DNA of 64,000 nucleotides, taken from NCBI GenBank assembly GCA_000092065.1, contig CP000596.1. The stretch is one strand, 5' to 3'. The stretch is from Ostreococcus lucimarinus. Lineage: Eukaryota. The notes under the pieces are model-generated. The model saw only the letters and a program-made list of their open reading frames with translations, searched no databases and was not told the DNA's origin. Numbering within the stretch: position 1 is the first letter of the stretch; the number at the start of each line of letters is the position of its first letter. The translations under genes were made by a program, and so were the position numbers. Positions 1 to 64,000 of the stretch are shown here, in pieces.

Positions 1-1619
1 ACGGCGACGGTCGCCGCCGCCGCCGCCGCCGCGATGCTCCCGATGGGCGTCGTCGCGCCGCCTCCCGATTTGAGCTTGCGCAAGGCTCGTCTCGAAACCG
101 CCGGTCGAAGCTCGCCGTCGAATCCGTCTTCGTCCTCCATCGAGACGTCGGCATCGTTATCGTCGATGTCCACCGACGCGTCGTCGACGCCGTTCTCTCC
201 GCGAGCGTGCCACGACTGCAACGAGCGTAAAATGCTAAACAAGCACGTCAACACGGCGTCGCGTTCCAAAACGTCCGCCACTTGCGCCGACTGCGCCAGC
301 GCCATGACGGTGCGTTCGTACAGATTGGCCGCGTGTAAATCGCAATCGTAGTTGACGAACATATCCACCAACACTTGGGAATCCGACGCCAGTCTTCGCA
401 CGAGACGAAGCGCCGAGACTCGCATCGCCGCGCTCGCGTCGCCGCTCTCGAGCGGATGCAGCGACATGATTGGATACAACGCCGCGACTTGCTGCTTCCA
501 CGTCGCTCGCGCGCGAACGACGAGCGTGCCGTACGCCATGCGCGCGATCGAAACCAGAATTCCCACGCTCTGCTCCGCCTCCGAGCCTCGAGGTACCTGA
601 AGCAACGCGTTTCGCATCAACGCGATGGAGAGCGGTTGTCGAAGCTCGGCGTGAAAGCACTCGAGCCACACCGTCGCGCGCGGACCGTCCATGAGCTGCC
701 TCAAGATATCCAGCGCCAACGCCTTGGAGTGCGCGAGATAGGCGTCGACGTCCACCGCGCCCTCTCGCGCCGCGATTTTACACAGCGTCGTCAACAACAG
801 CGACACGTCTCGCGTCGCGTCCGCGTCCGCGCCGTCGTCCTCCACCGCATCTCCCCGCGCGATCGCGTCGAACCCTCGCTCCGCGCGCTTAAACGCCGCG
901 TTGATTATCTGCGTCAGCGCCGTCTTCGCCGCGCGACGCGTCGCCTCGTCGTCGGCGATCATCGCGACGTGAAACACCGCTCGCGTCGCGCGCATCAACG
1001 CCTCGCCTCGCGCGCGAAACGTTCCCGGCGCGAACGTCCCCGACGACGTCGACGCCTCTCCGCTCGAATCGCGCCCTCGCGCGTTCTCGTCCTCGTCCTC
1101 CGTCGTTCCCGCGCACGCCGCCAACGCGAACGCCGTCGCGCCCGCGCCGCACCTCGCGCGCGCCTCCGCGTCCCCGCTCGACTCCTCCGCCGCCGTCTCC
1201 CCGCTCAGTTCCCCGCACGCGCACGCCGCGCGCAGTAACTCCCAGCGCAACCGCGCGCCGTCGTCGTCGTCCTTCGCGTCGTCGTCGTCGTCGTCGAGCG
1301 CGCCGTCGCACCGTCCTCCCAGCGCGCCGATCCGCAGCAGTCCCCCGAGCGCGTCCAGCGCCCACGCGCACCGCCGCGCGTTCCTCGGCGTCGTTCGCAT
1401 CGCGGACGCGCACGCGAGCGCGCCGAGACGCGCCAACGCGCGCGGATCGACGTCGCGGTCGTTTTTGGATTTCTCGACGTCGAACGCGTCGAGCGCGGCG
1501 ATCAGGGACGCGCTGGACGCCCCGAAGCGCGCGGCGAAGAAGCCGACGTCGTCGCGGATCGATCGCAGGGGCGCGGCGGCGACGTCGCGGATCGCGCCGG
1601 GCGTCAACGCGGACGACAT
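1..1619 (-). CDS. Large ARF-GEF / Mon2-type protein, N-terminal DCB-HUS region. Partial: the ORF runs off the window start. Not in the ORF track.
   Basis: Hand translation of the minus strand from ATG 1619..1617 is open to position 1. It contains the HUS-box FVNYDCDLHAANLYERTV (RC of 301-360). An AT-rich spacer lies upstream (1620-1737). Confidence 0.6.
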   Translation of the reverse strand, partial: MSSALTPGAIRDVAAAPLRSIRDDVGFFAARFGASSASLIAALDAFDVEKSKNDRDVDPRALARLGALACASAMRTTPRNARRCAWALDALGGLLRIGALGGRCDGALDDDDDDAKDDDDGARLRWELLRAACACGELSGETAAEESSGDAEARARCGAGATAFALAACAGTTEDEDENARGRDSSGEASTSSGTFAPGTFRARGEALMRATRAVFHVAMIADDEATRRAAKTALTQIINAAFKRAERGFDAIARGDAVEDDGADADATRDVSLLLTTLCKIAAREGAVDVDAYLAHSKALALDILRQLMDGPRATVWLECFHAELRQPLSIALMRNALLQVPRGSEAEQSVGILVSIARMAYGTLVVRARATWKQQVAALYPIMSLHPLESGDASAAMRVSALRLVRRLASDSQVLVDMFVNYDCDLHAANLYERTVMALAQSAQVADVLERDAVLTCLFSILRSLQSWHARGENGVDDASVDIDDNDADVSMEDEDGFDGELRPAVSRRALRKLKSGGGATTPIGSIAAAAAAATVA

Positions 1620-1737
1620 GGTGATTCGGCGAGCGCTCGGCGTCGCGATGTGACGACGCCGCGACGACGACGAAGGAAGGCGCGAATGAATGAAGGCGCG
1701 AAGGCGCGAATGAATGAAGGAATTAAAGACTAGGAAT

Positions 1738-3501
1738 CTAAGAGGACGCGCGCGCGGCGTCGAGATCGAGATCGCGGACGAAACGACGTCGTTCGTCTGG
1801 GTCGTCGACGACGGCGAGCGCGGCGACGGCGTCTCTGAAATCGTGCGCGACGACGTACGAGGGAAACCGATCGACGTCCTCGGTGATTGAATCCTCGCAC
1901 GACGCGTCCAGGGTGATCTCGTAGATGACGTTCTGGGAGAAGGTGTTCATTCCGGGCGCGCGCTCGCGCGCGCATCCGGTGAGATAGGCGAAGATCAACC
2001 GCAGGATGGCTTGGTGGGAGACGATCAAGACGGGTTCGGTGTACGACTCCATCTCTTGGATGCACGGCTCGAGTCGGGAGATCAAGTCGAAGTAACTCTC
2101 TCCGCGCGGATAGCGGTAGCCGATCTTATCCATCGAGCGCAAGTACGCGGCCTGCGGGTTCTTCTCCACGATCTCTTCGGGCGTCATGCCCTCGCAGTCG
2201 CCGGCGAAGATTTCGTCGATGTTGCGATAGACGCGCGGGGACATTTGCTCCCACTCGCCGTTGTGCACCGTCGGGTGCTCGATGTTCGCCGCCGTCGCGA
2301 TCGTGCGCAGAAGCGATGACGTCCACAGACGCGCTCGAACCGTGCGCGGGGTCTCGCACCACCGCCCTTCGCCGTCGTCGCCGTCGTCGTCGCGACGCTC
2401 CATGCCGCAAATTTTTTCCAGCGCAAAGCGACTGAGAATTTCCGAAAACGCCACGCCCTTGGCGGTGATCCCGGAGTTCCCCCCCAGACGTCCCGTGACG
2501 TTGTACTCTGACTCTCCGTGCCTGCACAGATAAATCTTGTGCGCCGTCGGGTGCGTGGCGGTGAGAAACTGCACGATGCGTTGAGGCAAGTACGCGCGCA
2601 TCTTATTCGTCTGCACGCGCTCGCCGTAATTGTACAGCTTTATGTACGATAAATCATCCTCGGAGCCGTCCTCTTGCAGCGTGACGTAAAGTTTTCGATA
2701 CTCGTCGAGCCGTCGTCGCCACGACTCCTTCGCCGCCTCGATCTCGTCCTCGCGCACGCGCCCGTTGCGCGCGTCTCTCGCCACGCGTTGCGCCAAAACC
2801 TCCTCCACCAGCTCCTCCCTCGTCAGCGTCGTCTCGATGAAAATCGTCTTCACCTTCATCCTTCGCGGACCGGTGCTGTCTAAATCTCGCTCTAAATCCT
2901 CCAACTCTTTCAAGATCGCCCTGCGCCGCTCCTTGCTCGTCCCGCTCCACGTCTCGTAAAACGTCGCCGACGCGTCGCTCGAGTACACCACCGCCACCCG
3001 TCCGCTGTCGACGTGTTTCGCCGACGCCTCCTTCGCCTCGATCCCGTACTCCGTGCACACGTCCGTTATCGCGTCTCCAGATCTCAAGAAATCTCGCAGA
3101 TTATTCACCAGCGACGACGTCGCCGCGTCGCCTCGATGTCCCGCGTACGCCACGTCGAACGCCCGACACCGCGCGCCGTGGAAAAACCGCAGGTACCGCG
3201 TCAATCGCAGCGCGATCGTCCGCTTCCCTCGCAGCGGCAGTCCGACGAACACCAGCACGTGTCGCTCGCCGATGTTTCCCGCCAGCGCCGCGATCGGCGG
3301 CGGCACCGTCGTCGGCGCGGGATTGTGCGCGCGCGCCGTGAGCAAATCTTCCATCGATTTCGCGTACAATCGCGGCGACGACGCGCGATCGGCGTCGTCG
3401 GCGCGCGCGTCGCGCGTCGCGCGCGCGTCGTCGCCCATCGCGAGCTCGAGCGCGCGTCGGCGCGGTCGCGACGACGCGTCGGCGTCGTAAAGTCGCGTCA
3501 T
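1738..3501 (-). CDS. 6-phosphofructo-2-kinase/fructose-2,6-bisphosphatase (bifunctional PFK2/FBPase2)
   Basis: 587 aa. Kinase P-loop VGLPLRGKRTIALRLTRYL. Phosphatase motif RHGESEYNVTGRLGGNSGIT. ATG confirmed at 3501..3499. Confidence 0.85.
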   Translation of the reverse strand: MTRLYDADASSRPRRRALELAMGDDARATRDARADDADRASSPRLYAKSMEDLLTARAHNPAPTTVPPPIAALAGNIGERHVLVFVGLPLRGKRTIALRLTRYLRFFHGARCRAFDVAYAGHRGDAATSSLVNNLRDFLRSGDAITDVCTEYGIEAKEASAKHVDSGRVAVVYSSDASATFYETWSGTSKERRRAILKELEDLERDLDSTGPRRMKVKTIFIETTLTREELVEEVLAQRVARDARNGRVREDEIEAAKESWRRRLDEYRKLYVTLQEDGSEDDLSYIKLYNYGERVQTNKMRAYLPQRIVQFLTATHPTAHKIYLCRHGESEYNVTGRLGGNSGITAKGVAFSEILSRFALEKICGMERRDDDGDDGEGRWCETPRTVRARLWTSSLLRTIATAANIEHPTVHNGEWEQMSPRVYRNIDEIFAGDCEGMTPEEIVEKNPQAAYLRSMDKIGYRYPRGESYFDLISRLEPCIQEMESYTEPVLIVSHQAILRLIFAYLTGCARERAPGMNTFSQNVIYEITLDASCEDSITEDVDRFPSYVVAHDFRDAVAALAVVDDPDERRRFVRDLDLDAARASS

Positions 3502-3540
3502 TAACCTCCTCGCGACGTTCGTCGACGACGTCGCGCGGCG

Positions 3541-4182
3541 ATGGCGCTGCGGACGGCGACGACGACGGCGCGACGACGCGTGCGCGCGGCGTCCGCGACG
3601 TCGTCGACGCGCGCGCCGTCCGCGCGCAGGCGCGCGCTGCTCGCGATGACGAGCGCGACGATCGCGCTCGGCGCGGCGGCGAAGGCGCGCGCGGACGGCG
3701 CGCGCGCGACGCTCGACCTCGACGCGCTGACGCGCGCGGTGCCGGATCCGTGGCGCGAGGCGCGCGAGGCGCGAGGCGCGAGGCGAAGGGAACGACGACG
3801 GGAGGTGGACGCGACCGCGGCGGCGGAGCGACGCGCGCGCGAGGCGGAAAACGAACGCGCGAGGGCGGTGTACGCGGAGGCGGCGGCGAAGAAAAAGACG
3901 AGGATACGACTCGAGCGCGAGGATGAGCTGACGGAGGAGGAGATCGAGGCGGAGGTGGCGCGGGCGGGACGAATGGCGCGGGAGGGCGTCGAACGCGGGT
4001 TGGCGGCGGAGGAAGCCGAGTTGGCGGAGTACGAACGATTGATGGCGGCGCGGCGGGCGTCGGCGGAGGCGAGGAACGCGGATTTTTTGGAGCGCGCGGA
4101 GGACGTGTTGGAGGCGACGGGCGAGGCCGCGGAGGCGTCGGACGCCGAACGCGGATTCGTCGACGCCGGGAATTTCTGGTGA
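3541..4182 (+). CDS. Hypothetical Ala/Arg/Glu-rich coiled-coil protein with an N-terminus resembling an organellar transit peptide
   Basis: 213-aa ATG-initiated ORF. The opposite-strand ORF 3101..4255 is Pro/Arg low-complexity. No recognised domain. Confidence 0.4.
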   Translation: MALRTATTTARRRVRAASATSSTRAPSARRRALLAMTSATIALGAAAKARADGARATLDLDALTRAVPDPWREAREARGARRRERRREVDATAAAERRAREAENERARAVYAEAAAKKKTRIRLEREDELTEEEIEAEVARAGRMAREGVERGLAAEEAELAEYERLMAARRASAEARNADFLERAEDVLEATGEAAEASDAERGFVDAGNFW

Positions 4183-4251
4183 GCGACGTCGAGTACGAGT
4201 ATTCGCGATTTTGTAACAACAACAACAACAAGCGACGAGCGACGACGCCGC

Positions 4252-5058
4252 TCACTCGCGGAACACTTCGTCGAAGCCGGCGATTTTGGGGACCAGGTAG
4301 ACCAAGATGTGCCGCAGCGCCGCGCTCTCGCCGTACGAGACGGGCACGGAGACGAAACTTTTGTTCCCGCCGCTCGTCGTCTGCAAATTCACAAACAATC
4401 CGCCGCTGCCGTCGGGCATGGGTTCAACCTTGAACGCCTTGTTCACGTTCCCTCGATTCGCCCCCCCCGCGCCCGGATCGTGAAAGAACGAGCACGGCGC
4501 GTTGCTCGCCATCCTATCCGCCAACTCGGCCGCCTCCGTCGCGCTCAGCATGAACGACCCTTTATTCCCCCAATCGTACTGTCGAGGCGCCGTCGCGTTC
4601 GCGAGTTCCAGCAGCACTCCTCCCGCGCGTTTCATGATCCGTCGCCCGCTCGCGTCGCTCTCGAACGTCGCTCGAACCGCCTTGAGCTTCAACGCGCCCT
4701 TCGTCTTGTACACGCCGTAATCCACGAACGCCCCCGTCCCGGACGCCGCGCGCTCGCTCGAGCGCGTCGGCGGCGCGCGGACGCCCGGTCCCGGTCCCGG
4801 CGAAGCGCCCGCGAGCGGCGCGCCCGCGAGCGGCCCGAACGACGCGCCCGTCGAGCCGCCGTTGTTTGAATTCATCATCGACGCCATCGCGCGCGTCACC
4901 GACGGCGCGCGAATGCGAGCGCATCGACGACGAGACGCGAGCGACGCGATTGATGCGGTCGCGAACGACGCCGCGGACGCCATCGGGAATCGCGACGGGA
5001 CGGGAGCGGACGAAACGCGGAAGAGGCTGAATGTGAGGCGGTTGGTTGGCGCAAACAT
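4252..5058 (-). CDS. Whirly family ssDNA-binding protein (organelle-targeted)
   Basis: 268 aa. The C-terminal KAFKVEPMPDGSGGLFVNL ... SVPVSYGESAALRHILVYLVPKI matches the Whirly fold motifs. The N-terminus is S/A/R-rich, like a transit peptide. ATG at 5058..5056. Confidence 0.8.
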   Translation of the reverse strand: MFAPTNRLTFSLFRVSSAPVPSRFPMASAASFATASIASLASRRRCARIRAPSVTRAMASMMNSNNGGSTGASFGPLAGAPLAGASPGPGPGVRAPPTRSSERAASGTGAFVDYGVYKTKGALKLKAVRATFESDASGRRIMKRAGGVLLELANATAPRQYDWGNKGSFMLSATEAAELADRMASNAPCSFFHDPGAGGANRGNVNKAFKVEPMPDGSGGLFVNLQTTSGGNKSFVSVPVSYGESAALRHILVYLVPKIAGFDEVFRE

Positions 5059-5102
5059 TTTGTAGACATTGAAACTGTTTCATTGATTGATGTCCAGGTG
5101 TT

Positions 5103-5765
5103 TCATTGCAACGCCACCGCGCTTCGTCGCGATTGGGCGACGCGCAATTGAAACGACGCGGCGATCTCCGCGACGGCGCGCTCGTCCTCGCGACCGCTCT
5201 TCGTAACGCACCGCGATTCGATCAGCAGGTGCGCGAGTTTTTCGTGTAAATCCGGCGCGACGATCGTTTTCATCGCTTCGAAGAGTTCGGACATCGATTT
5301 CGGCGCAGGAAGGGACGTCGGTACCGCCGAGTCGGTTTCCGGCGCCTCTGTCGACGGCTCGCGCGACGGAGCATCCAGCGCGCGGTCCCTCTCATCCATC
5401 GGAAAGCCAAGGAGTTCGCTGAGCGTTCGTCTAACAATCTGCGCGCCGGAAAGGATTTCCTCGTGGTCTTCCCTCCACGGCCGCTGCGCCGCGACGATCG
5501 GTCCGCGAACGAAAAATTCCTGTTCAGCCCTGTCGCGTCCGCGTCGACGAGCGTAATCGTCAGTCACACGCGCGCGAGCGCCGCAAACGTTCGAGGCGAA
5601 CCGGCGTCGTCTCCGCGTCGCGCAGACTAGAGTGCGCACCAGACTCCAGTTCGCCTGCACTCCGTGAGTACGGGTTTCGTGAAAAGAAGTATGAAGGAAC
5701 TCGTTGGATACTGTTCCGACAGCGCGGAAAGGCGCTTTTTTAAACCGCGCGTCCTCGCTGCCCAT
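5103..5765 (-). CDS. Hypothetical protein. The start is uncertain: the open frame continues to 6020, but the codon there is TTG.
   Basis: First in-frame ATG is at 5765..5763. The C-terminal half (ELFEAMKTIVAPDLHEKLAHLLIESRC) looks protein-like. No recognised domain. Confidence 0.35.
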   Translation of the reverse strand: MGSEDARFKKAPFRAVGTVSNEFLHTSFHETRTHGVQANWSLVRTLVCATRRRRRFASNVCGARARVTDDYARRRGRDRAEQEFFVRGPIVAAQRPWREDHEEILSGAQIVRRTLSELLGFPMDERDRALDAPSREPSTEAPETDSAVPTSLPAPKSMSELFEAMKTIVAPDLHEKLAHLLIESRCVTKSGREDERAVAEIAASFQLRVAQSRRSAVALQ

Positions 5766-5950
5766 CGAGCGAGGACGCGTTTTTTTCCAGCCTTGTTCAG
5801 CGCCTCGATATCGCTCGGCGTCAACGGCGGCGCGCGACCGCGCGGTGGTACTGGCCGCCGCCGCGTCGCGTTCGCCGCCTCGCGATCGTTTTCGCTCGCG
5901 CGCTTCCGCGGGCTCGCCCTCGTCATCGCGCGCGTCGCGCCGTGGCGCGC

Positions 5951-5988
5951 GTCGTCTCGTCGCGTCTCGTCTCGTCTCGTCTCGTCTC
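5951..5988. repeat. (GTCTC)n microsatellite, about 5-6 units
   Basis: gtcgtctcgtcgcgtctcgtctcgtctcgtctcgtctcgg, seen directly. Lies in the 5' region of gene 5103..5765. Confidence 0.7.
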
Positions 5989-6124
5989 GGACCCGAACCG
6001 CCGATTGGACAATCGGACAATCGGGTATGGTCATCAGTGAGACGTTTTTTAATAAAAATGTCCGAAAAGTGGGTGTGGCGATCAGTGAGGAGGTATAAAT
6101 GACAAAGTTACGATTGATAGGGTT

Positions 6125-6131
6125 AAAAAAA
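6125..6131 (-). terminator. Pol III terminator (T7 run) downstream of tRNA-Gly
   Basis: aaaaaaa on the plus strand equals TTTTTTT on the gene strand, 8 nt past the tRNA 3' end. Confidence 0.6.
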
Positions 6132-6138
6132 GATAATG

Positions 6139-6415
6139 TGCAACCACCGGGAATCGAACCCGGGTCTGGTTATTAGGAGAAAATCGACGTTAACTATGGG
6201 TCAGTTTCCATTTTCCATTTATATCCTTTCGAGCTGTTTATCGAGCTTTTCGGACGGAACACTCACCTCCTGCGCGCTGCTATTTTGTATGCAGTGACGG
6301 CTGTTCGCCGTCAGGAGACCATCTCGCCCGAGCTCGACCTCGGGCGACGACTGGATCATACGCTGCTGAAAGTGCCGATTGGCAGGCAGGTATTCTACCA
6401 CTAGACCATGGTTGC
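6139..6415 (-). tRNA. tRNA-Gly(GCC) interrupted by two intervening sequences. Exons: 6415..6380 (acceptor, D-arm, anticodon loop), 6274..6267 (CGCAGGAG) and 6165..6139 (variable loop remainder, T-arm, acceptor plus discriminator A).
   Basis: RC 5' part GCAACCATGGTCTAGTGGTAGAATACCTGCCTGCCA. Middle part GCAGGAG. 3' part ACCCGGGTTCGATTCCCGGTGGTTGCA. The spliced 71-72 nt product folds as a cloverleaf nearly identical to vertebrate tRNA-Gly-GCC. A and B boxes are present. A T7 terminator lies 8 nt downstream. Confidence 0.5.
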
Positions 6416-6600
6416 CTAGGTCTTCCGCACGCTTGACTACGTGCTTCGGATGTTAGGAACAGCGATAAACTTCAAGTCGGAGAATGCGAACGTCAATGCG
6501 ATCGCGGTGTTACGGGTTGGTGGTAATTACGAAATCATTGATTTCGTAGTAATAATAGCAAAATTCTGGACTAACTATTGTGATTCATCTCTTCATCGGC

Positions 6601-6624
6601 CTAAATACACAGAAAACAAAACGA
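6601..6624 (+). repeat. 24-nt motif ctaaatacacagaaaacaaaacga. Copy 1 of 2; copy 2 is at 9306..9329.
   Basis: Exact 24/24 identity between two intergenic sites, in the same orientation. Confidence 0.5.
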
Positions 6625-6683
6625 ACCGGGTGCGCTCGGTGAAGTCGGACCGCCGATTGGTTGGTTGGTTGGTTGGCCGCGCG

Positions 6684-7064
6684 ATGAGATTAGTTGTCGG
6701 CGCGCGCGTGGACGGATGGACGGACGGACGGAGAGACGCGCCCTTCGCGATGGGTCGACCGTACGCGTGGAGACGCGGCGCCGGCGCGAGCGCGCGACGA
6801 CGAAAGCGCGGCGACGGCGACGACGACGACGACGAGCCCGGACCGGTGATGCGTCGGTTCACCGAACTCGCGCGCGCGCATCGATCGGCGGAGATGGTTC
6901 GAGCGGCGGCGGCGGTGGCGGCGGCGGCGAACGCGACGAGCGACGAACGCGAAGAGACGCGGCGCGTGCGCGTCGAGCGGACGCCGAACGGCGAAAGCGT
7001 CGTCGTCATGGACGACGCGAAGGAAGGCGATGATGGTGACGACACGGCGGCGAAGAAGACGTAG
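6684..7064 (+). CDS. Small hypothetical acidic protein (126 aa from the first ATG)
   Basis: ATG at 6684 within track ORF 6441..7064. The C-terminus is DE-rich. Weak support. Confidence 0.3.
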   Translation: MRLVVGARVDGWTDGRRDAPFAMGRPYAWRRGAGASARRRKRGDGDDDDDEPGPVMRRFTELARAHRSAEMVRAAAAVAAAANATSDEREETRRVRVERTPNGESVVVMDDAKEGDDGDDTAAKKT

Positions 7065-7130
7065 AGCGAGGTCTCGGACGACGATCGATCGAACGCCGGC
7101 TGCTGAAAAACGTTCGCCGCGCGACGCGAA

Positions 7131-7190
7131 ATGATTCATTCATTCATACATACATTCATTCATACATTCATACATTCATAACGAACAAAA
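7131..7190. repeat. (CATT/CATA)n microsatellite in convergent 3' UTR space
   Basis: attcattcattcatacatacattcattcatacattcatacattcata, seen directly. Related GAATGA runs occur at 1683-1717, 9350-9400 and 12226-12240. Confidence 0.7.
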
Positions 7191-7276
7191 CGCACAAAAT
7201 TGTTGTTATAACAAGGACAACGTGATTAGATAAATTAATTATGTAGGACATCAACGTTCAACGTTCTTTAACTCTG

Positions 7277-9190
7277 TCACGCCGCCGTCGGCGTCGACGA
7301 CGTCGACGCCGCGGTGAGCGCGGCTTCGACTTGCTCGCGAAGTTCTGCTGCCTCTTCGGCGCTGCGACCGTACTTAACCTTCATCTGCCAGGTGATGGCT
7401 TTGCCGCACCGCTCGACGCTCTCGCCCTGATCCCAGAGCTGCATCGCTCGGGCGACTGCTTTCTTTTGCGCCTCGAAGAGCTCCGGATCCGTCGGATTGG
7501 CGTCGGCCTCGACCTGCGCTTCAGTGTAACGAGTGCAAATGTCGTGACTGTACGCGGCGACGGTGGACGAAATACCTGTTGGATCGAACAGCGCCGCGAC
7601 TTCGGCGGCGGCTCTGATGCCGTCAGCCTCCGTCTCGACGGACATCATGTCCTCGATGCCCCCGGCGATGCCGTCGGCCGTGCTGACGACCTGATCGATG
7701 TTGTCGTAGGCGTCCTTCAGCTCTTCCGCAGTTTTCTTAACCGCTTTCGCGGTGTCACCGATCTTGTCAGCGGCTTTGGCGCATTTCGTCGCGGTTTTGA
7801 CTCCGATCTTAGCCCCCGTCGTCGCGCCAGAGCTCGCACCGAGCGTGGCGAAGAAGGCAACCATCTCGAGCGGGCCCATGATCTGGTCGGTAACGACCAG
7901 CGCGCACGTGGCGTCGTCGGCGGCGGCACCCATGCCGCATTCGACCCATCGATTAGCGTTCACTGTAGGAGGTTCGCCCCAGCAGACGAACGCCGCGCCG
8001 ACGAATCCCTCTTTGCAAGGCTCGTAGCAGAGGCCGGCGTCGTACTCGTAGCCGGGGGGACAGGTCGCCGGCTCCATGCCTGGGGAGAGGTGAGTGTGTT
8101 TCGTGCAGCTCGGGGCGATGCCGCCCTCGTAACCTTGATCCTGGCAGTCCATCGTGCAAATATTTGATCCAAAGTTGCTGTATCCGCTCCTGCACTTGTC
8201 GTAGCACAGACCGAGGTAGTCCTCCTTGCCTTTTTTAGTGCAAAGATCTCCGCCACACCGCACACTGAACGTGGACCAGCTCCATTCGCACTCGATGGTA
8301 CCGACGCCGCGACCGTAACTCGCGTCGGGGTTGGAACATAACAATCCGTGGTCGTCCCAACCGCTCGAGCACGACTGATGACAGTCGTAGCCAAAGCGAT
8401 AATAACCAGCGCCGAAGTTTGAGCACTTGTCGTAGCAATACAAACCACCGGCGATGATTTCTTTTTTGCCATCGTCGCCGCAGTACTGCGGAATGATGCC
8501 GTCGCGCGTGTACGATTCGCGCCAGCAAAATCCCGAGCCTTCGTCGACTTCTTGGGCGTACTCGCCGATGATCTCGCTCGACCAACTAGTGACGGTGCCC
8601 GCGTGTTCGACCACGTTTCCTACCCAGCCGAAATTGAGTCCGAGCGCGGCCGTGTCGTTCGACGCTTTACGGCGTTTGTCGATTTTCTTACGCTTTCGCG
8701 CCGTCTCCTTCTCCCGGTCGCGCGCCTCCGCGACGCGCCTCTCGAGCGCCGCCTGAACCATCGATTCCTTCGACGCGCACGTGCCATTCGTCGCGACGGC
8801 CCTCTCCGCCGCGGTGAGATCGGACAACTCAAAGGTCGACTTTCGCAGCGCGCGCTCCGCCTCCGCTTCGACGTCCGCAGCCTTCGCCGTCATGACGGCG
8901 ATCGTCTCGTTGAGCATCGCCTCTCGCTGCCTCGCGTTCACGGCGGCGCCCAATCGCGCGCGAGGCGTCGGCGTCGGCGTCGGCGTCGCGTCGACCGCGC
9001 GCGCGACGCGCGGCGTCGTTCGCGTCGTCGGAATCGTCGTCGTCGTCGTCGTCCCGCGTCGACCCGCGAGCGCGACGACCGCGCACGCCGCGACGCCGAG
9101 CGCGACGACCGTCGTCGTCCCGGCGTCGACCGCGCGTCGGTCCCGTCGCGATCGTCGCAACAGCGGATCGCGCTCGCCCGGCTTCGACAT
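7277..9190 (-). CDS. Type II membrane protein. Layout: N-terminal TM, Thr/Pro-rich stalk, coiled coil, then Cys-rich repeats (GLYCYDKC / GLCYDKC / GLCYEPC).
   Basis: Track ORF 7277..9277 starts at GTG. The first ATG is at 9190 (MSKPGERD...). Hydrophobic segment TTTVVALGVAACAVVALAG. Repeated C-Y-[DE]-[KP]-C units. Family not recognised. Confidence 0.6.
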   Translation of the reverse strand: MSKPGERDPLLRRSRRDRRAVDAGTTTVVALGVAACAVVALAGRRGTTTTTTIPTTRTTPRVARAVDATPTPTPTPRARLGAAVNARQREAMLNETIAVMTAKAADVEAEAERALRKSTFELSDLTAAERAVATNGTCASKESMVQAALERRVAEARDREKETARKRKKIDKRRKASNDTAALGLNFGWVGNVVEHAGTVTSWSSEIIGEYAQEVDEGSGFCWRESYTRDGIIPQYCGDDGKKEIIAGGLYCYDKCSNFGAGYYRFGYDCHQSCSSGWDDHGLLCSNPDASYGRGVGTIECEWSWSTFSVRCGGDLCTKKGKEDYLGLCYDKCRSGYSNFGSNICTMDCQDQGYEGGIAPSCTKHTHLSPGMEPATCPPGYEYDAGLCYEPCKEGFVGAAFVCWGEPPTVNANRWVECGMGAAADDATCALVVTDQIMGPLEMVAFFATLGASSGATTGAKIGVKTATKCAKAADKIGDTAKAVKKTAEELKDAYDNIDQVVSTADGIAGGIEDMMSVETEADGIRAAAEVAALFDPTGISSTVAAYSHDICTRYTEAQVEADANPTDPELFEAQKKAVARAMQLWDQGESVERCGKAITWQMKVKYGRSAEEAAELREQVEAALTAASTSSTPTAA

Positions 9191-9397
9191 CGCGACGGAC
9201 GGCGTCGCGGGGTGGCGATCCGCGTCACCAGGCGGTCGGGCGGCCAACGGCCGCAGGCTGGACAAAACGCGCGCCACGTTTGTAAGCTCATGGGTCTAAA
9301 TGGTACTAAATACACAGAAAACAAAACGAGGTTGCACACTCGATGCACTCGATGAATGAAATGAATGAACTAGATGAACGCGAAACGATTCACTCAT

Positions 9398-10327
9398 TCA
9401 TTCGCCCCCGACCGCGTCGAAATCGAAATCTACGCCGACGCGCTCGCACGCTCGTCTGAAGTCGTCCGGCACCGGCGCGACGATCCGGGGCACGCCGGCG
9501 AAATCTTTCGCCGGGAAGCGAAGCGTCCACGCGTGCAGCGCGTGCCTGTCGACGACGTCGGCGTCGAGGCAGCCGTACGCGGCGTCGCCGACGATCGGTA
9601 GACCGATCGCGGCCAAGTGGACGCGAATCTGATGCGTGCGTCCGGTCTTCGGGCGACACCGCACGAGGGCGTGTCGGCGATTTCGAGCCACAATCGTCCA
9701 CTCCGTCGACGCCGGTTTGCCGTCGGCGGAGGACGTCTCGACGAAGAACCTCGCGCCGTCGTCGCGCTTCGCCAACGCGAGATCTATCGTCCCGGACGAC
9801 GCTCCGCCTCCCGAAACATCAAATTCATCGCACCGACACAGCGCCAAGTACGTCTTCTCGACCTCGCGACGCTCGAACGCGCCTTGCGCGCGCGCCGCCG
9901 CCTTTGCGTTTTTGCACACCACGAGCGCGCCCGACGTCTCTAAATCCAATCTATGCGCCACGTACGGCACCAAACTCGCCCCGAGCACGACGTTCGACGC
10001 CAACGCGCCGTCGTGCGCGTCGACGAGTCGTCGCCGCCACCGCGCGACGACGAGCGACGCCGCGCTCGAATCCGCCACGCGCGACTCGGGCGTCGACGCC
10101 GTTCCCGCGCGTTTATTCACGCACGTCATCTCCTCGTCCTCGTGCAGTATCTCCAGCGCCTCCACGTCCTCCGTCTCGCACGCCAATCCCATCGGCGTCG
10201 CCTCGACCTCGCGTCGTATCGTTCGCGCGACGCTTTCGGCGTCGACGCGACCGACGCGTCTCGCCACCTCGCTCGCGCGCGTCGTCGCCCCCCGCGCGCC
10301 TCGCGCCCACCCGAACCGCCACGCCAT
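9398..10327 (-). CDS. RluA-family pseudouridine synthase
   Basis: Motifs HRLDLETSGALVVCKNAKAA and GRTHQIRVHLAAIGLPIVGDAAYG. The 5' part of the track ORF is antisense to the neighbouring gene. The ATG at 10327 was chosen; the exact start is uncertain. Confidence 0.65.
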   Translation of the reverse strand: MAWRFGWARGARGATTRASEVARRVGRVDAESVARTIRREVEATPMGLACETEDVEALEILHEDEEMTCVNKRAGTASTPESRVADSSAASLVVARWRRRLVDAHDGALASNVVLGASLVPYVAHRLDLETSGALVVCKNAKAAARAQGAFERREVEKTYLALCRCDEFDVSGGGASSGTIDLALAKRDDGARFFVETSSADGKPASTEWTIVARNRRHALVRCRPKTGRTHQIRVHLAAIGLPIVGDAAYGCLDADVVDRHALHAWTLRFPAKDFAGVPRIVAPVPDDFRRACERVGVDFDFDAVGGE

Positions 10328-10626
10328 GATCTCGTGCGCTCGAGATCGTTCACCGTGCCTGCGAACGACGCTCGCGCGCAGGATATCGCGCTCGCGCGCC
10401 GCGAACGCGTCGCCGCGCAGCGCGTCCGGCGCGCACAGACTCAGGTGTCGCGTCTTCGCATTCTCCAGCCCGCAGCACGGACACCGCGGTCGCGGCGCGG
10501 CGTCGCGTCGGCGCGTCGCGTCGGCGCGCGTCGTTTCTCGTCGCGCGTCGCGCCGGCGCGGTCGCGTCGCCGCGATCGTCGCGCGACGCGCCGCCATCCG
10601 ACGGCGCGTCACTTTTTGACGCATTC

Positions 10627-12001
10627 GATGTCGCAGCGGACGTCGTGCGCGCGCGACGCGCCGGTGAAGCGCGGCGCGCGCCATCGGTGCGCCGCGGCGC
10701 ACCAAACGAAACGCCTCGCGCGGCGCGCGGCGCCGGCGCCGCTGTTCCAGCCGGGATCCGTCGTCGCGCGGTTCGTGGACGCGGCGAAAAATCAAATCGA
10801 TTGGGACCGCGCGGTCGAGTGGGCGAACGGCGCGACGGACGGCGACGGCGACGCGATCGCGAGCAATCCAGCGATCGGGTTGATTCTGGGCGAGGTGAGG
10901 ACGTGCGGCGCGGACGCGGCGGCGCTGCGAGGGACGCGGTCGGGGAGGTACAAGGAGTACGCGCTGCAGCGGACGCTCGGGATGAAGGCGGTGCTGACGC
11001 GAGCGACGACGGAGGCGGGAGTGCTGGACGCGAAGACGCGGTGCGCGATCGGACGAAAGCTGGCGGATCCGTCGAGCGGGGCGTCGCTGTTTCACGCGTA
11101 CGCGAAAAACGCGGACGCGGCGATGGACGCGTTCGTGAGGGGGGTGGAGGAGGATTTGAGAGAAATCGCGGACGGCGACGAGGCGGCGTTGGATTTGGCG
11201 AGAACGAAGAATTTTTACGGCGAACGCGTGACGGAGAGACACTTCGCGTTCGTGAACGAACAACTCGCGAACGCGCTCGCGAAGGCGGACGAATCGCGCG
11301 GGTCGGCGGCGCAAAAAGTGAAGGTGGTTCCGGTGTTGGTGCCGAACACGGACGCGACCGAGGACGAGGAAGAGGACGACGAAAACGCCGACTTCATGTT
11401 TGGTAAAAAGTCAAAAAAGAAGAAGAAGAAGGCCGCCGCCAACGTTTCTGCGGCGAGCGTGGCGTCCATCGCGAGCGAGGTGTCCGCGTCTTCCACGTCG
11501 TTCGTGGACGCGTTGACGAAGATGGTCGCCTCGAAGATGGGTTCGACGAAGGAGCCGGCGTTCCCGGAGATCGAATCGTGGGGTCAAACGACCTCGGCCG
11601 AGGCCTCGGGCGCGGTCGTCGCGCTTCTCGCCGGCGCCCCGAGCGGATCGGTGGTTATTTTACCCAGCGAATTAATGCTTCGAACGCTCACGTTCGACGT
11701 CCCCGCGGGCGACGCCGTAAACTCAAACGGCGCTCGCGCTTTTTGCGTCGATTCGATTCCAGACGACGTCGACGCCGAGTGCGCGCTTTGGGTGTCCTTC
11801 GACCCTAACGACGCCACCGAAGGCGCGTGGCGAGATCCCAAATTCAAGCGCGCGTTCAAAGCGCTCGCGAAAGTTCCCGTCGTCGTCGCGCTCTTATCCC
11901 GCGTCCCGGATGTGCCGAGCGCCGACGAGCTCGTCGCCGCCGCCGCCGCCGCGAGTTCGCGCGCGCACGAACGCTTAAACGCGATCGAGGATGAAGAGTA
12001 A
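10627..12001 (+). CDS. Hypothetical protein with an internal poly-Lys tract (KKSKKKKKK)
   Basis: The first ATG that clears the opposite-strand RluA gene is at 10627 (MSQRTSCARD...). 458 aa. No recognised domain. Confidence 0.5.
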
Positions 12002-12385
12002 TTGATTATTTATAGACATCTCACTTATAGCCCGAGACGTCACACCGCGACGCGTCGCCGCGAACCGAGCCGGCGAAGGCGAATGTTCCCACCCATCGCC
12101 ACCGCGTGCGTCGCCACCGCCGCGCTCGTACACGTCATCCACGACGTGAACGATCGTCGAAGGCGCGCGAAGCGCGAGAGAGAGCCGGTGCGTCGTCGAT
12201 TTTCCGCGTCCGCGACGACGAATGCGTGAATGAATGATTCAAAATAATCAATCATCTTCGACGCGCGCGCGAGACGCGCGACGCGAGCGACGCGCGACGC
12301 GAACGACTGACGACGATCGCGCGATGCCGCTTCGTTCGCCGCGAAGCGCCCGGCGCCGAGATACGCGGGAAAACCGACGCTGTCG

Positions 12386-13117
12386 GTGTCGCTCACGACG
12401 GCGACGCCTCGGGCGGCGTACTGCGGCTGTTGCGAACCGACGGACAGCGCGCCCGAAGCCTCCGCGGACGGCGCGTGGACGTCGCCGCCGAAGACACCGC
12501 TCGCGGCAAAAAAGCCGGACCCGTTCAACGCGTCGGCGCGACCGCGGTATCTGTCTTGGGATGATTATTTCATGTCGGTGGCGTTTCTGAGCGCGCAGCG
12601 GTCGAAGGATCCGAATAAACAAGTCGGCGCGTGCATCGTGGGGAAGGATAAGCTGATCTTAGGCGTGGGGTATAACGGATTTCCTCGCGGATGCCCCGAT
12701 AACGCGCTGCCGTGGAGTAAAAAGAGCGCGAACGACGATCCGTTGGAGACCAAGTACGCGTACGTGTGCCACGCGGAGATGAACGCGATTATGAACAAGA
12801 ACTCCGCCTCCGTCGCCGGTGGATCGCTGTTCGTGACGATGTATCCGTGCAACGAATGCGCGAAATTGGTGATCCAGGCTGGGATCAAGGAGGTGGTGTA
12901 CTACGAAGGGAAAATCAGTGGGACGAGGGAGACGCCGACGACGCCGGGCGACGCGCGCGTGGCCAAGCGCGACGACCCGATTTACGCCGCCGCGAATAGA
13001 CTTTTAAATCTCGCGGGCGTGCGCGTGCGTCAGCATCGACCCGAAATCGCGCTCGAGGTGACGTACTTGGAGCACGAGGACGCGGATTACGGTCAATCCG
13101 CGGACGCGTCGGCGTGA
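12386..13117 (+). CDS. dCMP (deoxycytidylate) deaminase. The N-terminal boundary is unresolved.
   Basis: HAEMNAI and [19 protein letters not shown] zinc-binding motifs. [23 protein letters not shown] matches the animal DCTD N-terminus. 12386 is a GTG codon. The first in-frame ATG is 12572. Confidence 0.75.
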
Positions 13118-13242
13118 CGAATAGGCGAGAGGTGGGTTGTAATTGTATAGCTGTGGCGATTTATATTGAAAGAAACGCCGCGATGGTGTCAACGTGAAAT
13201 TCGATGAGTCGCGCATAGTACGAATCAAACGACGACGACGAC

Positions 13243-13650
13243 TTAATCTCTACCCTCCTCGCGGCTCTTCGCGGCGGAGATTTCTTCGACTTCTTCCCAG
13301 GCAGCCGGGCAGTCGTCGGTGCACTGCTTCGCCGCCGCGATGGCGGCTTCCAACGCCGCCTCCATCTTTTGCATGCGCGCCGTGTTCACCTTCTTCGTGA
13401 CTTCCTTCATGCCCGCGGCCGCGGCTTCGATTTCCTTCAACGTCTTCGCATCGACTTGACCCGCCGCGCGCGCCGCGGAGATCGTCTTCTTCGTCGATTC
13501 GATGAACGCCTTGTCCGCCGCCGAGATTTCGACCTCCTTCATGGAGTCTTGTCCCTTGTCCTTGGACGCCGCGCTCAATTCCTCGACGTCGTCCCAAGCG
13601 ACCGCGCAATCATCGACGCACTCCTCCGCCGCCTTCAGCGCCGCTTCCAA
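13243..13650 (-). CDS. CP12-like protein with a tandemly duplicated AWD-VEEL core
   Basis: Two units: CVDDCAVAWDDVEELSAA and CTDDCPAAWEEVEEISAA. 13650 is a TTG codon, and the first ATG is at 13542, so the true start is uncertain. Confidence 0.5.
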   Translation of the reverse strand: MEAALKAAEECVDDCAVAWDDVEELSAASKDKGQDSMKEVEISAADKAFIESTKKTISAARAAGQVDAKTLKEIEAAAAGMKEVTKKVNTARMQKMEAALEAAIAAAKQCTDDCPAAWEEVEEISAAKSREEGRD

Positions 13651-13743
13651 TCGTTCGCTCGCGTCCGTCGCTCTCGCGACGACGCCGGCTCTTCCCGCGC
13701 GTCTCGTCGTCGTCTGTCGTCCGCGTCGCTCGCCTCGTCAGTC

Positions 13744-13768
13744 GTCCCGTCCCGTCCCGTCCCGTCCC
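13744..13768. repeat. (GTCCC)5 microsatellite
   Basis: gtcccgtcccgtcccgtcccgtccc, seen directly. Confidence 0.7.
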
Positions 13769-13871
13769 TCGTCGTCGCGTCGATCGCCGACGACCCCTCG
13801 CCTGCGTCGCTCGGTGCCTCCGTCGCGTCTTCCGGCGCGTCGCGTCCATCGCCGTCGTCGTCCGCGCGCGC

Positions 13872-13909
13872 GATCGATCGATCGATCGATCGATCGCTCG
13901 ATCGATCGA
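13872..13909. repeat. (GATC)n microsatellite
   Basis: gatcgatcgatcgatcgatcgatcgctcgatcgatcg, seen directly. Confidence 0.7.
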
Positions 13910-14268
13910 GCTTATCCTAGATCGCGTTCGCGCGCGCGAATGCGCCGCGTCTCGCGCGCGTCGCGTCGCGGTTCGAGCGGTTCGCGCGGTCGCGTCGCGG
14001 TCGTCGTCGTCGCACCTTGCGCGAGAATCGCGTCGACGCGGGGCGCGCGATCGCGGCGGTCGTCGTCGTCGGCGTCGCGAGCATGGCGGGCGCGGTGTGC
14101 GGGGGCGGGCGCGGCGCGGCGCGTTTACGGCGACGTGGGGGGTGTGTTGATGGTGGTTTCGAGTGTTCGAATATGGGCGCGTGGGGTTAGGGTTTTGAGT
14201 GGCGCGCGGTCGATCGGTCGGTCGGTCGGTCGTCTACGATTCGTGAAGTGGGTGTCTACTGGTCGCGT

Positions 14269-16602
14269 CTACGCCTGGCGGTCGATCATGTACGTCACGG
14301 CGGTGACGACGTCGGCGGCGCGCTTGACGACGGTCTTCTCCATCTCGCTGGCGTACGGCACGGGGGCGTCCTCCATGCACAGACGCATCACGGGGGCGTC
14401 GAGCTCGTCGAAGAGGTTTTCGCCGACGAAGGCGCTCACGGTGGCGCCGACGCCGCCGGTGCGCGTGGATTCGTCGAGGATGACGAGCTTGTGCGTGCGC
14501 TGAAGACTGGTTTGGATGGTTTTCCAATCCACGGGCTTCATGCACGTGAGCTCGATGAAGTCGGCGTCGATGCCCTTGGTGTTGAGCTCCGCGATGGCTT
14601 CCTCGGTTTCCTTGACGCCGTGGAGGTAGGTGACGATGGTGACGGCTTTGTCGTTCTTGACGGATTCGTCGCTCGCCAAGTGGTGAACGGTGGACTTGTG
14701 GAGCGGGAGGAAAGAATCTGGCGTCACCGGTCCGCGAGATTTCATCATCTTCACCGGAAGCAACAGCACGCCCGGGCCGTTGTCGCGAATCATAGACTTG
14801 GCCAAGCCGTACGCCTCTTGAGGCTTGGACGCCGAGCAAATCTTCAAGCCGGGAATGCCCATGATGTACGCGTGGAACGGTTGCGAGTGTTCGGCGCCGA
14901 GAGATTGGTTCGGGGCGGTACCACCGGCACCGATGACGGTCATGGGCATTTGAAATTGCCCTCCAGTCGTCGCGTACGTGTTCCCGGCGGACGAGAGCTC
15001 AGCCATGCCGTAAATACCAAAGTTGGCATTCATGAGCTCGACGATGGGGCGGTAGCCGTTCATGGCCTCGCCCAAAGCCTTGCCCATGAAGTGACCTTCG
15101 TCAATGATTTCATCCGCCGCGCGAAGCGTGCCGAAGGCTTGCTGCGTGTTGGCTGGAATGTTGTAAGAAGAACCCGCTTGGAGATCTTCAGCGTGCGCCA
15201 CGCACGTCGGGTCGCGCAACATTTCTTCAAGAATGGCGAGGTTGACGGCGTCACCGATGGAGATCCCGCGCGGATCCAAGCACATCGCGCGAAGAGCTTC
15301 GATGCGTGCCTTGAGCGCGGCGAGCGTCTCCGCAGGCACGATTTTCTCCGTCACAGCCTCCGCCGAGGCGAGACCTTCGACGGGTTCGCGCGCGGCGTAG
15401 TCGACTTTGCCGCTCGGATCGGGGTACTCGAGCTCGGCAGCCAAGTTGGCGGGCGGCGGCGGAGAAGCATCGGCGAACGCCAAAGCGCGCTGAACTTCTT
15501 CCTTAGCCTTGGCAGTCTGTGCCCCGAGGTCGATGCGCTTGGCGTCGGCAGACTCTTCGAAAATCTTAATCGGGTCGCACTCGGCGCGCGCCCAACGCTT
15601 TTCATCCTTGCGGTTGCGCTCGTGCTCCGGATCAGCCGGAGAGTGCCCGTTGAATCGGAAAGTGTGCACTTGCAAGATCGCCGGACCTTTCGTGCGCACG
15701 TGCTTGATCGCTGCGCGACCGACGCGCAAGACATCTTGCACGTTTTGACCATCGACGAGCACGCCCGGAACGCCGTAGTGCTTGCCTTGGTTGAAAACCT
15801 CTTGGTTCGTCGCGACATCCTTGGTGAAGGTGTTGATCGCGCGACCGTTATCGATCACCAAGAAAAGAATCGGCAAGTTCTCCTTCGCCGCCGCGTTCAA
15901 GCACTCCGCCATGCGCCCGTTTTGGGCGCCACCTTCGCCGACGAAGACGACGGTGACGCGGTCGTGCGCGTCATCGCGCCCGAGCATCTTGTCGAGAACG
16001 ATGGATCGCGCCGCACCGACCGCGTACGGCAATTGCTCCGCGACGAGCGCCCATCCACCTTGAAAGTTCGTATCCATGTCGTACACGTGCATCGACCCCC
16101 CGGTACCTCGGCACGTGCCACCGTCCTTACCGAACAACTCCGCCATGACGGCGCCGCTATCCACGCCGCACGCCAAGGCGTGGCAATGGTCGCGGTAGTA
16201 GGAGTGCTTCAAATCATCCTTACGGATCGCGTCTGCCAGGAGCGCCGGAATCGACTCTTGACCGTTGTCAAGGTGCATGAAACCGCGAATCTTACCCGCC
16301 ATGTACGCTTGGTTGCACTCGTTTTCAAAGTCCCGGCACAACTGCATCGTGTAATACGCCTTATTCAAATCCTCATCACTCAAGTCCTCGCATCGCTTCA
16401 ACTCCTCGTCCGTCGCCCCAAACTCTTCCTTCAACACTTGCTTCGCCTTATCCCACGGCGTCTCGATGCGAAACCGCTCCAAATTCGCCGGCGGTCCCTT
16501 CGTCTTCGTCGCTCCCGCGCGCGCCGCCGTCCCTCGTCTCGCCGTCTTCGCGCCTCGCGCGACGTGCGCGCTCGTCGCGGTCGCCCGCATCACTCCTTGC
16601 AT
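14269..16602 (-). CDS. Pyruvate-dehydrogenase-type 2-oxoacid dehydrogenase E1 with alpha and beta subunits fused in one polypeptide, plus an N-terminal targeting-like sequence
   Basis: 777 aa. The N-terminal half is E1-alpha: TPP motif GGWALVAEQLPYAVGAA..VVFVGEGGAQNGR and FRFNGHSPADPEHER. The C-terminal half is E1-beta: MTVIGAGGTAPNQSLGAEHSQPFHAYIMGIPGLK with a transketolase-C-like tail. ATG at 16602..16600. The 887-aa plus-strand ORF opposite is antisense noise. Confidence 0.85.
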   Translation of the reverse strand: MQGVMRATATSAHVARGAKTARRGTAARAGATKTKGPPANLERFRIETPWDKAKQVLKEEFGATDEELKRCEDLSDEDLNKAYYTMQLCRDFENECNQAYMAGKIRGFMHLDNGQESIPALLADAIRKDDLKHSYYRDHCHALACGVDSGAVMAELFGKDGGTCRGTGGSMHVYDMDTNFQGGWALVAEQLPYAVGAARSIVLDKMLGRDDAHDRVTVVFVGEGGAQNGRMAECLNAAAKENLPILFLVIDNGRAINTFTKDVATNQEVFNQGKHYGVPGVLVDGQNVQDVLRVGRAAIKHVRTKGPAILQVHTFRFNGHSPADPEHERNRKDEKRWARAECDPIKIFEESADAKRIDLGAQTAKAKEEVQRALAFADASPPPPANLAAELEYPDPSGKVDYAAREPVEGLASAEAVTEKIVPAETLAALKARIEALRAMCLDPRGISIGDAVNLAILEEMLRDPTCVAHAEDLQAGSSYNIPANTQQAFGTLRAADEIIDEGHFMGKALGEAMNGYRPIVELMNANFGIYGMAELSSAGNTYATTGGQFQMPMTVIGAGGTAPNQSLGAEHSQPFHAYIMGIPGLKICSASKPQEAYGLAKSMIRDNGPGVLLLPVKMMKSRGPVTPDSFLPLHKSTVHHLASDESVKNDKAVTIVTYLHGVKETEEAIAELNTKGIDADFIELTCMKPVDWKTIQTSLQRTHKLVILDESTRTGGVGATVSAFVGENLFDELDAPVMRLCMEDAPVPYASEMEKTVVKRAADVVTAVTYMIDRQA

Positions 16603-16999
16603 CGTTTGAGGTTTCCTTCGAGTTCTCGCGCGCTCGTTTCCTGCGTTCGCGCGTCGATCGCTCGTCAGTCGACGGATAACGCGCGCAAGATTGTCCCCGC
16701 CGCGATCGAGATTCGCGTCGCGCGCGCGCGCCGCGCGCGTCGCGGCGCCGCGCCGACCGCGGCGTCGGCGCGAGCGCTCGATTCGCGCGCGTTCGCGTCG
16801 ACCGTTCGCGTCGAGAGTCGCGCGTCGCGCGCACCGAGACGACGAGAAGTGCCGCGCGCGCCGCGGAATGCGAGGTTTCCGCGAGTCAAAGTCCCCGTCG
16901 CTGAGTCCTGACTCGTCGATTGGACGGACGGGATAAAAAGCGGCTCGAAAAGCGCTCGCGGGACGCGCGACGACGCCCGCGCGACGGACAACACGATTT

Positions 17000-17837
17000 C
17001 TACACGATGGCTAATGAATTAGAGTGCACGAAACGCACGGCGTAAAAGATCCACGCCAACGGACCGACGATCCACACGAGGTTGGCGGCGAAGACGACGA
17101 CTTTGCTCGTCGCGGACGCGCCGACGTCGTAGCGATTGTAGCAATAGTTGCAATAGTACATCACGGTGCCGTAAAACATTTGATAATTCATCACGATGGC
17201 GACGATGCCGACCGAGCGCGGGGTGAAAGACGCGATCATGGGGACCTCGGGCCAGGACGTGACGGCGATGGAGAGCGCGACGGTGGGGACGAGCATGGTG
17301 AAGCCGTTGCCGACGTCTATCCAAAAGCTCCACGACGTGTGCTGGACGTACGACGGATCGAGACTGGCGTACTGCGCGAACACGATCGACCAGTGCTTCA
17401 GCGACAGCGCTTGCGCGAGCGTAATATCTTCAAATAAACATAACGGTCTCGGGAGCACCTGCGCGCGCGTTCGTCATCGCGCGTCGTCAGTCCGTTCGTC
17501 GTCATTCGTCCCGTTCAAACGTCGCCGTCCCGCGCGCGTCCTCCGCGTCTGCGCGTCCGTTCGCCTCGCCATCGCGCACCCTGTTCCCGAACTTTTTCAG
17601 GTACCCGCGGTGTAGCTTTTGCACGTTCGCGCGGTGCGTCCAGAGCGCGATCTCCCACACGCATATCAGCGCGTTCACGGCGTTGAACAGTAACAACAGC
17701 GCCAGCTTCGGGTTCGCCTCGCGCGCGAGCGCCTCGACGACGCTCGCGCTCGGCGGCGCGCGCGATCGCGCGTCGGCGCACACGAACGGGAGCCAGAGCG
17801 TCGCGACGAAGCCGCAGACGTAGACCGCGGCGAGCAT
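17000..17837 (-). CDS. EBP/EXPERA-family (sterol isomerase-like) multi-pass membrane protein in two exons: 17837..17580 and 17458..17000
   Basis: Exon 1 ends AAC AGG|GTGCGC. The 121-nt intron has a CTGAC branch and ends CGCGCAG|. Exon 2 starts exactly at the track ORF's GTG codon (17458). The junction is phase 0. The conserved acidic residue in ICVWEIALW and the segment WSIVFAQYASLDPSY resemble EBP motifs. Confidence 0.55.
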
Positions 17838-18074
17838 CGCGCGCGGACGCGAACCGTCGCGCGCGCGAGAGTGCGGACGGACGCTCGAGTCGAGCCGACG
17901 CGCGGCGACGGGACAGCGCGACGCGGCCGCGGACGGGACGTCCGACGGAGGCGCGCGACGCGCGAACGCGCGGTGAGAATATTTTAGCGACTCGACTCGG
18001 ACGGGACGACGCGCTCGGCGCGCGCGACGCGACGGACGCGGGCGACGAGGCGCTCGGGAAGACGAGCGGACACA

Positions 18075-19163
18075 ATGGCGTTTTCGCCGACGGCGCGCGC
18101 GACGCCGGATGGGTTGGACCTGGTGCTGTTCGACGTCGACGACGACGACGGTGGGTTTGATTTTAGCGACCACGGCGAGACGGGGACGGACGACGTGCCG
18201 TTCGACGCCGACGCGTGGGACGACGTGCTGAATGCGTTCGACGCGTATCGCGAAGACGCGAGCGCGTTCGACGTCGACGCGTTCGGATGCGCGGCTTGGC
18301 CGGACTTGGACGGTGAAGCGAAGGACGACGATGATTTCGATGGTTACGATGCGTCGCGGCGAAACGCGGCCAAGGCGGTGCGCGAACACGTCGCGAGCGC
18401 GCTGAGAGACGCGCTGAGCGCCTGCGAGAGCGAATTGAGCTGGGCGAGCGACGAGGGCGAATGGGAGACGAAGAGACGCGAAGCGGAGGATGCGGCAAAG
18501 GCGATCAAGTACGTGCGATCGCGCGTGTACGCGCGATTGCGTGCGCTGGGAGCGTCGACCGACACCGCGACGACGAATCGTTTGAAGATGTTGCGCGACA
18601 TGTTCGTCGCAGAGCTTCGAACGTTCGCCGCGCGCGCCGACGCGCTCGAGCGCCGCGCGGCGGAGACGCTCGTCTCGAAGAACTTATGCTTGAATCTGCC
18701 CGATCCGAAGTTGATGTTGAAGAAGAAGTTCAATACCACACTCACGAGTGTGCTTGATTCGTTCGACGCGGCCTTCGAACACGTCGTGGCCAAGGCCAAG
18801 ACGCCCTCGACCAAGGCGCGCGCCGCCGCATCTCGACAATCTGAACAAAATTCGGGTAACTCAAACGCCGTGGAGCAGCAAACCGCACAGGGAAGACACG
18901 AGACGCACGCGAAGAAGATCTTGTCCGCGTGGCTCTGGGATCATTTCTACCCGACGGACGAGCGCTTGAAACCGATTCCGACGCGCGCGGAAAAAGAAGA
19001 TCTCGCGCGCCAGACGGGATTGACGACGACGCAAGTGGGCGACTGGTTCGTCAACGCTCGCGCACGTTTATGGAAACCTTACATCGAAGGCTTAATTCGC
19101 GGCGTGTATAACGACGCCACGGTGAAGAAAGCGCTCGACTTGCAAGCCGAGGCGGCGGCGTAA
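18075..19163 (+). CDS. TALE-class homeodomain protein (KNOX/BELL-like)
   Basis: The C-terminal LSAWLWDHFYPTDERLKPIPTRAEKEDLARQTGLTTTQVGDWFVNARARLWKP is a three-residue-loop-extension homeodomain. ATG at 18075. Confidence 0.8.
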   Translation: MAFSPTARATPDGLDLVLFDVDDDDGGFDFSDHGETGTDDVPFDADAWDDVLNAFDAYREDASAFDVDAFGCAAWPDLDGEAKDDDDFDGYDASRRNAAKAVREHVASALRDALSACESELSWASDEGEWETKRREAEDAAKAIKYVRSRVYARLRALGASTDTATTNRLKMLRDMFVAELRTFAARADALERRAAETLVSKNLCLNLPDPKLMLKKKFNTTLTSVLDSFDAAFEHVVAKAKTPSTKARAAASRQSEQNSGNSNAVEQQTAQGRHETHAKKILSAWLWDHFYPTDERLKPIPTRAEKEDLARQTGLTTTQVGDWFVNARARLWKPYIEGLIRGVYNDATVKKALDLQAEAAA

Positions 19164-19275
19164 AGCGTTCGCGTCGACGGCGAAGAGTCGCTCAAATATA
19201 ATCACAAAATAATCAACCGCACCGCGCGCGCGGTTCCTCTAGTCGGCGCGCATCGAGTCATGCGGGCCGTCGTAT

Positions 19276-19848
19276 TTAAATGACGAGCGCTTCGTCCGTG
19301 GCGTCTTGCATCTGCGCGTCCCGTTCGGCTTGATACTCCAAGAACTCTTCGCTCGGCTTTGGGTGCTTTTGTCCCTCCTCGCTGTCGTAAAAGTCCTTCA
19401 CCTTGGGAATGTGTTCGGGAACGATCACCTGCCCGACGTAATTCGGATCCGCGCCGTGCTGCTTCAACTTTTCCATCATCTCTTCGTCTTGAATGTTCTC
19501 CGCCCACTGATACGCGGTATCCCCGGCGTTATTGCTCGCGTTCACCTTGGCGCCGAGCTCGACCAACGCGTCCACGCCCTCGCACCACCCCTCGTACGCC
19601 GCGCACATGATCGGCGTCGATCCCGCGCCGTCCACCTCATTCACGTCGACCCCTTCCGCGATCAATCGTCTCACCAGCGTCTCATCGCGATTGAACACCG
19701 CTCGATGAATCTTCATCTCTCCCACCGTGCCTCGCCCTCGCATCGACCCACCGCCGTCCGCCTTCACGCCCACGCACCCGTACCGCTCCGGAAACGGTCC
19801 CTTGACCCGCTTGTACCACGGGTCGATCTCCGTCTCGTTCCCGCTCAT
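19276..19848 (-). CDS. Ankyrin-repeat protein
   Basis: 190 aa. Repeated G-TPLH/AA ankyrin consensus (GAGSTPIMCAAYEGWCEGVDALVELGAKVN). ATG at 19848. Confidence 0.75.
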   Translation of the reverse strand: MSGNETEIDPWYKRVKGPFPERYGCVGVKADGGGSMRGRGTVGEMKIHRAVFNRDETLVRRLIAEGVDVNEVDGAGSTPIMCAAYEGWCEGVDALVELGAKVNASNNAGDTAYQWAENIQDEEMMEKLKQHGADPNYVGQVIVPEHIPKVKDFYDSEEGQKHPKPSEEFLEYQAERDAQMQDATDEALVI

Positions 19849-20111
19849 CCCGCGTCGCGTCCCGCGTCGTCGCGCGTCGTCGTGTGCCGACGCGCGCGCG
19901 CACCGCTCGAGCGTTACGCTCGAAAACGCCTCGAAAACGCCTCGGCGTCCGCCGGCGCCGCGGTCGCCGCGCGCGATCGCGCGTTCGCGCGCGCGCGTCG
20001 CGCGACGCCTCGCGCGCGTCGTCCGCGCCGTCCCGCCGCGCGAGCGCGCGTCGAGCGCGCGCCGCGCGCGCGCGAACCGACACTCTGCGAATCAGCGATC
20101 GTTCGCGCGCC

Positions 20112-21407
20112 ATGGGCGTCGCCGCGAGCGCGCGCGCGTCGCGTCCGAGCGACTTCGTCGACGCCGACGACGACGACGCGTGGCGTCGCGCCGACGCGGG
20201 CGCGCGCGCGCGACGAGGGCGCCGCGAGACGAGCGCGGGGTCGTTCAGCGCGATCCCATCGGTGAGCTCGTTCGGCGGCGGATTGATGAACTACGAGCGG
20301 CAGGGCGCGCGCGTCACGCGACGGTCGCCGTCGAACGAGGGCGGTGACGTCGAGCAGGGACTGGCGGACTGGGGGCGGGACGACGCGTCGATCTCGCCCG
20401 GCGCGACGAAGCGCGCGAGCGGGGCGACGCCGGCGCGGGTGTGGGGACGCGAATTGCGCCTGAGCGAGGGCGCGCTGCTGGCGACGCTGAGCGCGGGGGC
20501 GCTGTTCGCGTACGTCGCGTTCACGATGACGCAGGAGGGGGTGTTCAGGAGGGCGACGAAGGAGTTTAAATACGGCGGCGCGGTGTCGCTGTGCACGTGC
20601 CTGGTGTACTGCGCGCTGGCGCAGTGCGAACGCGTCAGTAACGGCGATCACGGCGCGCGAAGGGGGAATTTGAAAGATTACGCGATGTTGAGCGTGATGA
20701 CGAGCGGATCGATGTATCTCACGAACGCGGCGTTGAGTTACATCAACTACACGACGAGAATAGTCGCCAAGTGTTCAAAGGTGATACCGGTGATGATCGT
20801 GGGGACGTTTATGCACGGTAGACGGTATGGATCGGAGGATTACGCCATGTGCGTGTTACTCGTGATTGGGATCACGATGTTCACCATGGGTGATGTGGAT
20901 TCGTTTCCGAATTTTAATTATCGCGGGGTGACGTACATCACCATCGCGCTGTTCACGGAGAGCACGGCGGGGAATTTTGAGGAACGACGCTTCTTCAACA
21001 TTCCTCAACCAATCTCGCACTGCGAGGTGGTGTTTTACGTCAACGCTATCGGAAGCGCGTGGATCGCGCTCGGTTTGTTCGCCTCGGGCGAGCTCTTCAC
21101 CGCCGTCGCGCACTTGCTCGGCGAACCCGACGTGCTCGCGGCGATTTGCGTCGCCGCCGCCTTCGGATACATCTCCGTCACGTGCATCTTGCTCTGTCTC
21201 CGTCACTACGGCGCCACGAACACCGAGGTGATCAAAGCCGTGCGTAAGATGCTATCTTTGGCGTTATCACTCGTGGTGTACCCGAAACCGATGGGGTGGA
21301 AGTACGTCGTCGGCACCGGCGCCACCGCGACGGCTCTGTTCGGCCTGTACAAAATCAAAATGCGACGCCTTCGTCTCGCCGGCGGCTCCATGGAGGCCGC
21401 CAAATAG
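20112..21407 (+). CDS. Nucleotide-sugar transporter of the UAA / SLC35B-like family
   Basis: About 10 TM segments. Motifs LTNAALSYINYTTRIVAKCSKVIPVMIVG. The track ORF starts at a GTG (19884). The first ATG is at 20112. Confidence 0.7.
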   Translation: MGVAASARASRPSDFVDADDDDAWRRADAGARARRGRRETSAGSFSAIPSVSSFGGGLMNYERQGARVTRRSPSNEGGDVEQGLADWGRDDASISPGATKRASGATPARVWGRELRLSEGALLATLSAGALFAYVAFTMTQEGVFRRATKEFKYGGAVSLCTCLVYCALAQCERVSNGDHGARRGNLKDYAMLSVMTSGSMYLTNAALSYINYTTRIVAKCSKVIPVMIVGTFMHGRRYGSEDYAMCVLLVIGITMFTMGDVDSFPNFNYRGVTYITIALFTESTAGNFEERRFFNIPQPISHCEVVFYVNAIGSAWIALGLFASGELFTAVAHLLGEPDVLAAICVAAAFGYISVTCILLCLRHYGATNTEVIKAVRKMLSLALSLVVYPKPMGWKYVVGTGATATALFGLYKIKMRRLRLAGGSMEAAK

Positions 21408-21583
21408 TTCCATTTCTCTGTAGTTCTATTCTTTTCGACCTCGTTCGTCCCGACGGCGCGCGTCATCGATCGACCGAGCGACGTCCTTCGCGTCCCGGAC
21501 CAACCGTCTCGCCGCGTCCCGCGTCCCCGACCTCACTCGTCGTCGCGGCGTCGCCGCGCGCGCACCGCCGCGCGCCGCGCGCC

Positions 21584-22252
21584 ATGGGTCCCGCGCGCGT
21601 GCACCGCGTGTTCCGCGACGCGCGGCAGACGAATCAGCGCGACGCGGCGGAGTTGATTTCGATTCAACCGCTCGACTACGAGCAGTGGCTCGCCGCGTGG
21701 AGCGGAAACGAGGGCGAGGATCCGTTTTCGAGCGGTGCCGCGACGGCGGCGACGGCGGAAGAGCTCGCGCGCGTCGTGGTGCGCGCGCGCGAGGGCGGGG
21801 AGAGCGCGGACGCGTGCGCGATATGCTTGACGGCGATGCGGGACGGCGACGAGGAGTCGCGCATGCCTTGCGGACACGGATTTCATCCGCGGTGCGTCGA
21901 GAAATGGCTCGCGCGGTCGAAGTGCTGCCCGCAGTGTCGACGGTCGTTGGCGGACGCGGAGAGCGCGCGCGGTGAGGCGAGGGCGAGTGGGAGGGACATA
22001 CCCGAGGACGCGGCGCCGACGCCGGCGAATATACCGTGGTCGGCGACGAGCGATCGAGAGTCGAACGAAACGACGGAAATCGAGCGGCGGGAGCGGTATG
22101 CATCGACGCTACCTGTGCTTCATGAGCTGAGGAGGGAGTTTGAGTTAGTGTTGAGGCGAAACGTCGTAGATAGTGAGGTTCCAGAGCGCGGGGCGTCGCG
22201 CGTCAAGGAGGCGCTGCGAGGGCTGCTGACGAACGAGACGCCGCAGCCGTGA
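21584..22252 (+). CDS. RING-H2 zinc-finger protein (E3 ligase-like)
   Basis: CAICLTAMRDGDEESRMPCGHGFHPRCVEKWLARSKCCPQCR. The first non-overlapping ATG is at 21584. Confidence 0.7.
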   Translation: MGPARVHRVFRDARQTNQRDAAELISIQPLDYEQWLAAWSGNEGEDPFSSGAATAATAEELARVVVRAREGGESADACAICLTAMRDGDEESRMPCGHGFHPRCVEKWLARSKCCPQCRRSLADAESARGEARASGRDIPEDAAPTPANIPWSATSDRESNETTEIERRERYASTLPVLHELRREFELVLRRNVVDSEVPERGASRVKEALRGLLTNETPQP

Positions 22253-22312
22253 GGGCGTGTGAACTGCGCTGTATATCAATGTAAATTAAGTTTGAGGAGT
22301 GTTATGTACAAT

Positions 22313-24241
22313 CTATCGACGGCTTCGTCGCGTCGTCGGTGCTTTGTGTGTGCCCTCGACTTCGACGGGCGCAGGCGTCGTCGCTTCCACGAGCGCGTCG
22401 AGGTCCACGTCGTCGATATCCATCTTGTCGACGGCTTCTTGCGCGTTGGCGGCATCCGACGGCGGCGCTTCGAGCAAAGCTGCCAAAAATATATCCTCGT
22501 CCGCGCTCGACTTCTTAATGTCTAACGAACCCCAGCCGAGGAACGAGAAGACTTCGGTGCACGAGCACGCGTCGGCGCGAGTCTTGCGTTTCTTCCGCGT
22601 GGGCGACATCGCACCGTCTAAATCCTGTAAGACTTCATTCAAACGGAACGATCGCGCACCACCTTGACTGGTGAAAATTTTGCTTTGTGAGCTGTGAGAA
22701 TCTTGACTCGTCGCGGGCGAATGCGCCTCTTGAAGGTCGTGAACGATTTCTTTCGCCGCTTCATGAAAATCCTCGGGCATGGATTTGTCATTCAGAGAAT
22801 TTTGTTTCGGCGTCGTTGCGAACCGCGGGGTCTCCTCGAACTCCATCGCCGTCCCTTCTTGAACTTTGTCCAACTCTTCGAGCTGTTCGACGTCCACCAT
22901 CGCCGGTTTAGCGTCTAAAGCCGTGCGCCGCGACATGACGACTTTGTGACGAACCTGGAACTCGGCGCCGAGGCGTCCGGCGATGCGGAAACTTTGCTCG
23001 GCGGTGTCCCACTCTTGGCGCGAGCACGCGACTTCGGCGATGCGCAGAAATCCCGCGGCAAATTCTCGAAGTTTCGAATCTCGCATGAGCTTGCGAACGT
23101 TCTTCCAAGCCTTAGTGCTCTGATCGTTACGAAGTTGACAAAGCACTCGGTTCGTCGCGAGGATGGGCTCGAGCGCGTCGAGCGCGTCCGAGACTTCGTC
23201 TTCGGCCGAGTTCGCGATGACGTTCAGGCCGCACGAATACAGCTCCGATGCACCGCCGAAATGACCGACCCAAGAGAACACGTTCCCGATGGTCAAGCAC
23301 ACGCACGATCGATCGTACGCGCTCAAATTGTCAAATCCGGCGAGGAGAAAGGCGTTGTCGAGCCAAGTAACCTTGGACTGGTCGACCTGCTTCTCATCAG
23401 CGCCCGCATCAGCCTCGGGCGAGGTGCTGGCTTTTTGTGATTCCATGTTTTTCATCACGAAAATGGTCTTCGCGCGCTCGAGGAATAATATGCGATCGCG
23501 GTACATGCGCTCGTCGTCGCGCCCGGCGAAAAGCACGCCCGAGCCGTACAGCATCGACTGACGCGCTCGCACCCAATCCTCCTCTTCTATGCACTTCGAC
23601 GCGCTCGGTCGAGCGGTGACCGCGGTCAACTCATCCGCCGAGTCCCCTTCGAAATCTTCGCTTCGAATCGAACCGTTCATTTGCTTCCCCTTGAGCGTCT
23701 CCGCCGTCTTCGCGTACTCCTCCGCCAAATCGCCCGCCGCTTCCGTCTCCTTCAAGACGATTCCCATGCGTTCGTGCATCTTCGCCCCATCCGGCGCGCA
23801 ATCCAACGCCGCTTCCGCATCTCTCAACGCCTCGCACCACCGTCCCGATCGAAGCCGCGCCACCGCCCGTCCACTCAGCGCCGTCCCCGCGCACGCTCGA
23901 TACGCCACCACCGCGCACTCCCCTCGCTTCGCCGTCGTCCCTCCCTCCAGCATCCCGCACGCGTTCGCCACCAGCGCCGACACCTCCGCGCGCCCGTTCA
24001 TCCACGCTTTCACGCATTTCTTCAGGCACTCGTCGTACGCCGTCACCGCGCGATCGTGGTCCCCCTCGCCCAGCGCGCGCTCGCCCCTCGCCAGCGCGTC
24101 CAGCGCGTCCAGCAGCGTCCCCTCCCGCGCGCTCGCGCTCGCCGTCGCCCCGCTCCCGTCGCGCTCGATCCTGGCCGCCAGTTCCACCAGATCGACGTTC
24201 AGCGCGCGCGCGCGCTCGAGCGCGCGCTCCAGCGCCGACAT
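22313..24241 (-). CDS. Hypothetical TPR/helical-repeat protein
   Basis: 642 aa, ATG at 24241. Helical-repeat-like composition. No specific family recognised. Confidence 0.55.
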   Translation of the reverse strand: MSALERALERARALNVDLVELAARIERDGSGATASASAREGTLLDALDALARGERALGEGDHDRAVTAYDECLKKCVKAWMNGRAEVSALVANACGMLEGGTTAKRGECAVVAYRACAGTALSGRAVARLRSGRWCEALRDAEAALDCAPDGAKMHERMGIVLKETEAAGDLAEEYAKTAETLKGKQMNGSIRSEDFEGDSADELTAVTARPSASKCIEEEDWVRARQSMLYGSGVLFAGRDDERMYRDRILFLERAKTIFVMKNMESQKASTSPEADAGADEKQVDQSKVTWLDNAFLLAGFDNLSAYDRSCVCLTIGNVFSWVGHFGGASELYSCGLNVIANSAEDEVSDALDALEPILATNRVLCQLRNDQSTKAWKNVRKLMRDSKLREFAAGFLRIAEVACSRQEWDTAEQSFRIAGRLGAEFQVRHKVVMSRRTALDAKPAMVDVEQLEELDKVQEGTAMEFEETPRFATTPKQNSLNDKSMPEDFHEAAKEIVHDLQEAHSPATSQDSHSSQSKIFTSQGGARSFRLNEVLQDLDGAMSPTRKKRKTRADACSCTEVFSFLGWGSLDIKKSSADEDIFLAALLEAPPSDAANAQEAVDKMDIDDVDLDALVEATTPAPVEVEGTHKAPTTRRSRR

Positions 24242-24554
24242 CGCGGCGCGGCGTCGCCGATTGTTTCAGAATTTAATTTGATTGAAGAGTTCGCCTCGCG
24301 AATGAAACGCGCTTCGCTCGCGATGCGCGTCCCTGGCGCGTCGCGGACGCGCGTCGAGCGCTTTGAAGCGTCGCGCGCGCGCGTCGCGCGTCGTTCGAGG
24401 CGCGCGCGCGCGTCGCGCGTCGTTTTGGCGACGCGGCGACCGACCGCGATGGCGCGTTGCGCGCAGAAAAAATCTTTGTATGGGTAAACAGTGTGGACGT
24501 TAAAACCAGCGGGACATCCCTCGCGCGCGGCCGCGCGCGCGACGGCAGACGGCG

Positions 24555-25238
24555 ATGCGCGACGTCGAGCGCGCGCCGACGCGCGCGACGCCGCCGTCGT
24601 CGCCCGCGCGGCGCGCGACGGCGCGGAAGAGCGACGGCGGCGACGGCGCGCGGTCGTCGAACGACGCGCTCGAGCGCGAGAAAGGTCGCGAGTGGGACGA
24701 CGCGCGCGACGACGCGAGCGACGACGACGACGACGCGCGCGACGCGTACGTGATGCCGCCGTCGATCTGTCGACCGCTGGTGTACACGAGCTGGTTTCCG
24801 CTGGCGCCGGCGTGCGCGGCGATGGCGCGCGCGCCGCGGGACGCGCGCGCGCGGGGACTGGCGGCGCTGAGCGCGGCGCTGATCGTGAGCAGTTTCGGAC
24901 ACTGGCGGGCGCCGAAGTGGGACAGCCCGAGGCGGTACTTCGATCTGTTCGTCGTGTGGGCGTCGGTGGGGTACGGGTGCTGGTTGGCGACGACGATGGA
25001 GTGGGCGTACGCGCGCGGGTGGTGGTGCGGCATGCCGTTGGTGGGCGCGGCGTTCGTGGCGAACGAGACGGCGTTTCATCGAGAGTTGCGCGCGTGGAAG
25101 ACGTGTGGGGGGGCGACGAGGGCGCATCGGTGGTTTATTTATCGTCGGACGACGTGGACGCATCTCGTCGGCGTGCACGCGGGGAGCTCGACGGCGGCGA
25201 CGTGGCTCGCGTTGGGCGTCGCCGGCAGTCGCGGTTAG
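24555..25238 (+). CDS. Hypothetical Trp-rich membrane protein
   Basis: 227 aa ATG-initiated. Hydrophobic W-rich segments. The opposite-strand ORF is Arg-rich low complexity. Confidence 0.4.
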   Translation: MRDVERAPTRATPPSSPARRATARKSDGGDGARSSNDALEREKGREWDDARDDASDDDDDARDAYVMPPSICRPLVYTSWFPLAPACAAMARAPRDARARGLAALSAALIVSSFGHWRAPKWDSPRRYFDLFVVWASVGYGCWLATTMEWAYARGWWCGMPLVGAAFVANETAFHRELRAWKTCGGATRAHRWFIYRRTTWTHLVGVHAGSSTAATWLALGVAGSRG

Positions 25239-25283
25239 TTTTATTCGTAGCGCATCAAGTCATCTAAATAGTAAATAGCACAT

Positions 25284-27494
25284 CTATGGTTTGTCGCTGC
25301 TGAATCGAGGCTCGTTGGCGACGCCAGAGGCGACGTCGGGGTCGTTCGCCGCCGCTTCGTAGTAACTATTCGGCAAGCCGAGCCAATACTTCCACATTTC
25401 TAATCCGCGGTTCCACTCCACGGGAGTTTCTTGCACCGGGCACGGATCATCATCGCTCGCCAAGTCGAACTCTGTCGATGTCGAAAGGACACCGTCGGTT
25501 GTGATGGCGCTCTCGGCGGCGCGACGCCTCAGCTCGCGACTTTTCGTCGCCCGGCGACGCGGGTTGACTCGCCCGGCGACGCCTTCGGATTTCGCCTCGA
25601 CGGCAGCCTTGAGAACAAATCGCAGTGTTCGTGATTCTTTCGCCGACGCTCCTCCCGCTGCTTGTAAATCCGCGATGACGCACTCGGCAATGTCCGACAT
25701 TCCGTGCAAACCGCAACCGTAGATGAGCGACTTTCGCATGCGAGCGTCCGGCGCCAGTCCAGCCGACTTTACGCACAAATTGTACACCTTAAAAGCCTCG
25801 CCCACGTTCCCTAGGCGAATGTACCCTTCTAATATCGAGCCGTACGTGGATACGTTGGGCGTGATGTTCTTCGCCTTCATGCCTTCGAGCGTCTCGACGG
25901 CGCGGCACATGTCGCCTTGACGCGCGTAGGCGTTGATTAAGCAATTGTACACGCCGACGTCCTCGACGACTTGTGGATCGGTTTCCAATTCGGCGATCAC
26001 CCATTGCGTCGCCGAGTCGTCCCCGACTTGCACGAAATACTTCAGCAGCGTCGTGTACGTCACGACATCGGGCTTCAAACCAGATTCTGATATCTCGCGC
26101 AAAATGTTCCACGCCTCGGCGGGAGCGCGAGCATTGATGCACGCGTCAATCAACGTGTTGTACGTCACCAAATCCGGTGGCACGCCGTCGTCTCGCATCC
26201 TATCAAACATCTCACGCGCACGTCGGAGAACTTCATCCGTGCGATCCGCCTTGCCGATGCCGCGCACGACGCCCTTGAGCAAGGAATTGTACGTCACGAC
26301 GCTCGGCTTGATTTTTGCGCGGCGCATCTCCGCCAGCGCCGTCTCGGCGAGCCCAATTTGCGCGCTTTTCGCCAAGCCGTCGATGAGTGTGGAATATGTG
26401 TACACGTTCGGCTTGACGCCGTCTCGAGCCATCCGACGAAGGAGCTCGTCCGCCTCGACCACTCGTCCCGAGTGCGCCAATCCTTGCACGAGCGCCGTGT
26501 ACGCCTGCACCCCGGGCCGACGTTCGACGCGCGGAGAGAATCGTACGCCCTGCTCAAGCGTATCCATGGCTAAATCTAATCTATCGCAGCTCACGTAGGC
26601 GTTCACTTTCGCCCCCCACGTCGCTTGATTCGGCGTCACGCCGAGCGTACGCATCGCCATCGAGCTCGCCTCGACGCCTCGTAAATTCTTCTCTCGCCCG
26701 TACCCGGTGATCAGCGTGTTAAACAATCTCGGTCCCGCCCTGACGCCTTCTGCAGTCATCTCCCTCAGCACGCGTTCCGCCTCCTCCACGCGCCCTTCGC
26801 TGACGTACGCCCCCACGCCCGCCGCGAACGCCGCTCCGTCCAACCGCAGCGGCGTCGCCCGCAACATCAACCACACCTCCACCGGACTCGGCGTCGCTCG
26901 CGCCTTCCCACTCGCTCTCGCATTCGCCGCACACCGACTCAACGCCGCGATCACATCCGTGTACGTTCGCAGCGTCGCGTGTTCATCGCTCGTCGCTCCC
27001 GGACCCTTCTTCGCAATCGCGTAAAACGCTCGCGTCGTCGCCAGCGTCACCGACGCATCGTCCCTCACCCCGCATCCCAGCCGCGCCACTCTTTCGAACG
27101 TTTTAGCTCTCACGCACGTTTTACACTTCGCCTTCGCGCACGCCTGCTCGACTTCGCGTATCAGCGCGCACGCCTTTTTCGCGCGCCGCGCCGCGTCCCG
27201 CTCGCTCGTCCCCGCGCCGTCGTCCCGCGTCAGCGCTTCGAGCGCGCCTTCGATCGCGCGCGCGTCGAGCGCGTCGAATCCATCGCGCGCGCCGTTTCGC
27301 ACCGCTTGGACGGACGCGAGCGCGCTCGCGAGCGCGCGCGCGGTGGTTTCGTCGTCCGGCGGCGGCGTGACGTCGCGCGTTTTCGCGCGCGCCGAGCGCG
27401 CCGCGCGGCCGCTCGTCGACGGCGCGCACCGCGCCGCTCGCGAGAGCGACGGCCGCGATGGCGCGCGCGCGCCGAGCGCGAGCGCGAGCGCCAT
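25284..27494 (-). CDS. Pentatricopeptide repeat (PPR) protein, organelle-targeted
   Basis: 736 aa. Many 35-aa repeats (VTYNTLIDAC..., VVTYTTLLKYF...). ATG at 27494. Confidence 0.85.
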   Translation of the reverse strand: MALALALGARAPSRPSLSRAARCAPSTSGRAARSARAKTRDVTPPPDDETTARALASALASVQAVRNGARDGFDALDARAIEGALEALTRDDGAGTSERDAARRAKKACALIREVEQACAKAKCKTCVRAKTFERVARLGCGVRDDASVTLATTRAFYAIAKKGPGATSDEHATLRTYTDVIAALSRCAANARASGKARATPSPVEVWLMLRATPLRLDGAAFAAGVGAYVSEGRVEEAERVLREMTAEGVRAGPRLFNTLITGYGREKNLRGVEASSMAMRTLGVTPNQATWGAKVNAYVSCDRLDLAMDTLEQGVRFSPRVERRPGVQAYTALVQGLAHSGRVVEADELLRRMARDGVKPNVYTYSTLIDGLAKSAQIGLAETALAEMRRAKIKPSVVTYNSLLKGVVRGIGKADRTDEVLRRAREMFDRMRDDGVPPDLVTYNTLIDACINARAPAEAWNILREISESGLKPDVVTYTTLLKYFVQVGDDSATQWVIAELETDPQVVEDVGVYNCLINAYARQGDMCRAVETLEGMKAKNITPNVSTYGSILEGYIRLGNVGEAFKVYNLCVKSAGLAPDARMRKSLIYGCGLHGMSDIAECVIADLQAAGGASAKESRTLRFVLKAAVEAKSEGVAGRVNPRRRATKSRELRRRAAESAITTDGVLSTSTEFDLASDDDPCPVQETPVEWNRGLEMWKYWLGLPNSYYEAAANDPDVASGVANEPRFSSDKP

Positions 27495-27680
27495 CGCCGC
27501 GGAGTGCGGTCGAACGACGGCGAATGGGCGATTGAGGAGTTGGATAGAGGCGGGACGACCGGGACGCGCGCGCGACGCGACGACGAAGCGCGGTCGACGA
27601 GGGCGAACGATCGAGACGGAAACGGAGAAAGAATGATGATTGAACGCGAGCGAAACGACGCTAAGGGCGGTCGGGCGCGG

Positions 27681-28937
27681 TCAACAGCACGCGCCGCCGG
27701 CGGGGGCGGCGCTGGATGAGGCGGCGACGGGCGACGGACCGCAATCGAACAAGCCGTAGTGCGTGGAGCGGTCGCCGACGAGGGTGAAGTACTTGCCGAG
27801 CCAGGTCTCGCCGACCATGGATCCCGTGTTCCCGCACACGAGCATGGGTTTGTTCTTTTCGAATCGGTGATGGTCGTCGAGTTGGTACGCGTTCGGCGCG
27901 CCCGGTAAGCCGCCGTTGTACACGGCGTATTGGCCGTAGTCTTCGCAGAGCGTCTCCAAGCAACCCGGGGGAAGCTTGAACAGGCGGTAGGTGATGGAGT
28001 AGAACTTGGCCTCGCCCAAAAGTTCTGCGAGCGCGGGATCGCGCACTTCGATCTCGTGACCGGCCAAAACGCGCGGATCGGTAAAGCCGACGGCTTGGCA
28101 AAGACGCTTGAAGTCTTCGACGTACATGGCGCCGCCGAGGCACTCGCCGAGTAAAATTTCGTGCGAGCGCAAATCTTCCTGAAGTCTTCGGTCGCAGTAC
28201 ACGTCGCTGAAGTAAAACTCGCCGCCGTTCGCCAAGACGCGGTACGCCTCGCTCAACACCGCGGGCTTATCGGGGCTCAGATTGATGACGCAGTTGCTGA
28301 TGATCATGTCCACCGACGCGTCGGGCACCCCCGCGGCTTTCAAATCCTCAATGGTTCCCTTCTCAAATCGCATGTTCGCCTTCGCGTACCCGAGCGTCTT
28401 CGTGCAGTATTCATCCACGTATTTTCTCGCCACCTCCAACTGTCCATCCGTCATGTCCACTCCCAACACGCTTCCGTTTTCGCCGACGAGCTTCGCCGCG
28501 ACGTAACAGTCTCGTCCGCTTCCGCTTCCCAAATCCAGCACGCGCAGTCCATCGATCCCGATCGGCGTCGGACTACCGCATCCGTAGTATTTCGCCTTGA
28601 CCTCATCCGGCACCTCTCGCAGCGCCTCGCGCACGGCTTTCGGGATTTGTTCGCTCGGCGTGCAGCACGCGCTCGTCTTCAAGTCGTCGCTCGTGCTCAG
28701 CGTCTCGCCGTAGTACTTTTGCACGCTCGCGCGCACGCTCGCGTCGCCGCCCGGTGCGATGATCGTGGCGCCGAGCAGCGCGTCCAGGGCGCCGCTCGAG
28801 CTCGAGCTCGCGCGCGCCCGCGCGCGCGTTCGAGCCGACGTCGCGCGCGGTGACGTCGCGCTCGAGCGCGACGAATCGCGACGGCGCGTCGCGCGCGTCG
28901 CGCGCGCGGGCGCGGCGGTGACGGTCGCGGACGCCAT
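27681..28937 (-). CDS. Arsenite S-adenosylmethionine methyltransferase (ArsM/AS3MT), the all-cysteine paralog
   Basis: Motifs VQKYYGETL, SACCTP, VLDLGSGSG, ISNCVINL and LLGECLGGAMY. The start was chosen at ATG 28937 (MASATVT...), because the ATG at 29111 is only 9 nt from the upstream gene's stop. Confidence 0.8.
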   Translation of the reverse strand: MASATVTAAPARATRATRRRDSSRSSATSPRATSARTRARARASSSSSGALDALLGATIIAPGGDASVRASVQKYYGETLSTSDDLKTSACCTPSEQIPKAVREALREVPDEVKAKYYGCGSPTPIGIDGLRVLDLGSGSGRDCYVAAKLVGENGSVLGVDMTDGQLEVARKYVDEYCTKTLGYAKANMRFEKGTIEDLKAAGVPDASVDMIISNCVINLSPDKPAVLSEAYRVLANGGEFYFSDVYCDRRLQEDLRSHEILLGECLGGAMYVEDFKRLCQAVGFTDPRVLAGHEIEVRDPALAELLGEAKFYSITYRLFKLPPGCLETLCEDYGQYAVYNGGLPGAPNAYQLDDHHRFEKNKPMLVCGNTGSMVGETWLGKYFTLVGDRSTHYGLFDCGPSPVAASSSAAPAGGACC

Positions 28938-29119
28938 CGTTCGCGCGCGCGTGGATTTCGGCGCTCGCGCGCGCTCGCGTCGATCGCGCGCGCGTCGGTG
29001 TGGAGATCGCGCGTCGACGCGCGCGGGTCGAGTCGGGACGCGCGAGCGGCGGCGAAGCGCGCGAACGAAGGCATCGCGATGGTGACGACCGCGGCCGGCG
29101 GCGTCGAACATTGATGACG

Positions 29120-30658
29120 CTAATTAAATCCCGCGATGACGTTTTCGGTGCCCCACTTGCCCCAGTCCGGGAGCGCGGCCGACGCCTCGTTCACGGCGTC
29201 GACGAGGGCGCGCACCAAATCGTTGTTCATGCCCTTCGGCGGGTCGGGGATCTTTTTGGGAGGGTACGCGTGGGAGTACGAACGCTTGTCGAAACGCCAG
29301 GCGCCGATTTTCCCCGGAGTGAAGACGCCGTCTAAGTCGTAATCCATGCCGTAGGTGAAGTGGATGGAGATGAAGTCGCCGACGGCCTTGTCCCACGGCG
29401 GCTGCGCCGCCATTTGCGGTCGCAAATCGTGCGAGATCCCGAGCTTGTACGCGGCTAACGTGTATCCGTACATCTCGATCACCCATCCCCACGCCGCTTT
29501 GGCGTCTTTGTCTTTTTGTAGCGCCACCGACATCTCCGCCCACGCCGGGGCGAGACGCTCGAGGTCGTCTTTTCTAATGAACACGGGCGAGCTGCCGATA
29601 CCGTCGATATCCTTCATCTCTTCATCCGTGATTCCCGGCAAAAACCGCCTGACGATGTCCGGTTTCTCTTTGGGATTGATGTAAAAGAATGGAAACGCCG
29701 CCGGCGTGTCGCCGCGCATCAAGTTTGGCACGGGTTTAATGTACAAGTGGTCCGGCTCCGCCATCAAGATGAAGTCTTCTTCGATTTGCGGACACTTTTC
29801 AAAAAACTGCACGAACGCAAACGGGCGGCTCAAGACCACGAACCCTAACTCATCCTCTAATCTATCCACGATGCACGTCGGAATTTCGTCCTCTAACCCA
29901 TCCGCGACGTCGTGAAGCACGCGCGTGAACCCGCCCATCTGCCCGTTCGGTCCTTGCGCGGCTTTTTGCTTTTGAAAGTGATAATACATCACCCGCGCCT
30001 GCCACCCCTGATACACCGCATTATTCGTCGTCATCACCACGTGAAACTTTCGCGACGGATCGGGATCGCCCCGCATGTCATCCTGCACGTATATCGATCC
30101 GCTCGTCCACGGATTACCGCCGCCCTCCGTCCCCGTCGTCATCGTCGCGCGCGCCTGCTTCTTCAACCAACACGACTTGTGAGGTTGTCCCAGGCACCCG
30201 CTCTCGAATCCACACCACACGAACACCGTGCATCCTTCGTCTCGCATCTCCACGCACGCGTCGTGACACGCCTCGGCGCTGTCTTTCAGGAACTTGTCTC
30301 CCCACTTGACGACGTCGCCGCCGGCTTCGAAGCCTTCGCGCGGTTGAAAGCCGCTCAGCTTCAACGTCTCCGCGCGCGCGCGACGCGTCGTCCGCGCGCG
30401 CGGTCCGACGCGCGCGGTCGCCACCGACGACGGTTCGGCCTCGCTCGGCGATTCGGGCGCGTCGACGCGCGCGCTCGACGTCGAGCGCGCGTCGAGCGGC
30501 GCATCGATGGATGTCAAAGTTTCGCGCGCTGTTCGCGCGCGCGACGGCGGACGAGGCGGTGATTTCACCGCGGGGTAACCCGTGAACGCGATGTACGCCA
30601 AGCACAGCGCGAACGCGGCGCGCGCGAGCCCGCGACGGCGAGGTTTCGCCGCCGGCAT
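29120..30658 (-). CDS. Type II membrane glycosyltransferase. HPAT/SGT1-like (GT95/96) is a tentative family assignment.
   Basis: N-terminal TM LARAAFALCLAYIAFTG. Motif FHVVMTTNNAVYQGWQARVMYYHFQK. ATG at 30658. Confidence 0.5.
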   Translation of the reverse strand: MPAAKPRRRGLARAAFALCLAYIAFTGYPAVKSPPRPPSRARTARETLTSIDAPLDARSTSSARVDAPESPSEAEPSSVATARVGPRARTTRRARAETLKLSGFQPREGFEAGGDVVKWGDKFLKDSAEACHDACVEMRDEGCTVFVWCGFESGCLGQPHKSCWLKKQARATMTTGTEGGGNPWTSGSIYVQDDMRGDPDPSRKFHVVMTTNNAVYQGWQARVMYYHFQKQKAAQGPNGQMGGFTRVLHDVADGLEDEIPTCIVDRLEDELGFVVLSRPFAFVQFFEKCPQIEEDFILMAEPDHLYIKPVPNLMRGDTPAAFPFFYINPKEKPDIVRRFLPGITDEEMKDIDGIGSSPVFIRKDDLERLAPAWAEMSVALQKDKDAKAAWGWVIEMYGYTLAAYKLGISHDLRPQMAAQPPWDKAVGDFISIHFTYGMDYDLDGVFTPGKIGAWRFDKRSYSHAYPPKKIPDPPKGMNNDLVRALVDAVNEASAALPDWGKWGTENVIAGFN

Positions 30659-30732
30659 CGCGGCGCGCTGTGCGGCGCGACGCGCGAGACGCGAAGACTG
30701 GAGATTACACGCGCGACGCGCGCGCGACGAAT

Positions 30733-31752
30733 CTACGACGACGATCGCGGCGACGTCGGCGATGCGATGACTGGTAACTCGACGTCCGACTCGCGACCGG
30801 CGACGCCGGCTTCGACCGCCGAATCTCTCGCGGCGGCGGCGGCGCGCGCGGCGGCTTCGTCCGACTCGGCGATTTCCCTCGCGAACGTCTTCGCGCTCTC
30901 GTCCTCGCTCACTCGCGCGTCGAAGCGCACGCGCGGAGGCCCTATTTTCGCGAACCACACCTCGTAGCAATTCTTCAACACGCTCCCGGTGTTGTACGGA
31001 TTCGCTCGCCAACCGTGCGCGTCTCTAAAATTCTCGTACGTCGTCTGATTCGTCGACACTAAATACGCGTGAAAACAACTCAACGCCCCCACGAACACGA
31101 ACGCCACGAACGCCACGAAGAACACCGCGATCGCCGCCCCAGATTTCTTCATCCCTCGATAGCTCACGCTGTATCCGCACGTCGTCATCGTGAACGCGCA
31201 CAGCGCCGTCGTCCCGTACGTAAACATCAAAAACGCCCTATAATTTCTCTTCCCGATCGTCGTCCCCGTCCACGGGCAGTGATGATCGAACTTTTCCACG
31301 CAATCGTTGCACACGCTGCAGTGATGCGCGCGCGGCGGTTGGAAGTACCCGCACGTGTCGTTCCACCTCGTCGTCGTCGTCCGTCCCGTCGTCGCCACCG
31401 TCGTCTCCCTCGTCTTCCCTCGCATCGAGCTCGTCCGCCCATCGCGCGCCAATCGCGGCAGAATTCCGGGATCCGTCAGCGCCGTCTTCGCCAACCATCC
31501 CAGGCACCACGCCGGCAGCGCCACGCCGCACGCGAGCGTCCACGCGCCGAGTTTCCGTCGCAACAGCGGTTCGATGACGACCAGAAGATTCACGAGCGAC
31601 GGCGCCGCGATCAGCGCCGCGGTGCACAGCGCCGCGCGCGGCCGCGGACCGGCGACGCATCGTCCATCGCACGCGAACGTCTCGTTTCCGGGCCAGCGCT
31701 CGTGCACGCGAGGCGACGGCGCGGCGATTTCGGAATCCGGCGACCGGGACAT
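30733..31752 (-). CDS. zDHHC-type palmitoyltransferase
   Basis: CSVCNDCVEKFDHHCPWTGTTIGKRNY plus flanking TM segments. The first ATG is at 31752 (the track start is TTG). Confidence 0.8.
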   Translation of the reverse strand: MSRSPDSEIAAPSPRVHERWPGNETFACDGRCVAGPRPRAALCTAALIAAPSLVNLLVVIEPLLRRKLGAWTLACGVALPAWCLGWLAKTALTDPGILPRLARDGRTSSMRGKTRETTVATTGRTTTTRWNDTCGYFQPPRAHHCSVCNDCVEKFDHHCPWTGTTIGKRNYRAFLMFTYGTTALCAFTMTTCGYSVSYRGMKKSGAAIAVFFVAFVAFVFVGALSCFHAYLVSTNQTTYENFRDAHGWRANPYNTGSVLKNCYEVWFAKIGPPRVRFDARVSEDESAKTFAREIAESDEAAARAAAAARDSAVEAGVAGRESDVELPVIASPTSPRSSS

Positions 31753-31792
31753 CGTTCGCGCGTCGCGCTGTGGCGGCACGGCGCGACGCGCG

Positions 31793-32881
31793 ATGCGCGC
31801 CGACGCGCGCGCGGGCGAAGGCGCGAGACTGTTGGCGGCGTTCGCGACGCGCGTCGTCCCGCGATTGGCGCGCGCGCGCGCGCACAAGGGGTCGCACGGC
31901 GGGAAGATCGCCGTCGTCGGTGGGAGCGAACTGTACGCGGGCGCGCCGTACTTCGCGAGCGCGGCGGCGATGCGCGCGGGGTGCGATCTGTGTCACGTGT
32001 TCACGCACGCGAAATGCGCGCCGGTGATGAAGGGGTACGGGCCGGACCTGATCGTGCACGAGGCGTGGTCGCGGGACGCGCGCGAGGCGACGCGCGGAGC
32101 GAAGACGGAGACAGAGACGGAGAACGAACGATCGATCGATCTCGTCGAGGCGTTCGGGAGGTTTAGGATCGATAACGCGGTGATCGGACCGGGATTGGGG
32201 CGCGGGGCGGCGCTGGAGGCGGTGGAGGCGCTGAGAGAGGTCGCGGCGGCGTGCGTCGTGGACGCCGACGGGTTGAAGGCGCTGGAACCGACGAGCGCGG
32301 ACGAGGACGGCGCGGAGGCGGCGCGAGGGAGAAATCCGACGGCGCTGGCGACGCCAAATAAGATGGAACTGTGGCGATTGGTGCGAAAGGCGTCGGGGGC
32401 GTTCGAGGGGGGGGTGACGACGATGGATTTGAGCGCGCGCGAGGACAGGGAGAAAATAGCGAGCGCTCTGCGACGGTACGCCGGCTATAATTTCCTCGTC
32501 AAGGGCGAAGACGATTACTTATTCATTCAACACTGGGACGTCGCGCCGTCGGTGTGCGACAGCGAGCGCGCGGCGAGCGGCGACGCGTCGATCGTTCGGC
32601 TCCGTTTCGACGGCGTCGGCTCGCCGAAACGTTCCGGCGGTCAGGGCGACATTCTCGCCGGCGTCCTCGCGGTTTTTCTCCTCTGGTCCCAGCGCACGGA
32701 CGCCACGACCGCGAGCAATCGTTTAGACGATTACGTCGCCGCCGTCGGCGCGGCGTGTTTCCTCGTGAAAGCCGCCTCGAGCGCGGCGTATCGCGAGTAC
32801 GGTCGCGGCGCGCACGCGCAAGACGTCCTCGCGCGCGTCGCCTCGACGTTCATGGCGCATTTAGAACCCGATCTCTCCTAG
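31793..32881 (+). CDS. ATP-dependent NAD(P)H-hydrate dehydratase (YjeF C-terminal / CARKD family)
   Basis: GSHGGKIAVVGGSELYAGAPYFASAAAMRAGCDL, TPNKMEL and GGQGDILAG. ATG at 31793. Confidence 0.8.
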   Translation: MRADARAGEGARLLAAFATRVVPRLARARAHKGSHGGKIAVVGGSELYAGAPYFASAAAMRAGCDLCHVFTHAKCAPVMKGYGPDLIVHEAWSRDAREATRGAKTETETENERSIDLVEAFGRFRIDNAVIGPGLGRGAALEAVEALREVAAACVVDADGLKALEPTSADEDGAEAARGRNPTALATPNKMELWRLVRKASGAFEGGVTTMDLSAREDREKIASALRRYAGYNFLVKGEDDYLFIQHWDVAPSVCDSERAASGDASIVRLRFDGVGSPKRSGGQGDILAGVLAVFLLWSQRTDATTASNRLDDYVAAVGAACFLVKAASSAAYREYGRGAHAQDVLARVASTFMAHLEPDLS

Positions 32882-33002
32882 TTAGCGTTTTGCGATAGTC
32901 ATCGACGGCCTCCGCCGTCGTCCGCGATCGGTGATTCGTTCGTTTCTTCGTCTCGCCGCCGGCGCCTCGCCGCCGTCCCCAAACCTCGAAGCGCCGCCCG
33001 CC

Positions 33003-34358
33003 ATGCCCCCGAAAAAAGTCGTCCAAGAGGAAGTCCTCGGCCCGTGGTCGCTCGGTCGATTCTCGAGCAACCTCAAGGTGCGCTTCGACGCGCTCGATCG
33101 CGCGTCGTCGTCGTCGAAAATCGCGTCCCGAGGGTGGATGCGCGTCCCGATGACGATGCGCTTTTCGCGCGCGCGAACGACGCTCGACGACTGACGCGCC
33201 GCGCGTTTCGCGCTCTGACGCCCGGCGTAGGTCGGCATCGTCGGTATGCCCAACGTGGGGAAGTCCACGCTGTATAACGCGCTGACGAACTGCGCGATCC
33301 CGGCGGAGAACTTTCCATTTTGCACGATCGAGCCGAACAGCACGCGCGTCAACGTGCCGGACGCGAGATTCGATTGGCTCGTCGAGCAAAACAAACCCAA
33401 GAGCGTGGTGGCGCCGTATTTAGAGATTGTCGATATCGCGGGGTTGGTGAAAGGGGCGTCCACGGGCGCTGGACTCGGAAACTCGTTTTTGTCGCACATT
33501 AAAGCCGTCGACGGCATCGCGCACGTGATGCGATGCTTCGAGGACGCGGATGTCATACACGTCGAGGATCGCGTCGATCCGGTGGATGATATCGAAATCA
33601 TCACATCTGAGTTGCGGGCGAAGGATTTGGAATTCATGAGCGCGCTGAAGGAAAAAACGGAGAAGGAGGTCACGCGCGCGGCGAACGCGATGGCGGCCAA
33701 GGAGCAAAAGCAAGAGTTGGAGACGATTTGTAAGGTCGTCGATTGGCTCGAGAGCGGGAAGGAGGTTCGTCACGGCATGGAGCAGTGGACGTCGAATGAT
33801 GTGATGTACTTGAACAAGTATCAGTTGTTGACGGCCAAACCGGTGATTTACTTGGTCAACCTGAGCCGTAAAGATTTCGAACGCAAAAAGAATAAATTCT
33901 TGGTCAAGATTCACGAGTGGGTGCAGGCGCACGGTGGCGGCACCATAATTCCGTTTTCCGCCGAAGTCGAGAGCGAGCTTCAACACGTCGCGGAAGAGGA
34001 CAAGGCGCAGTGGTGCAAGGACCGAGGCGTGCAAACGATGCTGCCGAAGATTATCACGACGGCTTTCTCCACCGTGCACTTGATTTACTTCTTCACCGCG
34101 GGACCAGACGAGGTCAAGGCTTGGTGCATTCGTAAAGGATACAAAGCGCCGCAAGCCGCGGGCGCGATTCACACCGATTTTGAGCGCGGTTTCATCTGTG
34201 CCGAAGTCATGGCGTTTGACGATTTGAAAGAGCTCGGTTCCGAGCAAGCGGTGAAAACTGCGGGCAAGTATCGACAGGAAGGGAAAACGTATACGGTGCA
34301 GGACGCCGACGTCATCTTCTTCAAGTTCAACGTCAGCGGTGCGGCGAAAAAGAAATAA
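33003..34358 (+). CDS. Obg-like ATPase OLA1/YchF in two exons: 33003..33077 and 33231..34358
   Basis: Exon 1 encodes MPPKKVVQEEVLGPWSLGRFSSNLK. Donor AAG|GTGCGC. The 153-nt intron has a CTGAC branch and ends GGCGTAG|. Exon 2 continues VGIVGMPNVGKSTLYNALT. The spliced N-terminus matches the eukaryotic OLA1 N-terminus and G1 motif. Confidence 0.8.
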
Positions 34359-34450
34359 TCGATCTATACGTACTTGAAATATTACACTACACACCGATGA
34401 TGCTCTATTGCGCTATCCTACGCGCGGTGGCTAAATTTTTACAACGACGT

Positions 34451-37021
34451 CTAACGCCGCCTCGTCGAACGGCGAAGAAGGCTGCTCGCGACGCCGACTT
34501 CGCCCGCGCTCCCGGCGCTGCTCGAGTCGTCGTCGTACGAAACATTGAGCCCGTAGTCGACGTTCCCTGGAAATGCATCTATGAAGTCTCGTTCTAACTT
34601 CATCAACTCCCTCAGCGCTATCTCGATGGAGTTGAATCGTTTTCCCTCGTCGAACGCGACGCAACGGTTGAGCCAGGCCTGCAGGCTCGGCATCATCCAC
34701 ATCGTGCTCGGCACCATGCGACCGGTGGAAATCAACATCACAAGCTGCGCGTCGACGAGCATCTGTCGTTCGTTTTCGTCCGGCACGACGTCTTCGATCA
34801 CGTGTTTGGCTTGCCCAAACTGCGCGTAATAGAGCAACTCCCACGCCGCCAAACCGATGCCGTACAAATCAGCCAGTCGATACTTATCGGGCGTGATTGA
34901 CCCTGGCACGATTTTCAATCGCTCGGGGGCGACGTAACACAGCGTCCCGGTGAGTCGCGCGCTGGAATCAAACATCATGTTACCCGCTTTCGCCAAACCG
35001 AGGTCTGAAATCTTAATCACGTGGTTGCGGCGGCATCGCCTCGAGAGTTGCGAGCCGCGATAGCCTTGACACTCGCACGCCACGAGAAAGTTATCCATCT
35101 TAATATCACGATGCACCAAGTTTGCGGCGTGCACGTGCGCGACGCCTTGAATCATCATCTTGATGGCTTTGAAAATCGTCGCCCCGTCGCGCGGGTACGT
35201 GTTTTCTTTCAAGCAATTTCTCAGCGACCCGTGCTGACACAACTCAAACATCATCATCCACGTTCGACTTCGCGGTTCCACGACGGGTCCGAGGTATTCG
35301 CACAAATAATCGCTCTTTTTGATCGTTTCCAAGAATCCAATCTCCGCCTTGGTCTTGTACCTGTCGTGCGGTTCCTTGATGGCGACCAAAGTCGTGACGG
35401 TGAAATCGTCCGGGTCGCGCACGGACGCCAGGTACACCACGCTATTCGCTCCCCGACCGATGATGTCTATGATCGAGTACCCCGCGATGTTGAGCGACTT
35501 GTGTGACGACGTGTCCCGACCGTAAGCACCACCGCCGCTCAGTTTCGAGTGTTGGATGGAATCCGCGTCGTCCAAGTACGAGTTGTCGAGGTCGAGGTCG
35601 GAGTGATCCCGCCCGGTTTCGAAATCAAATCTACCGACGGCGTAGACGACGATGAGGACGAGAAAGCCGGCGAAGATGGAGAACGGCACGAGCAAGGTCA
35701 ACTGTCGACCGTGGATGTACGAGCCGTACGTCCGAGCGACCGACGATGATTCGTCGTCGCGAATCGCCGCGCCCGCGAGATTTTCCGAGACGTCCGCGCA
35801 CCGCGAGACTTTCAGTGCCTCGACGAGTTCGAAGAACGCGCGATGGTTTCGATCGTCGTCGGATGATTCGGTAACGTTTTCCCCGAAAGCGCAAATCGAA
35901 TCGACCAAAGCGTCTGGCCAATCGATGTCGTCGAGGGATCGAAAAACCATCGGATTGAACACCGCGGAGAGCTTGTAATCGAGGCCGAGATACAAACCGT
36001 TGTGCCCGACCGCGGCGACGACGGCGGGCGCGGCGTTCGCCGCGCACCGCAAGGAATCGTAAAGATCACGCGAGCGTTTCCCCCACGCCCGTCGCGAAGT
36101 AAGGGCGCGGTCATCCCACGCAGAGACGACGCCGTGTTGAACGGCGGACGGGAGCCTGCGCCCGACGTAGTCGAGGACGTATTCCGGATACACGTTTTCG
36201 CTCGAACCCAAGCGCGCGATCGCCGAGGCGATCGACGATCCCGAGGCGATCGAGCCCAAGCCACAGTTCTCCGCGGTGTGTAACGCCGCCGTGGCGAATA
36301 TGAACGATTTCAAACGCCCCGAGACGTCGTAATACGGCGACGCGTCCGGCGACGGGTAATCGACGTCCACCGACGCGTCGTAAATCATCGAATACGAAAA
36401 CGTATCGCCGAGTCTTTCGAGAAGAGACGACGACGATCCGCGCGGCGCATCGTCCATGCCCCCGTCATCCCGCCGCTCCAGGATCAACGTCGCCAAATCG
36501 TCGTAAAACGTAATCGGGTGCTCTTTTGACTTCTTCTCCGCGTCGTCGTCTTCGCAACTCGGAATTCCGTCGCAATACTCCCACGCCGCCGTCCCCTCGT
36601 CCACGTAACACCACGGTCCGTACCGCAGCGGGTGTCCGCGCCGTCCGTTGCGACAGTAATTACGATCCGCGTCGTCGACGACCGCGTCGTCGACGCGCTC
36701 GACCCTCGACCACGCCGCGCACGTCTTCCCGCTCGCCGACGCGTCGCGCGTCCCCGCGTAGTCCGACCCGCGCCCCAACCGCGCGACGATCCCGCCGACG
36801 GCGTCGAAGTACGCGCACAGCGGCGTCGGCGGCGGCGCGCCGCGCGCGAGCGCGTCGGCGCACGCCGCGGTGCGCGCGCGAGGCGGGCCGTACCCGGCGC
36901 GAGGACGCGCGCACGACGCGCTCGACGCGCTCGACGACGACGCGACGCACGCGACGCACGCGACGAGGGCGACGACGACGCGCGTTCGCCGACGACCGCG
37001 CGATCGCGCGCGCGACGGCAT
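34451..37021 (-). CDS. Receptor-like protein kinase with an extracellular Kringle domain
   Basis: Signal-like N-terminus. Kringle NYCRNGRRGHPLRYGPWCYVDEGTAAWEYCDGIPSC. TM LLVPFSIFAGFLVLIVVYAV. Kinase HRDIKMDNFLV, DLGLAK and GTLCYVAPE. ATG at 37021. Confidence 0.8.
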   Translation of the reverse strand: MPSRARSRGRRRTRVVVALVACVACVASSSSASSASCARPRAGYGPPRARTAACADALARGAPPPTPLCAYFDAVGGIVARLGRGSDYAGTRDASASGKTCAAWSRVERVDDAVVDDADRNYCRNGRRGHPLRYGPWCYVDEGTAAWEYCDGIPSCEDDDAEKKSKEHPITFYDDLATLILERRDDGGMDDAPRGSSSSLLERLGDTFSYSMIYDASVDVDYPSPDASPYYDVSGRLKSFIFATAALHTAENCGLGSIASGSSIASAIARLGSSENVYPEYVLDYVGRRLPSAVQHGVVSAWDDRALTSRRAWGKRSRDLYDSLRCAANAAPAVVAAVGHNGLYLGLDYKLSAVFNPMVFRSLDDIDWPDALVDSICAFGENVTESSDDDRNHRAFFELVEALKVSRCADVSENLAGAAIRDDESSSVARTYGSYIHGRQLTLLVPFSIFAGFLVLIVVYAVGRFDFETGRDHSDLDLDNSYLDDADSIQHSKLSGGGAYGRDTSSHKSLNIAGYSIIDIIGRGANSVVYLASVRDPDDFTVTTLVAIKEPHDRYKTKAEIGFLETIKKSDYLCEYLGPVVEPRSRTWMMMFELCQHGSLRNCLKENTYPRDGATIFKAIKMMIQGVAHVHAANLVHRDIKMDNFLVACECQGYRGSQLSRRCRRNHVIKISDLGLAKAGNMMFDSSARLTGTLCYVAPERLKIVPGSITPDKYRLADLYGIGLAAWELLYYAQFGQAKHVIEDVVPDENERQMLVDAQLVMLISTGRMVPSTMWMMPSLQAWLNRCVAFDEGKRFNSIEIALRELMKLERDFIDAFPGNVDYGLNVSYDDDSSSAGSAGEVGVASSLLRRSTRRR

Positions 37022-37197
37022 CGCCGACGACCGCGCGTCGGCGGGTGTCACGCGCCGACGTCTCCGGCGCGCGCCCCCCCCTCTCCGGTCGGCGAAACCC
37101 GTAACAAAAGCGTTTCGACCGCGACCGGGGCGGGGGGGGTAAATTTACGCATCAACGAGTATCTATTCAAGGGTGTGAAACGCCCATGTATGTATAA

Positions 37198-37354
37198 GCT
37201 CGGTTAGCTCAGTTGGTTAGAGCGTGGTGCTAATACATTATACGTAGCATTCGATTCGAGCGCGATTCAGTTCGCGCTTCAGACACGTGGACGTTTGTAT
37301 TCAGTCTGATGAAGAGAAACGCCAAGGTCATCGGTTCGACCCCGGTACTGAGCA
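37198..37354 (+). tRNA. tRNA-Ile(AAU) with an 83-nt intron (37236..37318) at the canonical 37/38 position
   Basis: Exons GCTCGGTTAGCTCAGTTGGTTAGAGCGTGGTGCTAATA and ACGCCAAGGTCATCGGTTCGACCCCGGTACTGAGCA match the eukaryotic tRNA-Ile-AAT. A T6 run follows at 37381. Confidence 0.85.
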
Positions 37355-37380
37355 TAGCGTCAGTGAACATTGTTCCCACT

Positions 37381-37386
37381 TTTTTA
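37381..37386 (+). terminator. Pol III terminator (T6) downstream of tRNA-Ile
   Basis: tttttt lies 27 nt past the tRNA 3' end. Confidence 0.6.
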
Positions 37387-37701
37387 GCCTATCAATTTTT
37401 ATCACTTTTTTTATTTCATCTCACTGTATTCATAACCAATTGTCCGTTTCGAGCAGCACTTTTCGCGTTGTCGCGACGCTCGACGTGCGTTCGTCGGGAC
37501 CGACGAATGACTCCGGTCGGACTATTCATATCGCAATCGAATATCGTTGGCGTAGTAACTTTGTGCTCGCTCTTACAAAGGTGGTGTGGCTAAGAATGTC
37601 GGTGGCGGTGGTGGCGACGACACCGCGCGCCGACTTCGGGACAAACGACCGCGGTCGTCAATCGTTTTATCACTCCGCCGTTCAACGAAACGAACGGACG
37701 A

Positions 37702-38318
37702 TTAGTACGGCACTTGACCCGCGAGGATTTCCCCGGCCGAGATAATCGTCGCGAACGAACCCGCGGCGAGAACGTCGACGGCGGTGAACCCCGCCGGATC
37801 GCGCGAGCCGATGTTCTTCGTGCTCGCTTGTTCCACCATCGCCGTGTGGCTCGACGCGCCGTTGTAGTTCTTCTTCACGCTCGGCATAAGGCCGAAGCGC
37901 ATCGCGCCCATGATCGCGGCCGTGTTCGCGCACACAATCTAAGATTTCGAACGATTCGTCGTCAGTCAGTCGTCGTCGTCGCCTCGTCGCCCTAGCTCGA
38001 ATCCTCGTCTTCTCTCGTCCCGCTCGCGCGTCGCTCGCGTCGTCTCGACGCACCATGTTCTCCGTGGACCCGAGCGACCAATCCGCGCGCACGCGCACGT
38101 CGCGCTTCGCCGCCTGTCGTCGCGCGATCGCCGCGAAAGTCAGTCCAAAGTCGCAATCATCGTCAAGATACGCGTATCGTATCGCGATCCGATCGTTCGT
38201 CGCGTTCGGGCGTCGCGCGCACCTTTGCGACGCGAGACGCGCGCTTGACGGCGGAGACGTCGGCGATGGAGGTCTTGGAGGACACGATTTGCGTGCGTTG
38301 CGCGATGGAGGCGTGCAT
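37702..38318 (-). CDS. psaK: Photosystem I subunit PsaK-like, in two exons: 38318..38223 and 37938..37702
   Basis: Exon 1 is a transit-peptide-like MHASIAQRTQIVSSKTSIADVSAVKRASRVAK with donor AAG|GTGCGC. The 284-nt intron has CTGACTGAC near its 3' end and ends ATCTTAG|. Exon 2 is IVCANTAAIMGAMRFGLMPSVKKN...DPAGFTAVDVLAAG, which matches the PsaK core. Confidence 0.6.
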
Positions 38319-38435
38319 GGCGACGAGTTTTGACGCGCGATTCGTCGCGCGCGCGGGACCGCGGACCGCGCGATGGGCCGTGTGTAATTTTGTGTGTTAC
38401 TTTACTTACATGTACAGAAACGCGCGCGGCGGCGG

Positions 38436-39509
38436 TCACGGCGCGGCGTCGCCGGCGACTTTGATCTCGAGTAAGCTCTCCACCGGATTGCGACAGATGG
38501 GGCAGACGTTACCCGTGAGCTGCGAGCGCAGTGCATGCGCGCACTCGGCGCACATGCACAGGTGGCGACACGGGAGCACGGTGGTGTCGCGAGGCTCGGT
38601 GAGACAGATGACGCACTCCTCGCCGACGTCGGCGGAGCTCAGCCCGACGTTGTCGCAACTCTCGATGCCGTAAATCTCTTGTAACTCGTACGACGAACCG
38701 TGGACGTAGATTTTTTGTTTCGTGACGTGGGCGGTCCACTTGCGCGGCGCGCTCGTCTCTCGGCGAAACTCGGCGTACGTCGTTTGACACTGAACCCACG
38801 GCTCGGGCTTCGCTAAGCCCCCGATCGGGTTCTCGGGAAGGTCCGCTAACGTCTTTCCATGATTCGCCTCGGCGTCGGACGAAACACACTCCAAACGAAT
38901 CACCACCGGGTACGTCTTCGCGTCGACGTTCGTCGTCGTCAGCTCGCGTTCGCCGCCGAACGATCGCACGTCCACGTAATCCTCCGCCCCTTGCGTGAAC
39001 CGCGCGCCGAGTCCGGCTTCCAAATGCGCCACGTTCGTTCCTTTCGGGTTCGTTCGCGCGATCGGGTTCGTCGACGCCGGTTCGAACGCTCCCCCGGGCA
39101 ACTCCCTCGCCACGTACGCCACCGACACCCGACACGCCTTGTCCGCGTCCACCTTGAACGTGATCCCGAACTTATTCGCCCCCGCCCCGGACGACAACGA
39201 CGGCGTTCCACCGGATCGTCCGCCCGCGCCGCCGTCGCTCGTCACGCACTCGAGCGTCGATTTGTTCAAGTTGACGTGATTGCGAATCGTCGTCGTCTTG
39301 TGCGTCCTCGCCGCGCTCGTCGTCGTCGTCGTCGTCGCGCCGCCGTCGCTCTCGACGATCGCACCGCGGCCGTCATCGTTCGACGCGCGTCGTCCTCCGC
39401 GGCGTCCTTCGGCGTCGGACGCGGCGTGCGCGCGCAGATCCGCGCGCGGGTCGAAATCGACGTCAGCGCGCGAAGTCGCGCGACGCGCGCGCGAGGACGA
39501 CGCGCCCAT
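38436..39509 (-). CDS. MGRN1/LOG2-like RING E3 ligase with an N-myristoylation consensus
   Basis: N-terminus MGASSS. C3HC4 RING ECVICLTEPRDTTVLPCRHLCMCAECAHALRSQLTGNVCPICR. ATG at 39509. Confidence 0.8.
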   Translation of the reverse strand: MGASSSRARRATSRADVDFDPRADLRAHAASDAEGRRGGRRASNDDGRGAIVESDGGATTTTTTSAARTHKTTTIRNHVNLNKSTLECVTSDGGAGGRSGGTPSLSSGAGANKFGITFKVDADKACRVSVAYVARELPGGAFEPASTNPIARTNPKGTNVAHLEAGLGARFTQGAEDYVDVRSFGGERELTTTNVDAKTYPVVIRLECVSSDAEANHGKTLADLPENPIGGLAKPEPWVQCQTTYAEFRRETSAPRKWTAHVTKQKIYVHGSSYELQEIYGIESCDNVGLSSADVGEECVICLTEPRDTTVLPCRHLCMCAECAHALRSQLTGNVCPICRNPVESLLEIKVAGDAAP

Positions 39510-39742
39510 CGCGGTGCGCGCGCGAGCGCGCGCGAGCGATCGTTCGCGCGCGCGCGGCGGTCGATCGGATTCGCGGTCGCGAGGCGTCGTGTGCGGCGGA
39601 ACGCGAGCGGCGCGCGAGGCACGCGAGGCGCGCGAGGCGCGCGAGGAACGAGGACGCGAGGAACGCGAGGCGCGCGAGGACGCTCGTCTCTCTCGTTCGC
39701 TAATAAATCGCCGGGAACTACTCGTCGTCGCTATCGCTGCCG

Positions 39743-40184
39743 CTACTTTTCAGTCGACGCCGACCGAGCGAGATCGACGGCGGCGGCGGCGGCTCGCTCC
39801 GGCGCCGCCTCCGTGGCCTCGAGAACCTTCTCGAACGCGGCGACGAGTGCCGTCCAATGGCGCTCGTCCTCCATTTCCACGGATGGCGTGTTGACGTGGG
39901 CGTGGGCCAACTGCGCGCCGCGAAACTCGCGGGCGACTCTGAGGCAGTTCTTGCGCGAGACGCCGAGATTTGCGCCGAAATACGCCAAGGCTTCGACGAC
40001 GGCTTTGCGCGTCTTCAGACTCGGGTCTTGGAGCGAATCGCGCGCGCGCAATAACTCGTTGAGACGAGCTTCGAGGAGTCGCCGAAGGTCCGCGTTCCAG
40101 ACGAACCGCGCGCGGCGCGTTTGTCTCGTTCCTCCGGCGTCGGCGGACGCCGCCGCGCCGTTCGCGTCGCGACCTTCTCTCGTA

Positions 40185-40219
<35 letters not shown>

Positions 40220-41482
40220 CGCATCCATTTCATCGTTCTCTTTGCTGTCGTCATCGTCGTCTTCGCTCGGCGTCGCCAAATCCCAGCGACAGATGAGGCC
40301 CGAATCGCACGCCGCGACGACGACGTCGCCGTCGCGATTGATGGCGCACTGACGAACGACCGCGAAGCCGTCGAGCGCGATTTCGGGCGCAACGTTGTTT
40401 GACGCGCTACGCCTGACCGGAAACGCCGCCAATCTCGCGGGCGCGCGCGTCAACCCGCCGCGCGCGTCCAAGCGCCACACCAGCACCAAACCTTTAATGT
40501 TGCCCAAAGCGAAGGCGTTTCGCGATCCCGAGACGGCGAAGCGTATCCACCACAAATTCGCGTCTTTTTGCTCAAACGCCGACACCGAACGAAATTGGTT
40601 CCCTCGCGCGTGCACCACGCCCACGGGTTCGTCTGGCACCCAAAGCTTCACGATGCCGTCCACGCTCTTGCTCAACACCGCGTCGCCCAACCACCCGACA
40701 CAATCGACGTAATCGTCGTGCACGCTGCTGCTCGAAAACATCGGCGTATCGATGACGATCGTTTTGAAATTCGCGAGTGGTTTCGTCCAAGTCGCCGCCT
40801 TCGCCATGGAATCCGCGAGCGGCGGCGTGGCCCAAACCTTGACGCAGTTGTCCATCGCGCCCGTGACGAGCTTCATCTGCCCTTTCGCGTCGATGGCGGG
40901 ATGAAAATCCACGCTCAACAACTCATTTCTATGGCCTCGAGCCCCGGCTAATATCGCCATCGTCACCCCGGTGTTGACGTGCCACAGACGAACGCTCAAA
41001 TCCTTGCTCGCCGTCGCCACCACGCTCGGCCGCGACGGGTGCGACACGACGGAATTCACCGTCCCTCCGTGTCCCACCAGATTCACGTGCAGCCGCCCCG
41101 TGACGCAATCTACGACGCGCACCACCGCTCCCTCCCCCGCGAGCGCCAGGCACGGCCGCAATTTCCCCTTTCCCGTCGTCGTCGCGTCGGCGCCGCTCTC
41201 CCGTCGTCCCACCGAGTCAATCGCGCACCACTCGCACGCGTAAAACGCCTCATTCGCGTCGCGCGTCTCAAACGACGCCACGAGCACGACGTTTCCCGAC
41301 TTTTCGCACTCCCACACGTCCGCCCGCGTCCCCGCGCACGTGGCGAACGTTCGCTGAAACTTTCCATCGACGCCTTCGATGGCGCAAAATCGCGCGCAGT
41401 ACACGTGCGCGCGCTCCTGACCGTCCCGTATCGCGCACGTCGGCGCGTACGACGCCCGTTTCGCCTCCCGCGCGCGCGCCAT
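39743..41482 (-). CDS. WD40 protein resembling PRC2 subunit EED/ESC/FIE, with an acidic C-terminal extension
   Basis: HGGTVNSVVSHP..VVATASKDLSVRLWHVNTGVTMAILAGARGHRNELLSVDFH parallels EED blades. Poly-D tract. ATG at 41482. Confidence 0.65.
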
Positions 41483-41545
41483 GTCGCGCGCGTCGCGCTC
41501 TGACGGTTTTCATTCGCCGCGAGCGCTTCATTCGTCGACGCCGCG

Positions 41546-42217
41546 ATGAGACTCGACGGCGACGCGCTCGACGCGCTCGACGCGCTGGAAAACCTGCTGA
41601 ACGCGGAGTCCGCAGACGTGGTGAACGACGTCCTGGACGACGCGTGCAAGGCGTGGTGCGACGGCGCGCGCGAAGGCGAAGAAAAACGAACCCAGCGTTT
41701 GAGGAAAAATTGTGAAAAAATCAAAGAAAAACTCGAAGTCGAGAGCGACGACGAGGCGCTGCGAACGACGCGGGCGTGCGAGACGGTGGTGAGGATGTCA
41801 GTCTGGGCGCTCGGCGCGAGCGGCGGTGAAAACGCGTCGATGGGGTTCGAACGCGCGGTGACGCACGAGAAGCTTCGAGCGCTGCTCGTCGAGCGCGCGC
41901 TCGAGCGAAGAGGAAAATGGCGCGAGAAAATCACGAGCGCGCGCGCGATGCCGGTGGAGGTGTTAAAAGATTTCGATTGGTGCGTGCGCGGGACGACGGG
42001 CGGCGCGGGCGCGGCGACGGGATCGATCTCGGTCGCGAACGCGCCGACGTGTCGCTTCGCGCTTCGGTTGCGGCGCGGCGGCGCTTCGGCGGCGGCGGCG
42101 GCGCGAGACGTGCACTTCAGCGTCGGAATCGATGCGCTGGACGTCATCGCGGATAAGTGCGCGGAGGCGCGCAGGGCGATCGAGACCTTGGCGCCGGGCG
42201 CGACGCCCGAATCGTAG
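41546..42217 (+). CDS. COMM-domain-like protein
   Basis: The C-terminal LKDFDWCVRG...FALRLRR...HFSVGIDALDVIADKCAEARRAIETL fits the COMM domain pattern. Confidence 0.5.
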   Translation: MRLDGDALDALDALENLLNAESADVVNDVLDDACKAWCDGAREGEEKRTQRLRKNCEKIKEKLEVESDDEALRTTRACETVVRMSVWALGASGGENASMGFERAVTHEKLRALLVERALERRGKWREKITSARAMPVEVLKDFDWCVRGTTGGAGAATGSISVANAPTCRFALRLRRGGASAAAAARDVHFSVGIDALDVIADKCAEARRAIETLAPGATPES

Positions 42218-42501
42218 CGTTCGTAGCGAGCGTGTATACAGTGTAGAGTAAAATAGGACCCCACGCTTTCACTTTTTTCCACGAAGCGAATCGTCCCGCA
42301 CCGCGCGACGCGCGACGCGCGCGACGACGCGCGACGCGCGCGAACGGATCGCGATCCTCGCTGCGTCGTAAACCGACGCGCGCGACGAGCGACGACGACC
42401 GCGCGCGCAGCGACGACGCGAAACGCAAAAAGTTCAAAAACATAGAATCGCCGCCGCGCTGGGTCGAGGCGATCGGCGAGAAATCAGCGCGCGCTCGCGA
42501 C

Positions 42502-44112
42502 ATGGCGCGCGAACACTGGAGCTCGGACGCGTGGACGATAGATCCTGGTATATTTGACCTGCGCGCGCTCACGCCGACGCCGCAGACGGATGGAGGAGGG
42601 AAAGAGAAACAGAAAGAGGAGCTGACGAAGAGCGGACCGTCAAAGGCGTCGACGACGACGCAGGCGGGAACGAGCTCGCACGGGAAGGCGACGGAGGATG
42701 CGCTGCGATTGTGTGAGGTCGATGGGTGCGAAGAGCGAAGGAGCTCGCACCGCGGCGCGGGACTGTGCGATAAACATCGACACGCAGAGTCGTTCGTCGT
42801 GCGAGGGGCAAACGGAGGGAAACCGATGCGGTGGTGCTTTTATTGTCATCGCGCGCACGATTTGGGAAAGTTTACCTCGGCGAGTCGGTCGATTTGCTAT
42901 GAGAAATTCACGCTGAGACAGGGACGGAGGGCGGAGAAGAAGCATCAGGAGGCGCGAAAGGCGGCGTCGGCGTCGGCGGTGCTGGGAGCGTTCGGCGCGC
43001 CGGGCACGAACAGTGGCGGGGATAGCGGAGAGACATCGGCGATTGATACTTCGCTGTCGAAGGCTCTTAGTCAGGTGCCGCTCGTGGATGCGATTGTGAT
43101 GAAGCATCGCTCGCAAGTCGTCCCTCAGGGCTACGACACAAAGTTTTGGGTCGCGCATCCGCGTGAGCTTCAGGAACGCATGGACATGTGGGATCTCGTG
43201 CGTCGATTGAACTCCACGGAAGAGCCGGTGGGAATGTACGGGACTATCGTTCCAGGGTGCGTGCGTTTCACCGTTCGCGGTTGGCAAGGCACGGAAGCGA
43301 CGCTCGCGATGCAACCGTTGGATCGACGCGGCGTGTTCGCCCTCGGCGACGAGCGCTCCGTCTCCGTGAGCGAGATGGCGGCGTTGGACATGAAGCCGAG
43401 ACGCGTCTTCATCAATAAACGCGGGAGCGTCACGCGAGGCCCTGTCGGTGCGTGCGGAGAGGCGATCATCGACGCCGTCTTCGCGAGCGCTCGAGAAAAG
43501 CTGTACGTTCGAACACCGCGAGATCCACGCGTGAACAAAATCCCCGTGCGCTTCTTCTCCGAATACGTCGATCGTGAGGTGTCGTGCGTGGACACAGAGG
43601 AGTTTGTTTCAATCTGTCCGTTGTCCGATGCCGGAACGCGTGGCGCAGTGATAGATCACGTGCTGTCGATTCAGTGCGGCGGTTACGGCGCGCCTTACGA
43701 GCACGTCGCCGTCATCGAAGACGAAGACATCGCGCGCGAACTCGTCGAGTTAGACGCATCTACGACAGGTATCGAGGCGAGAAAAGCGTTGCGTAGGTTT
43801 GCTTTAGATTACGTATGGCTTTCGAGTAGCATCGAGACGGCGATGTTTTACGAGGAAGACGTCAAACGCGCGATGTACATCATCGACTCGGCGCGAAATA
43901 TTTTCGGCGCATGGGGACGGGCGCCGAGCGCGCTCGCTCGAGTGGAGACGCTGCGAACAGAAATCGTAGAGTTTGGCACGTCGATTTCGGATGAATCACG
44001 GTGTCGTCCGAGGGTTACCTCGTTTCTGGAGACGAAGAAAATAAGAGCGCGGCCACCGATTTTTTACGGCGCGACAACTTTGCTGCTCCGCAAAGAAAAC
44101 TCATCGATATAA
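42502..44112 (+). CDS. Putative SBP-box-like zinc-finger DNA-binding protein
   Basis: CEVDGCEERRSSHRGAGLCDKHRHAESFVVRGANGGKPMRWCFYCHRAHDLGKFTSASRSICYEK has the Cys/His spacing of an SBP domain. The assignment is tentative. Confidence 0.5.
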   Translation: MAREHWSSDAWTIDPGIFDLRALTPTPQTDGGGKEKQKEELTKSGPSKASTTTQAGTSSHGKATEDALRLCEVDGCEERRSSHRGAGLCDKHRHAESFVVRGANGGKPMRWCFYCHRAHDLGKFTSASRSICYEKFTLRQGRRAEKKHQEARKAASASAVLGAFGAPGTNSGGDSGETSAIDTSLSKALSQVPLVDAIVMKHRSQVVPQGYDTKFWVAHPRELQERMDMWDLVRRLNSTEEPVGMYGTIVPGCVRFTVRGWQGTEATLAMQPLDRRGVFALGDERSVSVSEMAALDMKPRRVFINKRGSVTRGPVGACGEAIIDAVFASAREKLYVRTPRDPRVNKIPVRFFSEYVDREVSCVDTEEFVSICPLSDAGTRGAVIDHVLSIQCGGYGAPYEHVAVIEDEDIARELVELDASTTGIEARKALRRFALDYVWLSSSIETAMFYEEDVKRAMYIIDSARNIFGAWGRAPSALARVETLRTEIVEFGTSISDESRCRPRVTSFLETKKIRARPPIFYGATTLLLRKENSSI

Positions 44113-44180
44113 CATTACTTAGACCTGACTGTAAAGTTGGATATAACATCAGTACTAGTGATCGTTTTCTTCTGCTACTT

Positions 44181-45488
44181 CTACTGTCTAACTCTATTTA
44201 AGAGACGCATCTCCTGCAGCCGCACGAGTTTTGCCGCTTGTCGACCGACGACGCCTCCGCCTGCGGGAGGCCGACCGCCTTCGTCGATCGTGTCTTCCGC
44301 CTCCGCACCGTAACGCGCCAGACGAGCGTCGATAATTGCTTCGAATACGTCATTTGTTTCAACTTTTTTGTTCTCCACCTCGACCAAGGCATCTTTGATC
44401 TTCTCCACGAGCGCGAAAAATTCGTCTTCGACGCCGTTCGCTCCCGTGATTTCGTAATACTTGCCCGCTTCAAAAAAATCGAGAAGCGATTGCTTTCGCT
44501 CTTCTTCTGCGGATTGCAAAGATACTTTCATTGCATCATACACCGCGTGCATCTTCTCTCTCCCGTACACGTCTTCGAAAAGGCTCACGTGCAAGTTTAC
44601 CGTGACGTTGTCCTCGTTGTGAAACTCGCAAAATCCATACTTGTGCAGCAAGCTCGCGTTACTCTGCTCGCCGAACGTGTTAAACAGCTCCTCCCCAGCC
44701 TTAGCTTCAGCCACAGCCTTGATTACCAACGAATCACCGCTATCTCCACCATCACTATCGTCACTATCGTCGTCGTCCTCGACGCCGTAAACCGCCACTG
44801 AATTCGTCCCCGTGCGGTGGTTGAACAAATCCGCACACGGCACGAGACACTCCCCATACTCCCCACCTACGTAAAACGCCCTCGATGCCGCGATCGACGC
44901 CGCCGCCTTGAAGGTTTCCAGCGTTAGCCCCATCGCATTCGCCGTTTCCTCCCCTAAAGCGTCGCGACACGTCTCAAAATCTTCATCAAACGCCTCGTCG
45001 TCCTCGCTCAAGTGCGCCGCGAGCTCCGTCCCGCGCAATTCGTCCCGAAGCTCCGCGTCCCAAAACATCGGCAAACTCCGCTCGCCACGGCGCGGCAATA
45101 TCGCCCTAAACCCATCCCAAAACCCTTTCGCCTCCCGTGCCGTCTCGTCGTCGCCAAACAACTCGCCGACGGCGACGACGTTGAGCGCCAAGCCGCCGCC
45201 CAGCCGCGCGCCTTCCACCGCTTCCCCGTGCGCGCGCGAGTTCTTCCCGCACAGCACGCACGATTTCGGTATTTCAAATAACGTTTCTCCGATCTCGATC
45301 GCTCGCTTCGCGAACACGGCGTAGTGTCGACGGTCATCCGCGAACTCGTCGTCGCTCTTCAGACTACGAATTTCCAACGCGTCGTCGTTCGTCACGATTC
45401 CCACGTCCTCGCACCACGCGCGGAAGCGTTCGAGGTTTTCATCGATCGCGATCGCGTCGCGCTTACGTTTGCGCGCGTCGTCGCGCAT
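44181..45488 (-). CDS. SET-domain protein lysine methyltransferase (SETD6 / Rubisco-LSMT-like)
   Basis: ADLFNH motif with an LSMT-like substrate-binding C-terminus. The first ATG is at 45488 (the track start is GTG). Confidence 0.7.
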   Translation of the reverse strand: MRDDARKRKRDAIAIDENLERFRAWCEDVGIVTNDDALEIRSLKSDDEFADDRRHYAVFAKRAIEIGETLFEIPKSCVLCGKNSRAHGEAVEGARLGGGLALNVVAVGELFGDDETAREAKGFWDGFRAILPRRGERSLPMFWDAELRDELRGTELAAHLSEDDEAFDEDFETCRDALGEETANAMGLTLETFKAAASIAASRAFYVGGEYGECLVPCADLFNHRTGTNSVAVYGVEDDDDSDDSDGGDSGDSLVIKAVAEAKAGEELFNTFGEQSNASLLHKYGFCEFHNEDNVTVNLHVSLFEDVYGREKMHAVYDAMKVSLQSAEEERKQSLLDFFEAGKYYEITGANGVEDEFFALVEKIKDALVEVENKKVETNDVFEAIIDARLARYGAEAEDTIDEGGRPPAGGGVVGRQAAKLVRLQEMRLLNRVRQ

Positions 45489-45604
45489 GTCGACGCACCG
45501 CGCGACGCGCAGTGCGGCGTTGAAGGCGCTTCCGCGCGGTTTCGCGAACCGAACGCCGTTCGAATTATCAACGAATTCCGCACACGCGCGCGCGCGCACG
45601 CGCG

Positions 45605-48600
45605 ATGAGCGCGCGCACGCCCGGGAATCCGCTGTGGGATAAACTCAGGCGTCACGTCAACGCGCCCGGGTCGGCGGAATCGTACAGGTCGCGACAAACG
45701 AGCGGACGAAGCGAACGATTTCGCGACGATTACATCGAAGAGGAAGATTATCGACGCTCGGCGTCGTACGCGCGCGGACGAGACGACCAAAGGACGTACG
45801 ATCGATCGTATTCCTCGCCACGGTCGCGTGGACGGTCGCCGTTGCACGATGATCGAGACGAACGACGATCGGGACGACGGGACGAGTTCGATCGGCGCGC
45901 GCGGTCGCCGCTGGGCGAACGGGACGAGCGGTACGAGCGTGAACGCCGGCGAGGGTACGACGAGCGAGACGAAGATAGGACGGCGATGAGAGCGACGCCC
46001 GAGCGACAGAGGTCGTTTGCGAATCGAGGGGAGGAACGACCGGTGTTGGGTGGCGGAGCGACGGGGAGCGCGGCGGCGCGCGAGGAGCCGTTCGACGCGG
46101 CGTATTATAAGACGAGAATCGCGAGGTTGGAGGAGAAACTCGCGAAGGAGCATCAAAAGGTGAAGTCGACGGTCAAGTATTACGAGGATCAGTTCGAAGC
46201 TCAGGCGAAGAAGCTGAGCGAAAAACACGAAGAGGAGAAAAAGGCGGCGGAGGAGGAGGCGACAAAACTGAAATCGCAGGTGGAGTGGCTGAAGCAGGCG
46301 CAAGAGTCGTTGAAGAGCGAACGCGCGGCGCGCGAGGACTTGGAAAAGGAACTCGCGGCGCTTCAAGAAGAGTATGCTGGGAAGGAAAAGATCGCCACCG
46401 ACGTGAAGACGACAGATGCAAAATTGAAGAAGGAGATCAAGGAGCTCAAGGAGGCGGTTGAAATGGCCAAGCGAGAAGCCGCTGAGGCTGAAGAGAGGAC
46501 GAAGAGCGCGCCGCCAAAGCAACCCGAAGCTGACCCTGCAGAAATTGCCATCTTACAAAAGCAATTGGATGAAGAAAAGGCGCAACGCGACACCATCGAG
46601 AAGAAGTTTGCCGCATTGAAGGCGGAATCCATGGATCCATCTGAAGTCGGTTTGCTGCAAAAGAAAGTGTACACCGCGGAGTCCGAACTCGCGACCGTTC
46701 GTGGAGAACTTGATCGCGCGATGGAGGATAAGCAAGAAGCCACTGTGATTAAGGCGAGGTTGGACGTCGCTGAGAAGCTGGTGTATGAGCTCAAGACAAA
46801 GGCGCAACGCGTCGACGAACTCGAACGCTTTTACGCCGACGCTTCGAAGGACAAAGAGCATTTGCGCCAGGCGTACGACAAGATTCAAGAAATCACGGAC
46901 AAGTTGCTCGCGGTGACGAACGAAAAGGAGGTCCTCGTTCGCCACAGCGCGCAGCAAGCGCACGTTGAGGCTCAACTTGAGCAGACGCGAAGTGAACTCA
47001 ATCGAATCAAAAATGAAGTGCACACGGCGCAGGTGGATAAATCAAACAGCGAGATGAACTTCAAGTACGTCGTTGACGATATTTCCCGCACCCTTCGCGA
47101 ACATGCCATGACGTCGATGCGCTGGGAAGCCCGCATGGCGAGTGAGATAAGTGAAGCAAGCGAGGAACACGCGGAGATTCGCCGTCAAACGATGAATCTC
47201 GTATCCACCGCCGAGTCCGAAGCCCAACGAGTAATGCGAGACTCCATCACCGTCGTCAACGATGCTCGACGCATGTTACAGGATAATCACAAAAAGTCCG
47301 AAGATATCATTGAGGACGTCATTCGCGCTGAGCGTCATCGTATGTCGGACGAAACAAAGACGATGAAGAGCCAGCTTGTAGAGGCTGAACGTAGAGCGCT
47401 ACAGGCAAATGCGCAGATTGATGACTTATCTGAGCAACTGCGCCAAATGCGCATCGATTTGCATCTAGCAAAGGATGCACACGCGGCTTTAACAGCGACG
47501 AGATCAGAAGCGCCTTCTATCGTGGACACGGCGAGAGATTTCGGGAGCGACGGCGTGGCTTCGCCGAGTGGCGAAAAGGTTGATTCGCTTCGACAAAAGT
47601 TGCGCACAGCTCAGTTCCAGCTGCTCGCATTGAAAGCTCGACGTAAGTTTGAGATCGACCCGGATCGTGAGGAACTCGAGGAGAAACTACAGTTCATGCG
47701 TGAAGAGCGCGAGCAGCTTCTGGCGAATCGCCCTGCCGCCGCGTTTGAAGAAACCGCCGAAGTATTGGGGCTTCAAGACGAACTTCAATGGTGCCGTTCC
47801 AAGATTGCAAAGCTCGAGGGAGATCGACGAGAACAAAGCCGTGGCTCGTCAGAACGAGAAAAAAGTCTCGAGGATCAGCTCGAGCGCACTCGGTCGGAGC
47901 TGGAAGAGGTTGAGAAGACGATGAGGCAGCTCAAGAAGCAGCAGCTCGACGCATTTGAAGACGTCGCGGAAGACATGGAATCACATTTGCGAATCAAGCT
48001 GACTGAAATGCGCGAAGAGCTCATGCTCGCGAATGCACAACGTGAGAAGTCACGTAATGAGATGAATCACGCGCAAGATGAGCTGATCGTGCTTCGAAGC
48101 GAGCGCGATAACGCCATCACAAGTGTGAAGACAATGCGCGAAGAGCTCGCCGAGTTGCGCCAGACAATCTCAGAAATGTCAGCGTCAAGAGCGGAAATCA
48201 TGACGGCGGGTCGGGAAGAAGTTCGTGCGCGAGAGGACGAATTAAACGCCGTGCGCAGAGAGTTGAGTAATATTCGCGGTCAGAAAGAAAGTGCCTTACT
48301 TACTATGGAGGAGTTGAAGTCGCGACTGCTCGATACTGAGGCGCGGCTCAGTGAGGCGTCCGAGCAGCGTCAGCAATTGGAGCTCGCGCGTAACGACGAA
48401 ACGAGATCGTCGTCTGAGCGAAATAGATTAGAAAACAAGGTGCTGGTATTACAGACAGAGCGCGATGAGATGCAAACGAAGCTTGAGCAGGTGATCATCT
48501 CGCGAGAGGAATTGGAAGAGGAACTCAAAGTGTTGCTCACAAAGTTGAACCAGTCCGAGGAACAAACAACGGCAACGGTGGCGCAGAGCCGCTCTGAGGT

Positions 48601-50104
48601 ATTTATGGCGAACCAAACCATTTCATCACTTCGTGCACAGCTTGACGAGGTTGAATCGGAGTTCGCCTCGGCGAGCAAGTCGTTCGAGCGCGTTCGCGTC
48701 GACAGGGATGTCGCCACTAAGGCGCTTGAGGAAGTTCGCGAAGACCTCGGTCAATGCGAAGTCGAGCTTAAGCTATCTCAGAGGGAGACCGAAATCAAAG
48801 AACGCGAACGTCAAGAGGCGATCGCGATGATGCAACGGGCGCAAGATGCTCTTCAAGAGACGCGACAGGAGCTCGAAAAGACTGAAGCTGAGCTCGTGAA
48901 TTTGGTGGAAGTTGTCGAGCAAGGCGAAGAGACGTTACAACGCACCAAGGTCCAAGTCACGCAAAAGACTCACGATTTATCTACGGCGGAAGCACGATTG
49001 AGTGATTTGATACGCCAAGCGGATGCATATGAAGCCGAGAGGGACGTCGCAAATGAATTGTTGAGTGAGTCTCGCGGCAAACTCTCTGAACTTCAAGCGC
49101 TATCGCAGATCCGCGAAAACGACCTTCTCAACTTGCGAGTGCAACGCGATAAACTCGCTGAAAAGTATGACGAAACGGTGAACGAGTTGAAGCTGACTGA
49201 GGCGTACTTGCAAAAAGCGAGCGTGGCGGTTGAGAAACATCGCGCGGAGCGAGACGGTTTGAGCCAAGCGCTCGAAGCGGCCAACGACACGTTGAGCGCG
49301 ACAGAAAGCCAGCTTCAAACAGTTTCAGCGCAACTCGCGGAACTATACGAAGAAGTGGAAGAGTATAGAACGCAAGGAGGTAGCGAAGACGAAGAGCTGA
49401 TCGAAACTCAAAAAGCTTTGGACGCCGTCATTGACAAGTTCAAGATTTTGCGGGACGCGCACGAAGAGGCTTTGGGTAACTTGGAAGCTGAAATCGCCGC
49501 GCGACAACGCGAGCAACGCGAGCACAAGCAAGCTATTGAAGCTGCAAGAGTCGAATACGAAGAACACGTGCGAATATTGAAGCGTGCGGTGAATGCGAAT
49601 TCGGATCAAGGTGCACTCGCGAGCGAGCTCTTTGCCATCTTGAAAGATTTCCAGCAAGCTCGCGCAGACGCCGAGGTCGCCGGAGATGAAAGTGAGAAGA
49701 GAACCGCGGCGCAGTACTCAAGACAGATGGTCACATCCCCTAATGAGGCCGCGTTTGAGTCTTTGATGCGAATCAAGACGACTCTCGACGACCTCAAGCA
49801 ACGACTGCAAAGCGCCGCCGTCCGCTCGGGCGACGGAGCCGACGTCGAAACCGAAGCCCTTCGAACCAACCTCCGACTTCGCGTCTTGGTATTCGAAACC
49901 TTTATCGATCTTGTCTCCCAGCGTTCTCGCGTCGGCGCTTACAAAGGCCAAGTCGAGGTCGACGCTCGCGACCGCGCCGCCGAAGAAGACGTTCGATACG
50001 AGGGCGTCCCGAAACCCGCCCTCGTGCGCAAGCGCAGCATCGCCGGTTTCGCCCCGAACATCAACTTTGGCATCAAGCTCTTCGGCAACAACGATCGCGA
50101 TTGA
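45605..50104 (+). CDS. Large coiled-coil protein (1499 aa) with an N-terminal RS/RD/RE-rich region
   Basis: Single uninterrupted ORF with ATG at 45605. Heptad-rich E/K/L/A/R composition throughout. Confidence 0.75.
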   Translation: MSARTPGNPLWDKLRRHVNAPGSAESYRSRQTSGRSERFRDDYIEEEDYRRSASYARGRDDQRTYDRSYSSPRSRGRSPLHDDRDERRSGRRDEFDRRARSPLGERDERYERERRRGYDERDEDRTAMRATPERQRSFANRGEERPVLGGGATGSAAAREEPFDAAYYKTRIARLEEKLAKEHQKVKSTVKYYEDQFEAQAKKLSEKHEEEKKAAEEEATKLKSQVEWLKQAQESLKSERAAREDLEKELAALQEEYAGKEKIATDVKTTDAKLKKEIKELKEAVEMAKREAAEAEERTKSAPPKQPEADPAEIAILQKQLDEEKAQRDTIEKKFAALKAESMDPSEVGLLQKKVYTAESELATVRGELDRAMEDKQEATVIKARLDVAEKLVYELKTKAQRVDELERFYADASKDKEHLRQAYDKIQEITDKLLAVTNEKEVLVRHSAQQAHVEAQLEQTRSELNRIKNEVHTAQVDKSNSEMNFKYVVDDISRTLREHAMTSMRWEARMASEISEASEEHAEIRRQTMNLVSTAESEAQRVMRDSITVVNDARRMLQDNHKKSEDIIEDVIRAERHRMSDETKTMKSQLVEAERRALQANAQIDDLSEQLRQMRIDLHLAKDAHAALTATRSEAPSIVDTARDFGSDGVASPSGEKVDSLRQKLRTAQFQLLALKARRKFEIDPDREELEEKLQFMREEREQLLANRPAAAFEETAEVLGLQDELQWCRSKIAKLEGDRREQSRGSSEREKSLEDQLERTRSELEEVEKTMRQLKKQQLDAFEDVAEDMESHLRIKLTEMREELMLANAQREKSRNEMNHAQDELIVLRSERDNAITSVKTMREELAELRQTISEMSASRAEIMTAGREEVRAREDELNAVRRELSNIRGQKESALLTMEELKSRLLDTEARLSEASEQRQQLELARNDETRSSSERNRLENKVLVLQTERDEMQTKLEQVIISREELEEELKVLLTKLNQSEEQTTATVAQSRSEVFMANQTISSLRAQLDEVESEFASASKSFERVRVDRDVATKALEEVREDLGQCEVELKLSQRETEIKERERQEAIAMMQRAQDALQETRQELEKTEAELVNLVEVVEQGEETLQRTKVQVTQKTHDLSTAEARLSDLIRQADAYEAERDVANELLSESRGKLSELQALSQIRENDLLNLRVQRDKLAEKYDETVNELKLTEAYLQKASVAVEKHRAERDGLSQALEAANDTLSATESQLQTVSAQLAELYEEVEEYRTQGGSEDEELIETQKALDAVIDKFKILRDAHEEALGNLEAEIAARQREQREHKQAIEAARVEYEEHVRILKRAVNANSDQGALASELFAILKDFQQARADAEVAGDESEKRTAAQYSRQMVTSPNEAAFESLMRIKTTLDDLKQRLQSAAVRSGDGADVETEALRTNLRLRVLVFETFIDLVSQRSRVGAYKGQVEVDARDRAAEEDVRYEGVPKPALVRKRSIAGFAPNINFGIKLFGNNDRD

Positions 50105-50340
50105 TTCGGCCTGTAATTCATTTCACTTCAAGCGCACGCGCCGTCGTCCGAGTCGAGTTCGCGTCTCGCCGCCTCGCCTGAAATAAATTCTCGAATGAAT
50201 CCAGCCGCCGCCGCCACGAAAAGTGACATTTTCGCGCACCGCACTTTTCCGCGCGCCGCACACGCGTCGACGCGCTCGACGACGCGCGAAAGCGATACAC
50301 AACTCCCCGAACACGCCTCTCACCGCACGCTCGACGCGCG

Positions 50341-51108
50341 ATGCCGAAGAGCAAGCGCGCCAAGGTGGTGTCCCTGACGCAAACCAAGAAGAAGGACCGC
50401 GAGTGGAAGTCAACGCTCATCGAACGCGTGCGCGACGCGCTGAGCGAAAGATCGTCCGTGTACGTGTTTAAATACGAAAACATGCGGAACGGAACGTTCA
50501 AAGAGATGCGGGCGGCGACGGAGGCGACGACGACGTTCTTCGTGGGGTCGAATAAAGTACTGCGAGTGGCGCTGGGGCGAGACGCGGAGAGCGAGGCGAG
50601 CGAGGGCGCGGCGACGCTTGGAGCGCGCGTGAAGGGCGATTGCGGCGTGATGTTTACTAATTTATCCCGAGAAGACGTTGAGAGCGTGTTTGAAAGGTTT
50701 GCGGTGAAGGATTACGCGAGAACCGGGGCGTTGGCTAGAGAGACGGTGACGGTGGAGGCGGGACCGGTGCACGGTCCGAGCGGGGCGCTCATGGAACACA
50801 CACTCGAGCCGACGCTGCGCAAGAATGGGATGCCGACGAAACTGAATCGTGGAGTGATTGAGTTGGAGGCCAATCACACGCTTTGTAAGGAAGGACAACA
50901 CATCTCTCCGCAAGGGGCGATTTTGTTGCGATTGTTTGGGCACGAGTTGGCCGAATTCAGGTGTCGTCTGACGTGTGGCTTGGTGAACGGCGAGCTCGAG
51001 GTGTACGAGGAAGATGATGAAGGCGACGACGGCGATGATGGACCCATCGACCGATTTGCGCACGACGGCATCACGGATTCCATGATGCTTCCTCCGGGAG
51101 TCAAGTAG
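50341..51108 (+). CDS. MRT4: mRNA turnover protein 4 (MRT4; ribosomal uL10/P0-like assembly factor)
   Basis: MPKSKRAKVVSLTQTKKK...SVYVFKYENMRN matches the conserved MRT4 N-terminus. Confidence 0.85.
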   Translation: MPKSKRAKVVSLTQTKKKDREWKSTLIERVRDALSERSSVYVFKYENMRNGTFKEMRAATEATTTFFVGSNKVLRVALGRDAESEASEGAATLGARVKGDCGVMFTNLSREDVESVFERFAVKDYARTGALARETVTVEAGPVHGPSGALMEHTLEPTLRKNGMPTKLNRGVIELEANHTLCKEGQHISPQGAILLRLFGHELAEFRCRLTCGLVNGELEVYEEDDEGDDGDDGPIDRFAHDGITDSMMLPPGVK

Positions 51109-51168
51109 ACTGACGCGTACCTTCGTAATAAACACAACGTAGTTCAAATCGACAAACGACGTTCATCT

Positions 51169-52146
51169 CTACAAGGCATCACTGCCGCTATCGCTATAGT
51201 ACTTTTCAACAACCTCACGCACAAACCAGTCCAGCGAGAGTTGCATGTGTCTCGCGGCCGGCACGAGTCGCGCCTCCAGTCGACCGTCGGCGTCGAGCGC
51301 CGCCAAGCCAAGACTCTCGTACACGACGTCGTTCCTATCGTACGGGATTATTTCCGATCTGTTACTTCCGCCGACCACTCGCGATCCAAACCACGAACTT
51401 TCTTTCGGGAACACCATGTCATCGAATTCGAACATGAACATTACGAATCGCTCCAACGACGTCAACGCCTCGCGCCGAGACGCTCCGTCTCTCTCGTTCG
51501 CGGTCCCCTCGTTGTTCACCCACGGCAAGAACGCGTTCGTCTCCAAATAGCGCTGGTATTTTGCGTTCGTGGACGTATCCCGAAAGTACTGCGCCTGCAC
51601 GATGCGTCGCCGCGCGAAATCGCTCGCCGATAACGCGCTCGCCATCGCGTTCATCGCTCGACACGCGCGCGAAATCGTCGCCCAATCCCCTCCGCATCCC
51701 GGCAACGCATCCACGCCCAAATGCTGCGCCCCAAACGTCACCAACGTCGTAAACTTTACCCCGTCGCACGTCTCCACGAGCGCTCTCGCGAACTGCCCTC
51801 CCTGCGAGAACCCGAGCGCGTGCGTTCGCGTCGTCCCGCTCGCTCGCCGCGTCTCGTCCCCGACCACCGCCTCGCACACCGCGCTCACCTGCGCCGCGAC
51901 GTCGCCGACGTACGAGCTGTATCGATCCCCACCGCCACCATCGATTCGCACGCTTCGCGCGCACGCGCTCGGGCGTCGCGCGAGCGCCAGCGCGAGTTCG
52001 TCCAAGCCTTCGCCCGTGTCTCCCATCCCGTGCCAGAGGTAAAACCAATCGCGCGTCGTCTCGTCGCACGCGCCGCGCGAGACGAAGCTCGCGCGCGGCG
52101 TCGTCGACGCGAGCGCGCCGAGCGCGAGCGCGCCGAGCGCGCGCAT
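51169..52146 (-). CDS. Palmitoyl-protein thioesterase (PPT1-like) with a signal peptide
   Basis: WHGMGD and GFSQGGQFARA. A signal-like MRALGALALGALAS follows ATG 52146. An upstream ATG at 52266 is also in frame. Confidence 0.75.
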   Translation of the reverse strand: MRALGALALGALASTTPRASFVSRGACDETTRDWFYLWHGMGDTGEGLDELALALARRPSACARSVRIDGGGGDRYSSYVGDVAAQVSAVCEAVVGDETRRASGTTRTHALGFSQGGQFARALVETCDGVKFTTLVTFGAQHLGVDALPGCGGDWATISRACRAMNAMASALSASDFARRRIVQAQYFRDTSTNAKYQRYLETNAFLPWVNNEGTANERDGASRREALTSLERFVMFMFEFDDMVFPKESSWFGSRVVGGSNRSEIIPYDRNDVVYESLGLAALDADGRLEARLVPAARHMQLSLDWFVREVVEKYYSDSGSDAL

Positions 52147-52264
52147 GGACGCGCGCGCGGCGGTTTGTGGCGACGCCGGCGCTGCATCTAACCGTCCGGG
52201 ACGTGCGGCGACACAGCGTCGCGCGCGAGCGGAGCGCGCGCGCGCGGAGGGCGTCGAGCGGAGC

Positions 52265-53281
52265 ATGGGGTGCGCGTCGTCGCGCGACGACGTCGCGCGA
52301 GGCGAAAGCGACGGAGGGACGACGCGGCGGGGTCAAGATGATGACGATGATGTCGTCCTAGAAATCGTCCCGACGACGACGACGGCGAACGAAGACGACG
52401 CGAGCGAGCGAGAGGGCGGTGACGATCGCGCGATGGTGGCGGCGCGGCGCGCATCCGCGGATGAGGAGGAGCGGAGAGGACTGGTGGAGGTTGAACTGGG
52501 AGCGACGACGACGACGGCGGACGACGACGAGAAGGAAACGATTTTGCGACGACTGCGGGCGATGGAAAGTCTGGTGCAAGTGTTACCGCGAAAGTGTGAG
52601 GCGTTGGAGATGGAAAACGCGGCGCTGAGAGAGCTGCTGGACGACGCGAGACGGGATGCGAGACGGTTTTGCGGAGAGTGCGAGATTGAAACGGAAGTCG
52701 CGATGGAACGCGCGAGGACGGCGATTTCGGACGCGCGAAGGGTCATGCACGAGCAGCGCGTGCGGTATGAAGATACGATGGCGGAATCTGAACGCGAGGG
52801 GCGGCATCGACTCGCGATGGCGACGTTAAAGTCAAAATCAGAATACGCACGAGCAAAGTTACGCGCGAGCGAAGCCGTCGAGGAATGCGAAAGATATCGA
52901 GCAGAGATTGAGAGATTGAGGGACGAGTTGGAACGATTGAGAGACGAGCGTGTGAGAGATGCAGCACTTCCATCGACGACGAATCGAGAGGATGATTTGT
53001 CGACTGTGTCTGATTTTGGTCGCGATAGCGTCGTCCATCAGATGCGCTGGCGACTTTGGGCGTCAGAACTCACTCGAAATGACGAGCGAAGCTTGGTGCG
53101 CGACGCGGAGGATAGCTTAGAAATGTTTGCTCATTTGCAGGTGCAGCTGGATGAACTAAAGCGCGAGAAGCGAAGTGCGACATCCGCTTTGGAGGAGATG
53201 AATTCGCTGTTGATTGAATCTCGAGACGAGGTTTACGATTTGAAGCACGCGCTGAAGCTCGACCTAGAAGAGGACCTGTGA
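52265..53281 (+). CDS. N-myristoylation-consensus (MGCASS) coiled-coil protein
   Basis: ATG at 52265, reading MGCASSRDD. Acidic and coiled-coil composition. No recognised domain. Confidence 0.55.
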   Translation: MGCASSRDDVARGESDGGTTRRGQDDDDDVVLEIVPTTTTANEDDASEREGGDDRAMVAARRASADEEERRGLVEVELGATTTTADDDEKETILRRLRAMESLVQVLPRKCEALEMENAALRELLDDARRDARRFCGECEIETEVAMERARTAISDARRVMHEQRVRYEDTMAESEREGRHRLAMATLKSKSEYARAKLRASEAVEECERYRAEIERLRDELERLRDERVRDAALPSTTNREDDLSTVSDFGRDSVVHQMRWRLWASELTRNDERSLVRDAEDSLEMFAHLQVQLDELKREKRSATSALEEMNSLLIESRDEVYDLKHALKLDLEEDL

Positions 53282-53339
53282 ACTAAGGACTAAGGATCGC
53301 AAGATACACTAATTGTAATGTACGGATTACACGCACCAA

Positions 53340-56300
53340 TCACCGCGGCGGTTGTCGACTCACCTTGACTGGGCTGAATGGTTCGCTGAATCGCCGGTCG
53401 CTATAGTACGTGCTCTTAGTTTGCTCCAATAGAGAAACAGAAGCCGACGTCGCTCGAGCAAACGTGGCGCGCAAGGCTTCATCGCGCGCGAGAAGGTCAA
53501 ATTGGTCTTGCAAGCTTTCTCGAACCGTCGACAGGGCTTCGACCTCAGCTTCCATGGTTTGAACGTCGCTCATCACGGCACGATATTGCTTTTCGTACGA
53601 ATCTGGTTCGACGACCGTCGGCATCGTTCGAGGCGATGCTGTCGGAGTTGAATATCGAGAGCCATACGCGAATTCCTTCGACGCCACCCGATTGCGTCCG
53701 AGAAGACGAATATTTTCTTCGTAAGACTTGTCAAAATCCCAACCTGTCGAAATCGTCGGGCGTTCATATTTGGTGAGCGAATACGTCTCCTGCGCGCCGC
53801 TGGGTGATCGAGCGTTCATTTTCCATTCGCTAAAAATCTTGCGAACGACTCGTTTCTGCCTATGCTCGGTTTTCAATCGATGGTACTTCATCACTTCCGT
53901 GAACTGTCGCCACGAGCGCAAAAACTTTCGTCGAGCTCTGTCTGCAAGAATATCGTGCATCTTCTTCACCGTGCGATTTCTGTGCTCAGAAATTCTTTGC
54001 GAGTACCGCACCCAGGCCATGAACATTGGGTTTCTGTAGATGCGCTCGTTACGAGCGAGCCCCCAGCGCATGGCTACGTTGACTCGGACCATGTCTGAAA
54101 CCGAGGAATGAGTCACGTGCAGTGGCGCTATGGCGCGCTCGACATTTTGCAGTCGCCGTTCGACGACACGGAAGGAACGTATTTGCTTCATGTATCCCGA
54201 CCAACTATTAAACGCTTTGACGAGAGCCCGACGGCGCATGCGTTGCAGGCTGGTAGAAACGAGCTCTTTTTGTCTGCGTATCATCAGCACGTGCGTGGAC
54301 CAACCATCAAAGGCCTGCGCCAGCGTTTTATTGCGCGCGCGGTGCAAAGACTTTGAAACGAGCGTCCTGTGACGCTTTTGTTCGATCATCTTGTAGTTCC
54401 ACGCGTTGAAAGCTCGAGAAAGCGTTCGATTCAGCACTTTTGTCAAAGACATCTTCACTGCGCGTTCGATGCGACGTTCGTACGCACGAGACGCGCGAGC
54501 TTCGTCCACGCTTTCAATCCAAGAGTAAAACGCCCTGACTGTGATTCTGTACCTCATTTTCCTCAAACTGTTCGCGACGAGTAGTCGATTTCGCTTCTTT
54601 TTGTGCACGGCGTCTAACCAACCGTCAAAGGCATACGCTAAGTGACGCTGCTTCACTCGAAGAATCACCATGTGAGCGGCGTCCATGACGCGTCGTCGTT
54701 CATCGATGAAAAATACCCAGCGGTTGAACGCACGGGCTACCGCGCGCATTCGCGCTCGCGCCAGCACACCGCGTGCTTTGCTTTCATTTACTTTCATTTG
54801 CTTGATTTCCTGTACATGATCGCGCCACTGCATGAATGCGTAACCGAGAGATTGCCGCTTCACGCTTCCTAAGATTTGCGCCAACTTGTTCGATCGAAGT
54901 TGCTCTTGTTTCATGTCAGCCATCCTACGCATTTTCGCCTCCTGCGTGGCGTGAACCCACGTTTTAAACGTTCCTCGCAAAGATCTGTCTCTAAATCTCT
55001 CGTAGAACCTGCCGATGATTGCTTGATAACGTTTCTTTGTTTGAACGTGGTCGAGCCAAGTATTGAAAGCTGTGAAAATGACTCGTTGCGTGAGACGTGT
55101 GAGAGCCCGATCCATCTTCCATCGATCGATTCGCTGCTCGCTCGCTCGTTGCTTCCACTGCTCAAACGCACCTGCCAAGAGTCTGTTCCTGATCCTTGAC
55201 ACGACTCTCTCGATCACTTGTCGTTGATGTCGCAGCGCCGCGGCGGTGCTCGACCAGTCGTAAAACGCCACGTGCAAACGTCTTCCTCTGAATCGAGAAA
55301 CGGCGCGGTTAAGCAACGCGCGTTGGGTCTTCTTTTCGCCGACGCGCGCAACCCATCCTGAAAACGCGTAATACAGCTTGCACTGCGACATCTTTTGAAT
55401 CGCTTTCTGGAAAATGACTCGATGCACCTTGGCTTCGTCGACACGTTCTGCCCAGGTATCAAACGCCATACGAAGATTGTTTCGTTGCATCTTTTGCGTC
55501 ACACGAACGAGCGTTCTTCGCTGCTGCGCAAATATTTTTGCCGACGCTCTCCATCGTGCGAAAGCTTTAGCTTGCGCCTGCTTGCGTATGGAAGTGATAG
55601 CCTTTGCCACCACCCGCCGCTGACGCCGCGTGTGGACAGCGTAGTCTTTCCACTGCAAAAACGTTCTCTTCAGTCGTTCTTTCGCGGCATTCTTCGCTTG
55701 AAGGTTGACGATATTTTCAATATTTTTCAAATGAATTTTTGCCGCGATCGAATCCGCGGTGACTTCGCGCCAAGCGTTGAAAGCGCATGAGATGAGACGA
55801 TTCGATGCGCGCATCAAAACGGTTCGCATGAGCTCACGTTGACGCTTCCTGTCCTCAACCACTTGCACCCACGTGTTGAATGCAGTGAACTGGAGTCTAG
55901 ACGTCATACGATTCAGTGCGAGAGTCAATTTCAATCGTTGATCTCGCTGGCTCATGGCATACTTGTACCAATACACGAAAGCTGCTCTCGCCTTGCGAGT
56001 CGCATGAATCTTGCAGAAAATGTCCAAACGCTGCTCCAAGAGTTCGTTCGCCAACTGCTCCGTCACGCGCACGTTGCGCGATTCTTGGGCGATAGAAAGC
56101 CATCCCCAGAAGCACATTGATAGTGCCGCTGTCGAGGAATTTATTCGCATTTTTTCAGCCATTTTGTGAGCTTGCACGCGCACGTACTTTTTGTGCTCCA
56201 CGACTTCGCTCCATTGCGCAAATGCCTTGGCGAGACGTCGCTGTTGCCAACGTCTGATTGCTTTTTCCATCGCAACCTTGTACACAGAACTTCGGTGTAG

Positions 56301-57701
56301 CATCTCTTTCCACTCATAAAATGCGTTGCACAGCTGTAAGGATGTTCGCCGGGTGATAAATCTCGCCGCCATTCGCTGTAAGCGCTTACTTTCTCGCGCG
56401 ACGCCGACCCACTGCGTGAAGACTCTTCTTTGCGTCGAGCACAAAAACCACGTGATGGCCTTTTTACCTTCCATCGCTTCCGCGCGCGCAGTGTCTACGA
56501 CTAAGCGCCACTCGACGAATGCCTTAAATATCAGTCTAGTCGACAGTTTCGCGACGCTCTGACGTGCCTTGGCATCGTTCATGCGACTCTGCGTCACGGC
56601 GTCTCGCCAACTGTAAAATGCCGAGTACAGCTTGTGGTTCATCATTTCCAGCATCATACGCTCGGCTCTTCGTTTCTTTTCTCGATCGACCTTTGATTTA
56701 TCAACATCGCTTTTCCACACACTCAAAACCGCGAGTTTCATTTGTCTTTCGGACTTTTTCAAGCATCGTTGCACGGCTAATCGACACCACTTGTCGCGAG
56801 ACAGACGGTTTTTCCACTCAAAAAAGTACTCGCGCAAAAATCTAATTCTAATTTTCTGATATCGCTCATCAGCCTTTAGCACCATGCGTTTTTTGCGATC
56901 GCATCGCTCCCTCCACTCATCGAAGACGTTCCGCACCGTCATGACGATGCGTTCGCCGAGAAAAGCACCGGCCCTTCGAACCGAGATGTTGTACGACTTT
57001 GATTTCATCGTCGAGTTACGCCACGCGAAAAAGACTCTGTACGCAATCTTATGATCTCTCTTTTGACGCATCGCGCGAATAATAACATTATTCAAATGCG
57101 TCAACTCGTGCTCGTGTCCGTCTCGCGCCTTTTGAAACGTGCGAACGAGATTTTCCATGGCGCCAAAGCCGTGTGTCACAGCCTTCTCCGTCGCCGCGTG
57201 CCAGTGCTCTTGAAACGATTCCTTTCGCGCGCTCACTTCGGCCGGAGTCTCCAAAGCCTTCAAAATCACCTCCCACGCCCCGAAGCACCGCCGATTGATC
57301 AACTTCAAGCTCCCGCGCTCGCCCTCGGTCGCATCAAACTGTTCGTTGACGCCAAACTTTGTGGAACAAAACACCAACTTTCTCGATCCGCGCTGTCGGC
57401 GCTGCAACAGCAATCCACTCTCCGCGTGTTCAAATCCGTAATAAGTCTTCATCACCTCTCCATTCGCGTCGTCGCTCGCCTTTTCCACGATCCTTCGCTC
57501 TCGCACGCGAAATCTCGTCCGAGGATCATGGCGTCCGCTCGTCGACGCCGCGTCGCTCGACGCCGTCTCCAACCACCCGCGCACAGTCCCGCCATCCTCC
57601 TCGTTCGCCGCGAACACCAGCGCCGTCCCGGACGCGGCGTCGACGAGCTGAACGTACGATTGACTTCGCAGCGCGTCCAGGGACGCGTTCGCCGTCGCCA
57701 T
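53340..57701 (-). CDS. Sfi1-like centrin-binding repeat protein (1453 aa)
   Basis: More than 25 repeats of roughly 33-38 aa, each ending [AG]-x-[AT]-F-x-x-W-[KR] (AFNTW, AFYDW, AFEQWK, TFKTW, AFMQWR, AFNRW, AFDGW ...). ATG at 57701. Confidence 0.65.
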   Translation of the reverse strand: MATANASLDALRSQSYVQLVDAASGTALVFAANEEDGGTVRGWLETASSDAASTSGRHDPRTRFRVRERRIVEKASDDANGEVMKTYYGFEHAESGLLLQRRQRGSRKLVFCSTKFGVNEQFDATEGERGSLKLINRRCFGAWEVILKALETPAEVSARKESFQEHWHAATEKAVTHGFGAMENLVRTFQKARDGHEHELTHLNNVIIRAMRQKRDHKIAYRVFFAWRNSTMKSKSYNISVRRAGAFLGERIVMTVRNVFDEWRERCDRKKRMVLKADERYQKIRIRFLREYFFEWKNRLSRDKWCRLAVQRCLKKSERQMKLAVLSVWKSDVDKSKVDREKKRRAERMMLEMMNHKLYSAFYSWRDAVTQSRMNDAKARQSVAKLSTRLIFKAFVEWRLVVDTARAEAMEGKKAITWFLCSTQRRVFTQWVGVARESKRLQRMAARFITRRTSLQLCNAFYEWKEMLHRSSVYKVAMEKAIRRWQQRRLAKAFAQWSEVVEHKKYVRVQAHKMAEKMRINSSTAALSMCFWGWLSIAQESRNVRVTEQLANELLEQRLDIFCKIHATRKARAAFVYWYKYAMSQRDQRLKLTLALNRMTSRLQFTAFNTWVQVVEDRKRQRELMRTVLMRASNRLISCAFNAWREVTADSIAAKIHLKNIENIVNLQAKNAAKERLKRTFLQWKDYAVHTRRQRRVVAKAITSIRKQAQAKAFARWRASAKIFAQQRRTLVRVTQKMQRNNLRMAFDTWAERVDEAKVHRVIFQKAIQKMSQCKLYYAFSGWVARVGEKKTQRALLNRAVSRFRGRRLHVAFYDWSSTAAALRHQRQVIERVVSRIRNRLLAGAFEQWKQRASEQRIDRWKMDRALTRLTQRVIFTAFNTWLDHVQTKKRYQAIIGRFYERFRDRSLRGTFKTWVHATQEAKMRRMADMKQEQLRSNKLAQILGSVKRQSLGYAFMQWRDHVQEIKQMKVNESKARGVLARARMRAVARAFNRWVFFIDERRRVMDAAHMVILRVKQRHLAYAFDGWLDAVHKKKRNRLLVANSLRKMRYRITVRAFYSWIESVDEARASRAYERRIERAVKMSLTKVLNRTLSRAFNAWNYKMIEQKRHRTLVSKSLHRARNKTLAQAFDGWSTHVLMIRRQKELVSTSLQRMRRRALVKAFNSWSGYMKQIRSFRVVERRLQNVERAIAPLHVTHSSVSDMVRVNVAMRWGLARNERIYRNPMFMAWVRYSQRISEHRNRTVKKMHDILADRARRKFLRSWRQFTEVMKYHRLKTEHRQKRVVRKIFSEWKMNARSPSGAQETYSLTKYERPTISTGWDFDKSYEENIRLLGRNRVASKEFAYGSRYSTPTASPRTMPTVVEPDSYEKQYRAVMSDVQTMEAEVEALSTVRESLQDQFDLLARDEALRATFARATSASVSLLEQTKSTYYSDRRFSEPFSPVKVSRQPPR

Positions 57702-57937
57702 CGCGTCGAGATCGAGCGTTTCGCGTCCCTCGTCGAATCACGACCGTTCCCCTTCTGCGCCAATCGACACCGCGCGCGGTCGCGATGCGCGCTCGAGGGC
57801 GACGCGCGCGCGTTCGGCAGCGTCTACTCGAAGTTTTCTACGCGTGCGCGGTCGCGTGGCATGTCGAACGCGCGCGTTCGTGTGCGGGCGCGCGATCGAG
57901 TCGCGACGACGGCGATGCTTCGGGACAGCTCTAGAGG

Positions 57938-59344
57938 CTAAAATTTCAAGTCAAAGGCGCGGAGCGCGGCGGCGAAGTGCGGGGGAGGCTCGGCGACGAC
58001 GCGCGTCGAAACGCCCGATTCGGGATGAACGAATTGTAACGCGCGAGCGTGGAGGTGGAGAGGGATCTTGGAGACGCCGCGGAGGGATGCGCGACGAAGC
58101 TTGCGCCAGAAGTCGGATTCTTTTTCGGATTCGACATCGGCAGATTCGATGTCAGTGAAACGACTCTTCCACGGCGCTCGCCGATCGTTGAAGCCGTACT
58201 TGTAATCGCCGATGATTGGGGACGATAGGGCTTTGGCCAAGTGCACGCGAAGTTGGTGCTTGCGACCAGTGATCGGAGTAAGTTCTAGGAGCGTCGGCCC
58301 GTCCTCGCCGGCGCTGGCGAGCACCTTGAAGTGCGTCATCGCCGCCTTGGACGCGGGTGAGCCCGCGTCGTTGGATTTGTCTCTCATGGATTCTCCCGTG
58401 CCGACGACGACGCCGCCGCCTTTCGCATCGTACACTCGCCAGCCGCCGACGAGACGCGCCGTGGAGTAGCCGTCGCCGTCGCCCACCTCGGTGAGAGGCG
58501 CCTCGATCCATCCCGAGCGCGCGCCTCTCGGCGGCGGATTCGACGTCAGCGCCCAGTACGTCTTCACCACCGGATCGTTCGACAGCGAAGGCGCGTCTCC
58601 GCGCTCCATGTCCGCCCGCATTATCTCCGTAAAATCCATCCTCGATTTTTTGGCAAACATCGCGTTGAGCCTGTTCGCCGCAAACGCGGTCCGCGCCAGC
58701 ACCAACACCCCCGACGTGTCTCGATCTAATCTGTGCACGACGTACTCCGAATCCAACGCGTGTCTCAAATCGTACACCGACACGTCCACGCCGTTCCCTC
58801 GCGTCGTCGCCAGTCCCGGCGGTTTATCGACCACCGTCACGTGTTCGTCCGCGTGCAGAACGCGCGCTCGAATCGCCTCCACCAACGCCTCGCTCGCCCC
58901 GTCGCGATCCCTCGCGCGCCTCGTCGCGTCGCCGTCACCATTCGCGTCTTCATCGCCGTACTCTCGCCACGTCCATCCCTCGCGCGCGATCGGCACCGCG
59001 AGAAACTCGCCCGGCGCCAGCGTCCGCGCCCGTCCCGCGCGCCGCAGCGACCGCGCGTCGCGCTCGACGCCCTCCCCGAGCGCCCCGCGCCCGACTCGGA
59101 CGACGCGCGCGCGAAACAGCTGATGCACCGCGCTCCCGCCGCGCGCGCCGCGTCCTCGCGCGTCGCCCGCGCCGTCGTGGCGGAGGTACTTTCGCAGCCA
59201 GCGCAGCGCGGTGACGGCGTCGTCGCCGACGCGCCAGCGCGGCACGGGCGGCGTGACGACGCGGTGCGTCGCGTACGCCGCGCGCGCCGTCGCGCCCGCG
59301 CGCGCGAGCCGCCGCAGCGCCGCGAAGACGCGCGCCGTCGCCAT
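57938..59344 (-). CDS. RluA-family pseudouridine synthase, second paralog, probably organellar
   Basis: HRLDRDTSGVLVLART and GRKHQLRVHLA. ATG at 59344. Confidence 0.8.
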   Translation of the reverse strand: MATARVFAALRRLARAGATARAAYATHRVVTPPVPRWRVGDDAVTALRWLRKYLRHDGAGDARGRGARGGSAVHQLFRARVVRVGRGALGEGVERDARSLRRAGRARTLAPGEFLAVPIAREGWTWREYGDEDANGDGDATRRARDRDGASEALVEAIRARVLHADEHVTVVDKPPGLATTRGNGVDVSVYDLRHALDSEYVVHRLDRDTSGVLVLARTAFAANRLNAMFAKKSRMDFTEIMRADMERGDAPSLSNDPVVKTYWALTSNPPPRGARSGWIEAPLTEVGDGDGYSTARLVGGWRVYDAKGGGVVVGTGESMRDKSNDAGSPASKAAMTHFKVLASAGEDGPTLLELTPITGRKHQLRVHLAKALSSPIIGDYKYGFNDRRAPWKSRFTDIESADVESEKESDFWRKLRRASLRGVSKIPLHLHARALQFVHPESGVSTRVVAEPPPHFAAALRAFDLKF

Positions 59345-59369
59345 CTGCGGTCGGCGAACGACGCGACAG

Positions 59370-60491
59370 ATGGCGACGCCGCGCGTCGTCGGCGACGCCC
59401 TCGACGCGCGCCGCGGCGCGCGCGCGACGTCCGCGCGCGTCGCGCACTACGGACGCGCGTTCGACTGCGCGTTCGCGCCGTGGGGGCGACGCGCGAGCGA
59501 CTCGTCGAGCGCGTGGGACGAAATCATCGTGACGTGCGGCGAGGACGCGACGGCGCGCGTGCACGGCGTCGACGCGCGCGACGCGAGCGCGCGGACGCTG
59601 GCGACGTGTCGCGCGCACCGAGAGGAGGTGGTGCGCGTGGCGTTCGCGCGCGCGAGCGGACGGTTCGCCACGGGGTCGGCGGACGGGACGTGCAAGGTGT
59701 GGGACTTTGACGCGCGAGAGCGCGTCGTGCGCGAGGCGCAGAGCCTGGACGGACACCCGGGGGAGGTGTACGGGTGTTGCTTTCTGGGCGACGGCGACGG
59801 AGGGGTCGTGGCGACGTGTTCGGAGACGGAGGCGCGGGCGTGGGACGTGGAGCGAGGGACGACGACGGCGAAGACGGCGCCGAGGGATGATTTAGGGACG
59901 TCGGGCGCGCGCACGCCCGAGCGTTGGTCGCCGGGATACTTGTTTTCCATGGCTCGAGGCGATGGGGTGCTGGCGTGCGGGTGCTCGGACGGGATCGTTC
60001 GAGTGTACGGCGACGGTTCGAGCGGGACGTTTGGAGAACGCGTGGCGGAGGTGACGGCGCATCCCAACGCCATCGTCGGATCGACGAGTTTTATCGATGG
60101 TGGGCGAGTGTTGTGCTCGGTAGGACTCGACGGGACGGTCGTGCTCACAGACGTGCGAACGTGGGGGATTTTTCGGCGGATATCCGCGGGTTCGACGCTG
60201 ACGAGCGCGTGCGGCGTCGGCTCGGGAAGTTGGTTAGCGATGGTTGGGGAATCGGGCGTCGTTCGAGCGATCGACGCAATCGGAGACGCGTCGTCAAGCG
60301 CACAGTGCGTTTTTGAGCCGAAAGGTGAACCCGTGCCGCTGTTTTGCGTCGCAGCGAACGAAAGCGGGACGATGTTAGCGTGCTCGGGCGCGGGCGTCCC
60401 GTCGAGCGCGCCGACGCTCGGCGCGACTTTCGGCACGAAAACACCCGATCCAAGTCGCTTGGACGTATGGATGGCGTCGAGCGAGGCTTAG
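59370..60491 (+). CDS. WD40-repeat protein
   Basis: The first ATG clear of the opposite RluA gene is at 59370. Blades of the form GSADGTCKVWD. Confidence 0.6.
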   Translation: MATPRVVGDALDARRGARATSARVAHYGRAFDCAFAPWGRRASDSSSAWDEIIVTCGEDATARVHGVDARDASARTLATCRAHREEVVRVAFARASGRFATGSADGTCKVWDFDARERVVREAQSLDGHPGEVYGCCFLGDGDGGVVATCSETEARAWDVERGTTTAKTAPRDDLGTSGARTPERWSPGYLFSMARGDGVLACGCSDGIVRVYGDGSSGTFGERVAEVTAHPNAIVGSTSFIDGGRVLCSVGLDGTVVLTDVRTWGIFRRISAGSTLTSACGVGSGSWLAMVGESGVVRAIDAIGDASSSAQCVFEPKGEPVPLFCVAANESGTMLACSGAGVPSSAPTLGATFGTKTPDPSRLDVWMASSEA

Positions 60492-60565
60492 CGAATTTTC
60501 TAGAATTTTATCACATTTTTAGCGCGCCGCCTCGCATCTATCTATGACTATCCTAAGGTGATGTA

Positions 60566-61819
60566 CTAATCGAACAAGCCTTCGCGCGGAGGCGCCTTCT
60601 TCACTTCCTTCGGCTTCGTGGAGAAGAGCCCTCCGTCGTCGGAGTCTGAATCTGAATCAAACAATGCCGTTGGTGACTTTTTCGGCTCCGGTACCGCGAT
60701 CGACATGGACGCCACGGCGGACGACGGCGGCACAAGCGTTTTTGCGTCTGTTTTCTTAGATTCCACCGATTTCAACGCGTCGAGGGGATCGGTGATCGGC
60801 TCCGAAAACAAGTCGCCTCCCGACGGACGTCTGGTAATTCCGAACAAATCGCCGTCGTCGTCATCGGAATCGGAATCGAACAATCCTTTCGGCTTTTTCG
60901 GCGCCGCCGCGGGCGGTTTCGCAGGCGCAGACGCCAAAGGCGCGGGCGCGGACGCCAAAGGCGCTTTCCCGCTCGCGCCTCCGAAGAGACCACCGTCGTC
61001 ACCTTCGACGTCATCAAATAATCCGCCTTTTGATTTGCGAACGTCGTCTCCGAACACATCGTCGAAAGATAACGCGTAGGACGGCGCCGCCTTCTTCGCG
61101 GCTGTCGTCGCCGACGACAAACCGACGCTCGAAAACAAGCCATCGCCGCCGGCGCCAGCCAACGCATACGACCCATCGACGTCACCAAAGTTATTTTCAA
61201 CGTCCGCTAAGTTATCCTCCATGTCCGAATACTCCCCCTCGCTCGACGTCGAGCTCACGAATTCGCTCGAGATATCGCTCTCGAACTCGTCGCTCGAATC
61301 TTCGCTCACCTCGCTCGAGTCCTCGTCATCGCTCGATATGTACGTCCCCCACCGCGCCGGATTCGGATTTTTCGCCACCTTTGGATCCAACCCACAGCTT
61401 TCGTCGTGATAGTACGCCGTCGTGCCGATCACCGCCGGCAACGGTCGCCAATGCTCGTTCCCCGTGAGCGCCAACCCGCCGTCGCGCGTCTCCGCCCACC
61501 GTCCACGTATCGCCTCCATCGCCCGCCGCGCCGCCTCCGCGTACGCCTCCGGCGTTTCTCCATCCTCGTTTTCTTTCGTTTCGCTCGCCGAGCGCGCGCT
61601 TTCTTTTCCAACGCCGTCGACCTCGTCGTCGTCGTCGTCTCGTTCGTCGACGCGCTTTTCCAAAAACTGCGAATTGCTCAAGATTCTGAATCCACAGCTC
61701 ACGCTCGCGATCTCGCACGTCGCGTACGACGTCTCCAGCGCGTTTCCATCGACCGCGGTCGCCGTTCGCGCGCACCGCTCCAGCGCTCGCGCGTCGCTCG
61801 CGCGCGCGCGTTCGATCAA
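60566..61819 (-). CDS. Acidic protein with repeated GLFD/GGLF motifs. The start is uncertain: the track start is TTG, and the first ATG is 61519.
   Basis: KGGLFDDVEGDDGGLFGG, KGLFDSDSDDDDGDLFG, GGDLFSEP and DGGLFSTKPK resemble the LFa-type acidic motifs of FAM21-like tails. Confidence 0.45.
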   Translation of the reverse strand: MIERARASDARALERCARTATAVDGNALETSYATCEIASVSCGFRILSNSQFLEKRVDERDDDDDEVDGVGKESARSASETKENEDGETPEAYAEAARRAMEAIRGRWAETRDGGLALTGNEHWRPLPAVIGTTAYYHDESCGLDPKVAKNPNPARWGTYISSDDEDSSEVSEDSSDEFESDISSEFVSSTSSEGEYSDMEDNLADVENNFGDVDGSYALAGAGGDGLFSSVGLSSATTAAKKAAPSYALSFDDVFGDDVRKSKGGLFDDVEGDDGGLFGGASGKAPLASAPAPLASAPAKPPAAAPKKPKGLFDSDSDDDDGDLFGITRRPSGGDLFSEPITDPLDALKSVESKKTDAKTLVPPSSAVASMSIAVPEPKKSPTALFDSDSDSDDGGLFSTKPKEVKKAPPREGLFD

Positions 61820-61924
61820 CTGTCGTCAACGTCGTCATCGCCCTTCGTCAGTCCTCGCGCGCGATTCCGCGCGCGACGCGCGCGTCGACGCACCGCTCGA
61901 TCGTGTCCGAGTCGCCACGGCTCG

Positions 61925-61972
61925 CGCGTCGCGTCGAGCGCGTCGAGCGCGTCGAGCGCGTCGAGCGCGTCG
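61925..61972. repeat. (GCGTCGAGC)4 tandem repeat in a 5' region
   Basis: gcgtcgagcgcgtcgagcgcgtcgagcgcgtcgagc, seen directly. Confidence 0.7.
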
Positions 61973-61987
61973 TCGTCGCCTCGGGAC

Positions 61988-62962
61988 ATGGCGCGATGCG
62001 CCACACGGCGACGAATGGCGTCGCACCGAGACGTCGTGCGCGACGCGTACGCGCGCACCGCCCTGAGCGCGGGGCGCGAGGGATGCTGCGTCACCCCGCT
62101 CGACGCGCGCGTGAAGATCGGGTACACGCGCGACGAGCTGGCGCTCGCGGGAGGCGCGAATCTGGGCGTCGGATGCGGCGCGCCGCATCAGTTCGCCGAG
62201 CTGCAGGCGGGCGAGGCCGTGTGCGATCTGGGGTGCGGTGCGGGCGTGGACGTCGTGCTCGCGGCGCTGAGCGTCGGCGAGCGCGGCGTCGTCGTCGGGG
62301 TGGACATGACGCCGGAGATGTTGCGCGAGGCGCGAGCGCGCGCGGCGGAGGCGAGCGAACGCGCGAACGCCGACGGCCGCGAATGCGCGCGCGCGGAGTT
62401 TCGGTTGGGGGAGCTGGAGCGTTTGCCGTGTCGAGACGGCGAGTTCGACGTCGTGATGTCGAACTGCGTGATTAATTTGTGCGAGGATAAGCGCGCGGCG
62501 CTCGCGGAGGCGTTTCGAGCGTTGAAGCCGGGAGGACGGTTGTGCGTGGCGGACGTGGTGAGTCGAGGAAACGCGCTGCCAGAGGCGCTGAAGACGAACG
62601 AGGCGCTGGCGTGCTGAGTGTCGGGCGCGCACGAGCAGGACATTTTGCGGGATATGCTGCGAGACGTCGGTTTCGTGCGGGCCGAGATTCGCGTGAAGGA
62701 AGAGTCGCGCGAATACATCAAGCACTGGATGCCGGGTTCGGGGGCGGAAGATTACGTCGTCGCGGCGGAGGTGGTGGCGCATAAGCCAGGGACGCTGACG
62801 AGCGTCGTCCAGGGCGCGTGCAAGCGCGTGGGTGAATTGCTGTACGCCGCGTGGTTGGCGCAAGCGCGTCATCACGCCGCGCACACCGACCACTCCCAGG
62901 ACGACGACGAGCCCGAATGCTGCGCGCCGGGTCCGGCGAAAAAGCCGCTTCCCAAGTGCTGA
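61988..62962 (+). CDS. ArsM/AS3MT-family methyltransferase paralog with an in-frame TGA (62615..62617). Candidate selenoprotein with Sec at about residue 210.
   Basis: Track ORFs 61406..62617 and 62618..62962 are contiguous in one frame, separated only by TGA. Motifs GCCVTP, CDLGCGAG and MSNCVINL are present. The TGA aligns with the Cys of LLGECLGGA in the paralog at 27681..28937. Confidence 0.55.
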
Positions 62963-63039
62963 CGATAATGCACCCCTTCGCGCGCGTCGCGAAGGGGTGA
63001 AACGGCTTCTGAAGGCCCTCTCGGACGATTTGGAGATTT

Positions 63040-63092
63040 TCGTGACGAAGCGACGGGTGAAACGGTTTCGCGCCGGCCGTCGCTTCCGACTT
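63040..63092 (+). ncRNA. Candidate SECIS element in the 3' UTR of the TGA-containing ArsM paralog
   Basis: cGUGAc then a 10-bp helix GAAGCGACGG/CCGUCGCUUC, an unpaired GUGAAA (AAA), a mini-stem CGG..CCG, and a 3' cGAc. This is a form-2-like architecture with a RUGA...AAA...GA core. Folded by eye only. Confidence 0.35.
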
Positions 63093-63187
63093 TTTTCCAT
63101 CGCGAGAACGGTCGCTCAAAGGCTATGCCATCGTTCTAAATGGTGTTACAACATTGTAAGAATGTCTCAGAATTTTTTCAGATTTTT

Positions 63188-64000
63188 TCACGCGGGCGAG
63201 ATCACGTTAATCGGCTCACCTCTGAGAAACGCCTCCACGTTCGCCGCCACCATGTCCACGAGGCGTTGTCTCGTCTCCACGCGCTTCCACCCTATGTGTG
63301 GGGTCAAGTACACGTTCTCCAGCGTGTACAACGGCGAATCGTCGGACGGGGGCTCGTTTTCTTGCACGTCGAGCATCGCGCCGGCGATTCGCTTCTCTCT
63401 CAGCGCGACTATTAAATCTCTCTCGTTGACTACGGCGCCTCGCGCCGTGTTGATCAACCGCGCCGTCGGCTTCATCATCGCGAGCGCGTCCGCATCTATC
63501 ATCCCGCGCGTTTCCTCCGTCAGCGGACAGTGCACGCTCACAAAATCCGACGTCCTGAGCAGCGTCTCCAGGCTCACCGCCTCCCACAACCCCTCCTCGT
63601 CGCGCGCGCTCCTCGAGTGACACGTCGCCCGCATCCCGAGCGCTCGACACGCCCTCGCCACCGCCCTCCCGATCGATCCCGTCCCGCCGATCAGCCCGAT
63701 CGTCTTCCCTCGCAGCTCGAACATCGTCGGAAACGTCGTCAACCCACTGAAATCGCGGTTAAAATCTCGCCGATCCCCCTTCCGCAGCGCCGCGTGTCGT
63801 TCGCACAGCCCCACCGCGGCCGCGCTCGCGTACGCGACGACCAACGCCGCCACGCCGTCGGTCGAGTACTCCGGCGCGTTGCACACCGCGATCCCGCGCC
63901 TCGCCGCGGCGGTCGCGTCGATGTTATCCGTCCCCGTGCCCGCCTCCGCGATCAATCGCACGCTCTTCGGCAAGCGCTCGACGTCCACTTTAATCTCCTT
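63188..64000 (-). CDS. D-isomer-specific 2-hydroxyacid dehydrogenase (glycerate/hydroxypyruvate reductase-like). Partial: the N-terminus lies beyond the window end.
   Basis: NAD-binding GLIGGTGSIGRAVARACRALGM. Catalytic region RLINTARGAVVNE...HIGW. The track start at 63988 is GTG, so the ORF continues upstream. Confidence 0.75.
   Translation of the reverse strand, partial: KEIKVDVERLPKSVRLIAEAGTGTDNIDATAAARRGIAVCNAPEYSTDGVAALVVAYASAAAVGLCERHAALRKGDRRDFNRDFSGLTTFPTMFELRGKTIGLIGGTGSIGRAVARACRALGMRATCHSRSARDEEGLWEAVSLETLLRTSDFVSVHCPLTEETRGMIDADALAMMKPTARLINTARGAVVNERDLIVALREKRIAGAMLDVQENEPPSDDSPLYTLENVYLTPHIGWKRVETRQRLVDMVAANVEAFLRGEPINVISPA

Follow-up and report, generated by a model that had tools for sequence, protein, structure and literature searches.

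The introns of tRNA genes, removed by a protein endonuclease and a ligase or, in organelles, by self-splicing, are conventionally set apart from spliceosomal introns, which belong to Pol II transcripts. Spliceosomal introns in Pol III-transcribed and other non-coding RNA genes have precedent, as summarized for the U6 genes of Schizosaccharomyces pombe and other fungi, which carry mRNA-type introns (Tani & Ohshima 1989, 1991; review PMC5855946), and for similar introns in the U1, U2 and U5 snRNA genes and in ascomycete rDNA (PMC5855946). In tRNA genes, two or three introns per gene, located in the D arm, anticodon stem, variable region or T arm, have been described in Cyanidioschyzon merolae, Chondrus crispus, the Guillardia nucleomorph and Crenarchaeota (PMC3728597, PMC3978253, PMC13578239). 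The mRNA introns of Mamiellophyceae display their own consensus, with an AG/GTGCGT donor (the slash marks the exon-intron border) and an NCTGAC branch site in Micromonas (PMC3879977) and a GTGCGTG donor also on record (PMC2483917). In Ostreococcus lucimarinus, 87% of the EST-confirmed introns outside chromosome 2 contain ACTGAC, 66.5% of confirmed introns contain the extended form GACTGACG, and the median intron length is 111 nt (PMC2483917).

In a full-text literature search, no account of a tRNA gene with spliceosomal introns came up, and the word spliceosome is absent from a 2026 review devoted to the tRNA genes of algae and plants. Here, we describe a tRNA-Gly(GCC) gene on the minus strand of a 64-kb stretch of O. 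lucimarinus DNA (64,000 nt, hereafter the window). We consider it quite likely that this is a live, probably single-copy nuclear gene of Mamiellophyceae, the precursor of which depends on the spliceosome as well as on the tRNA endonuclease.

A twice-interrupted tRNA-Gly(GCC) gene

Joining the minus-strand segments 6415..6380, 6274..6267 and 6165..6139 yields a perfect 71-nt tRNA-Gly(GCC), GCAACCATGGTCTAGTGGTAGAATACCTGCCTGCCACGCAGGAGACCCGGGTTCGATTCCCGGTGGTTGCA, with stems of 7/4/5/5 bp, a 7-nt anticodon loop carrying GCC, GG in the D-loop and TTCGA in the T-loop. ARAGORN scored the spliced 71-mer as tRNA-Gly(gcc) with the same 7/4/5/5 stems. The three segments named in an earlier note on this DNA have the right coordinates, and the length, given there as 71-72 nt, is 71 nt. 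The spliced exons represent a conserved nuclear elongator tRNA-Gly(GCC). The unspliced locus gave no tRNA match with ARAGORN and none with Rfam at the gathering threshold; a permissive Rfam scan recovered a T-arm/acceptor piece only, the other hits (Plastid-ycf2, mascRNA and CRISPR-DR9) being chance matches or fragments. The features of the locus are as follows.

6508..6518, minus strand: upstream element AACCCGTAACA, an 11-mer at -103..-93 of tRNA-Gly
6463..6473, minus strand: A/T-rich, TATA-like block GAAGTTTATCG at about -58..-48, read from the sequence, with a putative function
6380..6415, minus strand: exon 1 (acceptor 5' strand, D arm, anticodon stem 5' strand and loop to A37; anticodon GCC)
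6275..6379, minus strand: intron B, canonical 37/38 tRNA intron of 105 nt, without GT-AG borders
6267..6274, minus strand: exon 2 (C38, anticodon stem 3' strand GCAGG, A44 and G45)
6166..6266, minus strand: intron C, spliceosomal-type, 101 nt, in the variable loop between positions 45 and 46
6261..6266, minus strand: 5' splice site GTGAGT, with exonic AG directly before it
6200..6205, minus strand: putative branch site ACTGAC, branch A at 6201, 35 nt from the last base of intron C
6166..6168, minus strand: 3' splice site CAG, downstream of the pyrimidine-rich stretch TTTTCTCCT
6139..6165, minus strand: exon 3 (A46, C48, T arm, acceptor 3' strand and discriminator A)
6125..6131, minus strand: T7 run, a Pol III-type terminator starting 8 nt past the gene
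6113..6121, minus strand: downstream motif CCTATCAAT, present in only 2 copies in the window, each just past the T-run of a tRNA gene

Intron B lies exactly at the 37/38 site, at or next to which it had been placed earlier, although its length is 105 rather than about 104 nt, and the 8-bp hairpin noticed within it (CGCCCGAG/CTCGGGCG) maps to 6346..6323. ARAGORN takes exon 1, intron B and the joined exons 2 and 3 as a tRNA-Gly with a 105-nt intron. The junctions were searched for bulge-helix-bulge (BHB) structures as gap-free strict or relaxed motifs, with the 37/38 intron serving as the positive control. The junction of intron B is BHB-like: the central helix (H) is complete at 4/4, with CTGC at positions 32-35 paired with GCAG at intron positions -6..-3, and adjoins the 5-bp anticodon stem (flanking helix h = 5). 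This is the type of structure used by the tRNA splicing endonuclease. MFE folds of the 277-nt and 176-nt precursors retained the acceptor and T arms and were uninformative on the junctions.

Intron C is bordered by GGAG/GTGAGTGT ... CCTAATAACCAG/ACCC. The repetition of AG at both borders allows three registers with the same mature RNA, one of them GT-AG, in agreement with the earlier description of a 101-nt GT..AG intron (6266..6166) splitting the variable loop. None of the three registers has a BHB at the junctions (H 0-2/4, h 0-1). Thus, of the BHB check proposed in the earlier note for both junctions, the outcome was positive for intron B and negative for intron C in any register. Intron C has a donor, the lineage-specific ACTGAC at the right distance, a pyrimidine tract and CAG, like the alga's own mRNA introns; its CTGAC, previously put at 45 nt from the intron end, starts 39 nt from the 3' end. 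The earlier impression of a spliceosome-like intron is borne out by the lack of a BHB, by a branch site identical to the mRNA-intron motif of the lineage and by similar introns elsewhere in the relatives. From these signals we infer that intron C would be removed by the spliceosome. Introns of the window type contain one TTTT run.

The splice signals of the lineage are also recognizable outside the tRNA gene. The extended branch form GACTGACG is enriched in the window, with 10 copies against 4.5 expected, a number reached in 0 of 100 shuffles. Joining open reading frames across candidate mRNA introns in this 62% GC DNA was dominated by spurious long frames, and a GC3-periodicity filter was applied for that reason; the sole good candidate to pass it, 61893..61820, reads GTGCGTC..GGACTGACGA..CAG. 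Branch distances in the candidate introns of the window are 23-30 nt.

Five intron families and their turnover in related loci

The gene was compared with 14 related loci, most of them orthologous by synteny (Whirly, 6PF2K, Sec7 and pseudouridine-synthase genes), in which the mature tRNA is the same or compensatorily changed and the intron sets differ. The nearest named relatives in the protein search were Micromonas commoda (64% identity) and Mantoniella antarctica (58%), and these identities, together with the intron signals, are the basis on which the DNA was placed in this lineage. The identical 71-mer is found in 12 loci despite diverged introns and coding flanks that are just 67-78% identical, and in two more lineages the mature tRNA differs by four compensatory stem changes and nothing else, in line with the earlier view of a live gene rather than a relic. 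The three distinct mature sequences, a small sample, show 4 compensatory double changes and no disruptive ones; stem cells are paired in 96.8% of cases, compared to 33-44% when the partners are slid.

The 37/38 intron is present in all 15 loci (the window and the 14 related ones), with h = 5 and a central helix of 4/4, or 3/4 in L007 and L013. The additional introns, of the form GT...(A/T)CTGAC...YAG, occupy positions 30/31, 42/43, 45/46 (two unrelated sequences) or 53/54, or are missing altogether. Four orthologous genes (L007, L010, L013 and L021) lack intron C, and in L006, L011, L014 and L015 the 45/46 site is taken by a GT-AG intron of unrelated sequence. The 30/31 intron (L008, L009 and L014) splits the anticodon stem, reducing h at the canonical junction from 5 to 2, and the 42/43 intron was found in one metagenomic contig only (L008). 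In L014, one intron is duplicated 3.3 kb away together with exon 3 and its flank, as a segmental copy. One contig with flanks 98-99% identical to those of the window carries a different intron set. The extra introns are being quickly gained, lost or exchanged, and near-identical genomes differ at this locus. At the syntenic locus of M. commoda (CP001576.1) there is no tRNA-Gly, and the gene is likewise absent from the syntenic spot in the 76% and 88% relatives (L019 and L037-L039); the sequences of L020, L040 and L041 end short of the upstream syntenic spot.

The GT-AG introns fall into five families: TG/GTACGT..TTCTGACG..CACAG; AG/GTTCGT..CACTGACA..ATAG; AG/GTGAGT..AACTGACC..CCAG, which has the donor of the window; AG/GTACGT..TACTGACG..ACAG; and AG/GTACGA..AACTGACT..CACAG. 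Their lengths are 97-129 nt, the branch A lies 26-35 nt from the acceptor, the branch motif is ACTGAC in 4 of the 5 families and TCTGAC in the remaining one, and the acceptor is CAG in 4 and TAG in 1; the splice signals are all that they have in common. The donors vary at +3/+4 (GTGAGT, GTACGT, GTTCGT and GTACGA) and none equals the GTGCGT consensus. Exonic AG precedes the intron at 3 of the 4 insertion sites, and all of the non-canonical introns, but none of the canonical ones, can be read in a GT-AG register. The joint chance of GTNNGT, YAG and CTGAC at 22-37 nt is approximately 5e-6 per intron with four registers allowed, and the GT..CTGAC..AG pattern recurs in four or five independent intron families of the related loci, which places it far beyond chance. 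No GT-AG intron has a BHB motif in any register (H at most 2/4, h at most 3). Group I and group II self-splicing introns were considered and rejected, with no Rfam ribozyme match at the gathering score in the window and five related loci and intron lengths of only 97-129 nt.

An exon-3 scan of a metagenome collection yielded 11 matches, all 11 being interrupted genes, and no intron-free gene with the same acceptor stem. The gene is probably single-copy, as judged from this one metagenome collection. Scans of viral contigs gave no match to the splicing intermediate or to exon 1.

Proposed transcription and removal of the introns

Within the gene, the B box in the T arm of exon 3 is perfect (GGTTCGATTCC), whereas the A box, read by eye, has one mismatch to the textbook consensus, a small departure from the earlier statement that both boxes are intact; the two boxes are approximately 237 nt apart. 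Upstream, the 11-mer AACCCGTAACA is one of exactly two copies in the window, the second of which (37096-37106, plus strand) lies at -102..-92 of the tRNA-Ile gene. The latter is the second tRNA gene reported earlier, Ile-AAU at 37198..37354 with a single 83-nt intron, which we confirmed; the alternative Ser(AGA) call by ARAGORN arises from intron-register ambiguity. Related CC(C/T)(G/A)TAAC(A/T) motifs are located approximately 100-115 nt upstream in L006, L007, L021 and L024, and A/T blocks similar to that of tRNA-Gly are found at -58..-51 of tRNA-Ile (TAAATTTA) and upstream in L024 (AAATTTATCG). The element AACCCGTAACA is probably part of an external promoter. Downstream, the T7 terminator recorded earlier at 8 nt past the 3' exon is the run at 6131..6125, and in each of the 15 loci 4 or more consecutive T are found within 3-34 nt downstream, and T stretches inside the gene never reach 5. 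The shared upstream 11-mer and the downstream T-runs suggest promoter-driven transcription by Pol III. In some orthologues, the first downstream T-run is T4 only, and the TTTT of intron C could therefore stop a fraction of Pol III transcripts.

In the scheme that we propose, transcription would begin at an upstream promoter shared with tRNA-Ile, consisting of AACCCGTAACA at -100 and the A/T block at -55, which would make an A-box to B-box gap of roughly 240-420 nt tolerable, and would end at the T-run, making Pol III the most likely polymerase. The GT-AG intron or introns would be excised first by the spliceosome, restoring the anticodon stem, variable loop and T arm, and tRNA endonuclease and ligase would then excise intron B from the correctly folded body. 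This order is favored because the 30/31 intron (L008, L009 and L014) cuts the stem needed by the canonical junction. Removal of intron C would create the exon 2-exon 3 junction CGCAGGAG/ACCCGGG (joined as CGCAGGAG/ACCCGGGTTCG), and the predicted intermediate lacking intron C and retaining intron B would read AATAGCAGCG/CGCAGGAGACCCGGG.

Splicing is normally coupled to Pol II, and the spliceosome generally processes Pol III transcripts with low efficiency. The introns could be spliceosomal and the transcript nonetheless made by Pol II, from an snRNA-type upstream promoter or by read-through from the neighboring minus-strand gene, with the tRNA released by RNase P and RNase Z. A conserved external element and A/T block in place of reliance on A/B-box spacing, the flanking of tRNA-Gly on both sides by same-strand genes, a TTTT in the window-type intron, unexpected for a Pol III gene, and the dicistronic ncRNA-tRNA units of O. 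tauri (bioRxiv 10.64898/2026.07.10.737489) all fit such an origin. We nevertheless regard it as unlikely: the 11-mer is found equally far upstream of the ordinary tRNA-Ile gene, a T-run directly follows the gene in each orthologue and T stretches within it stay below 5, and the sister lineage L009 lacks the upstream neighbor but retains the tRNA gene with its introns. Furthermore, U6 is proof that Pol III transcripts can be spliced (PMC5855946).

Other explanations concern the introns themselves. Red algae have nuclear tRNA genes with multiple and ectopic introns (PMC3728597, PMC13578239) and the same green-algal lineage has permuted tRNA genes described as BHB-processed (PMC3978253), so all introns here might be of the archaeal or Cyanidioschyzon type, cut by the endonuclease at a relaxed BHB in an alternative precursor fold. 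This seems very improbable, given that every GT-AG intron failed the BHB test by register, run for gap-free strict or relaxed motifs adjacent to the junctions (H at most 2/4, flanking helices at most 3 bp), which the canonical intron passed. Nor would a BHB mechanism account for the GT..AG termini, the lineage-specific ACTGAC at 26-35 nt from the 3' end and the exonic AG that recur in five independent intron families. Hardly credible is a dead or dying pseudogene broken by insertions, with a functional Gly-GCC elsewhere, even though the locus escapes standard tRNA finders and has a mismatched A box and an abnormal A-B distance. Lineages with unalignable introns and coding flanks of 67-78% identity have 100% identical exons, distant lineages show only compensatory stem changes, the insertion borders are always precise and splice-competent, and the exon-3 scan of the metagenomes recovered interrupted genes at the same locus only. 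The extra introns might instead be copies of a mobile, introner-like family, which would explain their rapid gain and loss: Micromonas is rich in introner elements with the same branch motif (PMC3879977), intron presence differs between near-identical genomes, and L014 has its intron and exon 3 duplicated 3.3 kb away. We think this improbable, since BLAST searches with each intron against the window and the fetched loci (a few hundred kb) gave no copy outside orthologous tRNA genes other than the L014 duplicate, which is segmental and takes in exon 3 and its flank, and nothing but the splice signals is common to the five families. An introner origin concerns how the introns arose rather than how they are removed and is compatible with processing by two machineries.

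Overall, we lean clearly towards a Pol III-type tRNA-Gly(GCC) gene that has repeatedly gained spliceosomal introns at no fewer than 4 positions (in the anticodon stem, variable loop and T arm), which depends on the spliceosome for maturation and in which intron presence is still polymorphic within species.

Comparison with known systems

The tRNA-Gly(GCC) may be the first tRNA to depend on the spliceosome for maturation. A tRNA gene with bona fide spliceosomal introns would, if true, bridge the two textbook classes of introns, provide the first tRNA needing two splicing systems and, beyond the snRNAs, a naturally occurring Pol III transcript that is processed by the spliceosome, and show that the spliceosome is able to serve an essential component of translation. 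It would also offer a compact natural substrate for studying how a Pol III or otherwise unconventional transcript reaches the spliceosome and the order in which the two machineries act. With several independent insertions in a 71-nt gene, and differences between genomes that are 98-99% identical, the locus is a rare live system of intron gain and loss, useful for studying, among other routes, reverse splicing into abundant RNAs. The published tRNA sets of Mamiellophyceae are admittedly incomplete, and unusual wobble rules have been invoked as compensation (PMC3673656); hidden GT-AG-interrupted tRNA genes may explain the 'missing' tRNAs and odd decoding rules more simply. Such genes are overlooked by tRNAscan-type tools and Rfam.

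The tRNA genes of C. merolae, C. crispus, the Guillardia nucleomorph and Crenarchaeota resemble the present gene in having multiple introns at non-canonical sites (PMC3728597, PMC3978253, PMC13578239) and in being invisible to standard tRNA finders. Their ectopic introns, however, are BHB-defined and cut by the endonuclease, whereas here the BHB test was negative and GT-AG borders with ACTGAC are found instead. The permuted tRNA genes of the same algal class share the broken geometry of the internal A and B boxes, from which a probable dependence on upstream promoter elements follows, and are likewise missed by routine annotation; they differ in being processed via a circular intermediate at a BHB junction rather than by GT-AG splicing (work of 2010, as summarized in PMC3978253 and PMC3673656). 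The mRNA introns of Mamiellophyceae (Irimia & Roy 2008, PMC2483917; Verhelst et al. 2013, PMC3879977) match those of tRNA-Gly in the exonic AG, the GTNNGT-type donor, (N/A)CTGAC at a constrained distance, the YAG acceptor and a length of approximately 100-130 nt, but reside in protein-coding Pol II hosts and have the donor GTGCGT(G) in place of GTGAGT, GTACGT, GTTCGT or GTACGA.

The introns of U6 and other snRNA genes are alike in interrupting a small, structured non-coding RNA gene (transcribed by Pol III in the case of U6), in being short GT-AG introns with a branch site and in being lineage-specific insertions at differing positions, with no common sequence beyond the splice sites. Their hosts are components of the spliceosome, and reverse splicing at the active site is therefore a natural origin for them, whereas the host here is a tRNA, without known contact with the spliceosome. 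Unlike the snRNA genes, the tRNA-Gly gene carries a second, endonuclease-type intron in the same precursor.

The interrupted tRNA-Gly(GCC) gene

The tRNA-Gly(GCC) gene lies on the minus strand in three segments separated by two introns:

6415..6380 (minus): exon 1, 36 nt
6379..6275 (minus): intron 1, 105 nt, tRNA site 37/38
6274..6267 (minus): exon 2, 8 nt
6266..6166 (minus): intron 2, 101 nt, site 45/46
6165..6139 (minus): exon 3, 27 nt, T arm and 3' strand of the acceptor stem
37198..37354 (plus): tRNA-Ile, second tRNA gene of the window

Concatenated, the exons yield GCAACCATGGTCTAGTGGTAGAATACCTGCCTGCCACGCAGGAGACCCGGGTTCGATTCCCGGTGGTTGCA; ARAGORN folds it into a tRNA-Gly(gcc) whose acceptor, anticodon and T stems are all perfect, which bears out the three-segment gene proposed in an earlier note. 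The D arm and AGAC variable loop presumably resemble those of land-plant Gly-GCC. In the unspliced window DNA, neither ARAGORN nor Rfam (gathering threshold) detects a tRNA at the locus, and a permissive Rfam scan recovers only the 3' fragment of the gene. The T7 run begins 8 nt past the gene, as the note had stated. Both introns that it described are present, intron 2 with the length and GT-AG borders given there; intron 1, placed at or beside site 37/38 with approximately 104 nt, is 105 nt long and sits exactly at 37/38.

Every register of every intron was scored for the bulge-helix-bulge (BHB) geometry of tRNA splicing endonuclease substrates, that is, a 4-bp helix (H) between two 3-nt bulges, the cut sites, beside an exon helix (h). 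This check, suggested by the earlier note for both junctions, found the motif in intron 1 only: CTGC (nt 32-35) pairs 4/4 with GCAG at intron positions -6 to -3, and the H helix is stacked directly on the 5-bp anticodon stem. Intron 2, with AG repeated at its borders, can be placed in three equivalent registers, including a GT-AG one; none has BHB geometry (H 0-2/4, h 0-1).

Intron 2 reads GGAG/GTGAGTGT ... AAACTGACCCA ... TTTTCTCCTAATAACCAG/ACCC (slashes, intron borders), the putative branch A lying 35 nt before its 3' end. The Micromonas consensus comprises the donor AG/GTGCGT and the branch site NCTGAC (PMC3879977). EST-confirmed O. lucimarinus introns have the donor GTGCGTG and a median length of 111 nt, with ACTGAC in 87% and the octamer GACTGACG, published as the extended Ostreococcus branch site, in 66.5% (PMC2483917). 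The octamer is enriched in the window (10 copies versus 4.5 expected; 0 of 100 shuffles reached 10), and YAG follows several copies by 23-30 nt. Like signals mark at least one candidate mRNA intron in the window, of 74 nt at 61893..61820 (minus; GTGCGTC..GGACTGACGA..GACAG), which joins a short exon that starts with ATG to a long frame of high GC3; the long ORF downstream is rich in LF(D/G) acidic repeats.

Related loci and intron turnover

A metagenome collection was scanned for exact matches to exon 3, a search that an uninterrupted gene would also match, yielding 11 loci (L005-L015), each with a 37/38 intron; further syntenic loci were reached through homologues of the neighbouring kinase. 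Most related loci are orthologous by flank BLAST, with the order pseudouridine synthase, tRNA, Whirly, kinase, Sec7. A spliced-alignment search recovered an identical 71-mer from the window and from each of the 11 scan loci. In the more distant lineages L024/L025 and L021-L023, seven or eight positions of the mature tRNA differ: four stem pairs are changed on both sides and none is disrupted, the other changes being one T-loop base and a D-stem C-to-U by which a mismatch is repaired.

Introns accompanying the 37/38 intron in the window and related loci (slashes, intron borders)
Site; loci; signals
None (37/38 alone); L007, L010, L013, L021-L023; none
45/46, window type; window, L005, L009, L012, L016; GTGAGT..ACTGAC..CCAG
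45/46, unalignable with window type; L006, L011, L014, L015; GTACGT..TACTGACG..ACAG
30/31, within anticodon stem; L008, L009, L014; CCTG/GTACGT..TTCTGACG..CACAG/C
42/43; L008 (single contig); GCAG/GTTCGT..CACTGACA..ATAG/G
53/54, T stem/T loop; L024, L025; CGAG/GTACGA..AACTGACT..CACAG/TTCG

The GT-AG introns measure 97-129 nt, with the branch A 26-35 nt from the acceptor in all families, and exonic AG precedes three of the four sites. No register of any GT-AG intron at any related locus has BHB geometry. The joint chance of GTNNGT, YAG and a well-placed CTGAC is approximately 5e-6 per intron, four registers allowed, and the pattern occurs in four or five independent intron families. The 37/38 intron is present in every related locus and has GT-AG ends in none. 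It is long across orthologues (102-161 nt) and keeps the blocks GGCAC..CAGCAG, CTACGGTCACACGTAG and a CTCCTGRCGGCGAA..GYCGT hairpin, the arms of which seem to covary between lineages; this suggests that the intron's structure is conserved or that the intron itself has a function.

L008 matches the window at 98.8% identity through the 6.2 kb that end at the exon 3/intron border, and at 97.6% through 2.7 kb on the opposite side, yet carries introns at 30/31, 37/38 and 42/43 versus 37/38 and 45/46 in the window. The 30/31 intron is 80-89% identical between members of two clades, both of which include members lacking it. Intron turnover is rapid: this difference in intron sets and patchy distribution indicate that introns have repeatedly been lost, gained or exchanged with precision. 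Between L008 7890-8480 and window 6168-6633, the upstream 200 nt are also more diverged, and the hyper-divergent haplotype is limited to approximately 0.5 kb. Separately, L014 contains at 3870-4187, 3.3 kb from the main gene, a partial duplicate (45/46 intron, exon 3 and 3' flank) with a compensatorily changed T stem (CGGGG/CCCCG); the 5' half was not detected, and unrelated sequence precedes GTACGT (..GTGCTCCA/GTACGTG).

Transcription signals and genomic surroundings

In every orthologue, T-run terminators lie 3-34 nt from the gene and no run of at least 5 T occurs inside it. Two copies of the 11-mer AACCCGTAACA, and no others, are present in the 64-kb window: one at 6508-6518 (minus), -103..-93 relative to tRNA-Gly, and one at 37096-37106 (plus), -102..-92 relative to tRNA-Ile. 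Both genes have A/T-rich blocks at approximately -55, and akin motifs lie some 100-115 nt upstream of orthologous tRNA-Gly genes in other lineages. The 11-mer and A/T block together resemble an external promoter set at a fixed distance from the tRNA genes of this alga. CCTATCAAT is likewise found only twice (0.06 expected), at 6113-6121 (minus) and 37388-37396 (plus), each just past a tRNA gene's T-run terminator, and ...CTCACTG is a further sequence common to the two 3' flanks.

The window has a GC content of 62%, is dense with long ORFs and encodes plant-like proteins (PPR, Whirly, 6-phosphofructo-2-kinase), identical or near-identical ones occurring in hundreds of marine metagenome assemblies; the closest named relatives of the kinase are from Micromonas commoda (64% identity) and Mantoniella antarctica (58%). 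Together with the enriched octamer, these affinities lead to the source being taken as a Mamiellophyceae alga, probably Ostreococcus-like. GC content is 52-58% at 46000-58000 versus 62-68% elsewhere, and at 46-50 kb a 1499-aa ORF (45605..50104) coincides with strong purine skew (AT skew 0.24-0.30). Low-GC outlier regions are characteristic of Mamiellophyceae, and 46000-58000 could be the edge of one. Two direct-repeat copies of 35 nt (6590-6624 and 9295-9329) lie either side of a cysteine-rich ORF of 666 aa (7277..9277, minus); they are 86% identical and share the perfect 20-mer GTTTTGTTTTCTGTGTATTT (minus strand). Positions 7174-9400 are wholly missing in the sister lineage L009, and the ORF is therefore a presence/absence variant adjoining the tRNA gene. 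Microsatellite-like minus-strand runs flank the locus, (GAGAC/GACGA)n downstream (5940-6000) and (CCAA)n upstream (6655-6680).

Probable maturation and comparison with known systems

The external promoter would drive transcription, most likely by Pol III, and would allow long A-box-to-B-box gaps to be tolerated; these reach approximately 237 nt in the window and 423 nt in L008. Permuted tRNA genes are tolerated in the same lineage (PMC3978253). For this step alone, Pol II is a live alternative, favoured by the TTTT run inside the window-type intron and by the usual association of splicing with Pol II. The spliceosome would remove the GT-AG introns, and only then would the tRNA body fold for endonuclease cleavage at 37/38. 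This order is supported by L008, L009 and L014, where the 30/31 intron interrupts the anticodon stem on which the canonical junction relies as its exon helix, so that h falls from 5 to 2 bp.

A reading as BHB-type ectopic introns, as in Cyanidioschyzon, is opposed by the direct junction test, which the GT-AG introns fail; group I/II introns are excluded by size and Rfam. Conserved exons and compensatory stem changes in related loci exclude a pseudogene and support the earlier view of a live gene rather than a relic. An introner-type mobile origin of the extra introns is possible and compatible with spliceosomal removal; no result supports it, and the only copy of intron sequence outside the orthologous tRNA genes in the window or fetched loci is the L014 duplicate. 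Both the observation and the interpretation of the earlier note are supported, the comparative data greatly strengthening the case.

A full-text literature search, with Maruyama et al. 2010 outside its scope, turned up no description of tRNA genes with spliceosomal introns. Canonical, ectopic BHB, split and permuted genes are the only classes given in reviews of disrupted tRNA genes (PMC3978253, PMC4033280, PMC4390854), and for O. tauri a 2026 review on the tRNA genes of photosynthetic organisms lists only canonical introns and permuted genes, leaving the spliceosome unmentioned. Annotators of Mamiellophyceae genomes found the tRNA sets to be incomplete and resorted to sparing rules that occur "only exceptionally in Eukarya" (PMC3673656); hidden GT-AG-interrupted genes could explain part of this. 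A precedent is the U6 snRNA gene, transcribed by Pol III and carrying spliceosomal introns, as do the U1, U2 and U5 snRNA genes and rDNA (PMC5855946).

Follow-up and report, generated by a model that had tools for sequence, protein, structure and literature searches.

Fusion of the alpha and beta subunits of a pyruvate dehydrogenase (PDH) type E1 is already known in algae, where it has been named in diatom genome annotations. A diatom protein (P0490) is annotated as a fused PDH E1, alpha and beta subunits, and a fused E1 annotation is also carried by Phaeodactylum B7FZE1/PDH1, an abundant protein in proteomes that is represented by 24 peptides (PMC5070409) and is tied to the fused family by its annotation name, not by sequence. 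A diatom protein of this name appears in the diatom proteomics literature, listed with PDH-complex proteins among those whose levels increase when the supply of CO2 or nitrogen is changed. Because Phaeodactylum lists several further E1 genes (12375, 55035, 20360, 46387 and 20183), a separate canonical plastid E1 may coexist with the fused E1 in diatoms. JGI 46387 ("Dehydrogenase, E1 component") was considered as the Phaeodactylum member of the fused family; the evidence favours 20183 at least equally, and this mapping is not used as evidence here.

Our search of the literature on fused E1 in algae, Micromonas, Ostreococcus and Nannochloropsis, and on plastid PDH, found no dedicated description of the fused protein, which is not discussed in Dorrell 2017, Kroth 2008, the Nannochloropsis genome paper or the diatom TAG review. 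Wisecaver 2013 deals with dinoflagellate aceE and PNO, which are unrelated to fused E1.

The gene described here lies in the window, i.e., the whole stretch of 64,000 nucleotides of Ostreococcus lucimarinus contig CP000596.1 that was analysed. It should be noted that existing annotation suffices to identify the gene correctly; the observation is sound, although not of a new kind, and the window adds little to what is known. In our opinion, the 777-aa product is probably a plastid-targeted, single-chain, homodimeric PDH-type E1 that belongs to an old algal family derived from fused plastid-type genes.

The fused gene

The original prediction placed E1-alpha and E1-beta, in this order, in one uninterrupted reading frame, and both the ORF listing of the window and the order of Pfam domains bear this out. 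The gene and the reading frame that opposes it are as follows.

14269..16602, minus strand: fused E1 alpha-beta CDS, complete, single exon, 777 codons plus stop
14248..16911, plus strand: 887-aa antisense ORF, an artefact (highest GC at codon position 1, 16% Arg, no Pfam family)

Exactly one uninterrupted ORF spans 14269..16602 on the minus strand, and its ATG is the first possible start past the upstream in-frame stop. The translation contains GGWALVAEQLPYAVGAA, GHSPADP and IMGIPGLKICSASKP. The GC content at codon positions 1, 2 and 3 (0.62/0.43/0.78) is coding-like and at the third position host-like; the locus is syntenic with that of Bathycoccus, and the same 777-aa gene was called by an independent gene caller on a Logan contig. 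The minus-strand ORF is a genuine nuclear gene of a mamiellophyte green picoalga. The 887-aa plus-strand ORF, on the other strand, has its highest GC at codon position 1 (0.77), is composed of Arg to 16% and found no match in a Pfam search; it is therefore antisense noise, as had been suggested from the letters alone.

That two subunits are expected a priori is the one argument for treating the fusion as a gene-model artefact, in which two adjacent genes, or exons parted by a missed intron or stop, are read through by chance. No intron or stop splits the halves, because the 777-aa protein is colinear with transcript-derived proteins. The transcript-derived Bathycoccus protein P0140 aligns to it over 736 aa at 81% identity with one 1-residue gap and runs colinearly across the junction, as do the products of dozens of complete MMETSP transcripts. 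Transcripts of the fused E1 marked "type:complete" in MMETSP come from Bathycoccus, Florenciella and many diatoms. With an uninterrupted ORF that has a coding signature, a linker conserved in sequence and length across phyla, and detection in Phaeodactylum of a protein with the fused annotation by the 24 peptides mentioned above, we regard the probability of an artefact as negligible.

Domains, catalytic residues and structure

The protein is divided into the following modules, all encoded on the minus strand.

15454..16353, minus strand: E1-alpha module (ThDP diphosphate-binding PP domain) with catalytic His320-Ser321, residues 84-383, from Pfam E1_dh, TIGR03182, the human PDHA1 alignment and Foldseek
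15847..15939, minus strand: ThDP/Mg2+ motif in the variant form G-E-G...(27 residues)...D-N, residues 222-252, from the human PDHA1 alignment
15265..15453, minus strand: inter-module linker with motif ELEYPDP..DY and predicted helices at 411-421 and 424-442, residues 384-446, from the alignment and AF2
14749..15264, minus strand: E1-beta pyrimidine-binding (Pyr) domain with Glu502 and His572, residues 447-618, from Pfam Transket_pyr and the PDHB alignment
14326..14658, minus strand: transketolase C-terminal domain of the beta module, residues 649-759, from Pfam Transketolase_C

Pfam assigns residues 84-383 to E1_dh (E 2e-46), 447-618 to Transket_pyr (4e-16) and 649-759 to Transketolase_C (2e-27). 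In a sequence search of the PDB, human PDHA1 matches residues 74-396 and human PDHB residues 447-770, with E-values of about 1e-41 each, while matches to BCKDH are far weaker than those to PDH E1. The earlier assignment to the PDH type, alpha followed by beta in one gene, agrees with both searches.

As judged by alignment, all the catalytic landmarks of a ThDP-dependent, lipoyl-dependent E1 are retained, namely G-E223-G...D251-N252 (a conservative variant), H320-S321, E502 and H572. The canonical ThDP/Mg2+ motif is GDG...NN, instead of which the alignment with human PDHA1 gives GEG...DN; E223, D251 and N252 do not vary among the 16 sequences of the family alignment A1, and at the place of their GEG the diatom representative P0159 has GDG. 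Glu502 is the equivalent of human beta-Glu59 and His572 that of beta-His128, and both columns are invariant in A1. The linker motif ELEYPDP..DY is kept in green algae, stramenopiles and haptophytes with few indels (A1, columns 540-600).

In split E1s, the transketolase C-terminal domain is the E2-docking region. In the AF2 monomer of the 777-aa protein, block-mean pLDDT over residues 621-740 is mostly 84-94, with one block of 71 at 711-720, and it is about 76-88 over residues 401-460 of the linker region. The model is weak over residues 470-575, where the pLDDT falls below 50. Foldseek aligns the alpha module with human PDHA1 (1ni4_A) at TM 0.75 and rmsd 3.2 A, and the beta module with PDHB at TM 0.77 and rmsd 8.2 A. 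Single-chain homodimeric ThDP enzymes can be aligned with the model over its whole length, at TM of about 0.5-0.58.

Both halves of the protein fall well short of the curated NCBIfam equivalog cut-offs for PDH, in TIGR03182 (275 bits vs 393.85), NF006667 (209 vs 321) and NF008854 (204 vs 454). The EC 1.2.4.1 class is described as heterotetrameric, with separate alpha and beta subunits; the gene studied here is one ORF with one transcript.

Distribution and targeting

More than 100 full-length fused homologues were found at 63-99% identity (63-90% outside the protein's own 90% cluster), and all full-length matches carry E1_dh, Transket_pyr and Transketolase_C in precomputed assignments. The original prediction had considered a lineage-specific fusion; this reading fails, since the same fused gene is common to the Mamiellales (as in Bathycoccus), a Prasinococcus-like lineage, diatoms, other ochrophytes and haptophytes. 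Mean column identity among green, stramenopile and haptophyte members is 65%, and the algal fused family is monophyletic with 100% bootstrap support in both the alpha tree and the beta tree.

The remaining feature is the N-terminal extension.

16483..16602, minus strand: N-terminal presequence, probable chloroplast transit peptide, residues 1-40, Ala/Arg/Thr/Gly-rich and acid-free

The first acidic residue of the protein is E42, AF2 pLDDT is about 28-30 over residues 1-35, and the presequence stops just ahead of the conserved mature start "NLER.RI.TPW", which is common to all green members. An organelle-targeting-like N-terminus had been noted from the letters, and an acid-free, Ala/Arg/Thr-rich extension of 40 aa is indeed present. 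A signal peptide followed by an [ASGC][FWY] motif (e.g., ASAF|AP) is found in 79 of 105 distinct N-termini from species with complex plastids and in 0 of 29 green members, whose extensions are free of acidic residues and resemble transit peptides.

By itself, the presequence fits a chloroplast or a mitochondrion: it is basic, acid-free and Ala/Arg-rich, as mitochondrial presequences are. It could accordingly be read as a mitochondrial targeting peptide, with the green-lineage protein serving the mitochondrial PDH or a related complex. We consider this improbable, because diatom, other ochrophyte and haptophyte orthologues carry bipartite plastid signals, because the sister group of both halves is plastid-type E1 and not the mitochondrial or alphaproteobacterial type (human E1, at 32-33% identity, falls elsewhere in the trees), and because the protein lacks phospho-sites 2 and 3, through which mitochondrial E1-alpha is regulated in mammals. 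Plastid localisation of the fused E1 in the green lineage is thus probable.

Phylogenetic origin

The alpha and beta halves were placed in bootstrapped, distance-based NJ trees that contain few plastid-type beta references. Plastid/cyanobacterial-type PDH E1 is the sister group of the fused family, which is not nested within it; bootstrap support is 70% (alpha) and 99% (beta), both values being subject to the caveats of long branches and distance methods. The nearest relatives outside the family are, for both halves, chloroplast or apicoplast-lineage PDH E1 alpha or beta at 35-41% identity. The fused family has seven consensus residues in common with plastid-type E1s alone, but none exclusively with bacterial fused E1s and none exclusively with bacterial split or mitochondrial E1s. 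The stem of the family is very long (0.55 and 0.67 substitutions per site in the NJ trees), and its crown is shallow and strongly conserved.

The existence of fused alpha-beta E1s in bacteria (e.g., Leptospirillia P0171 and loci L017 and L018) had raised the possibility that the algal gene was acquired horizontally, and recently, in ready-fused form. This reading is effectively refuted, and we consider it very improbable. The closest prokaryotes are 27-39% identical and nearly all have split pdhA/pdhB operons; a scan of 185,579 species genomes of GTDB and an exhaustive search with HMMER among 1.84 billion representatives found an identity ceiling of about 39%. Only 2 of the 80 best prokaryotic loci are fused, and their similarity to the algal family does not exceed that of the split ones. 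In the NJ trees, the 10 bacterial fused E1s that were sampled all stand apart from the algal family, to which they are at most 36% identical per half, and several group instead with different unfused bacterial E1s: P0173 with Parvibaculaceae (100% for both halves) and the beta half of P0171 with Acidithiobacillus (89%). Host-like GC3, synteny with Bathycoccus and sharing across algal phyla likewise argue against a bacterial import. Two apparent bacterial relatives, L001 (61% identity) and L025 (81%), lie on MAG contigs of 3.8 kb and 0.6 kb, for which algal contamination is the simplest explanation.

Proposed function and history

For the fused E1, we infer homodimer assembly, pyruvate as the substrate, partnership with an E2 and, in the green lineage, a plastid location. 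On this proposal, the protein would be imported into the chloroplast, where a transit peptide of about 40 aa would be removed. Two chains would then pair, each ThDP active site being built from the PP (alpha) module of one chain and the Pyr (beta) module of its partner, and the alpha2-beta2 architecture would be reproduced as a homodimer. Pyruvate would be decarboxylated on ThDP and the acetyl group handed to the lipoyl arm of the plastid E2, supplying acetyl-CoA to plastid fatty-acid synthesis. The family itself probably arose when plastid-type (cyanobacterial-lineage) E1-alpha and E1-beta genes fused, independently of several bacterial fusions.

The sub-threshold NCBIfam scores, the very long stem and the altered Mg-binding motif (GDG to GEG, NN to DN) count against the PDH-E1 reading. 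A shift of function after the fusion would be expected to leave such a pattern. The protein could thus be a neofunctionalised paralogue, plastid-targeted but active on another 2-oxoacid, or a stand-alone ThDP decarboxylase or carboligase, that operates beside a split plastid E1. Such a paralogue would account for the long stem above a shallow, strongly conserved crown, for scores under the curated cut-offs for both PDH E1 alpha and beta, for changes in the Mg/ThDP motif and near the active site that are fixed throughout the family, and for the several additional E1 genes of Phaeodactylum. Against it, every catalytic landmark of a lipoyl-dependent E1 is kept, the domain that docks E2 in split E1s is among the best conserved parts, the closest affinity is to plastid PDH E1 and not BCKDH, and the same-named diatom protein is listed with the PDH-complex proteins that respond to CO2 and nitrogen. 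Moreover, when the canonical plastid E1-alpha (P0249) was used as the search seed, no named Mamiellales protein, and so no canonical Mamiellales plastid E1-alpha, appeared among the best 120 matches, which we take as a hint only. On balance, we consider a change of function of this kind unlikely, though it is the most serious competitor of a plastid PDH E1.

A broader proposal, which we put forward tentatively and consider possible rather than probable, is that Mamiellales, ochrophytes and haptophytes have no plastid PDH E1 other than the fused protein, its history comprising an ancient fusion of plastid-type subunits, a burst of divergence, displacement of the split cyanobacterial-type E1 and transfer between green (prasinophyte) and red-derived complex-plastid lineages; or else that the burst marks a change of substrate, which would make the family a widespread and abundant plastid ThDP enzyme of other specificity in the major groups of marine phytoplankton.

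Marine primary production is dominated by picoalgae, diatoms and haptophytes, in which the supply of acetyl-CoA in the plastid controls the synthesis of fatty acids and lipids. Should the fused protein prove to be their plastid E1, it would offer a single-gene handle on acetyl-CoA flux. If our reading is correct, the family would also illustrate neatly that the two subunits became fused independently in eukaryotes and in bacteria, and it would provide a marker gene common to prasinophyte greens and red-derived complex algae that bears on the debate about green genes in chromalveolates.

Comparison with known systems

The diatom fused E1s are the closest described counterparts. Their members are 70-77% identical to P0159, which in turn is 63% identical to the 777-aa protein over its full length, and the two share domain order, linker and an N-terminal organelle presequence. 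They differ in that the diatom proteins carry a signal peptide and ASAF-type motif suited to a four-membrane plastid, whereas the Ostreococcus protein has a simple transit-peptide-like extension.

The plastid/cyanobacterial-type PDH E1 of plant and green algal chloroplasts and of the apicomplexan apicoplast has the same catalytic residues and the same presumed compartment as the fused family, as well as shared signature residues (e.g., LGAEHSQ in beta). It consists, however, of two polypeptides encoded by two genes rather than of one chain, and the fused family is set apart from it by a very long branch, an extra linker of about 60 residues and scores below the curated PDH equivalog thresholds. 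Bacterial fused E1s of 640-810 aa (Leptospirillia P0171, candidate division WS1 L017 and Armatimonadia L018) have the same alpha-then-beta chain and the same Pfam domains, but only 26-36% identity per half to the algal family, and they are without a targeting presequence.

Human mitochondrial PDH E1 (PDHA1/PDHB; PDB 1ni4, 3exe) is the best match among solved structures. Human alpha-His263/Ser264, beta-Glu59 and beta-His128 are conserved in the 777-aa protein at an overall identity of about 32-33%; the human enzyme has two chains rather than one and GDG/NN in place of GEG/DN, and its regulatory phosphorylation sites 2 and 3 are replaced in the algal protein (E328, F259). Finally, transketolase, SucA/KGD and DHTKD1 also carry PP, Pyr and TK-C in this order on one chain, but these enzymes belong to different families that are only 12-15% identical to the 777-aa protein. 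The likeness to these enzymes reflects convergent restoration of the ancestral domain order.

The fused E1 gene

The minus strand at 14269-16602 carries one uninterrupted 777-codon ORF, which begins at the first possible start past the upstream in-frame stop. Its GC content at codon positions 1/2/3 (0.62/0.43/0.78) marks it as a genuine gene of a GC-rich genome. Three Pfam domains are encoded by this ORF:

Residues 84-383, minus-strand ORF: E1_dh
Residues 447-618, minus-strand ORF: Transket_pyr
Residues 649-759, minus-strand ORF: Transketolase_C

A PDB sequence search matched human PDHA1 to residues 74-396 and human PDHB to residues 447-770, each with E ~1e-41. The original prediction of an uninterrupted alpha-then-beta ORF, including its quoted peptides, is thus confirmed in every detail, and the gene is a genuine E1 alpha-beta fusion. 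The 887-aa ORF that overlaps it on the plus strand, dismissed earlier as antisense noise, is indeed an antisense shadow of this gene: its GC content peaks at codon position 1 (0.77), arginine makes up 16% of its residues, and it matches no Pfam family.

The refuting condition set earlier, a hidden intron or stop in cDNA, did not hold. A Bathycoccus prasinos protein, 81% identical over 736 residues with a single 1-residue gap, is colinear through the alpha-beta junction and is also present as an MMETSP transcript labelled "type:complete". Stramenopiles, haptophytes and diatoms contribute dozens more complete transcripts for this fused protein, and an independent gene caller produced the identical 777-aa product on a public contig. 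The order of an ankyrin-repeat gene, a KN-homeobox gene and the fused E1 is shared between window 17000-24500 and positions 170-8408 of Bathycoccus chromosome OZ117109.1, which constitutes microsynteny across Mamiellales genera. The intervening gene is:

18075-19163, plus strand: KN-homeobox gene, between the ankyrin-repeat gene and the fused E1

The inter-module linker of about 60 residues, predicted by AlphaFold2 to form two helices, is nearly constant in length, and its ELEYPDP..DY motif is conserved in green algae, stramenopiles and haptophytes (alignment A1, 16 sequences). The annotated Bathycoccus gene model (P0012, 790 aa, 6001-8408 of the same chromosome) is 12 residues short within the conserved TK-C domain compared with the transcript-derived 800-aa protein P0140. 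Direct translation of the locus does not give the annotated product; an intron was probably mis-called when that assembly was annotated.

Other features of the window

Directly downstream of the fused E1, a minus-strand ORF (13243-13650) specifies a protein of 135 aa that contains a CP12 domain (Pfam PF02672, 29 bits; cut-off 22.7) and two copies of the motif C..DC..AW[DE].VEE[LI]SAA. Its sequence looks like that of a tandem CP12-like chloroplast regulator adjoining a plastid enzyme gene. Between 44000 and 57700, GC content falls to 52-58% from ~63-67% elsewhere, and purine skew is pronounced at 46-50 kb (AT skew 0.24-0.30, GC skew 0.11-0.16). Features within and beside this stretch are:

42502-44112, plus strand: SBP-domain (Squamosa-promoter-binding-like) transcription factor (Pfam)
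45605-50104, plus strand: long ORF, 1499 aa
53340-57701, minus strand: long ORF, 1453 aa
57938-59344, minus strand: RNA pseudouridylate synthase (Pfam)

Neither long ORF matches a Pfam family. The SBP-domain and pseudouridylate synthase genes are ordinary nuclear genes, as fits a compact green-algal chromosome.

Family distribution and annotation

By sequence identity, the protein falls within a large and tight algal family of fused E1s. Identity to the window protein is 99% in marine metagenomes, 90% in cluster P0002 (including one UniParc entry), 80% for Bathycoccus, and 70-71% for P0013, whose 90%-identity cluster holds a Prasinococcus capsulatus fragment. Values are 64-67% for Tribonema, Nannochloropsis, Pelagophyceae, Chrysoparadoxa, Fibrocapsa, Florenciella and Calcidiscus, and 63% for a diatom clade including Triceratium, Odontella, Attheya, Epithemia, Chaetoceros, Pseudo-nitzschia, Leptocylindrus and others. 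When 1.84 billion representatives at 50% identity were searched exhaustively with HMMER, the whole family collapsed into one full-length diatom representative, P0159; after it, identity dropped to at most 35% among fused proteins and to 36-44% where the match was a single subunit. The fusion is therefore not specific to one lineage, which had been raised as a possibility, since the same family occurs in green algae, stramenopiles including diatoms, and haptophytes.

The family is already annotated: JGI names of other members carry both the alpha and the beta COG descriptions. Phaeodactylum tricornutum B7FZE1 (gene PDH1), linked to the family by its shared fused-E1 name alone, was identified by 24 peptides with a 1.62-fold rise upon nitrogen depletion (PMC5070409), was 4.16-fold up at low nitrogen and validated by PRM (PMC9153171), and is among the PDH-complex proteins responding to CO2 (PMC8670125). 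Our literature search on fused E1 in algae found no paper devoted to the fusion. With annotation in place and, via the named diatom protein, proteomic detection, novelty is low; what remains of interest is the family's unstudied biochemistry, an origin from plastid-type subunits that was independent, and the patchy spread over green and red-derived algae.

Origin of the fusion

The gene is not a bacterial import. Among 185,579 prokaryotic species (one genome each), no match exceeded ~39% identity save two tiny contigs, which we rejected as close bacterial homologues. These are a 3.8-kb "Gammaproteobacteria" MAG contig (JAYPBG010000357.1) and a 0.6-kb "Alphaproteobacteria" one (JAPOJR010000330.1), whose encoded fragments are 61% and 81% identical to algal fused E1, far above any genuine prokaryotic match; both probably reflect contamination of GTDB species genomes by eukaryotic algae. 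The top prokaryotic loci are conventional pdhA-pdhB operons, with an E2-sized ORF next in L003 and L019. Fused ORFs occur in 2 of the 80 best loci, and these two are no closer than the remainder. A "Synechococcus sp. UW140" MAG locus (CALRMU020000004.1) is nearly equal to a Fimbriimonadaceae MAG locus (L007) in pdhA/pdhB position, ORF layout and identities, which suggests a mis-binned or mislabelled MAG and not a cyanobacterial locus.

The nearest named relatives outside the family are plastid-type: for alpha, the chloroplast E1-alpha of Trifolium and those of the apicomplexans Cardiosporidium and Lankesteria; for beta, Plasmodium E1-beta plus E1-beta-type proteins from Picochlorum and Artemisia. 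Neighbor-joining trees (200 bootstraps) of each half, as the original prediction had proposed, recovered the algal family as monophyletic with 100% support. Its sister was the plastid/cyanobacterial-type clade (70% in the alpha tree and 99% in the beta tree), in a distance analysis with a long branch, only three plastid-type beta references and a sample without named cyanobacterial or red-algal sequences. The family stem is 0.55 (alpha) and 0.67 (beta) substitutions per site, and the crown is shallow. A tree-free count agrees with this placement: seven family-consensus residues are shared with plastid-type E1s and no other group, and none is shared exclusively with bacterial fused E1s or with bacterial split/mitochondrial E1s. 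Horizontal acquisition from bacteria is thus not supported. Several of ten sampled bacterial fused E1s (among them L017, L018, P0168, P0171 and P0173) join different unfused E1s: P0173 groups with Parvibaculaceae at 100% in each half, and the beta halves of P0171 and P0168 fall with Acidithiobacillus (89%) and Dehalococcoidia (72%), respectively. Alpha-beta fusion therefore arose repeatedly, and the algal event was independent.

Localization

Full-length members extended by at least 35 residues at the N-terminus were compared. In complex-plastid lineages, a hydrophobic signal peptide with [ASGC][FWY] after it occurs in 79 of 105 distinct sequences (e.g., LVAQASAF|APA, ASAQAF|T, SVSAF|S); this arrangement is known in diatoms and their relatives as the ASAFAP-type bipartite plastid signal. 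It occurs in 0 of 29 green-lineage members, which are low in hydrophobicity and have a median acidic-residue count of zero over positions 1-40. The organelle-targeting N-terminus suspected earlier fits this green transit-peptide pattern over residues 1-40, up to the conserved NLER.RI.TPW mature start. Plastid localization is well supported by these predicted signals in complex algae, and by orthology would extend to the window protein.

Function and structure

The best-supported mechanism would be a plastid-targeted, homodimeric PDH-type E1 supplying acetyl groups to a plastid E2. Alignment to human E1 places the alpha ThDP/Mg2+ motif at G-E223-G ... D251-N252, a conservative variant of GDG...NN; the catalytic alpha pair H320-S321, the ThDP-activating E502 and the catalytic beta H572 are kept. 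All are invariant in alignment A1, and P0159 has GDG where A1 members have GEG. Caution over a PDH E1 role is warranted because the alpha half scores 275 bits against an NCBIfam curated PDH equivalog cut-off of 393.85 and the second such score is 209 against 321, leaving both halves well below threshold, and because the stem is long and the Mg-binding motif altered. A paralogue whose specificity shifted after fusion would also fit these three observations.

When P0249, a canonical green plastid E1-alpha, was used as search seed, the matches were core chlorophytes, streptophytes and short proteins that are probably cyanobacterial; among the best 120 matches listed, none bears the name of Micromonas, Ostreococcus or Bathycoccus. 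This is a hint that the fused E1 replaces the split plastid E1 in Mamiellales; as a counterpoint, several other E1 genes are listed for Phaeodactylum (12375, 55035, 20360, 46387, 20183).

In our AlphaFold2 monomer model, of moderate quality (pLDDT 71.6; weak over residues 470-575), the alpha module superposes on human PDHA1 with TM 0.75 and rmsd 3.2 Å, and the beta module matches PDHB with TM 0.77 and rmsd 8.2 Å. Human PDH E1 differs in having two additional mammalian regulatory phospho-serines, where the window protein has F259 and E328. The whole-chain model aligns end to end with transketolase, SucA and DHTKD1, which are single-chain homodimeric ThDP enzymes. The fused E1 would naturally be expected to form a homodimer equivalent to α2β2, the fusion recreating the PP, Pyr, TK-C order of these enzymes.

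Follow-up and report, generated by a model that had tools for sequence, protein, structure and literature searches.

The open reading frame at positions 18075..19163 of the analysed window (the whole 64-kb stretch of Ostreococcus lucimarinus DNA, to which all coordinates below refer) is a real TALE homeobox gene, which has already been published as Ostlu_27999; we have correctly re-discovered it, and it is not a new member of the family. Judging from its sequence, the encoded protein is neither a KNOX nor a bona fide BELL protein. It is BELL-like in the homeodomain only and belongs to a separate class, Mam-A, restricted to the Mamiellophyceae, the class of green algae to which Ostreococcus belongs. 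We consider it probable that this non-KNOX TALE factor corresponds, in the Mamiellophyceae, to GSP1 of Chlamydomonas and to the BELL/GLX half of the TALE dyad, and that it binds KNOX to form a heterodimer that switches on the diploid programme.

Gene structure and identity

According to the ORF listing, the gene is an intact ATG-to-stop coding sequence on the plus strand, without introns, that encodes 362 aa followed by the stop codon. The nearest in-frame stop codon 5' of the ORF lies at 17985, and no further ATG occurs between that position and 18075; the use of the ATG at 18075 as the start is backed by the DGLDLVL box (aa 12-18), which is conserved among orthologues. The GC content of the window is about 63%, its intronless ORFs are tightly packed, and several listed ORFs of a spurious type overlap the TALE locus in other frames. 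About 90 bp 5' of the ATG, in otherwise GC-rich intergenic DNA, there is an AT-rich, TATA-like element, AATATTTTA (17978..17986, plus strand), and a comparable ATATATTTTA was found 5' of the TALE orthologue in L001. The element could possibly be the core promoter of the gene.

The TALE genes of Archaeplastida have been catalogued by Joo et al. (2018, BMC Biol 16:136, PMC6219170). A script comparison of the window ORF with Table S2 of that study identified it as Ostlu_27999_GSP1, with 100% identity across the 362 residues and the stop. The window accordingly stems from O. lucimarinus CCE9901 or a strain almost identical to it, the other Ostreococcus-like orthologues being no more than 60% identical. 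The table lists Ostlu_27999 as a TALE, non-KNOX gene of class Mam-A and as a “GSP1 homolog”, in agreement with the tie to the Chlamydomonas Gsm1/Gsp1 system that had been drawn in an earlier, sequence-only reading of this DNA. Three TALE genes are listed there for O. lucimarinus, one each of the KNOX, Mam-A, and Mam-B types (Joo et al. 2018, PMC6219170). The KNOX gene, Ostlu_5313, is of the KNOX-Chloro type with KN-A, KN-B, ELK, and KN-C1, and the Mam-B gene is Ostlu_33640 (Joo et al. 2018 Table S2, PMC6219170). The partners that the sequence-only reading proposed to look for elsewhere in the genome are therefore already on record, outside the window; within the 64-kb window, a regex scan and tblastn with Ostlu_5313 and Ostlu_33640 as queries matched Ostlu_27999 alone, and both partner genes are absent from it.

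The TALE homeodomain

The homeodomain spans aa 273-335 (18891..19079, plus strand), as defined by Pfam PF05920/PF00046, matches to PDB sequences, and Foldseek, and its signal is far above chance. Two Pfam families were matched and no others, both towards the C-terminus: Homeobox_KN (PF05920) reaches 45 bits, where the cut-off is 24 (E 9.9e-12), and Homeodomain (PF00046) likewise exceeds its own cut-off (E 6.8e-07). In a phmmer search against PDB sequences, the homeodomains of MEIS1/2, PKNOX1, TGIF, and PBX/Exd were on top, with E values of 1e-8 to 1e-5. The AlphaFold2 model, for which 18 family sequences were used as input, has a pLDDT of 84-90 in the homeodomain, and Foldseek superposes this predicted homeodomain on that of MEIS2 at 1.3 A rmsd with a TM score of 0.88-0.90, followed by Exd and PBX1. 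These matches confirm the claim of a TALE homeodomain gene at 18075-19163, and both strings that had been quoted as its hallmarks do occur in the protein (HFYPTDERLKP, aa 290-300; DWFVNARARLWKP, aa 323-335).

The three-helix fold, the residues W48, F49, N51, and R53, and the WFVNAR motif that characterize TALE homeodomains were all found, and residue 50, which is small or aliphatic in these proteins, is Val in Ostlu_27999. The core of the recognition helix, WFVNARARLWKP (19044..19079, plus strand), contains W48, F49, V50, N51, R53, and R55; it was assigned from the sequence and by comparison with the BEL1-like homeodomains P0021-P0035, and it shares 10 of its 12 residues with the BELL-class WFINARVRLWKP. 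Our homeodomain alignment took in one BEL1-like sequence, MEIS2, two GLX sequences, one of Class-B, and the KNOX and Mam-B proteins of O. lucimarinus. In this set, the homeodomain of Ostlu_27999 is 51% identical to the BEL1-like one, 44% to MEIS2, 43-44% to GLX, 39% to Mam-B, and 34% to the KNOX protein Ostlu_5313; the similarity to BEL1-like as against KNOX sequences places Ostlu_27999 on the non-KNOX (BELL/GSP1) side of the dyad.

The animal MEIS and PBX proteins share the homeodomain fold with Ostlu_27999 and, through MEIS2, Exd, and PBX1, provide its best matches among solved structures, but they differ from it in several respects. Ostlu_27999 has neither a MEIS (HM) nor a PBC domain, its loop is longer by 6 residues, position 25 is Ile whereas MEIS and PBX have Tyr, and position 50 is Val whereas they have Ile or Gly.

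The extended loop between helix 1 and helix 2

The loop between helices 1 and 2, HFYPTDERLKPIP (aa 290-302; 18942..18980, plus strand), is composed of the TALE extension and a 6-aa insertion of the family, as established by the alignment with MEIS2 and by the multi-class alignments. The insertion, YPTDER (aa 292-297, nt 18948-18965), corresponds to a 6-residue gap in MEIS2 and in all the other TALE classes aligned. With three TALE residues and six inserted ones, the loop is thus 9 residues longer than that of a typical homeodomain, and the extra residues at positions 23/24, which number at least 3 in TALE proteins, are 9 here. The earlier description of YPT as the three-residue loop was therefore a misassignment, since YPT is part of the insertion and not the TALE triplet.

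The canonical P24-Y25-P26 reads P-I-P in Ostlu_27999 (PIP in place of PYP). Within the family, P24 and P26 do not vary, and residue 25 is Ile or, in the Bathycoccus-like sequences and P0018, Val. Eight residues of the region (F291, Y292, P293, T294, R297, P300, P302, and T303) are the same in all 18 family sequences of the alignment, which covers the Bathycoccus-like ones and P0018, a shorter protein. A loop insertion of this kind has been said to be common to GLX and Mam-A (Joo et al. 2018 Additional file 5, PMC6219170); in our homeodomain alignment, the Picsa GLX protein has an insertion of just 2 residues at a nearby site, and the Dolichomastix GLX-basal protein has none.

Regions outside the homeodomain

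Conservation is strongly uneven along Ostlu_27999, and this contrast, with the full-length orthologues and the kept gene order described below, speaks for selection on the gene. The homeodomain is 83-89% identical among Ostreococcus-like orthologues and 67% identical to the Bathycoccus-like ones, whereas the Ser/Thr/Ala/Gln-rich linker that precedes it (aa 246-272; 18810..18890, plus strand; pLDDT <50) is poorly conserved, with identities of 0-31% between orthologues (8-31% among the Ostreococcus-like ones). The N-terminus (aa 1-95; 18075..18359, plus strand) is acidic and, according to the family alignments A1/A2 and the predicted model, largely disordered; its pLDDT is 29-53 save for a short helix at aa 45-62, and its identity between orthologues is 32-47%. 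Two short conserved boxes stand in this segment, the DGLDLVL mentioned above and AWDDVLNAFDAY (aa 47-58).

Between the N-terminus and the linker lies a conserved helical region (aa 96-245; 18360..18809, plus strand), which is predicted to fold as a four-helix bundle and is 41-58% identical among Ostreococcus-like orthologues. It contains the boxes VREHIAxVLRD, RETKRREAED, NRLxMLRDMFVAELRxF..LERR, and LCLNLPD..F..LDAFD, and the structural matches of the predicted bundle were generic bundles only. By elimination and from its conservation, the region is presumed to be the heterodimerisation module, with the interface within aa ~96-245. At the other end of the protein, the C-terminal extension YIEGLIRGVYNDATVKKALDLQAEAAA (aa 336-362; 19080..19160, plus strand) is modelled as a prolongation of helix 3, with a predicted helix at residues 318-361 whose pLDDT is 45-57 past residue 335. 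This extension is conserved at 78-93% identity among Ostreococcus-like orthologues, against 26% in comparison with the Bathycoccus-like sequences.

Orthologues, lineage restriction, and synteny

The search of 5.8 billion proteins returned, as full-length relatives, Mamiellales-type sequences only, among them the O. tauri “putative homeodomain protein” P0017 and Bathycoccus-like proteins of 500 aa; the first matches beyond the Mam-A family were land-plant BEL1-like proteins, which align through the homeodomain alone. Full-length orthologues are 48-60% identical to Ostlu_27999, with the other Ostreococcus-like ones not exceeding 60%, and for P0017 and P0004 of O. tauri the identity is 47-59%, varying with the gene model and alignment used. 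The protein P0001 is 99% identical to Ostlu_27999, and its cluster counts 119 members, drawn from assemblies in Logan and ENA. The Bathycoccus-like P0019, P0020, and P0037 resemble Bathy06g01510. When a profile of the pre-homeodomain region (aa 1-273) was used in an exhaustive HMMER search of 1.84 billion representatives, 9 matches were obtained, all of them Mam-A-type proteins or fragments; at the level of sequence, this region is lineage-restricted.

The assignment of the protein to Mam-A is borne out by the boxes over its whole length, the HFYPTxxRxKPxPT loop, the WFVNARARLWKP helix, and the identity with the listed Ostlu_27999. The other members of the class (ostta17g00450/Ostta_14130 of O. 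tauri, Micco_102835 of M. commoda, and Bathy06g01510 of Bathycoccus) have the same boxes, the extended TALE loop, the recognition helix, and the C-terminal extension, and the family, like Ostlu_27999, has no homeodomain introns. The Micromonas and Bathycoccus proteins differ from it in their far longer N-termini (500-778 aa).

A metagenomic contig of 44 kb, from a different Ostreococcus-like species, preserves the gene neighborhood. The conserved order consists of a fused E1 alpha/beta dehydrogenase, two small ORFs, the TALE gene, an ankyrin protein, a UAA transporter, and a RING finger, and it confirms the orthology of the TALE genes. By their gene names, the O. tauri orthologues are located on chromosomes 4 (KNOX), 17 (Mam-A), and 9 (Mam-B) (Joo et al. 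2018, PMC6219170); none of these is chromosome 2, which bears the candidate mating-type locus, and the O. tauri locations speak against a linkage of the TALE genes to that locus. The paper on the candidate mating-type region of chromosome 2 does not mention TALE genes (Benites et al. 2021).

Class assignment

Neither KNOX1, KNOX2, and ELK (PF03790, PF03791, and PF03789) nor POX (SKY + BELL, PF07526) gave any Pfam match in Ostlu_27999 at E<=10. The hhalign comparison of the Mam-A N-terminus with 16 BEL1-like N-termini yielded no credible match, with a probability of 1.4%; its best stretch is a 34-column motif in which AVREHVASALRDAL is set against ISRHFRCLRDAI, the last part of the BELL domain, at E 0.037 and at a non-equivalent position. 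As for PBL-Chloro, the Mam-A family profile was compared by hhalign with Picsa_02499, the founding GLX member and the sole full GLX sequence in the comparison, and it aligned in the homeodomain only; with a single GLX protein compared, a very remote relationship may still exist. PBL homology was not found in the non-KNOX proteins of Mamiellophyceae, Mam-A included, in the published survey either (Joo et al. 2018, PMC6219170). Taken over Pfam, hhalign, and the exhaustive profile search, no heterodimerisation domain of a known type was detected in Ostlu_27999. When Mam-B served as the tblastn query, an alignment of 127 aa (32% identity) was obtained that extends about 60 aa upstream of the homeodomain; the Mam-A/Mam-B homology beyond the homeodomain that this alignment would imply is unsupported by profile comparison, in which hhalign gave no credible match between the two N-termini.

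The label “KNOX/BELL-type” that had been given to the gene consequently fits in a loose sense only, through the BELL-like homeodomain, and it does not extend to the KNOX and BELL domains themselves, which are absent at the threshold given above; the sequence-only reading is thus borne out in part.

The land-plant BELL proteins (BEL1, BLH) have the most similar homeodomain and also form the KNOX-binding side of the dyad. Unlike them, Ostlu_27999 has no POX/SKY-BELL domain, no ZIBEL or VSLTLGL-type motifs were seen in it, and its loop is 6 aa longer; being intronless, it also has no BELL-class intron at homeodomain position 24(2/3), and the loop itself differs at position 24. The Chlamydomonas reinhardtii protein GSP1 (GLX class, Cre02.g109650) resembles Ostlu_27999 in being on the non-KNOX TALE side and partnering a single KNOX. 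However, GSP1 has 1028 aa, a PBL-Chloro domain, and homeodomain introns at 12[2/3] and 44/45, whereas Ostlu_27999 has 362 aa, no introns, and no detected PBL homology. Plus-gamete-specific expression and zygote activation have been demonstrated for GSP1 only.

Could the protein be, instead, a true BELL orthologue whose POX (SKY/BELL) domain has diverged past recognition? The proximity of its homeodomain and of its helix 3 to the BEL1-like sequences, the sole N-terminal match given by hhalign, and the fact that GSP1 is frequently termed a BELL protein in the literature would all fit this explanation. We nevertheless regard it as quite improbable. The AVREHVASALRDAL motif lies about 170 aa from the homeodomain and does not adjoin it, PF07526 is unmatched and the hhalign probability is as low as stated above, the BELL-specific intron is missing, and no BELL protein is present among the matches of the exhaustive pre-homeodomain profile search of 1.84 billion representatives; moreover, the BELL class has been traced to an ancestral GLX within the streptophytes (Joo et al. 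2018, PMC6219170). A KNOX-class (MEINOX) identity could be argued from the Pfam Homeobox_KN match, although this model covers all TALE homeodomains, and it has already been refuted by the domain content, given the absence of KNOX1, KNOX2, and ELK and the 34% homeodomain identity to Ostlu_5313; we give it practically no weight. The same applies to the notion of a chance ORF or a decaying pseudogene, which draws on the many long spurious ORFs that GC-rich genomes yield, several of which overlap this locus. The significant domain matches, the orthologues with their conserved homeodomain, boxes, and synteny, and the nearly identical P0001 have already refuted it. Ostlu_27999 is best described, on the sequence comparisons made here, as a Mam-A protein.

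Proposed role in the sexual cycle

For the Mam-A protein of O. lucimarinus, we infer binding to KNOX, with the helical region as the interface, and a sexual or zygotic output. The C-terminal homeodomain would contact DNA via W48, F49, V50, N51, R53, and R55, and the helical region (aa ~96-245) would bind KN-A/KN-B of Ostlu_5313, the only KNOX protein of the species, whose gene lies at another place in the genome. If the analogy with GSP1/GSM1 holds, the Mam-A/KNOX heterodimer would then turn on the diploid (zygote) programme once both partners share one cell. The same analogy would predict gamete-limited expression, entry into the nucleus upon cell fusion, and zygotic targets. No expression data for Ostlu_27999 came up when the literature was searched with gene identifiers.

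Published yeast two-hybrid assays bear on the first of these steps. In O. tauri as well as in M. commoda, KNOX interacts with each of the two non-KNOX proteins, Mam-A and Mam-B; Mam-A does not bind Mam-B in either species, and the binding of Mam-A to KNOX requires sequence outside the homeodomain (Joo et al. 2018, PMC6219170). The Mam-A proteins assayed were those of O. tauri and M. commoda. Since Mam-B is a KNOX binder too, either of the two paralogues may carry the zygotic function. With these results on the orthologues added to the analogy, “candidate sexual-cycle regulator”, as the gene had been called, seems a reasonable description of Ostlu_27999.

A KNOX-binding TALE factor might also have a non-sexual role, in vegetative, haploid-phase, or environmental responses or as a modulator of KNOX availability. 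Sex has never been observed directly in Ostreococcus (Benites et al. 2021). Haploid cells of the prasinophyte Pseudoscourfieldia marina co-express the two TALE partners, with the Gsm1 and Gsp1 homologues both upregulated in the haploid strain, so the arrangement known from Chlamydomonas, in which each gamete provides one partner, need not apply. In addition, the Micromonas Mam-A transcript NEPCC29.03919 comes from a culture transcriptome (MMETSP), which means that the class is transcribed in that culture, and regulatory roles have been proposed for extra non-KNOX paralogues (Joo et al. 2018, PMC6219170). However, the role of KNOX and BELL/GSP1 in the haploid-to-diploid transition has been maintained between Chlamydomonas on one side and Marchantia and mosses on the other, and Mamiellales retain meiosis genes, recombination signatures, and two mating-type haplotypes (Benites et al. 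2021); the role of modulator, in turn, has been ascribed to Mam-B/Class-B and not to the conserved Mam-A (Joo et al. 2018, PMC6219170). We therefore see a non-sexual role as unlikely, while still deserving consideration, and retain the KNOX-dependent activation of the diploid programme as the probable function of Mam-A.

Significance

In Hox-PBX/Exd structures, the Hox hexapeptide docks into a pocket formed by the TALE loop. On this analogy, one may speculate that the invariant F-Y-P-T-x-x-R-x-K-P-x-P-T loop of Mam-A is a functional docking surface and not a tolerated insertion, and that, with the lineage-restricted helical bundle, it replaces the lost PBL domain as an interface for the recognition of KNOX or of a third partner. 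We hold this idea to be doubtful; if it were true, the extended loop and the bundle would represent a re-invented mode of heterodimerisation in the oldest sexual TALE dyad.

The use of TALE genes as a handle on Ostreococcus sex had reportedly been raised already by Lee et al. in 2008 and Worden et al. in 2009. Joo et al. (2018, PMC6219170) made the connection between TALE genes and sex explicit by cataloguing Ostlu_27999 and showing that its O. tauri orthologue binds KNOX. The sexual-cycle hypothesis for this gene has thus been in the literature for years and is not new. Heterodimers of KNOX with BELL or GSP1 constitute a conserved haploid-to-diploid switch in green plants, and because sex in Ostreococcus is inferred from genomes only, the TALE genes offer some of the best molecular entry points to it.

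Further matches to the TALE gene

When the protein Mam-B (Ostlu_33640), the second non-KNOX TALE paralogue of O. lucimarinus, was compared with the window by tblastn, 127 aa were aligned over positions 18717-19094 with 32% identity and an E-value of 5.6e-15, in an alignment whose first residues precede the homeodomain of Mam-A, the product of the TALE gene, by about 60 aa. Near the start of this alignment, the last conserved Mam-A box (LCLNLPD..) resembles, as judged by eye, the sequence MELTLPSG.. of Mam-B, which hints that the "homology-A" motif of Mam-B could be the equivalent of that box. The comparison of Mam-A and Mam-B profiles from which the homeodomain had been removed gave no support for this correspondence.

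Two proteins matched by the Mam-A pre-homeodomain profile, P0038 and P0039, correspond to window positions of approximately 18575-18860 and 18075-18360, respectively, and are pieces of the same O. lucimarinus TALE gene, systematically altered. Their substitutions (A to V, T to I or M, P to L or F, and S to F or L) are the signature of C-to-T converted DNA. Both look like gene calls from assembled bisulfite-sequencing reads and, given this apparent origin, are considered database artefacts, not divergent homologues.

The region upstream of the TALE gene

Immediately upstream of the TALE gene, and divergently oriented to it, lie two neighbouring hydrophobic ORFs (17000-17458 and approximately 17505-17840, both on the minus strand), neither of which matched a Pfam family. 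Their counterparts in L001, the syntenic contig from another Ostreococcus-like species, are called as two overlapping genes of 147 and 120 aa; the pair may be the two parts of a single gene for a membrane protein, separated by a short intron or by a frameshift. The divergent promoter region 5' of the TALE gene is very GC-rich and surrounds an isolated, AT-rich, TATA-like element common to both species, which reads AATATTTTA in the window (17978-17986) and ATATATTTTA in L001 (approximately 5830-5845).

Other genes of the window

At 14269-16602 on the minus strand, a single polypeptide of 777 aa joins the alpha subunit of a 2-oxoacid dehydrogenase E1 (E1_dh) to the beta subunit (Transket_pyr plus Transketolase_C), a fusion that is kept in L001, where it measures 783 aa.

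The 1499-aa, E/K/Q-rich ORF at 45605-50104 (plus strand) has no matches to Pfam families, even at E<=10; its N-terminus is rich in R, D, E and S, and the rest looks like a single long coiled coil. Between them, this ORF and the repeat gene described next explain why, at 46-57 kb, GC content is lower (52-58%) and AT skew is positive.

The second of these ORFs (53340-57701, minus strand; 1453 aa) contains about 30 or more tandem repeats of approximately 33 aa each, with the motif AF..W or F..W(R/K). The Pfam model of Sfi1, a centrin-binding spindle-body protein, matches five of its stretches with 18 bits, slightly under the cut-off of 22 (E-value of 0.0012). In this very small alga, the gene probably encodes a centrin-binding protein similar to Sfi1.

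Follow-up and report, generated by a model that had tools for sequence, protein, structure and literature searches.

The short ArsM-type gene and its surroundings

The window, the whole stretch of 64,000 nucleotides analysed here, carries on its + strand a gene for a short ArsM-type methyltransferase of the predicted selenocysteine (Sec) type, with in-frame ATGs at 61988 and 62015 and a conventional end at 62962. The NCBI start is the ATG at 62015 (MASHRDVV...), and the orthologs begin near that Met. From there, the frame reads MASHRDVV...KTNEALAC, a TGA at 62615-62617, then VSGAHEQDILRDMLRDVGF...PLPKC and another TGA at 62960-62962; we refer to these two codons as UGA-1 and UGA-2. With the read-through TGA-CGA-TAA proposed below, the coding sequence of the Sec-containing enzyme would span 62015..62968. 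The first 200 residues are 100% identical to the Ostreococcus lucimarinus CCE9901 'predicted protein' (P0001), which ends ...NEALAC, so the NCBI annotation stops at the first TGA. Both halves of the ORF are methyltransferase-like: a single class I SAM-methyltransferase domain is recognised by Pfam Methyltransf_31 (E 7.7e-29), and the best NCBIfam model is NF008823 (arsenite methyltransferase), with a score of 239 bits, below the curated cut-off of 263; its match takes in profile positions 6-269 of 272 and spans the TGA.

Gene order is kept in the orthologs and runs from a WD40 gene through a gene for an acidic protein (- strand) and the methyltransferase gene to a 2-hydroxyacid dehydrogenase gene (- strand). 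A palindrome, GTTACAACATTGTAAG (63145..63160), lies between two convergent genes and is kept in ortholog 3′ regions, and TGTAA is present in it on both strands. UGUAA is a green-algal poly(A) signal, and the palindrome is probably the poly(A) signal region shared by the convergent genes. The window also contains the second ArsM-family gene that had been reported from a preliminary description of the DNA; it is a long-form paralog at 27681..29111 on the - strand, with Cys in the motif LLGECLGGA. ARAGORN found no tRNA, and hence no tRNA-Sec, in the 64-kb window.

A 'Methyltransferase' selenoprotein was listed for O. tauri, O. lucimarinus, and T. pseudonana by Lobanov et al. 2007 (Genome Biol 8:R198). 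The O. lucimarinus entry in their additional file 2, Chr_16 [125451,126959], prints ...ALKTNEAL-ACUVSGAHEQDILRDMLRDVGF, and this interval maps exactly to 61451-62959 of the window, so it is the same gene. In that file, their ORF opens 564 nt before the annotated ATG, and its last residues in O. lucimarinus are ...PKC. With this gene in print as a selenoprotein since 2007, the selenoprotein interpretation of the preliminary description is correct and not new; what may be new are smaller details, namely the likely second Sec, two UGA-proximal hairpins, and the truncation of the NCBI protein at UGA-1. Neither ArsM Cys224 nor hairpins next to the UGA codons are mentioned in the available part of the text of Lobanov et al. 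2007, which also describes the labelling of whole O. tauri with 75Se. Furthermore, a selenoprotein family named arsM has been described in prokaryotes and eukaryotes (PMC2398784), and bacterial ArsM with Sec in a UxxG motif is among the 'experimentally verified' entries of a 2026 review (PMC13188914). Protein abundance values for the O. tauri ortholog, ostta17g00710, are given in a proteome-based table of selenoproteins.

The first in-frame UGA and the ArsM cysteines

UGA-1, whose presence in this gene had already been described, was confirmed at 62615..62617 on the + strand, in frame with both ATGs, and its surrounding motif is ALAC-U-VSGA (UxxG). The reading frame does remain open beyond it, as had been proposed, with 114 methyltransferase-like sense codons up to the TGA at 62960-62962. 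We compared this codon in 32 ortholog loci, made up of 7 in a first batch, which included O. tauri and five metagenomic loci, 21 from a metagenome scan and four further ones. It is TGA in 32 of 32, never TAA or TAG, and the frame is open downstream every time. Since the same codon is TGA in all of these loci, the TGA is not there by chance. The O. tauri DNA reads ...RTNEALAC-TGA-VTGAHEEDVL..., and EALAC-TGA-VSGA is also found in two distant algal contigs. One of these two distant orthologs (L030) ends in a poly(A) run, which marks it as a transcript with the UGA still in it.

A conserved in-frame ORF of 113-120 codons follows UGA-1 in the Ostreococcus-like lineages. The Nei-Gojobori dN/dS ratios are 0.04-0.35 downstream of UGA-1 and 0.18-0.35 upstream, with dS to saturation and beyond. 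The downstream segment is therefore under purifying selection like the upstream segment, which indicates that the sequence 3′ of UGA-1 is translated.

Which of the ArsM cysteines does UGA-1 stand for? A phmmer search of the PDB sequences returned only ArsM/AS3MT structures, namely 5EVJ (1.5e-25), CmArsM 4FR0 and 4KW7 (about 1.5e-19), and 8XT7. In the alignment to CmArsM, U falls on Cys224 (ECLGGA), SNCVINL on Cys174, and GVGCGAP on Cys72, and the Cys44 equivalent is the CC at residues 24-25, which is 3 residues off. All four of the conserved ArsM cysteines as defined in PMC6138428 (CmArsM 44, 72, 174, and 224) thus have a counterpart: Cys72 and Cys174 are matched directly, Cys224 by the UGA, and Cys44 within 3 residues. 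The residue replaced is Cys224 of CmArsM, at the position of Cys206 in hAS3MT. It had been called the third metalloid-binding cysteine; metalloid-binding it is, as one of the two residues that hold the metalloid directly, but among the four conserved cysteines it is the fourth. According to PMC6138428, the metalloid-binding pair is Cys174/Cys224, MAs(III) stays on both, and Cys224 is the sole residue holding DMAs(III) at the end, until its release. Because U aligns to Cys224, the predicted Sec would occupy the ligand position at which arsenic stays bound from the first step of the cycle to the last.

The TGA also lies at the same position as the Cys in GEC-LGGA of the long-form paralog (BLASTP, 32% identity, E 1e-23). 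This had been stated on the basis of an ungapped alignment; the position holds, but the alignment is not strictly ungapped, because a one-residue gap is needed just before the TGA codon. Bacterial short ArsM homologues have Cys at the UGA-1 position as well (...AALTGCVSGA; GCVSGA/GCVAGA). CmArsM, human AS3MT, and Chlamydomonas ArsM (4FR0, 4KW7, 8XT7, 5EVJ), and likewise the long-form paralog, have the SAM-MT fold and the Cys72, Cys174, and Cys224 positions in common with the window protein. However, all of them have Cys at 224 and an extra C-terminal domain, which is absent from the predicted Sec protein.

The bacterial arsenite methyltransferase selenoprotein (NF008823/PRK11873, UxxG) has the short ArsM architecture of the window protein, with Sec at the corresponding position and in the same motif, U-V-S-G. 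It differs from the window gene in its SECIS, which is in-frame in the bacterial gene, whereas that of the window gene is eukaryotic and located in the 3′UTR. Furthermore, the window protein has a vicinal Cys before the predicted Sec (ACU, compared with GC or GU in the bacterial proteins), and it carries an extension of about 55 residues, ending CC...PKC(U), that is specific to the sampled Ostreococcus-like lineages.

The SECIS element and the reading of UGA-1

A SECIS-like hairpin had been proposed about 80 nt past the stop codon, and we find a type II SECIS at 63020..63110 on the + strand by folding, covariation, and a covariance model. The distance from UGA-2 to the SECIS core is 79 nt. The element consists of helix I, an internal loop with GUGA at 63042-63045 opposite CGA at 63087-63089, a helix II of 10 bp (GAAGCGACGG/CCGUCGCUUC), an unpaired AAA at 63060-63062, and an apical mini-stem. 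It matches the Ostreococcus style of SECIS described in the available part of Lobanov et al. 2007, in which a G precedes the core and the mini-stem is long. With the core constrained to be unpaired, all of the orthologs adopt this fold, with AUGA in place of GUGA in one of them.

In a 12-sequence ortholog alignment, pairing in helix II and the mini-stem is seen in 92.2% of the cells, compared with 32-46% for slid partners. Compensatory changes are seen in 8 of 13 pairs, and none of 500 shuffles reaches the observed covariation score. The fold of the isolated element has a modest z-score of -2.06, with 4 of 200 shuffles as good. A covariance model built from the 12 ortholog SECIS elements gives 88 bits at 63020..63110 as the sole site in the window; no second SECIS was found with this model in the 64 kb, where the next best score is 11.6 bits (E 0.6). 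A scan of 61800-63400 against Rfam at E <= 10 returned no SECIS family, only chance miRNA and sRNA matches. The Rfam SECIS models were probably built mostly from animal sequences, and we regard the missing match as a limit of the library rather than as evidence against the SECIS.

The features by which eukaryotic selenoprotein genes are recognised are present together here: a UGA opposite Cys in the homologues, conservation of the UGA and of the frame after it under purifying selection, and a SECIS in the 3′UTR with compensatory changes. They support the selenoprotein reading of the preliminary description. On this evidence from sequence comparison, UGA-1 is very likely decoded as Sec via the 3′UTR SECIS, and the product would be a short enzyme of the ArsM type whose metalloid site is formed by Cys151 and Sec201.

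It is very improbable that the codon at 62615 is an ordinary stop and that the gene makes a 200-residue protein, with the downstream ORF separate or untranslated. The public annotation does end at ...NEALAC, and prokaryote-style gene callers split all of the metagenomic orthologs at this same place. However, a protein ending there would be truncated, without the Cys224 motif or the final third of the ArsM fold that NF008823 covers. Moreover, the 114 codons that follow are in frame in every lineage and under purifying selection, the codon itself is always TGA and never TAA or TAG, and a covarying SECIS lies 3′ of it.

We consider it still less probable that the TGA lies inside a small intron. 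This is how the O. tauri gene model (P0004) treats it, skipping 31 codons around the TGA and joining ...GGRLC straight to EDVLRQML.... The segment that is skipped, however, is the ArsM-homologous motif LPExLKTNEALAC-U-VSGAHE, which is in frame in all lineages, and the polyadenylated transcript contig of the distant ortholog keeps EALAC-TGA-VSGA. The reading printed in the supplement of Lobanov et al. 2007 also goes through the TGA. A sequencing error at the TGA, or a pseudogene, is hardly credible, with nothing in favour of either except the presence of the stop codon, and with the identical codon in independent assemblies from many samples and clades, and an intact coding constraint, against it. 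If UGA-1 is decoded as Sec, the public annotation is wrong in both species, with the O. lucimarinus NCBI protein truncated at 200 residues and the O. tauri model containing an invented intron of 31 codons.

In the mechanism that we propose, UGA-1 would be recoded by the eukaryotic Sec machinery, directed by the type II GUGA-core SECIS in the 3′UTR, 427 nt downstream, and probably aided by a conserved hairpin that starts 6-11 nt after the codon. Cys151 (SNCVINL) and Sec201 would then together bind As(III) or a similar soft metalloid, a substrate suggested by homology, and the bound metalloid would be methylated from SAM. A selenol would thus take the place of the thiol as ligand and leaving group.

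What is the function of a Sec enzyme beside a Cys paralog? The long-form paralog could do the bulk of the arsenic methylation, and the Sec enzyme may then be specialised, either for high affinity at seawater arsenic levels or for another soft metalloid such as selenium. [quoted passage not shown] A Sec on the Cys224 ligand raises the question of whether the selenol tunes affinity or turnover at the nanomolar arsenic of seawater, and whether a Sec at the arsenic ligand links the cycles of Se and As in picophytoplankton.

The terminal UGA and the two UGA-proximal hairpins

A hairpin follows each of the two UGA codons. The one after UGA-1 is located inside the CDS, at 62624..62683 on the + strand, and is a candidate recoding stimulator of the SRE type. 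Its outer stem starts at 62624, 6 nt downstream of the codon, and its conserved 21-bp core, 62629-62678, starts 11 nt downstream. The MFE is -36 kcal/mol, with a z-score of -4.0, and none of 200 shuffles folds as well. Across 10 orthologs, 91.4% of the cells are paired, compared with 32-50% for slid partners, and 7 pairs show compensatory changes, a conservation that is partly due to protein constraint because the hairpin lies within coding sequence. The covariation score was reached by none of 500 shuffles.

The hairpin after UGA-2 has 12 bp (CACCCCUUCGCG / CGCGAAGGGGUG; 62971..62999, + strand) and resembles SELENOS SL1 or an SRE. It folds in all lineages, with a spacer of 8 nt here and of 8-10 nt across all. 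MAFFT shifted four sequences by 1-2 nt, so the pairs were counted on an alignment with both arms anchored by motif. In this anchored comparison of 13 sequences, 94% of the cells are paired, compared with 41-59% for slid partners; since anchoring on both arms favours pairing in the count, the slid control gives the fairer reference. Compensatory changes are present in 4 of 9 pairs, for example, CCCCUUC/GAAGGGG, CCUCUUC/GAAGAGG, and CCUCGUC/GACGAGG.

Both hairpins are thus conserved stem-loops of the kind formed by an SRE or SL1, at spacings of 6/11 nt and 8-10 nt, respectively. For reference, the SRE of SEPN1 lies 6 nt from its UGA, and SL1 of SELENOS lies 9 nt from the penultimate Sec codon; the two hairpins here resemble these elements in their spacing and have no sequence similarity to them. 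From their structure and position, both hairpins here are probably stimulators of recoding. No description of redefinition elements in algae was found in the literature searched, a limited library in which absence is only absence of evidence. As far as that literature shows, SRE-like elements have no earlier description in a green alga, and the two hairpins, if they do stimulate recoding, would be the first.

The TGA at 62960-62962 had been taken as the real stop. A TGA is indeed there, and it is invariant, but it may be a Sec codon instead of a stop. It is followed by CGA and TAA (62960..62968, + strand), so that the gene ends either conventionally or with ...PKC-U-R. The ORF ends in Cys-TGA, one sense codon, and TAA or TAG in every Ostreococcus-like lineage (about 10 lineages), and this conserved Cys-UGA-X-stop, upstream of a SECIS, is the arrangement of a penultimate-Sec tail. 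The sense codon is CGA, CAA, CAG, AAC, or GAT (R, Q, N, or D). The tail before UGA-2 diverges (PLPKC, PVSQC, PSKSC, AHKSC) except for the invariant Cys. Among the 31 stops of the long ORFs of the window, 11 are TGA, and TAA or TAG at +2 occurs after 1. These patterns suggest that UGA-2, which has a proximal hairpin of its own, probably codes for a second Sec and would give the protein a C-terminal Cys-Sec-Arg. TrxR (GCUG) and SELENOS have the arrangement proposed here, of a penultimate Sec, one residue, and the stop, bacterial UXX-star proteins belong to the same class of tails, and SELENOS is alike also in its hairpin at the start of the 3′UTR.

Alternatively, 62960 is the true stop, and the TAA or TAG two codons on is a conserved fail-safe against SECIS-driven read-through. 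We consider this unlikely but well worth weighing, and the same doubtful standing applies to its corollary, that the UGA-2 hairpin has another role in the 3′UTR or suppresses recoding. A back-up stop would also be expected to be conserved, and in the printed sequences of Lobanov et al. 2007 the O. lucimarinus protein ends at ...PKC. However, the same supplement draws O. tauri as ...KCUQ, beside ...PKC-- for O. lucimarinus. A mere stop does not readily explain why about 10 lineages, with their synonymous sites at saturation, all have TGA at this codon, when TGA makes up only 11 of 31 stops in the long ORFs of the window, nor why the Cys before it is invariant when the remaining tail diverges. 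Furthermore, a single sense codon separates the TGA from TAA or TAG every time, a covarying hairpin follows at an SRE-like spacing, and bacterial double selenoproteins of the methyltransferase/UXPK-star type are on record in the NCBIfam models cited below.

We therefore lean somewhat towards a second Sec at UGA-2, that is, towards a protein that also ends in Cys-Sec-Arg, with the two UGA-proximal hairpins as putative recoding stimulators; the case is built on codon and structure conservation. By the same token, it is slightly favoured that the gene encodes a double selenoprotein, under-annotated in O. lucimarinus, with two UGAs that each have a covarying hairpin and share one SECIS. With its two UGAs, two hairpins, and single SECIS packed into about 500 nt, the gene would offer a compact natural system for the study of how a single SECIS serves one distant and one very close UGA.

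A double selenoprotein, if confirmed as such, would be the eukaryotic counterpart of the bacterial methyltransferase/UXPK-star double selenoproteins. PMC13188914, citing Haft & Tolstoy 2025, lists bacterial double selenoproteins of the methyltransferase/UXPK-star, ArsM/AhpD, and ArsM/DUF2284 types, which are modelled by NF047649, NF041537, and NF041536. As described there, they are ArsM-like, with a UxxG Sec and a second Sec near the C-terminus, as proposed for the window protein. The tails differ, with the Cys-Sec-X-stop proposed here in place of the UXPK-stop described for the bacterial proteins. The window protein gives weak, partial matches of 130-136 bits to NF047649, NF041537, and NF041536, far under their cut-offs of 460-575.

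Terminal codon of the Sec methyltransferase

The 'stop' of the Sec methyltransferase, as read from the DNA, is TGA-CGA-TAA (62960-62968, + strand). The gene ends in Cys-TGA-X-TAA/TAG without exception in about 10 ortholog lineages. Because this arrangement is invariant, the terminal TGA of O. lucimarinus is probably a second Sec codon, and the predicted C-terminus would be ...PKC-U-R. The supplement of Lobanov et al. 2007 draws the second Sec in the O. tauri protein (KCUQ) and leaves it out of the O. lucimarinus one.

The distant algal orthologs (contigs L029, 734-1010, and L030, 1005-1283) likewise terminate at TGA, with the ends ...CCPPGC-TGA-GGA... and ...CCAPGA-TGA-TAA, the former being GCUG-like. 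In both, CCPP-repeat tails replace the Ostreococcus-type extension. L030 is a polyadenylated transcript, and its SECIS is of the AUGA type.

The database annotations of both Ostreococcus genes are wrong. The NCBI protein of O. lucimarinus (62015-62617) is cut at the TGA, leaving 200 aa, and the O. tauri gene model (locus L001, 2501-3430) contains a false intron that removes a conserved stretch of 31 codons surrounding the TGA.

Hairpins near the UGA codons

A perfect 12-bp hairpin (62971-62999, + strand) is located 8 nt 3' of the terminal TGA; it is present in every ortholog, with compensatory changes among them, and it resembles SL1 of SELENOS or the SRE, the UGA-proximal hairpin of SEPN1 type. 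Immediately 3' of the Sec codon UGA-1 there is a long hairpin in the coding sequence (62624-62683, + strand; −36 kcal/mol, z −4.0), for which 7 compensatory pairs were found in the comparison of 10 orthologs.

The 16-nt motif GGGUGAAACGG(C/U)UUC occurs twice, directly 3' of the post-stop hairpin (62994-63009) and within the SECIS apex (63054-63069). The motif was observed in the O. lucimarinus-like clade alone.

Flanking regions, gene order, and paralog

The order WD40 gene, acidic Ser/Asp-rich protein (−), Sec methyltransferase (+), and 2-hydroxyacid dehydrogenase (−) is kept in all sampled lineages (window 60566-63988; loci L001-L007). Between two convergent genes, palindromic GTTACAACATTGTAAG (63145-63160), with TGTAA on either strand, is followed 3' by T-rich TTTTTTCAGATTTTTT (63174-63188). 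Both are kept among orthologs, and the convergent genes probably share them as a bidirectional poly(A)/termination region.

The long-form ArsM/AS3MT paralog (27681-29111, − strand) has an extra C-terminal domain and Cys at every conserved position. Since its identity to the Sec form is only 32%, the two are judged from sequence to be old, distinct ArsM lineages, not recent duplicates.

Just 5' of the Sec methyltransferase start codon, in its 5' leader or promoter, the 9-mer GCGTCGAGC is present in four tandem copies (~61929-61972).
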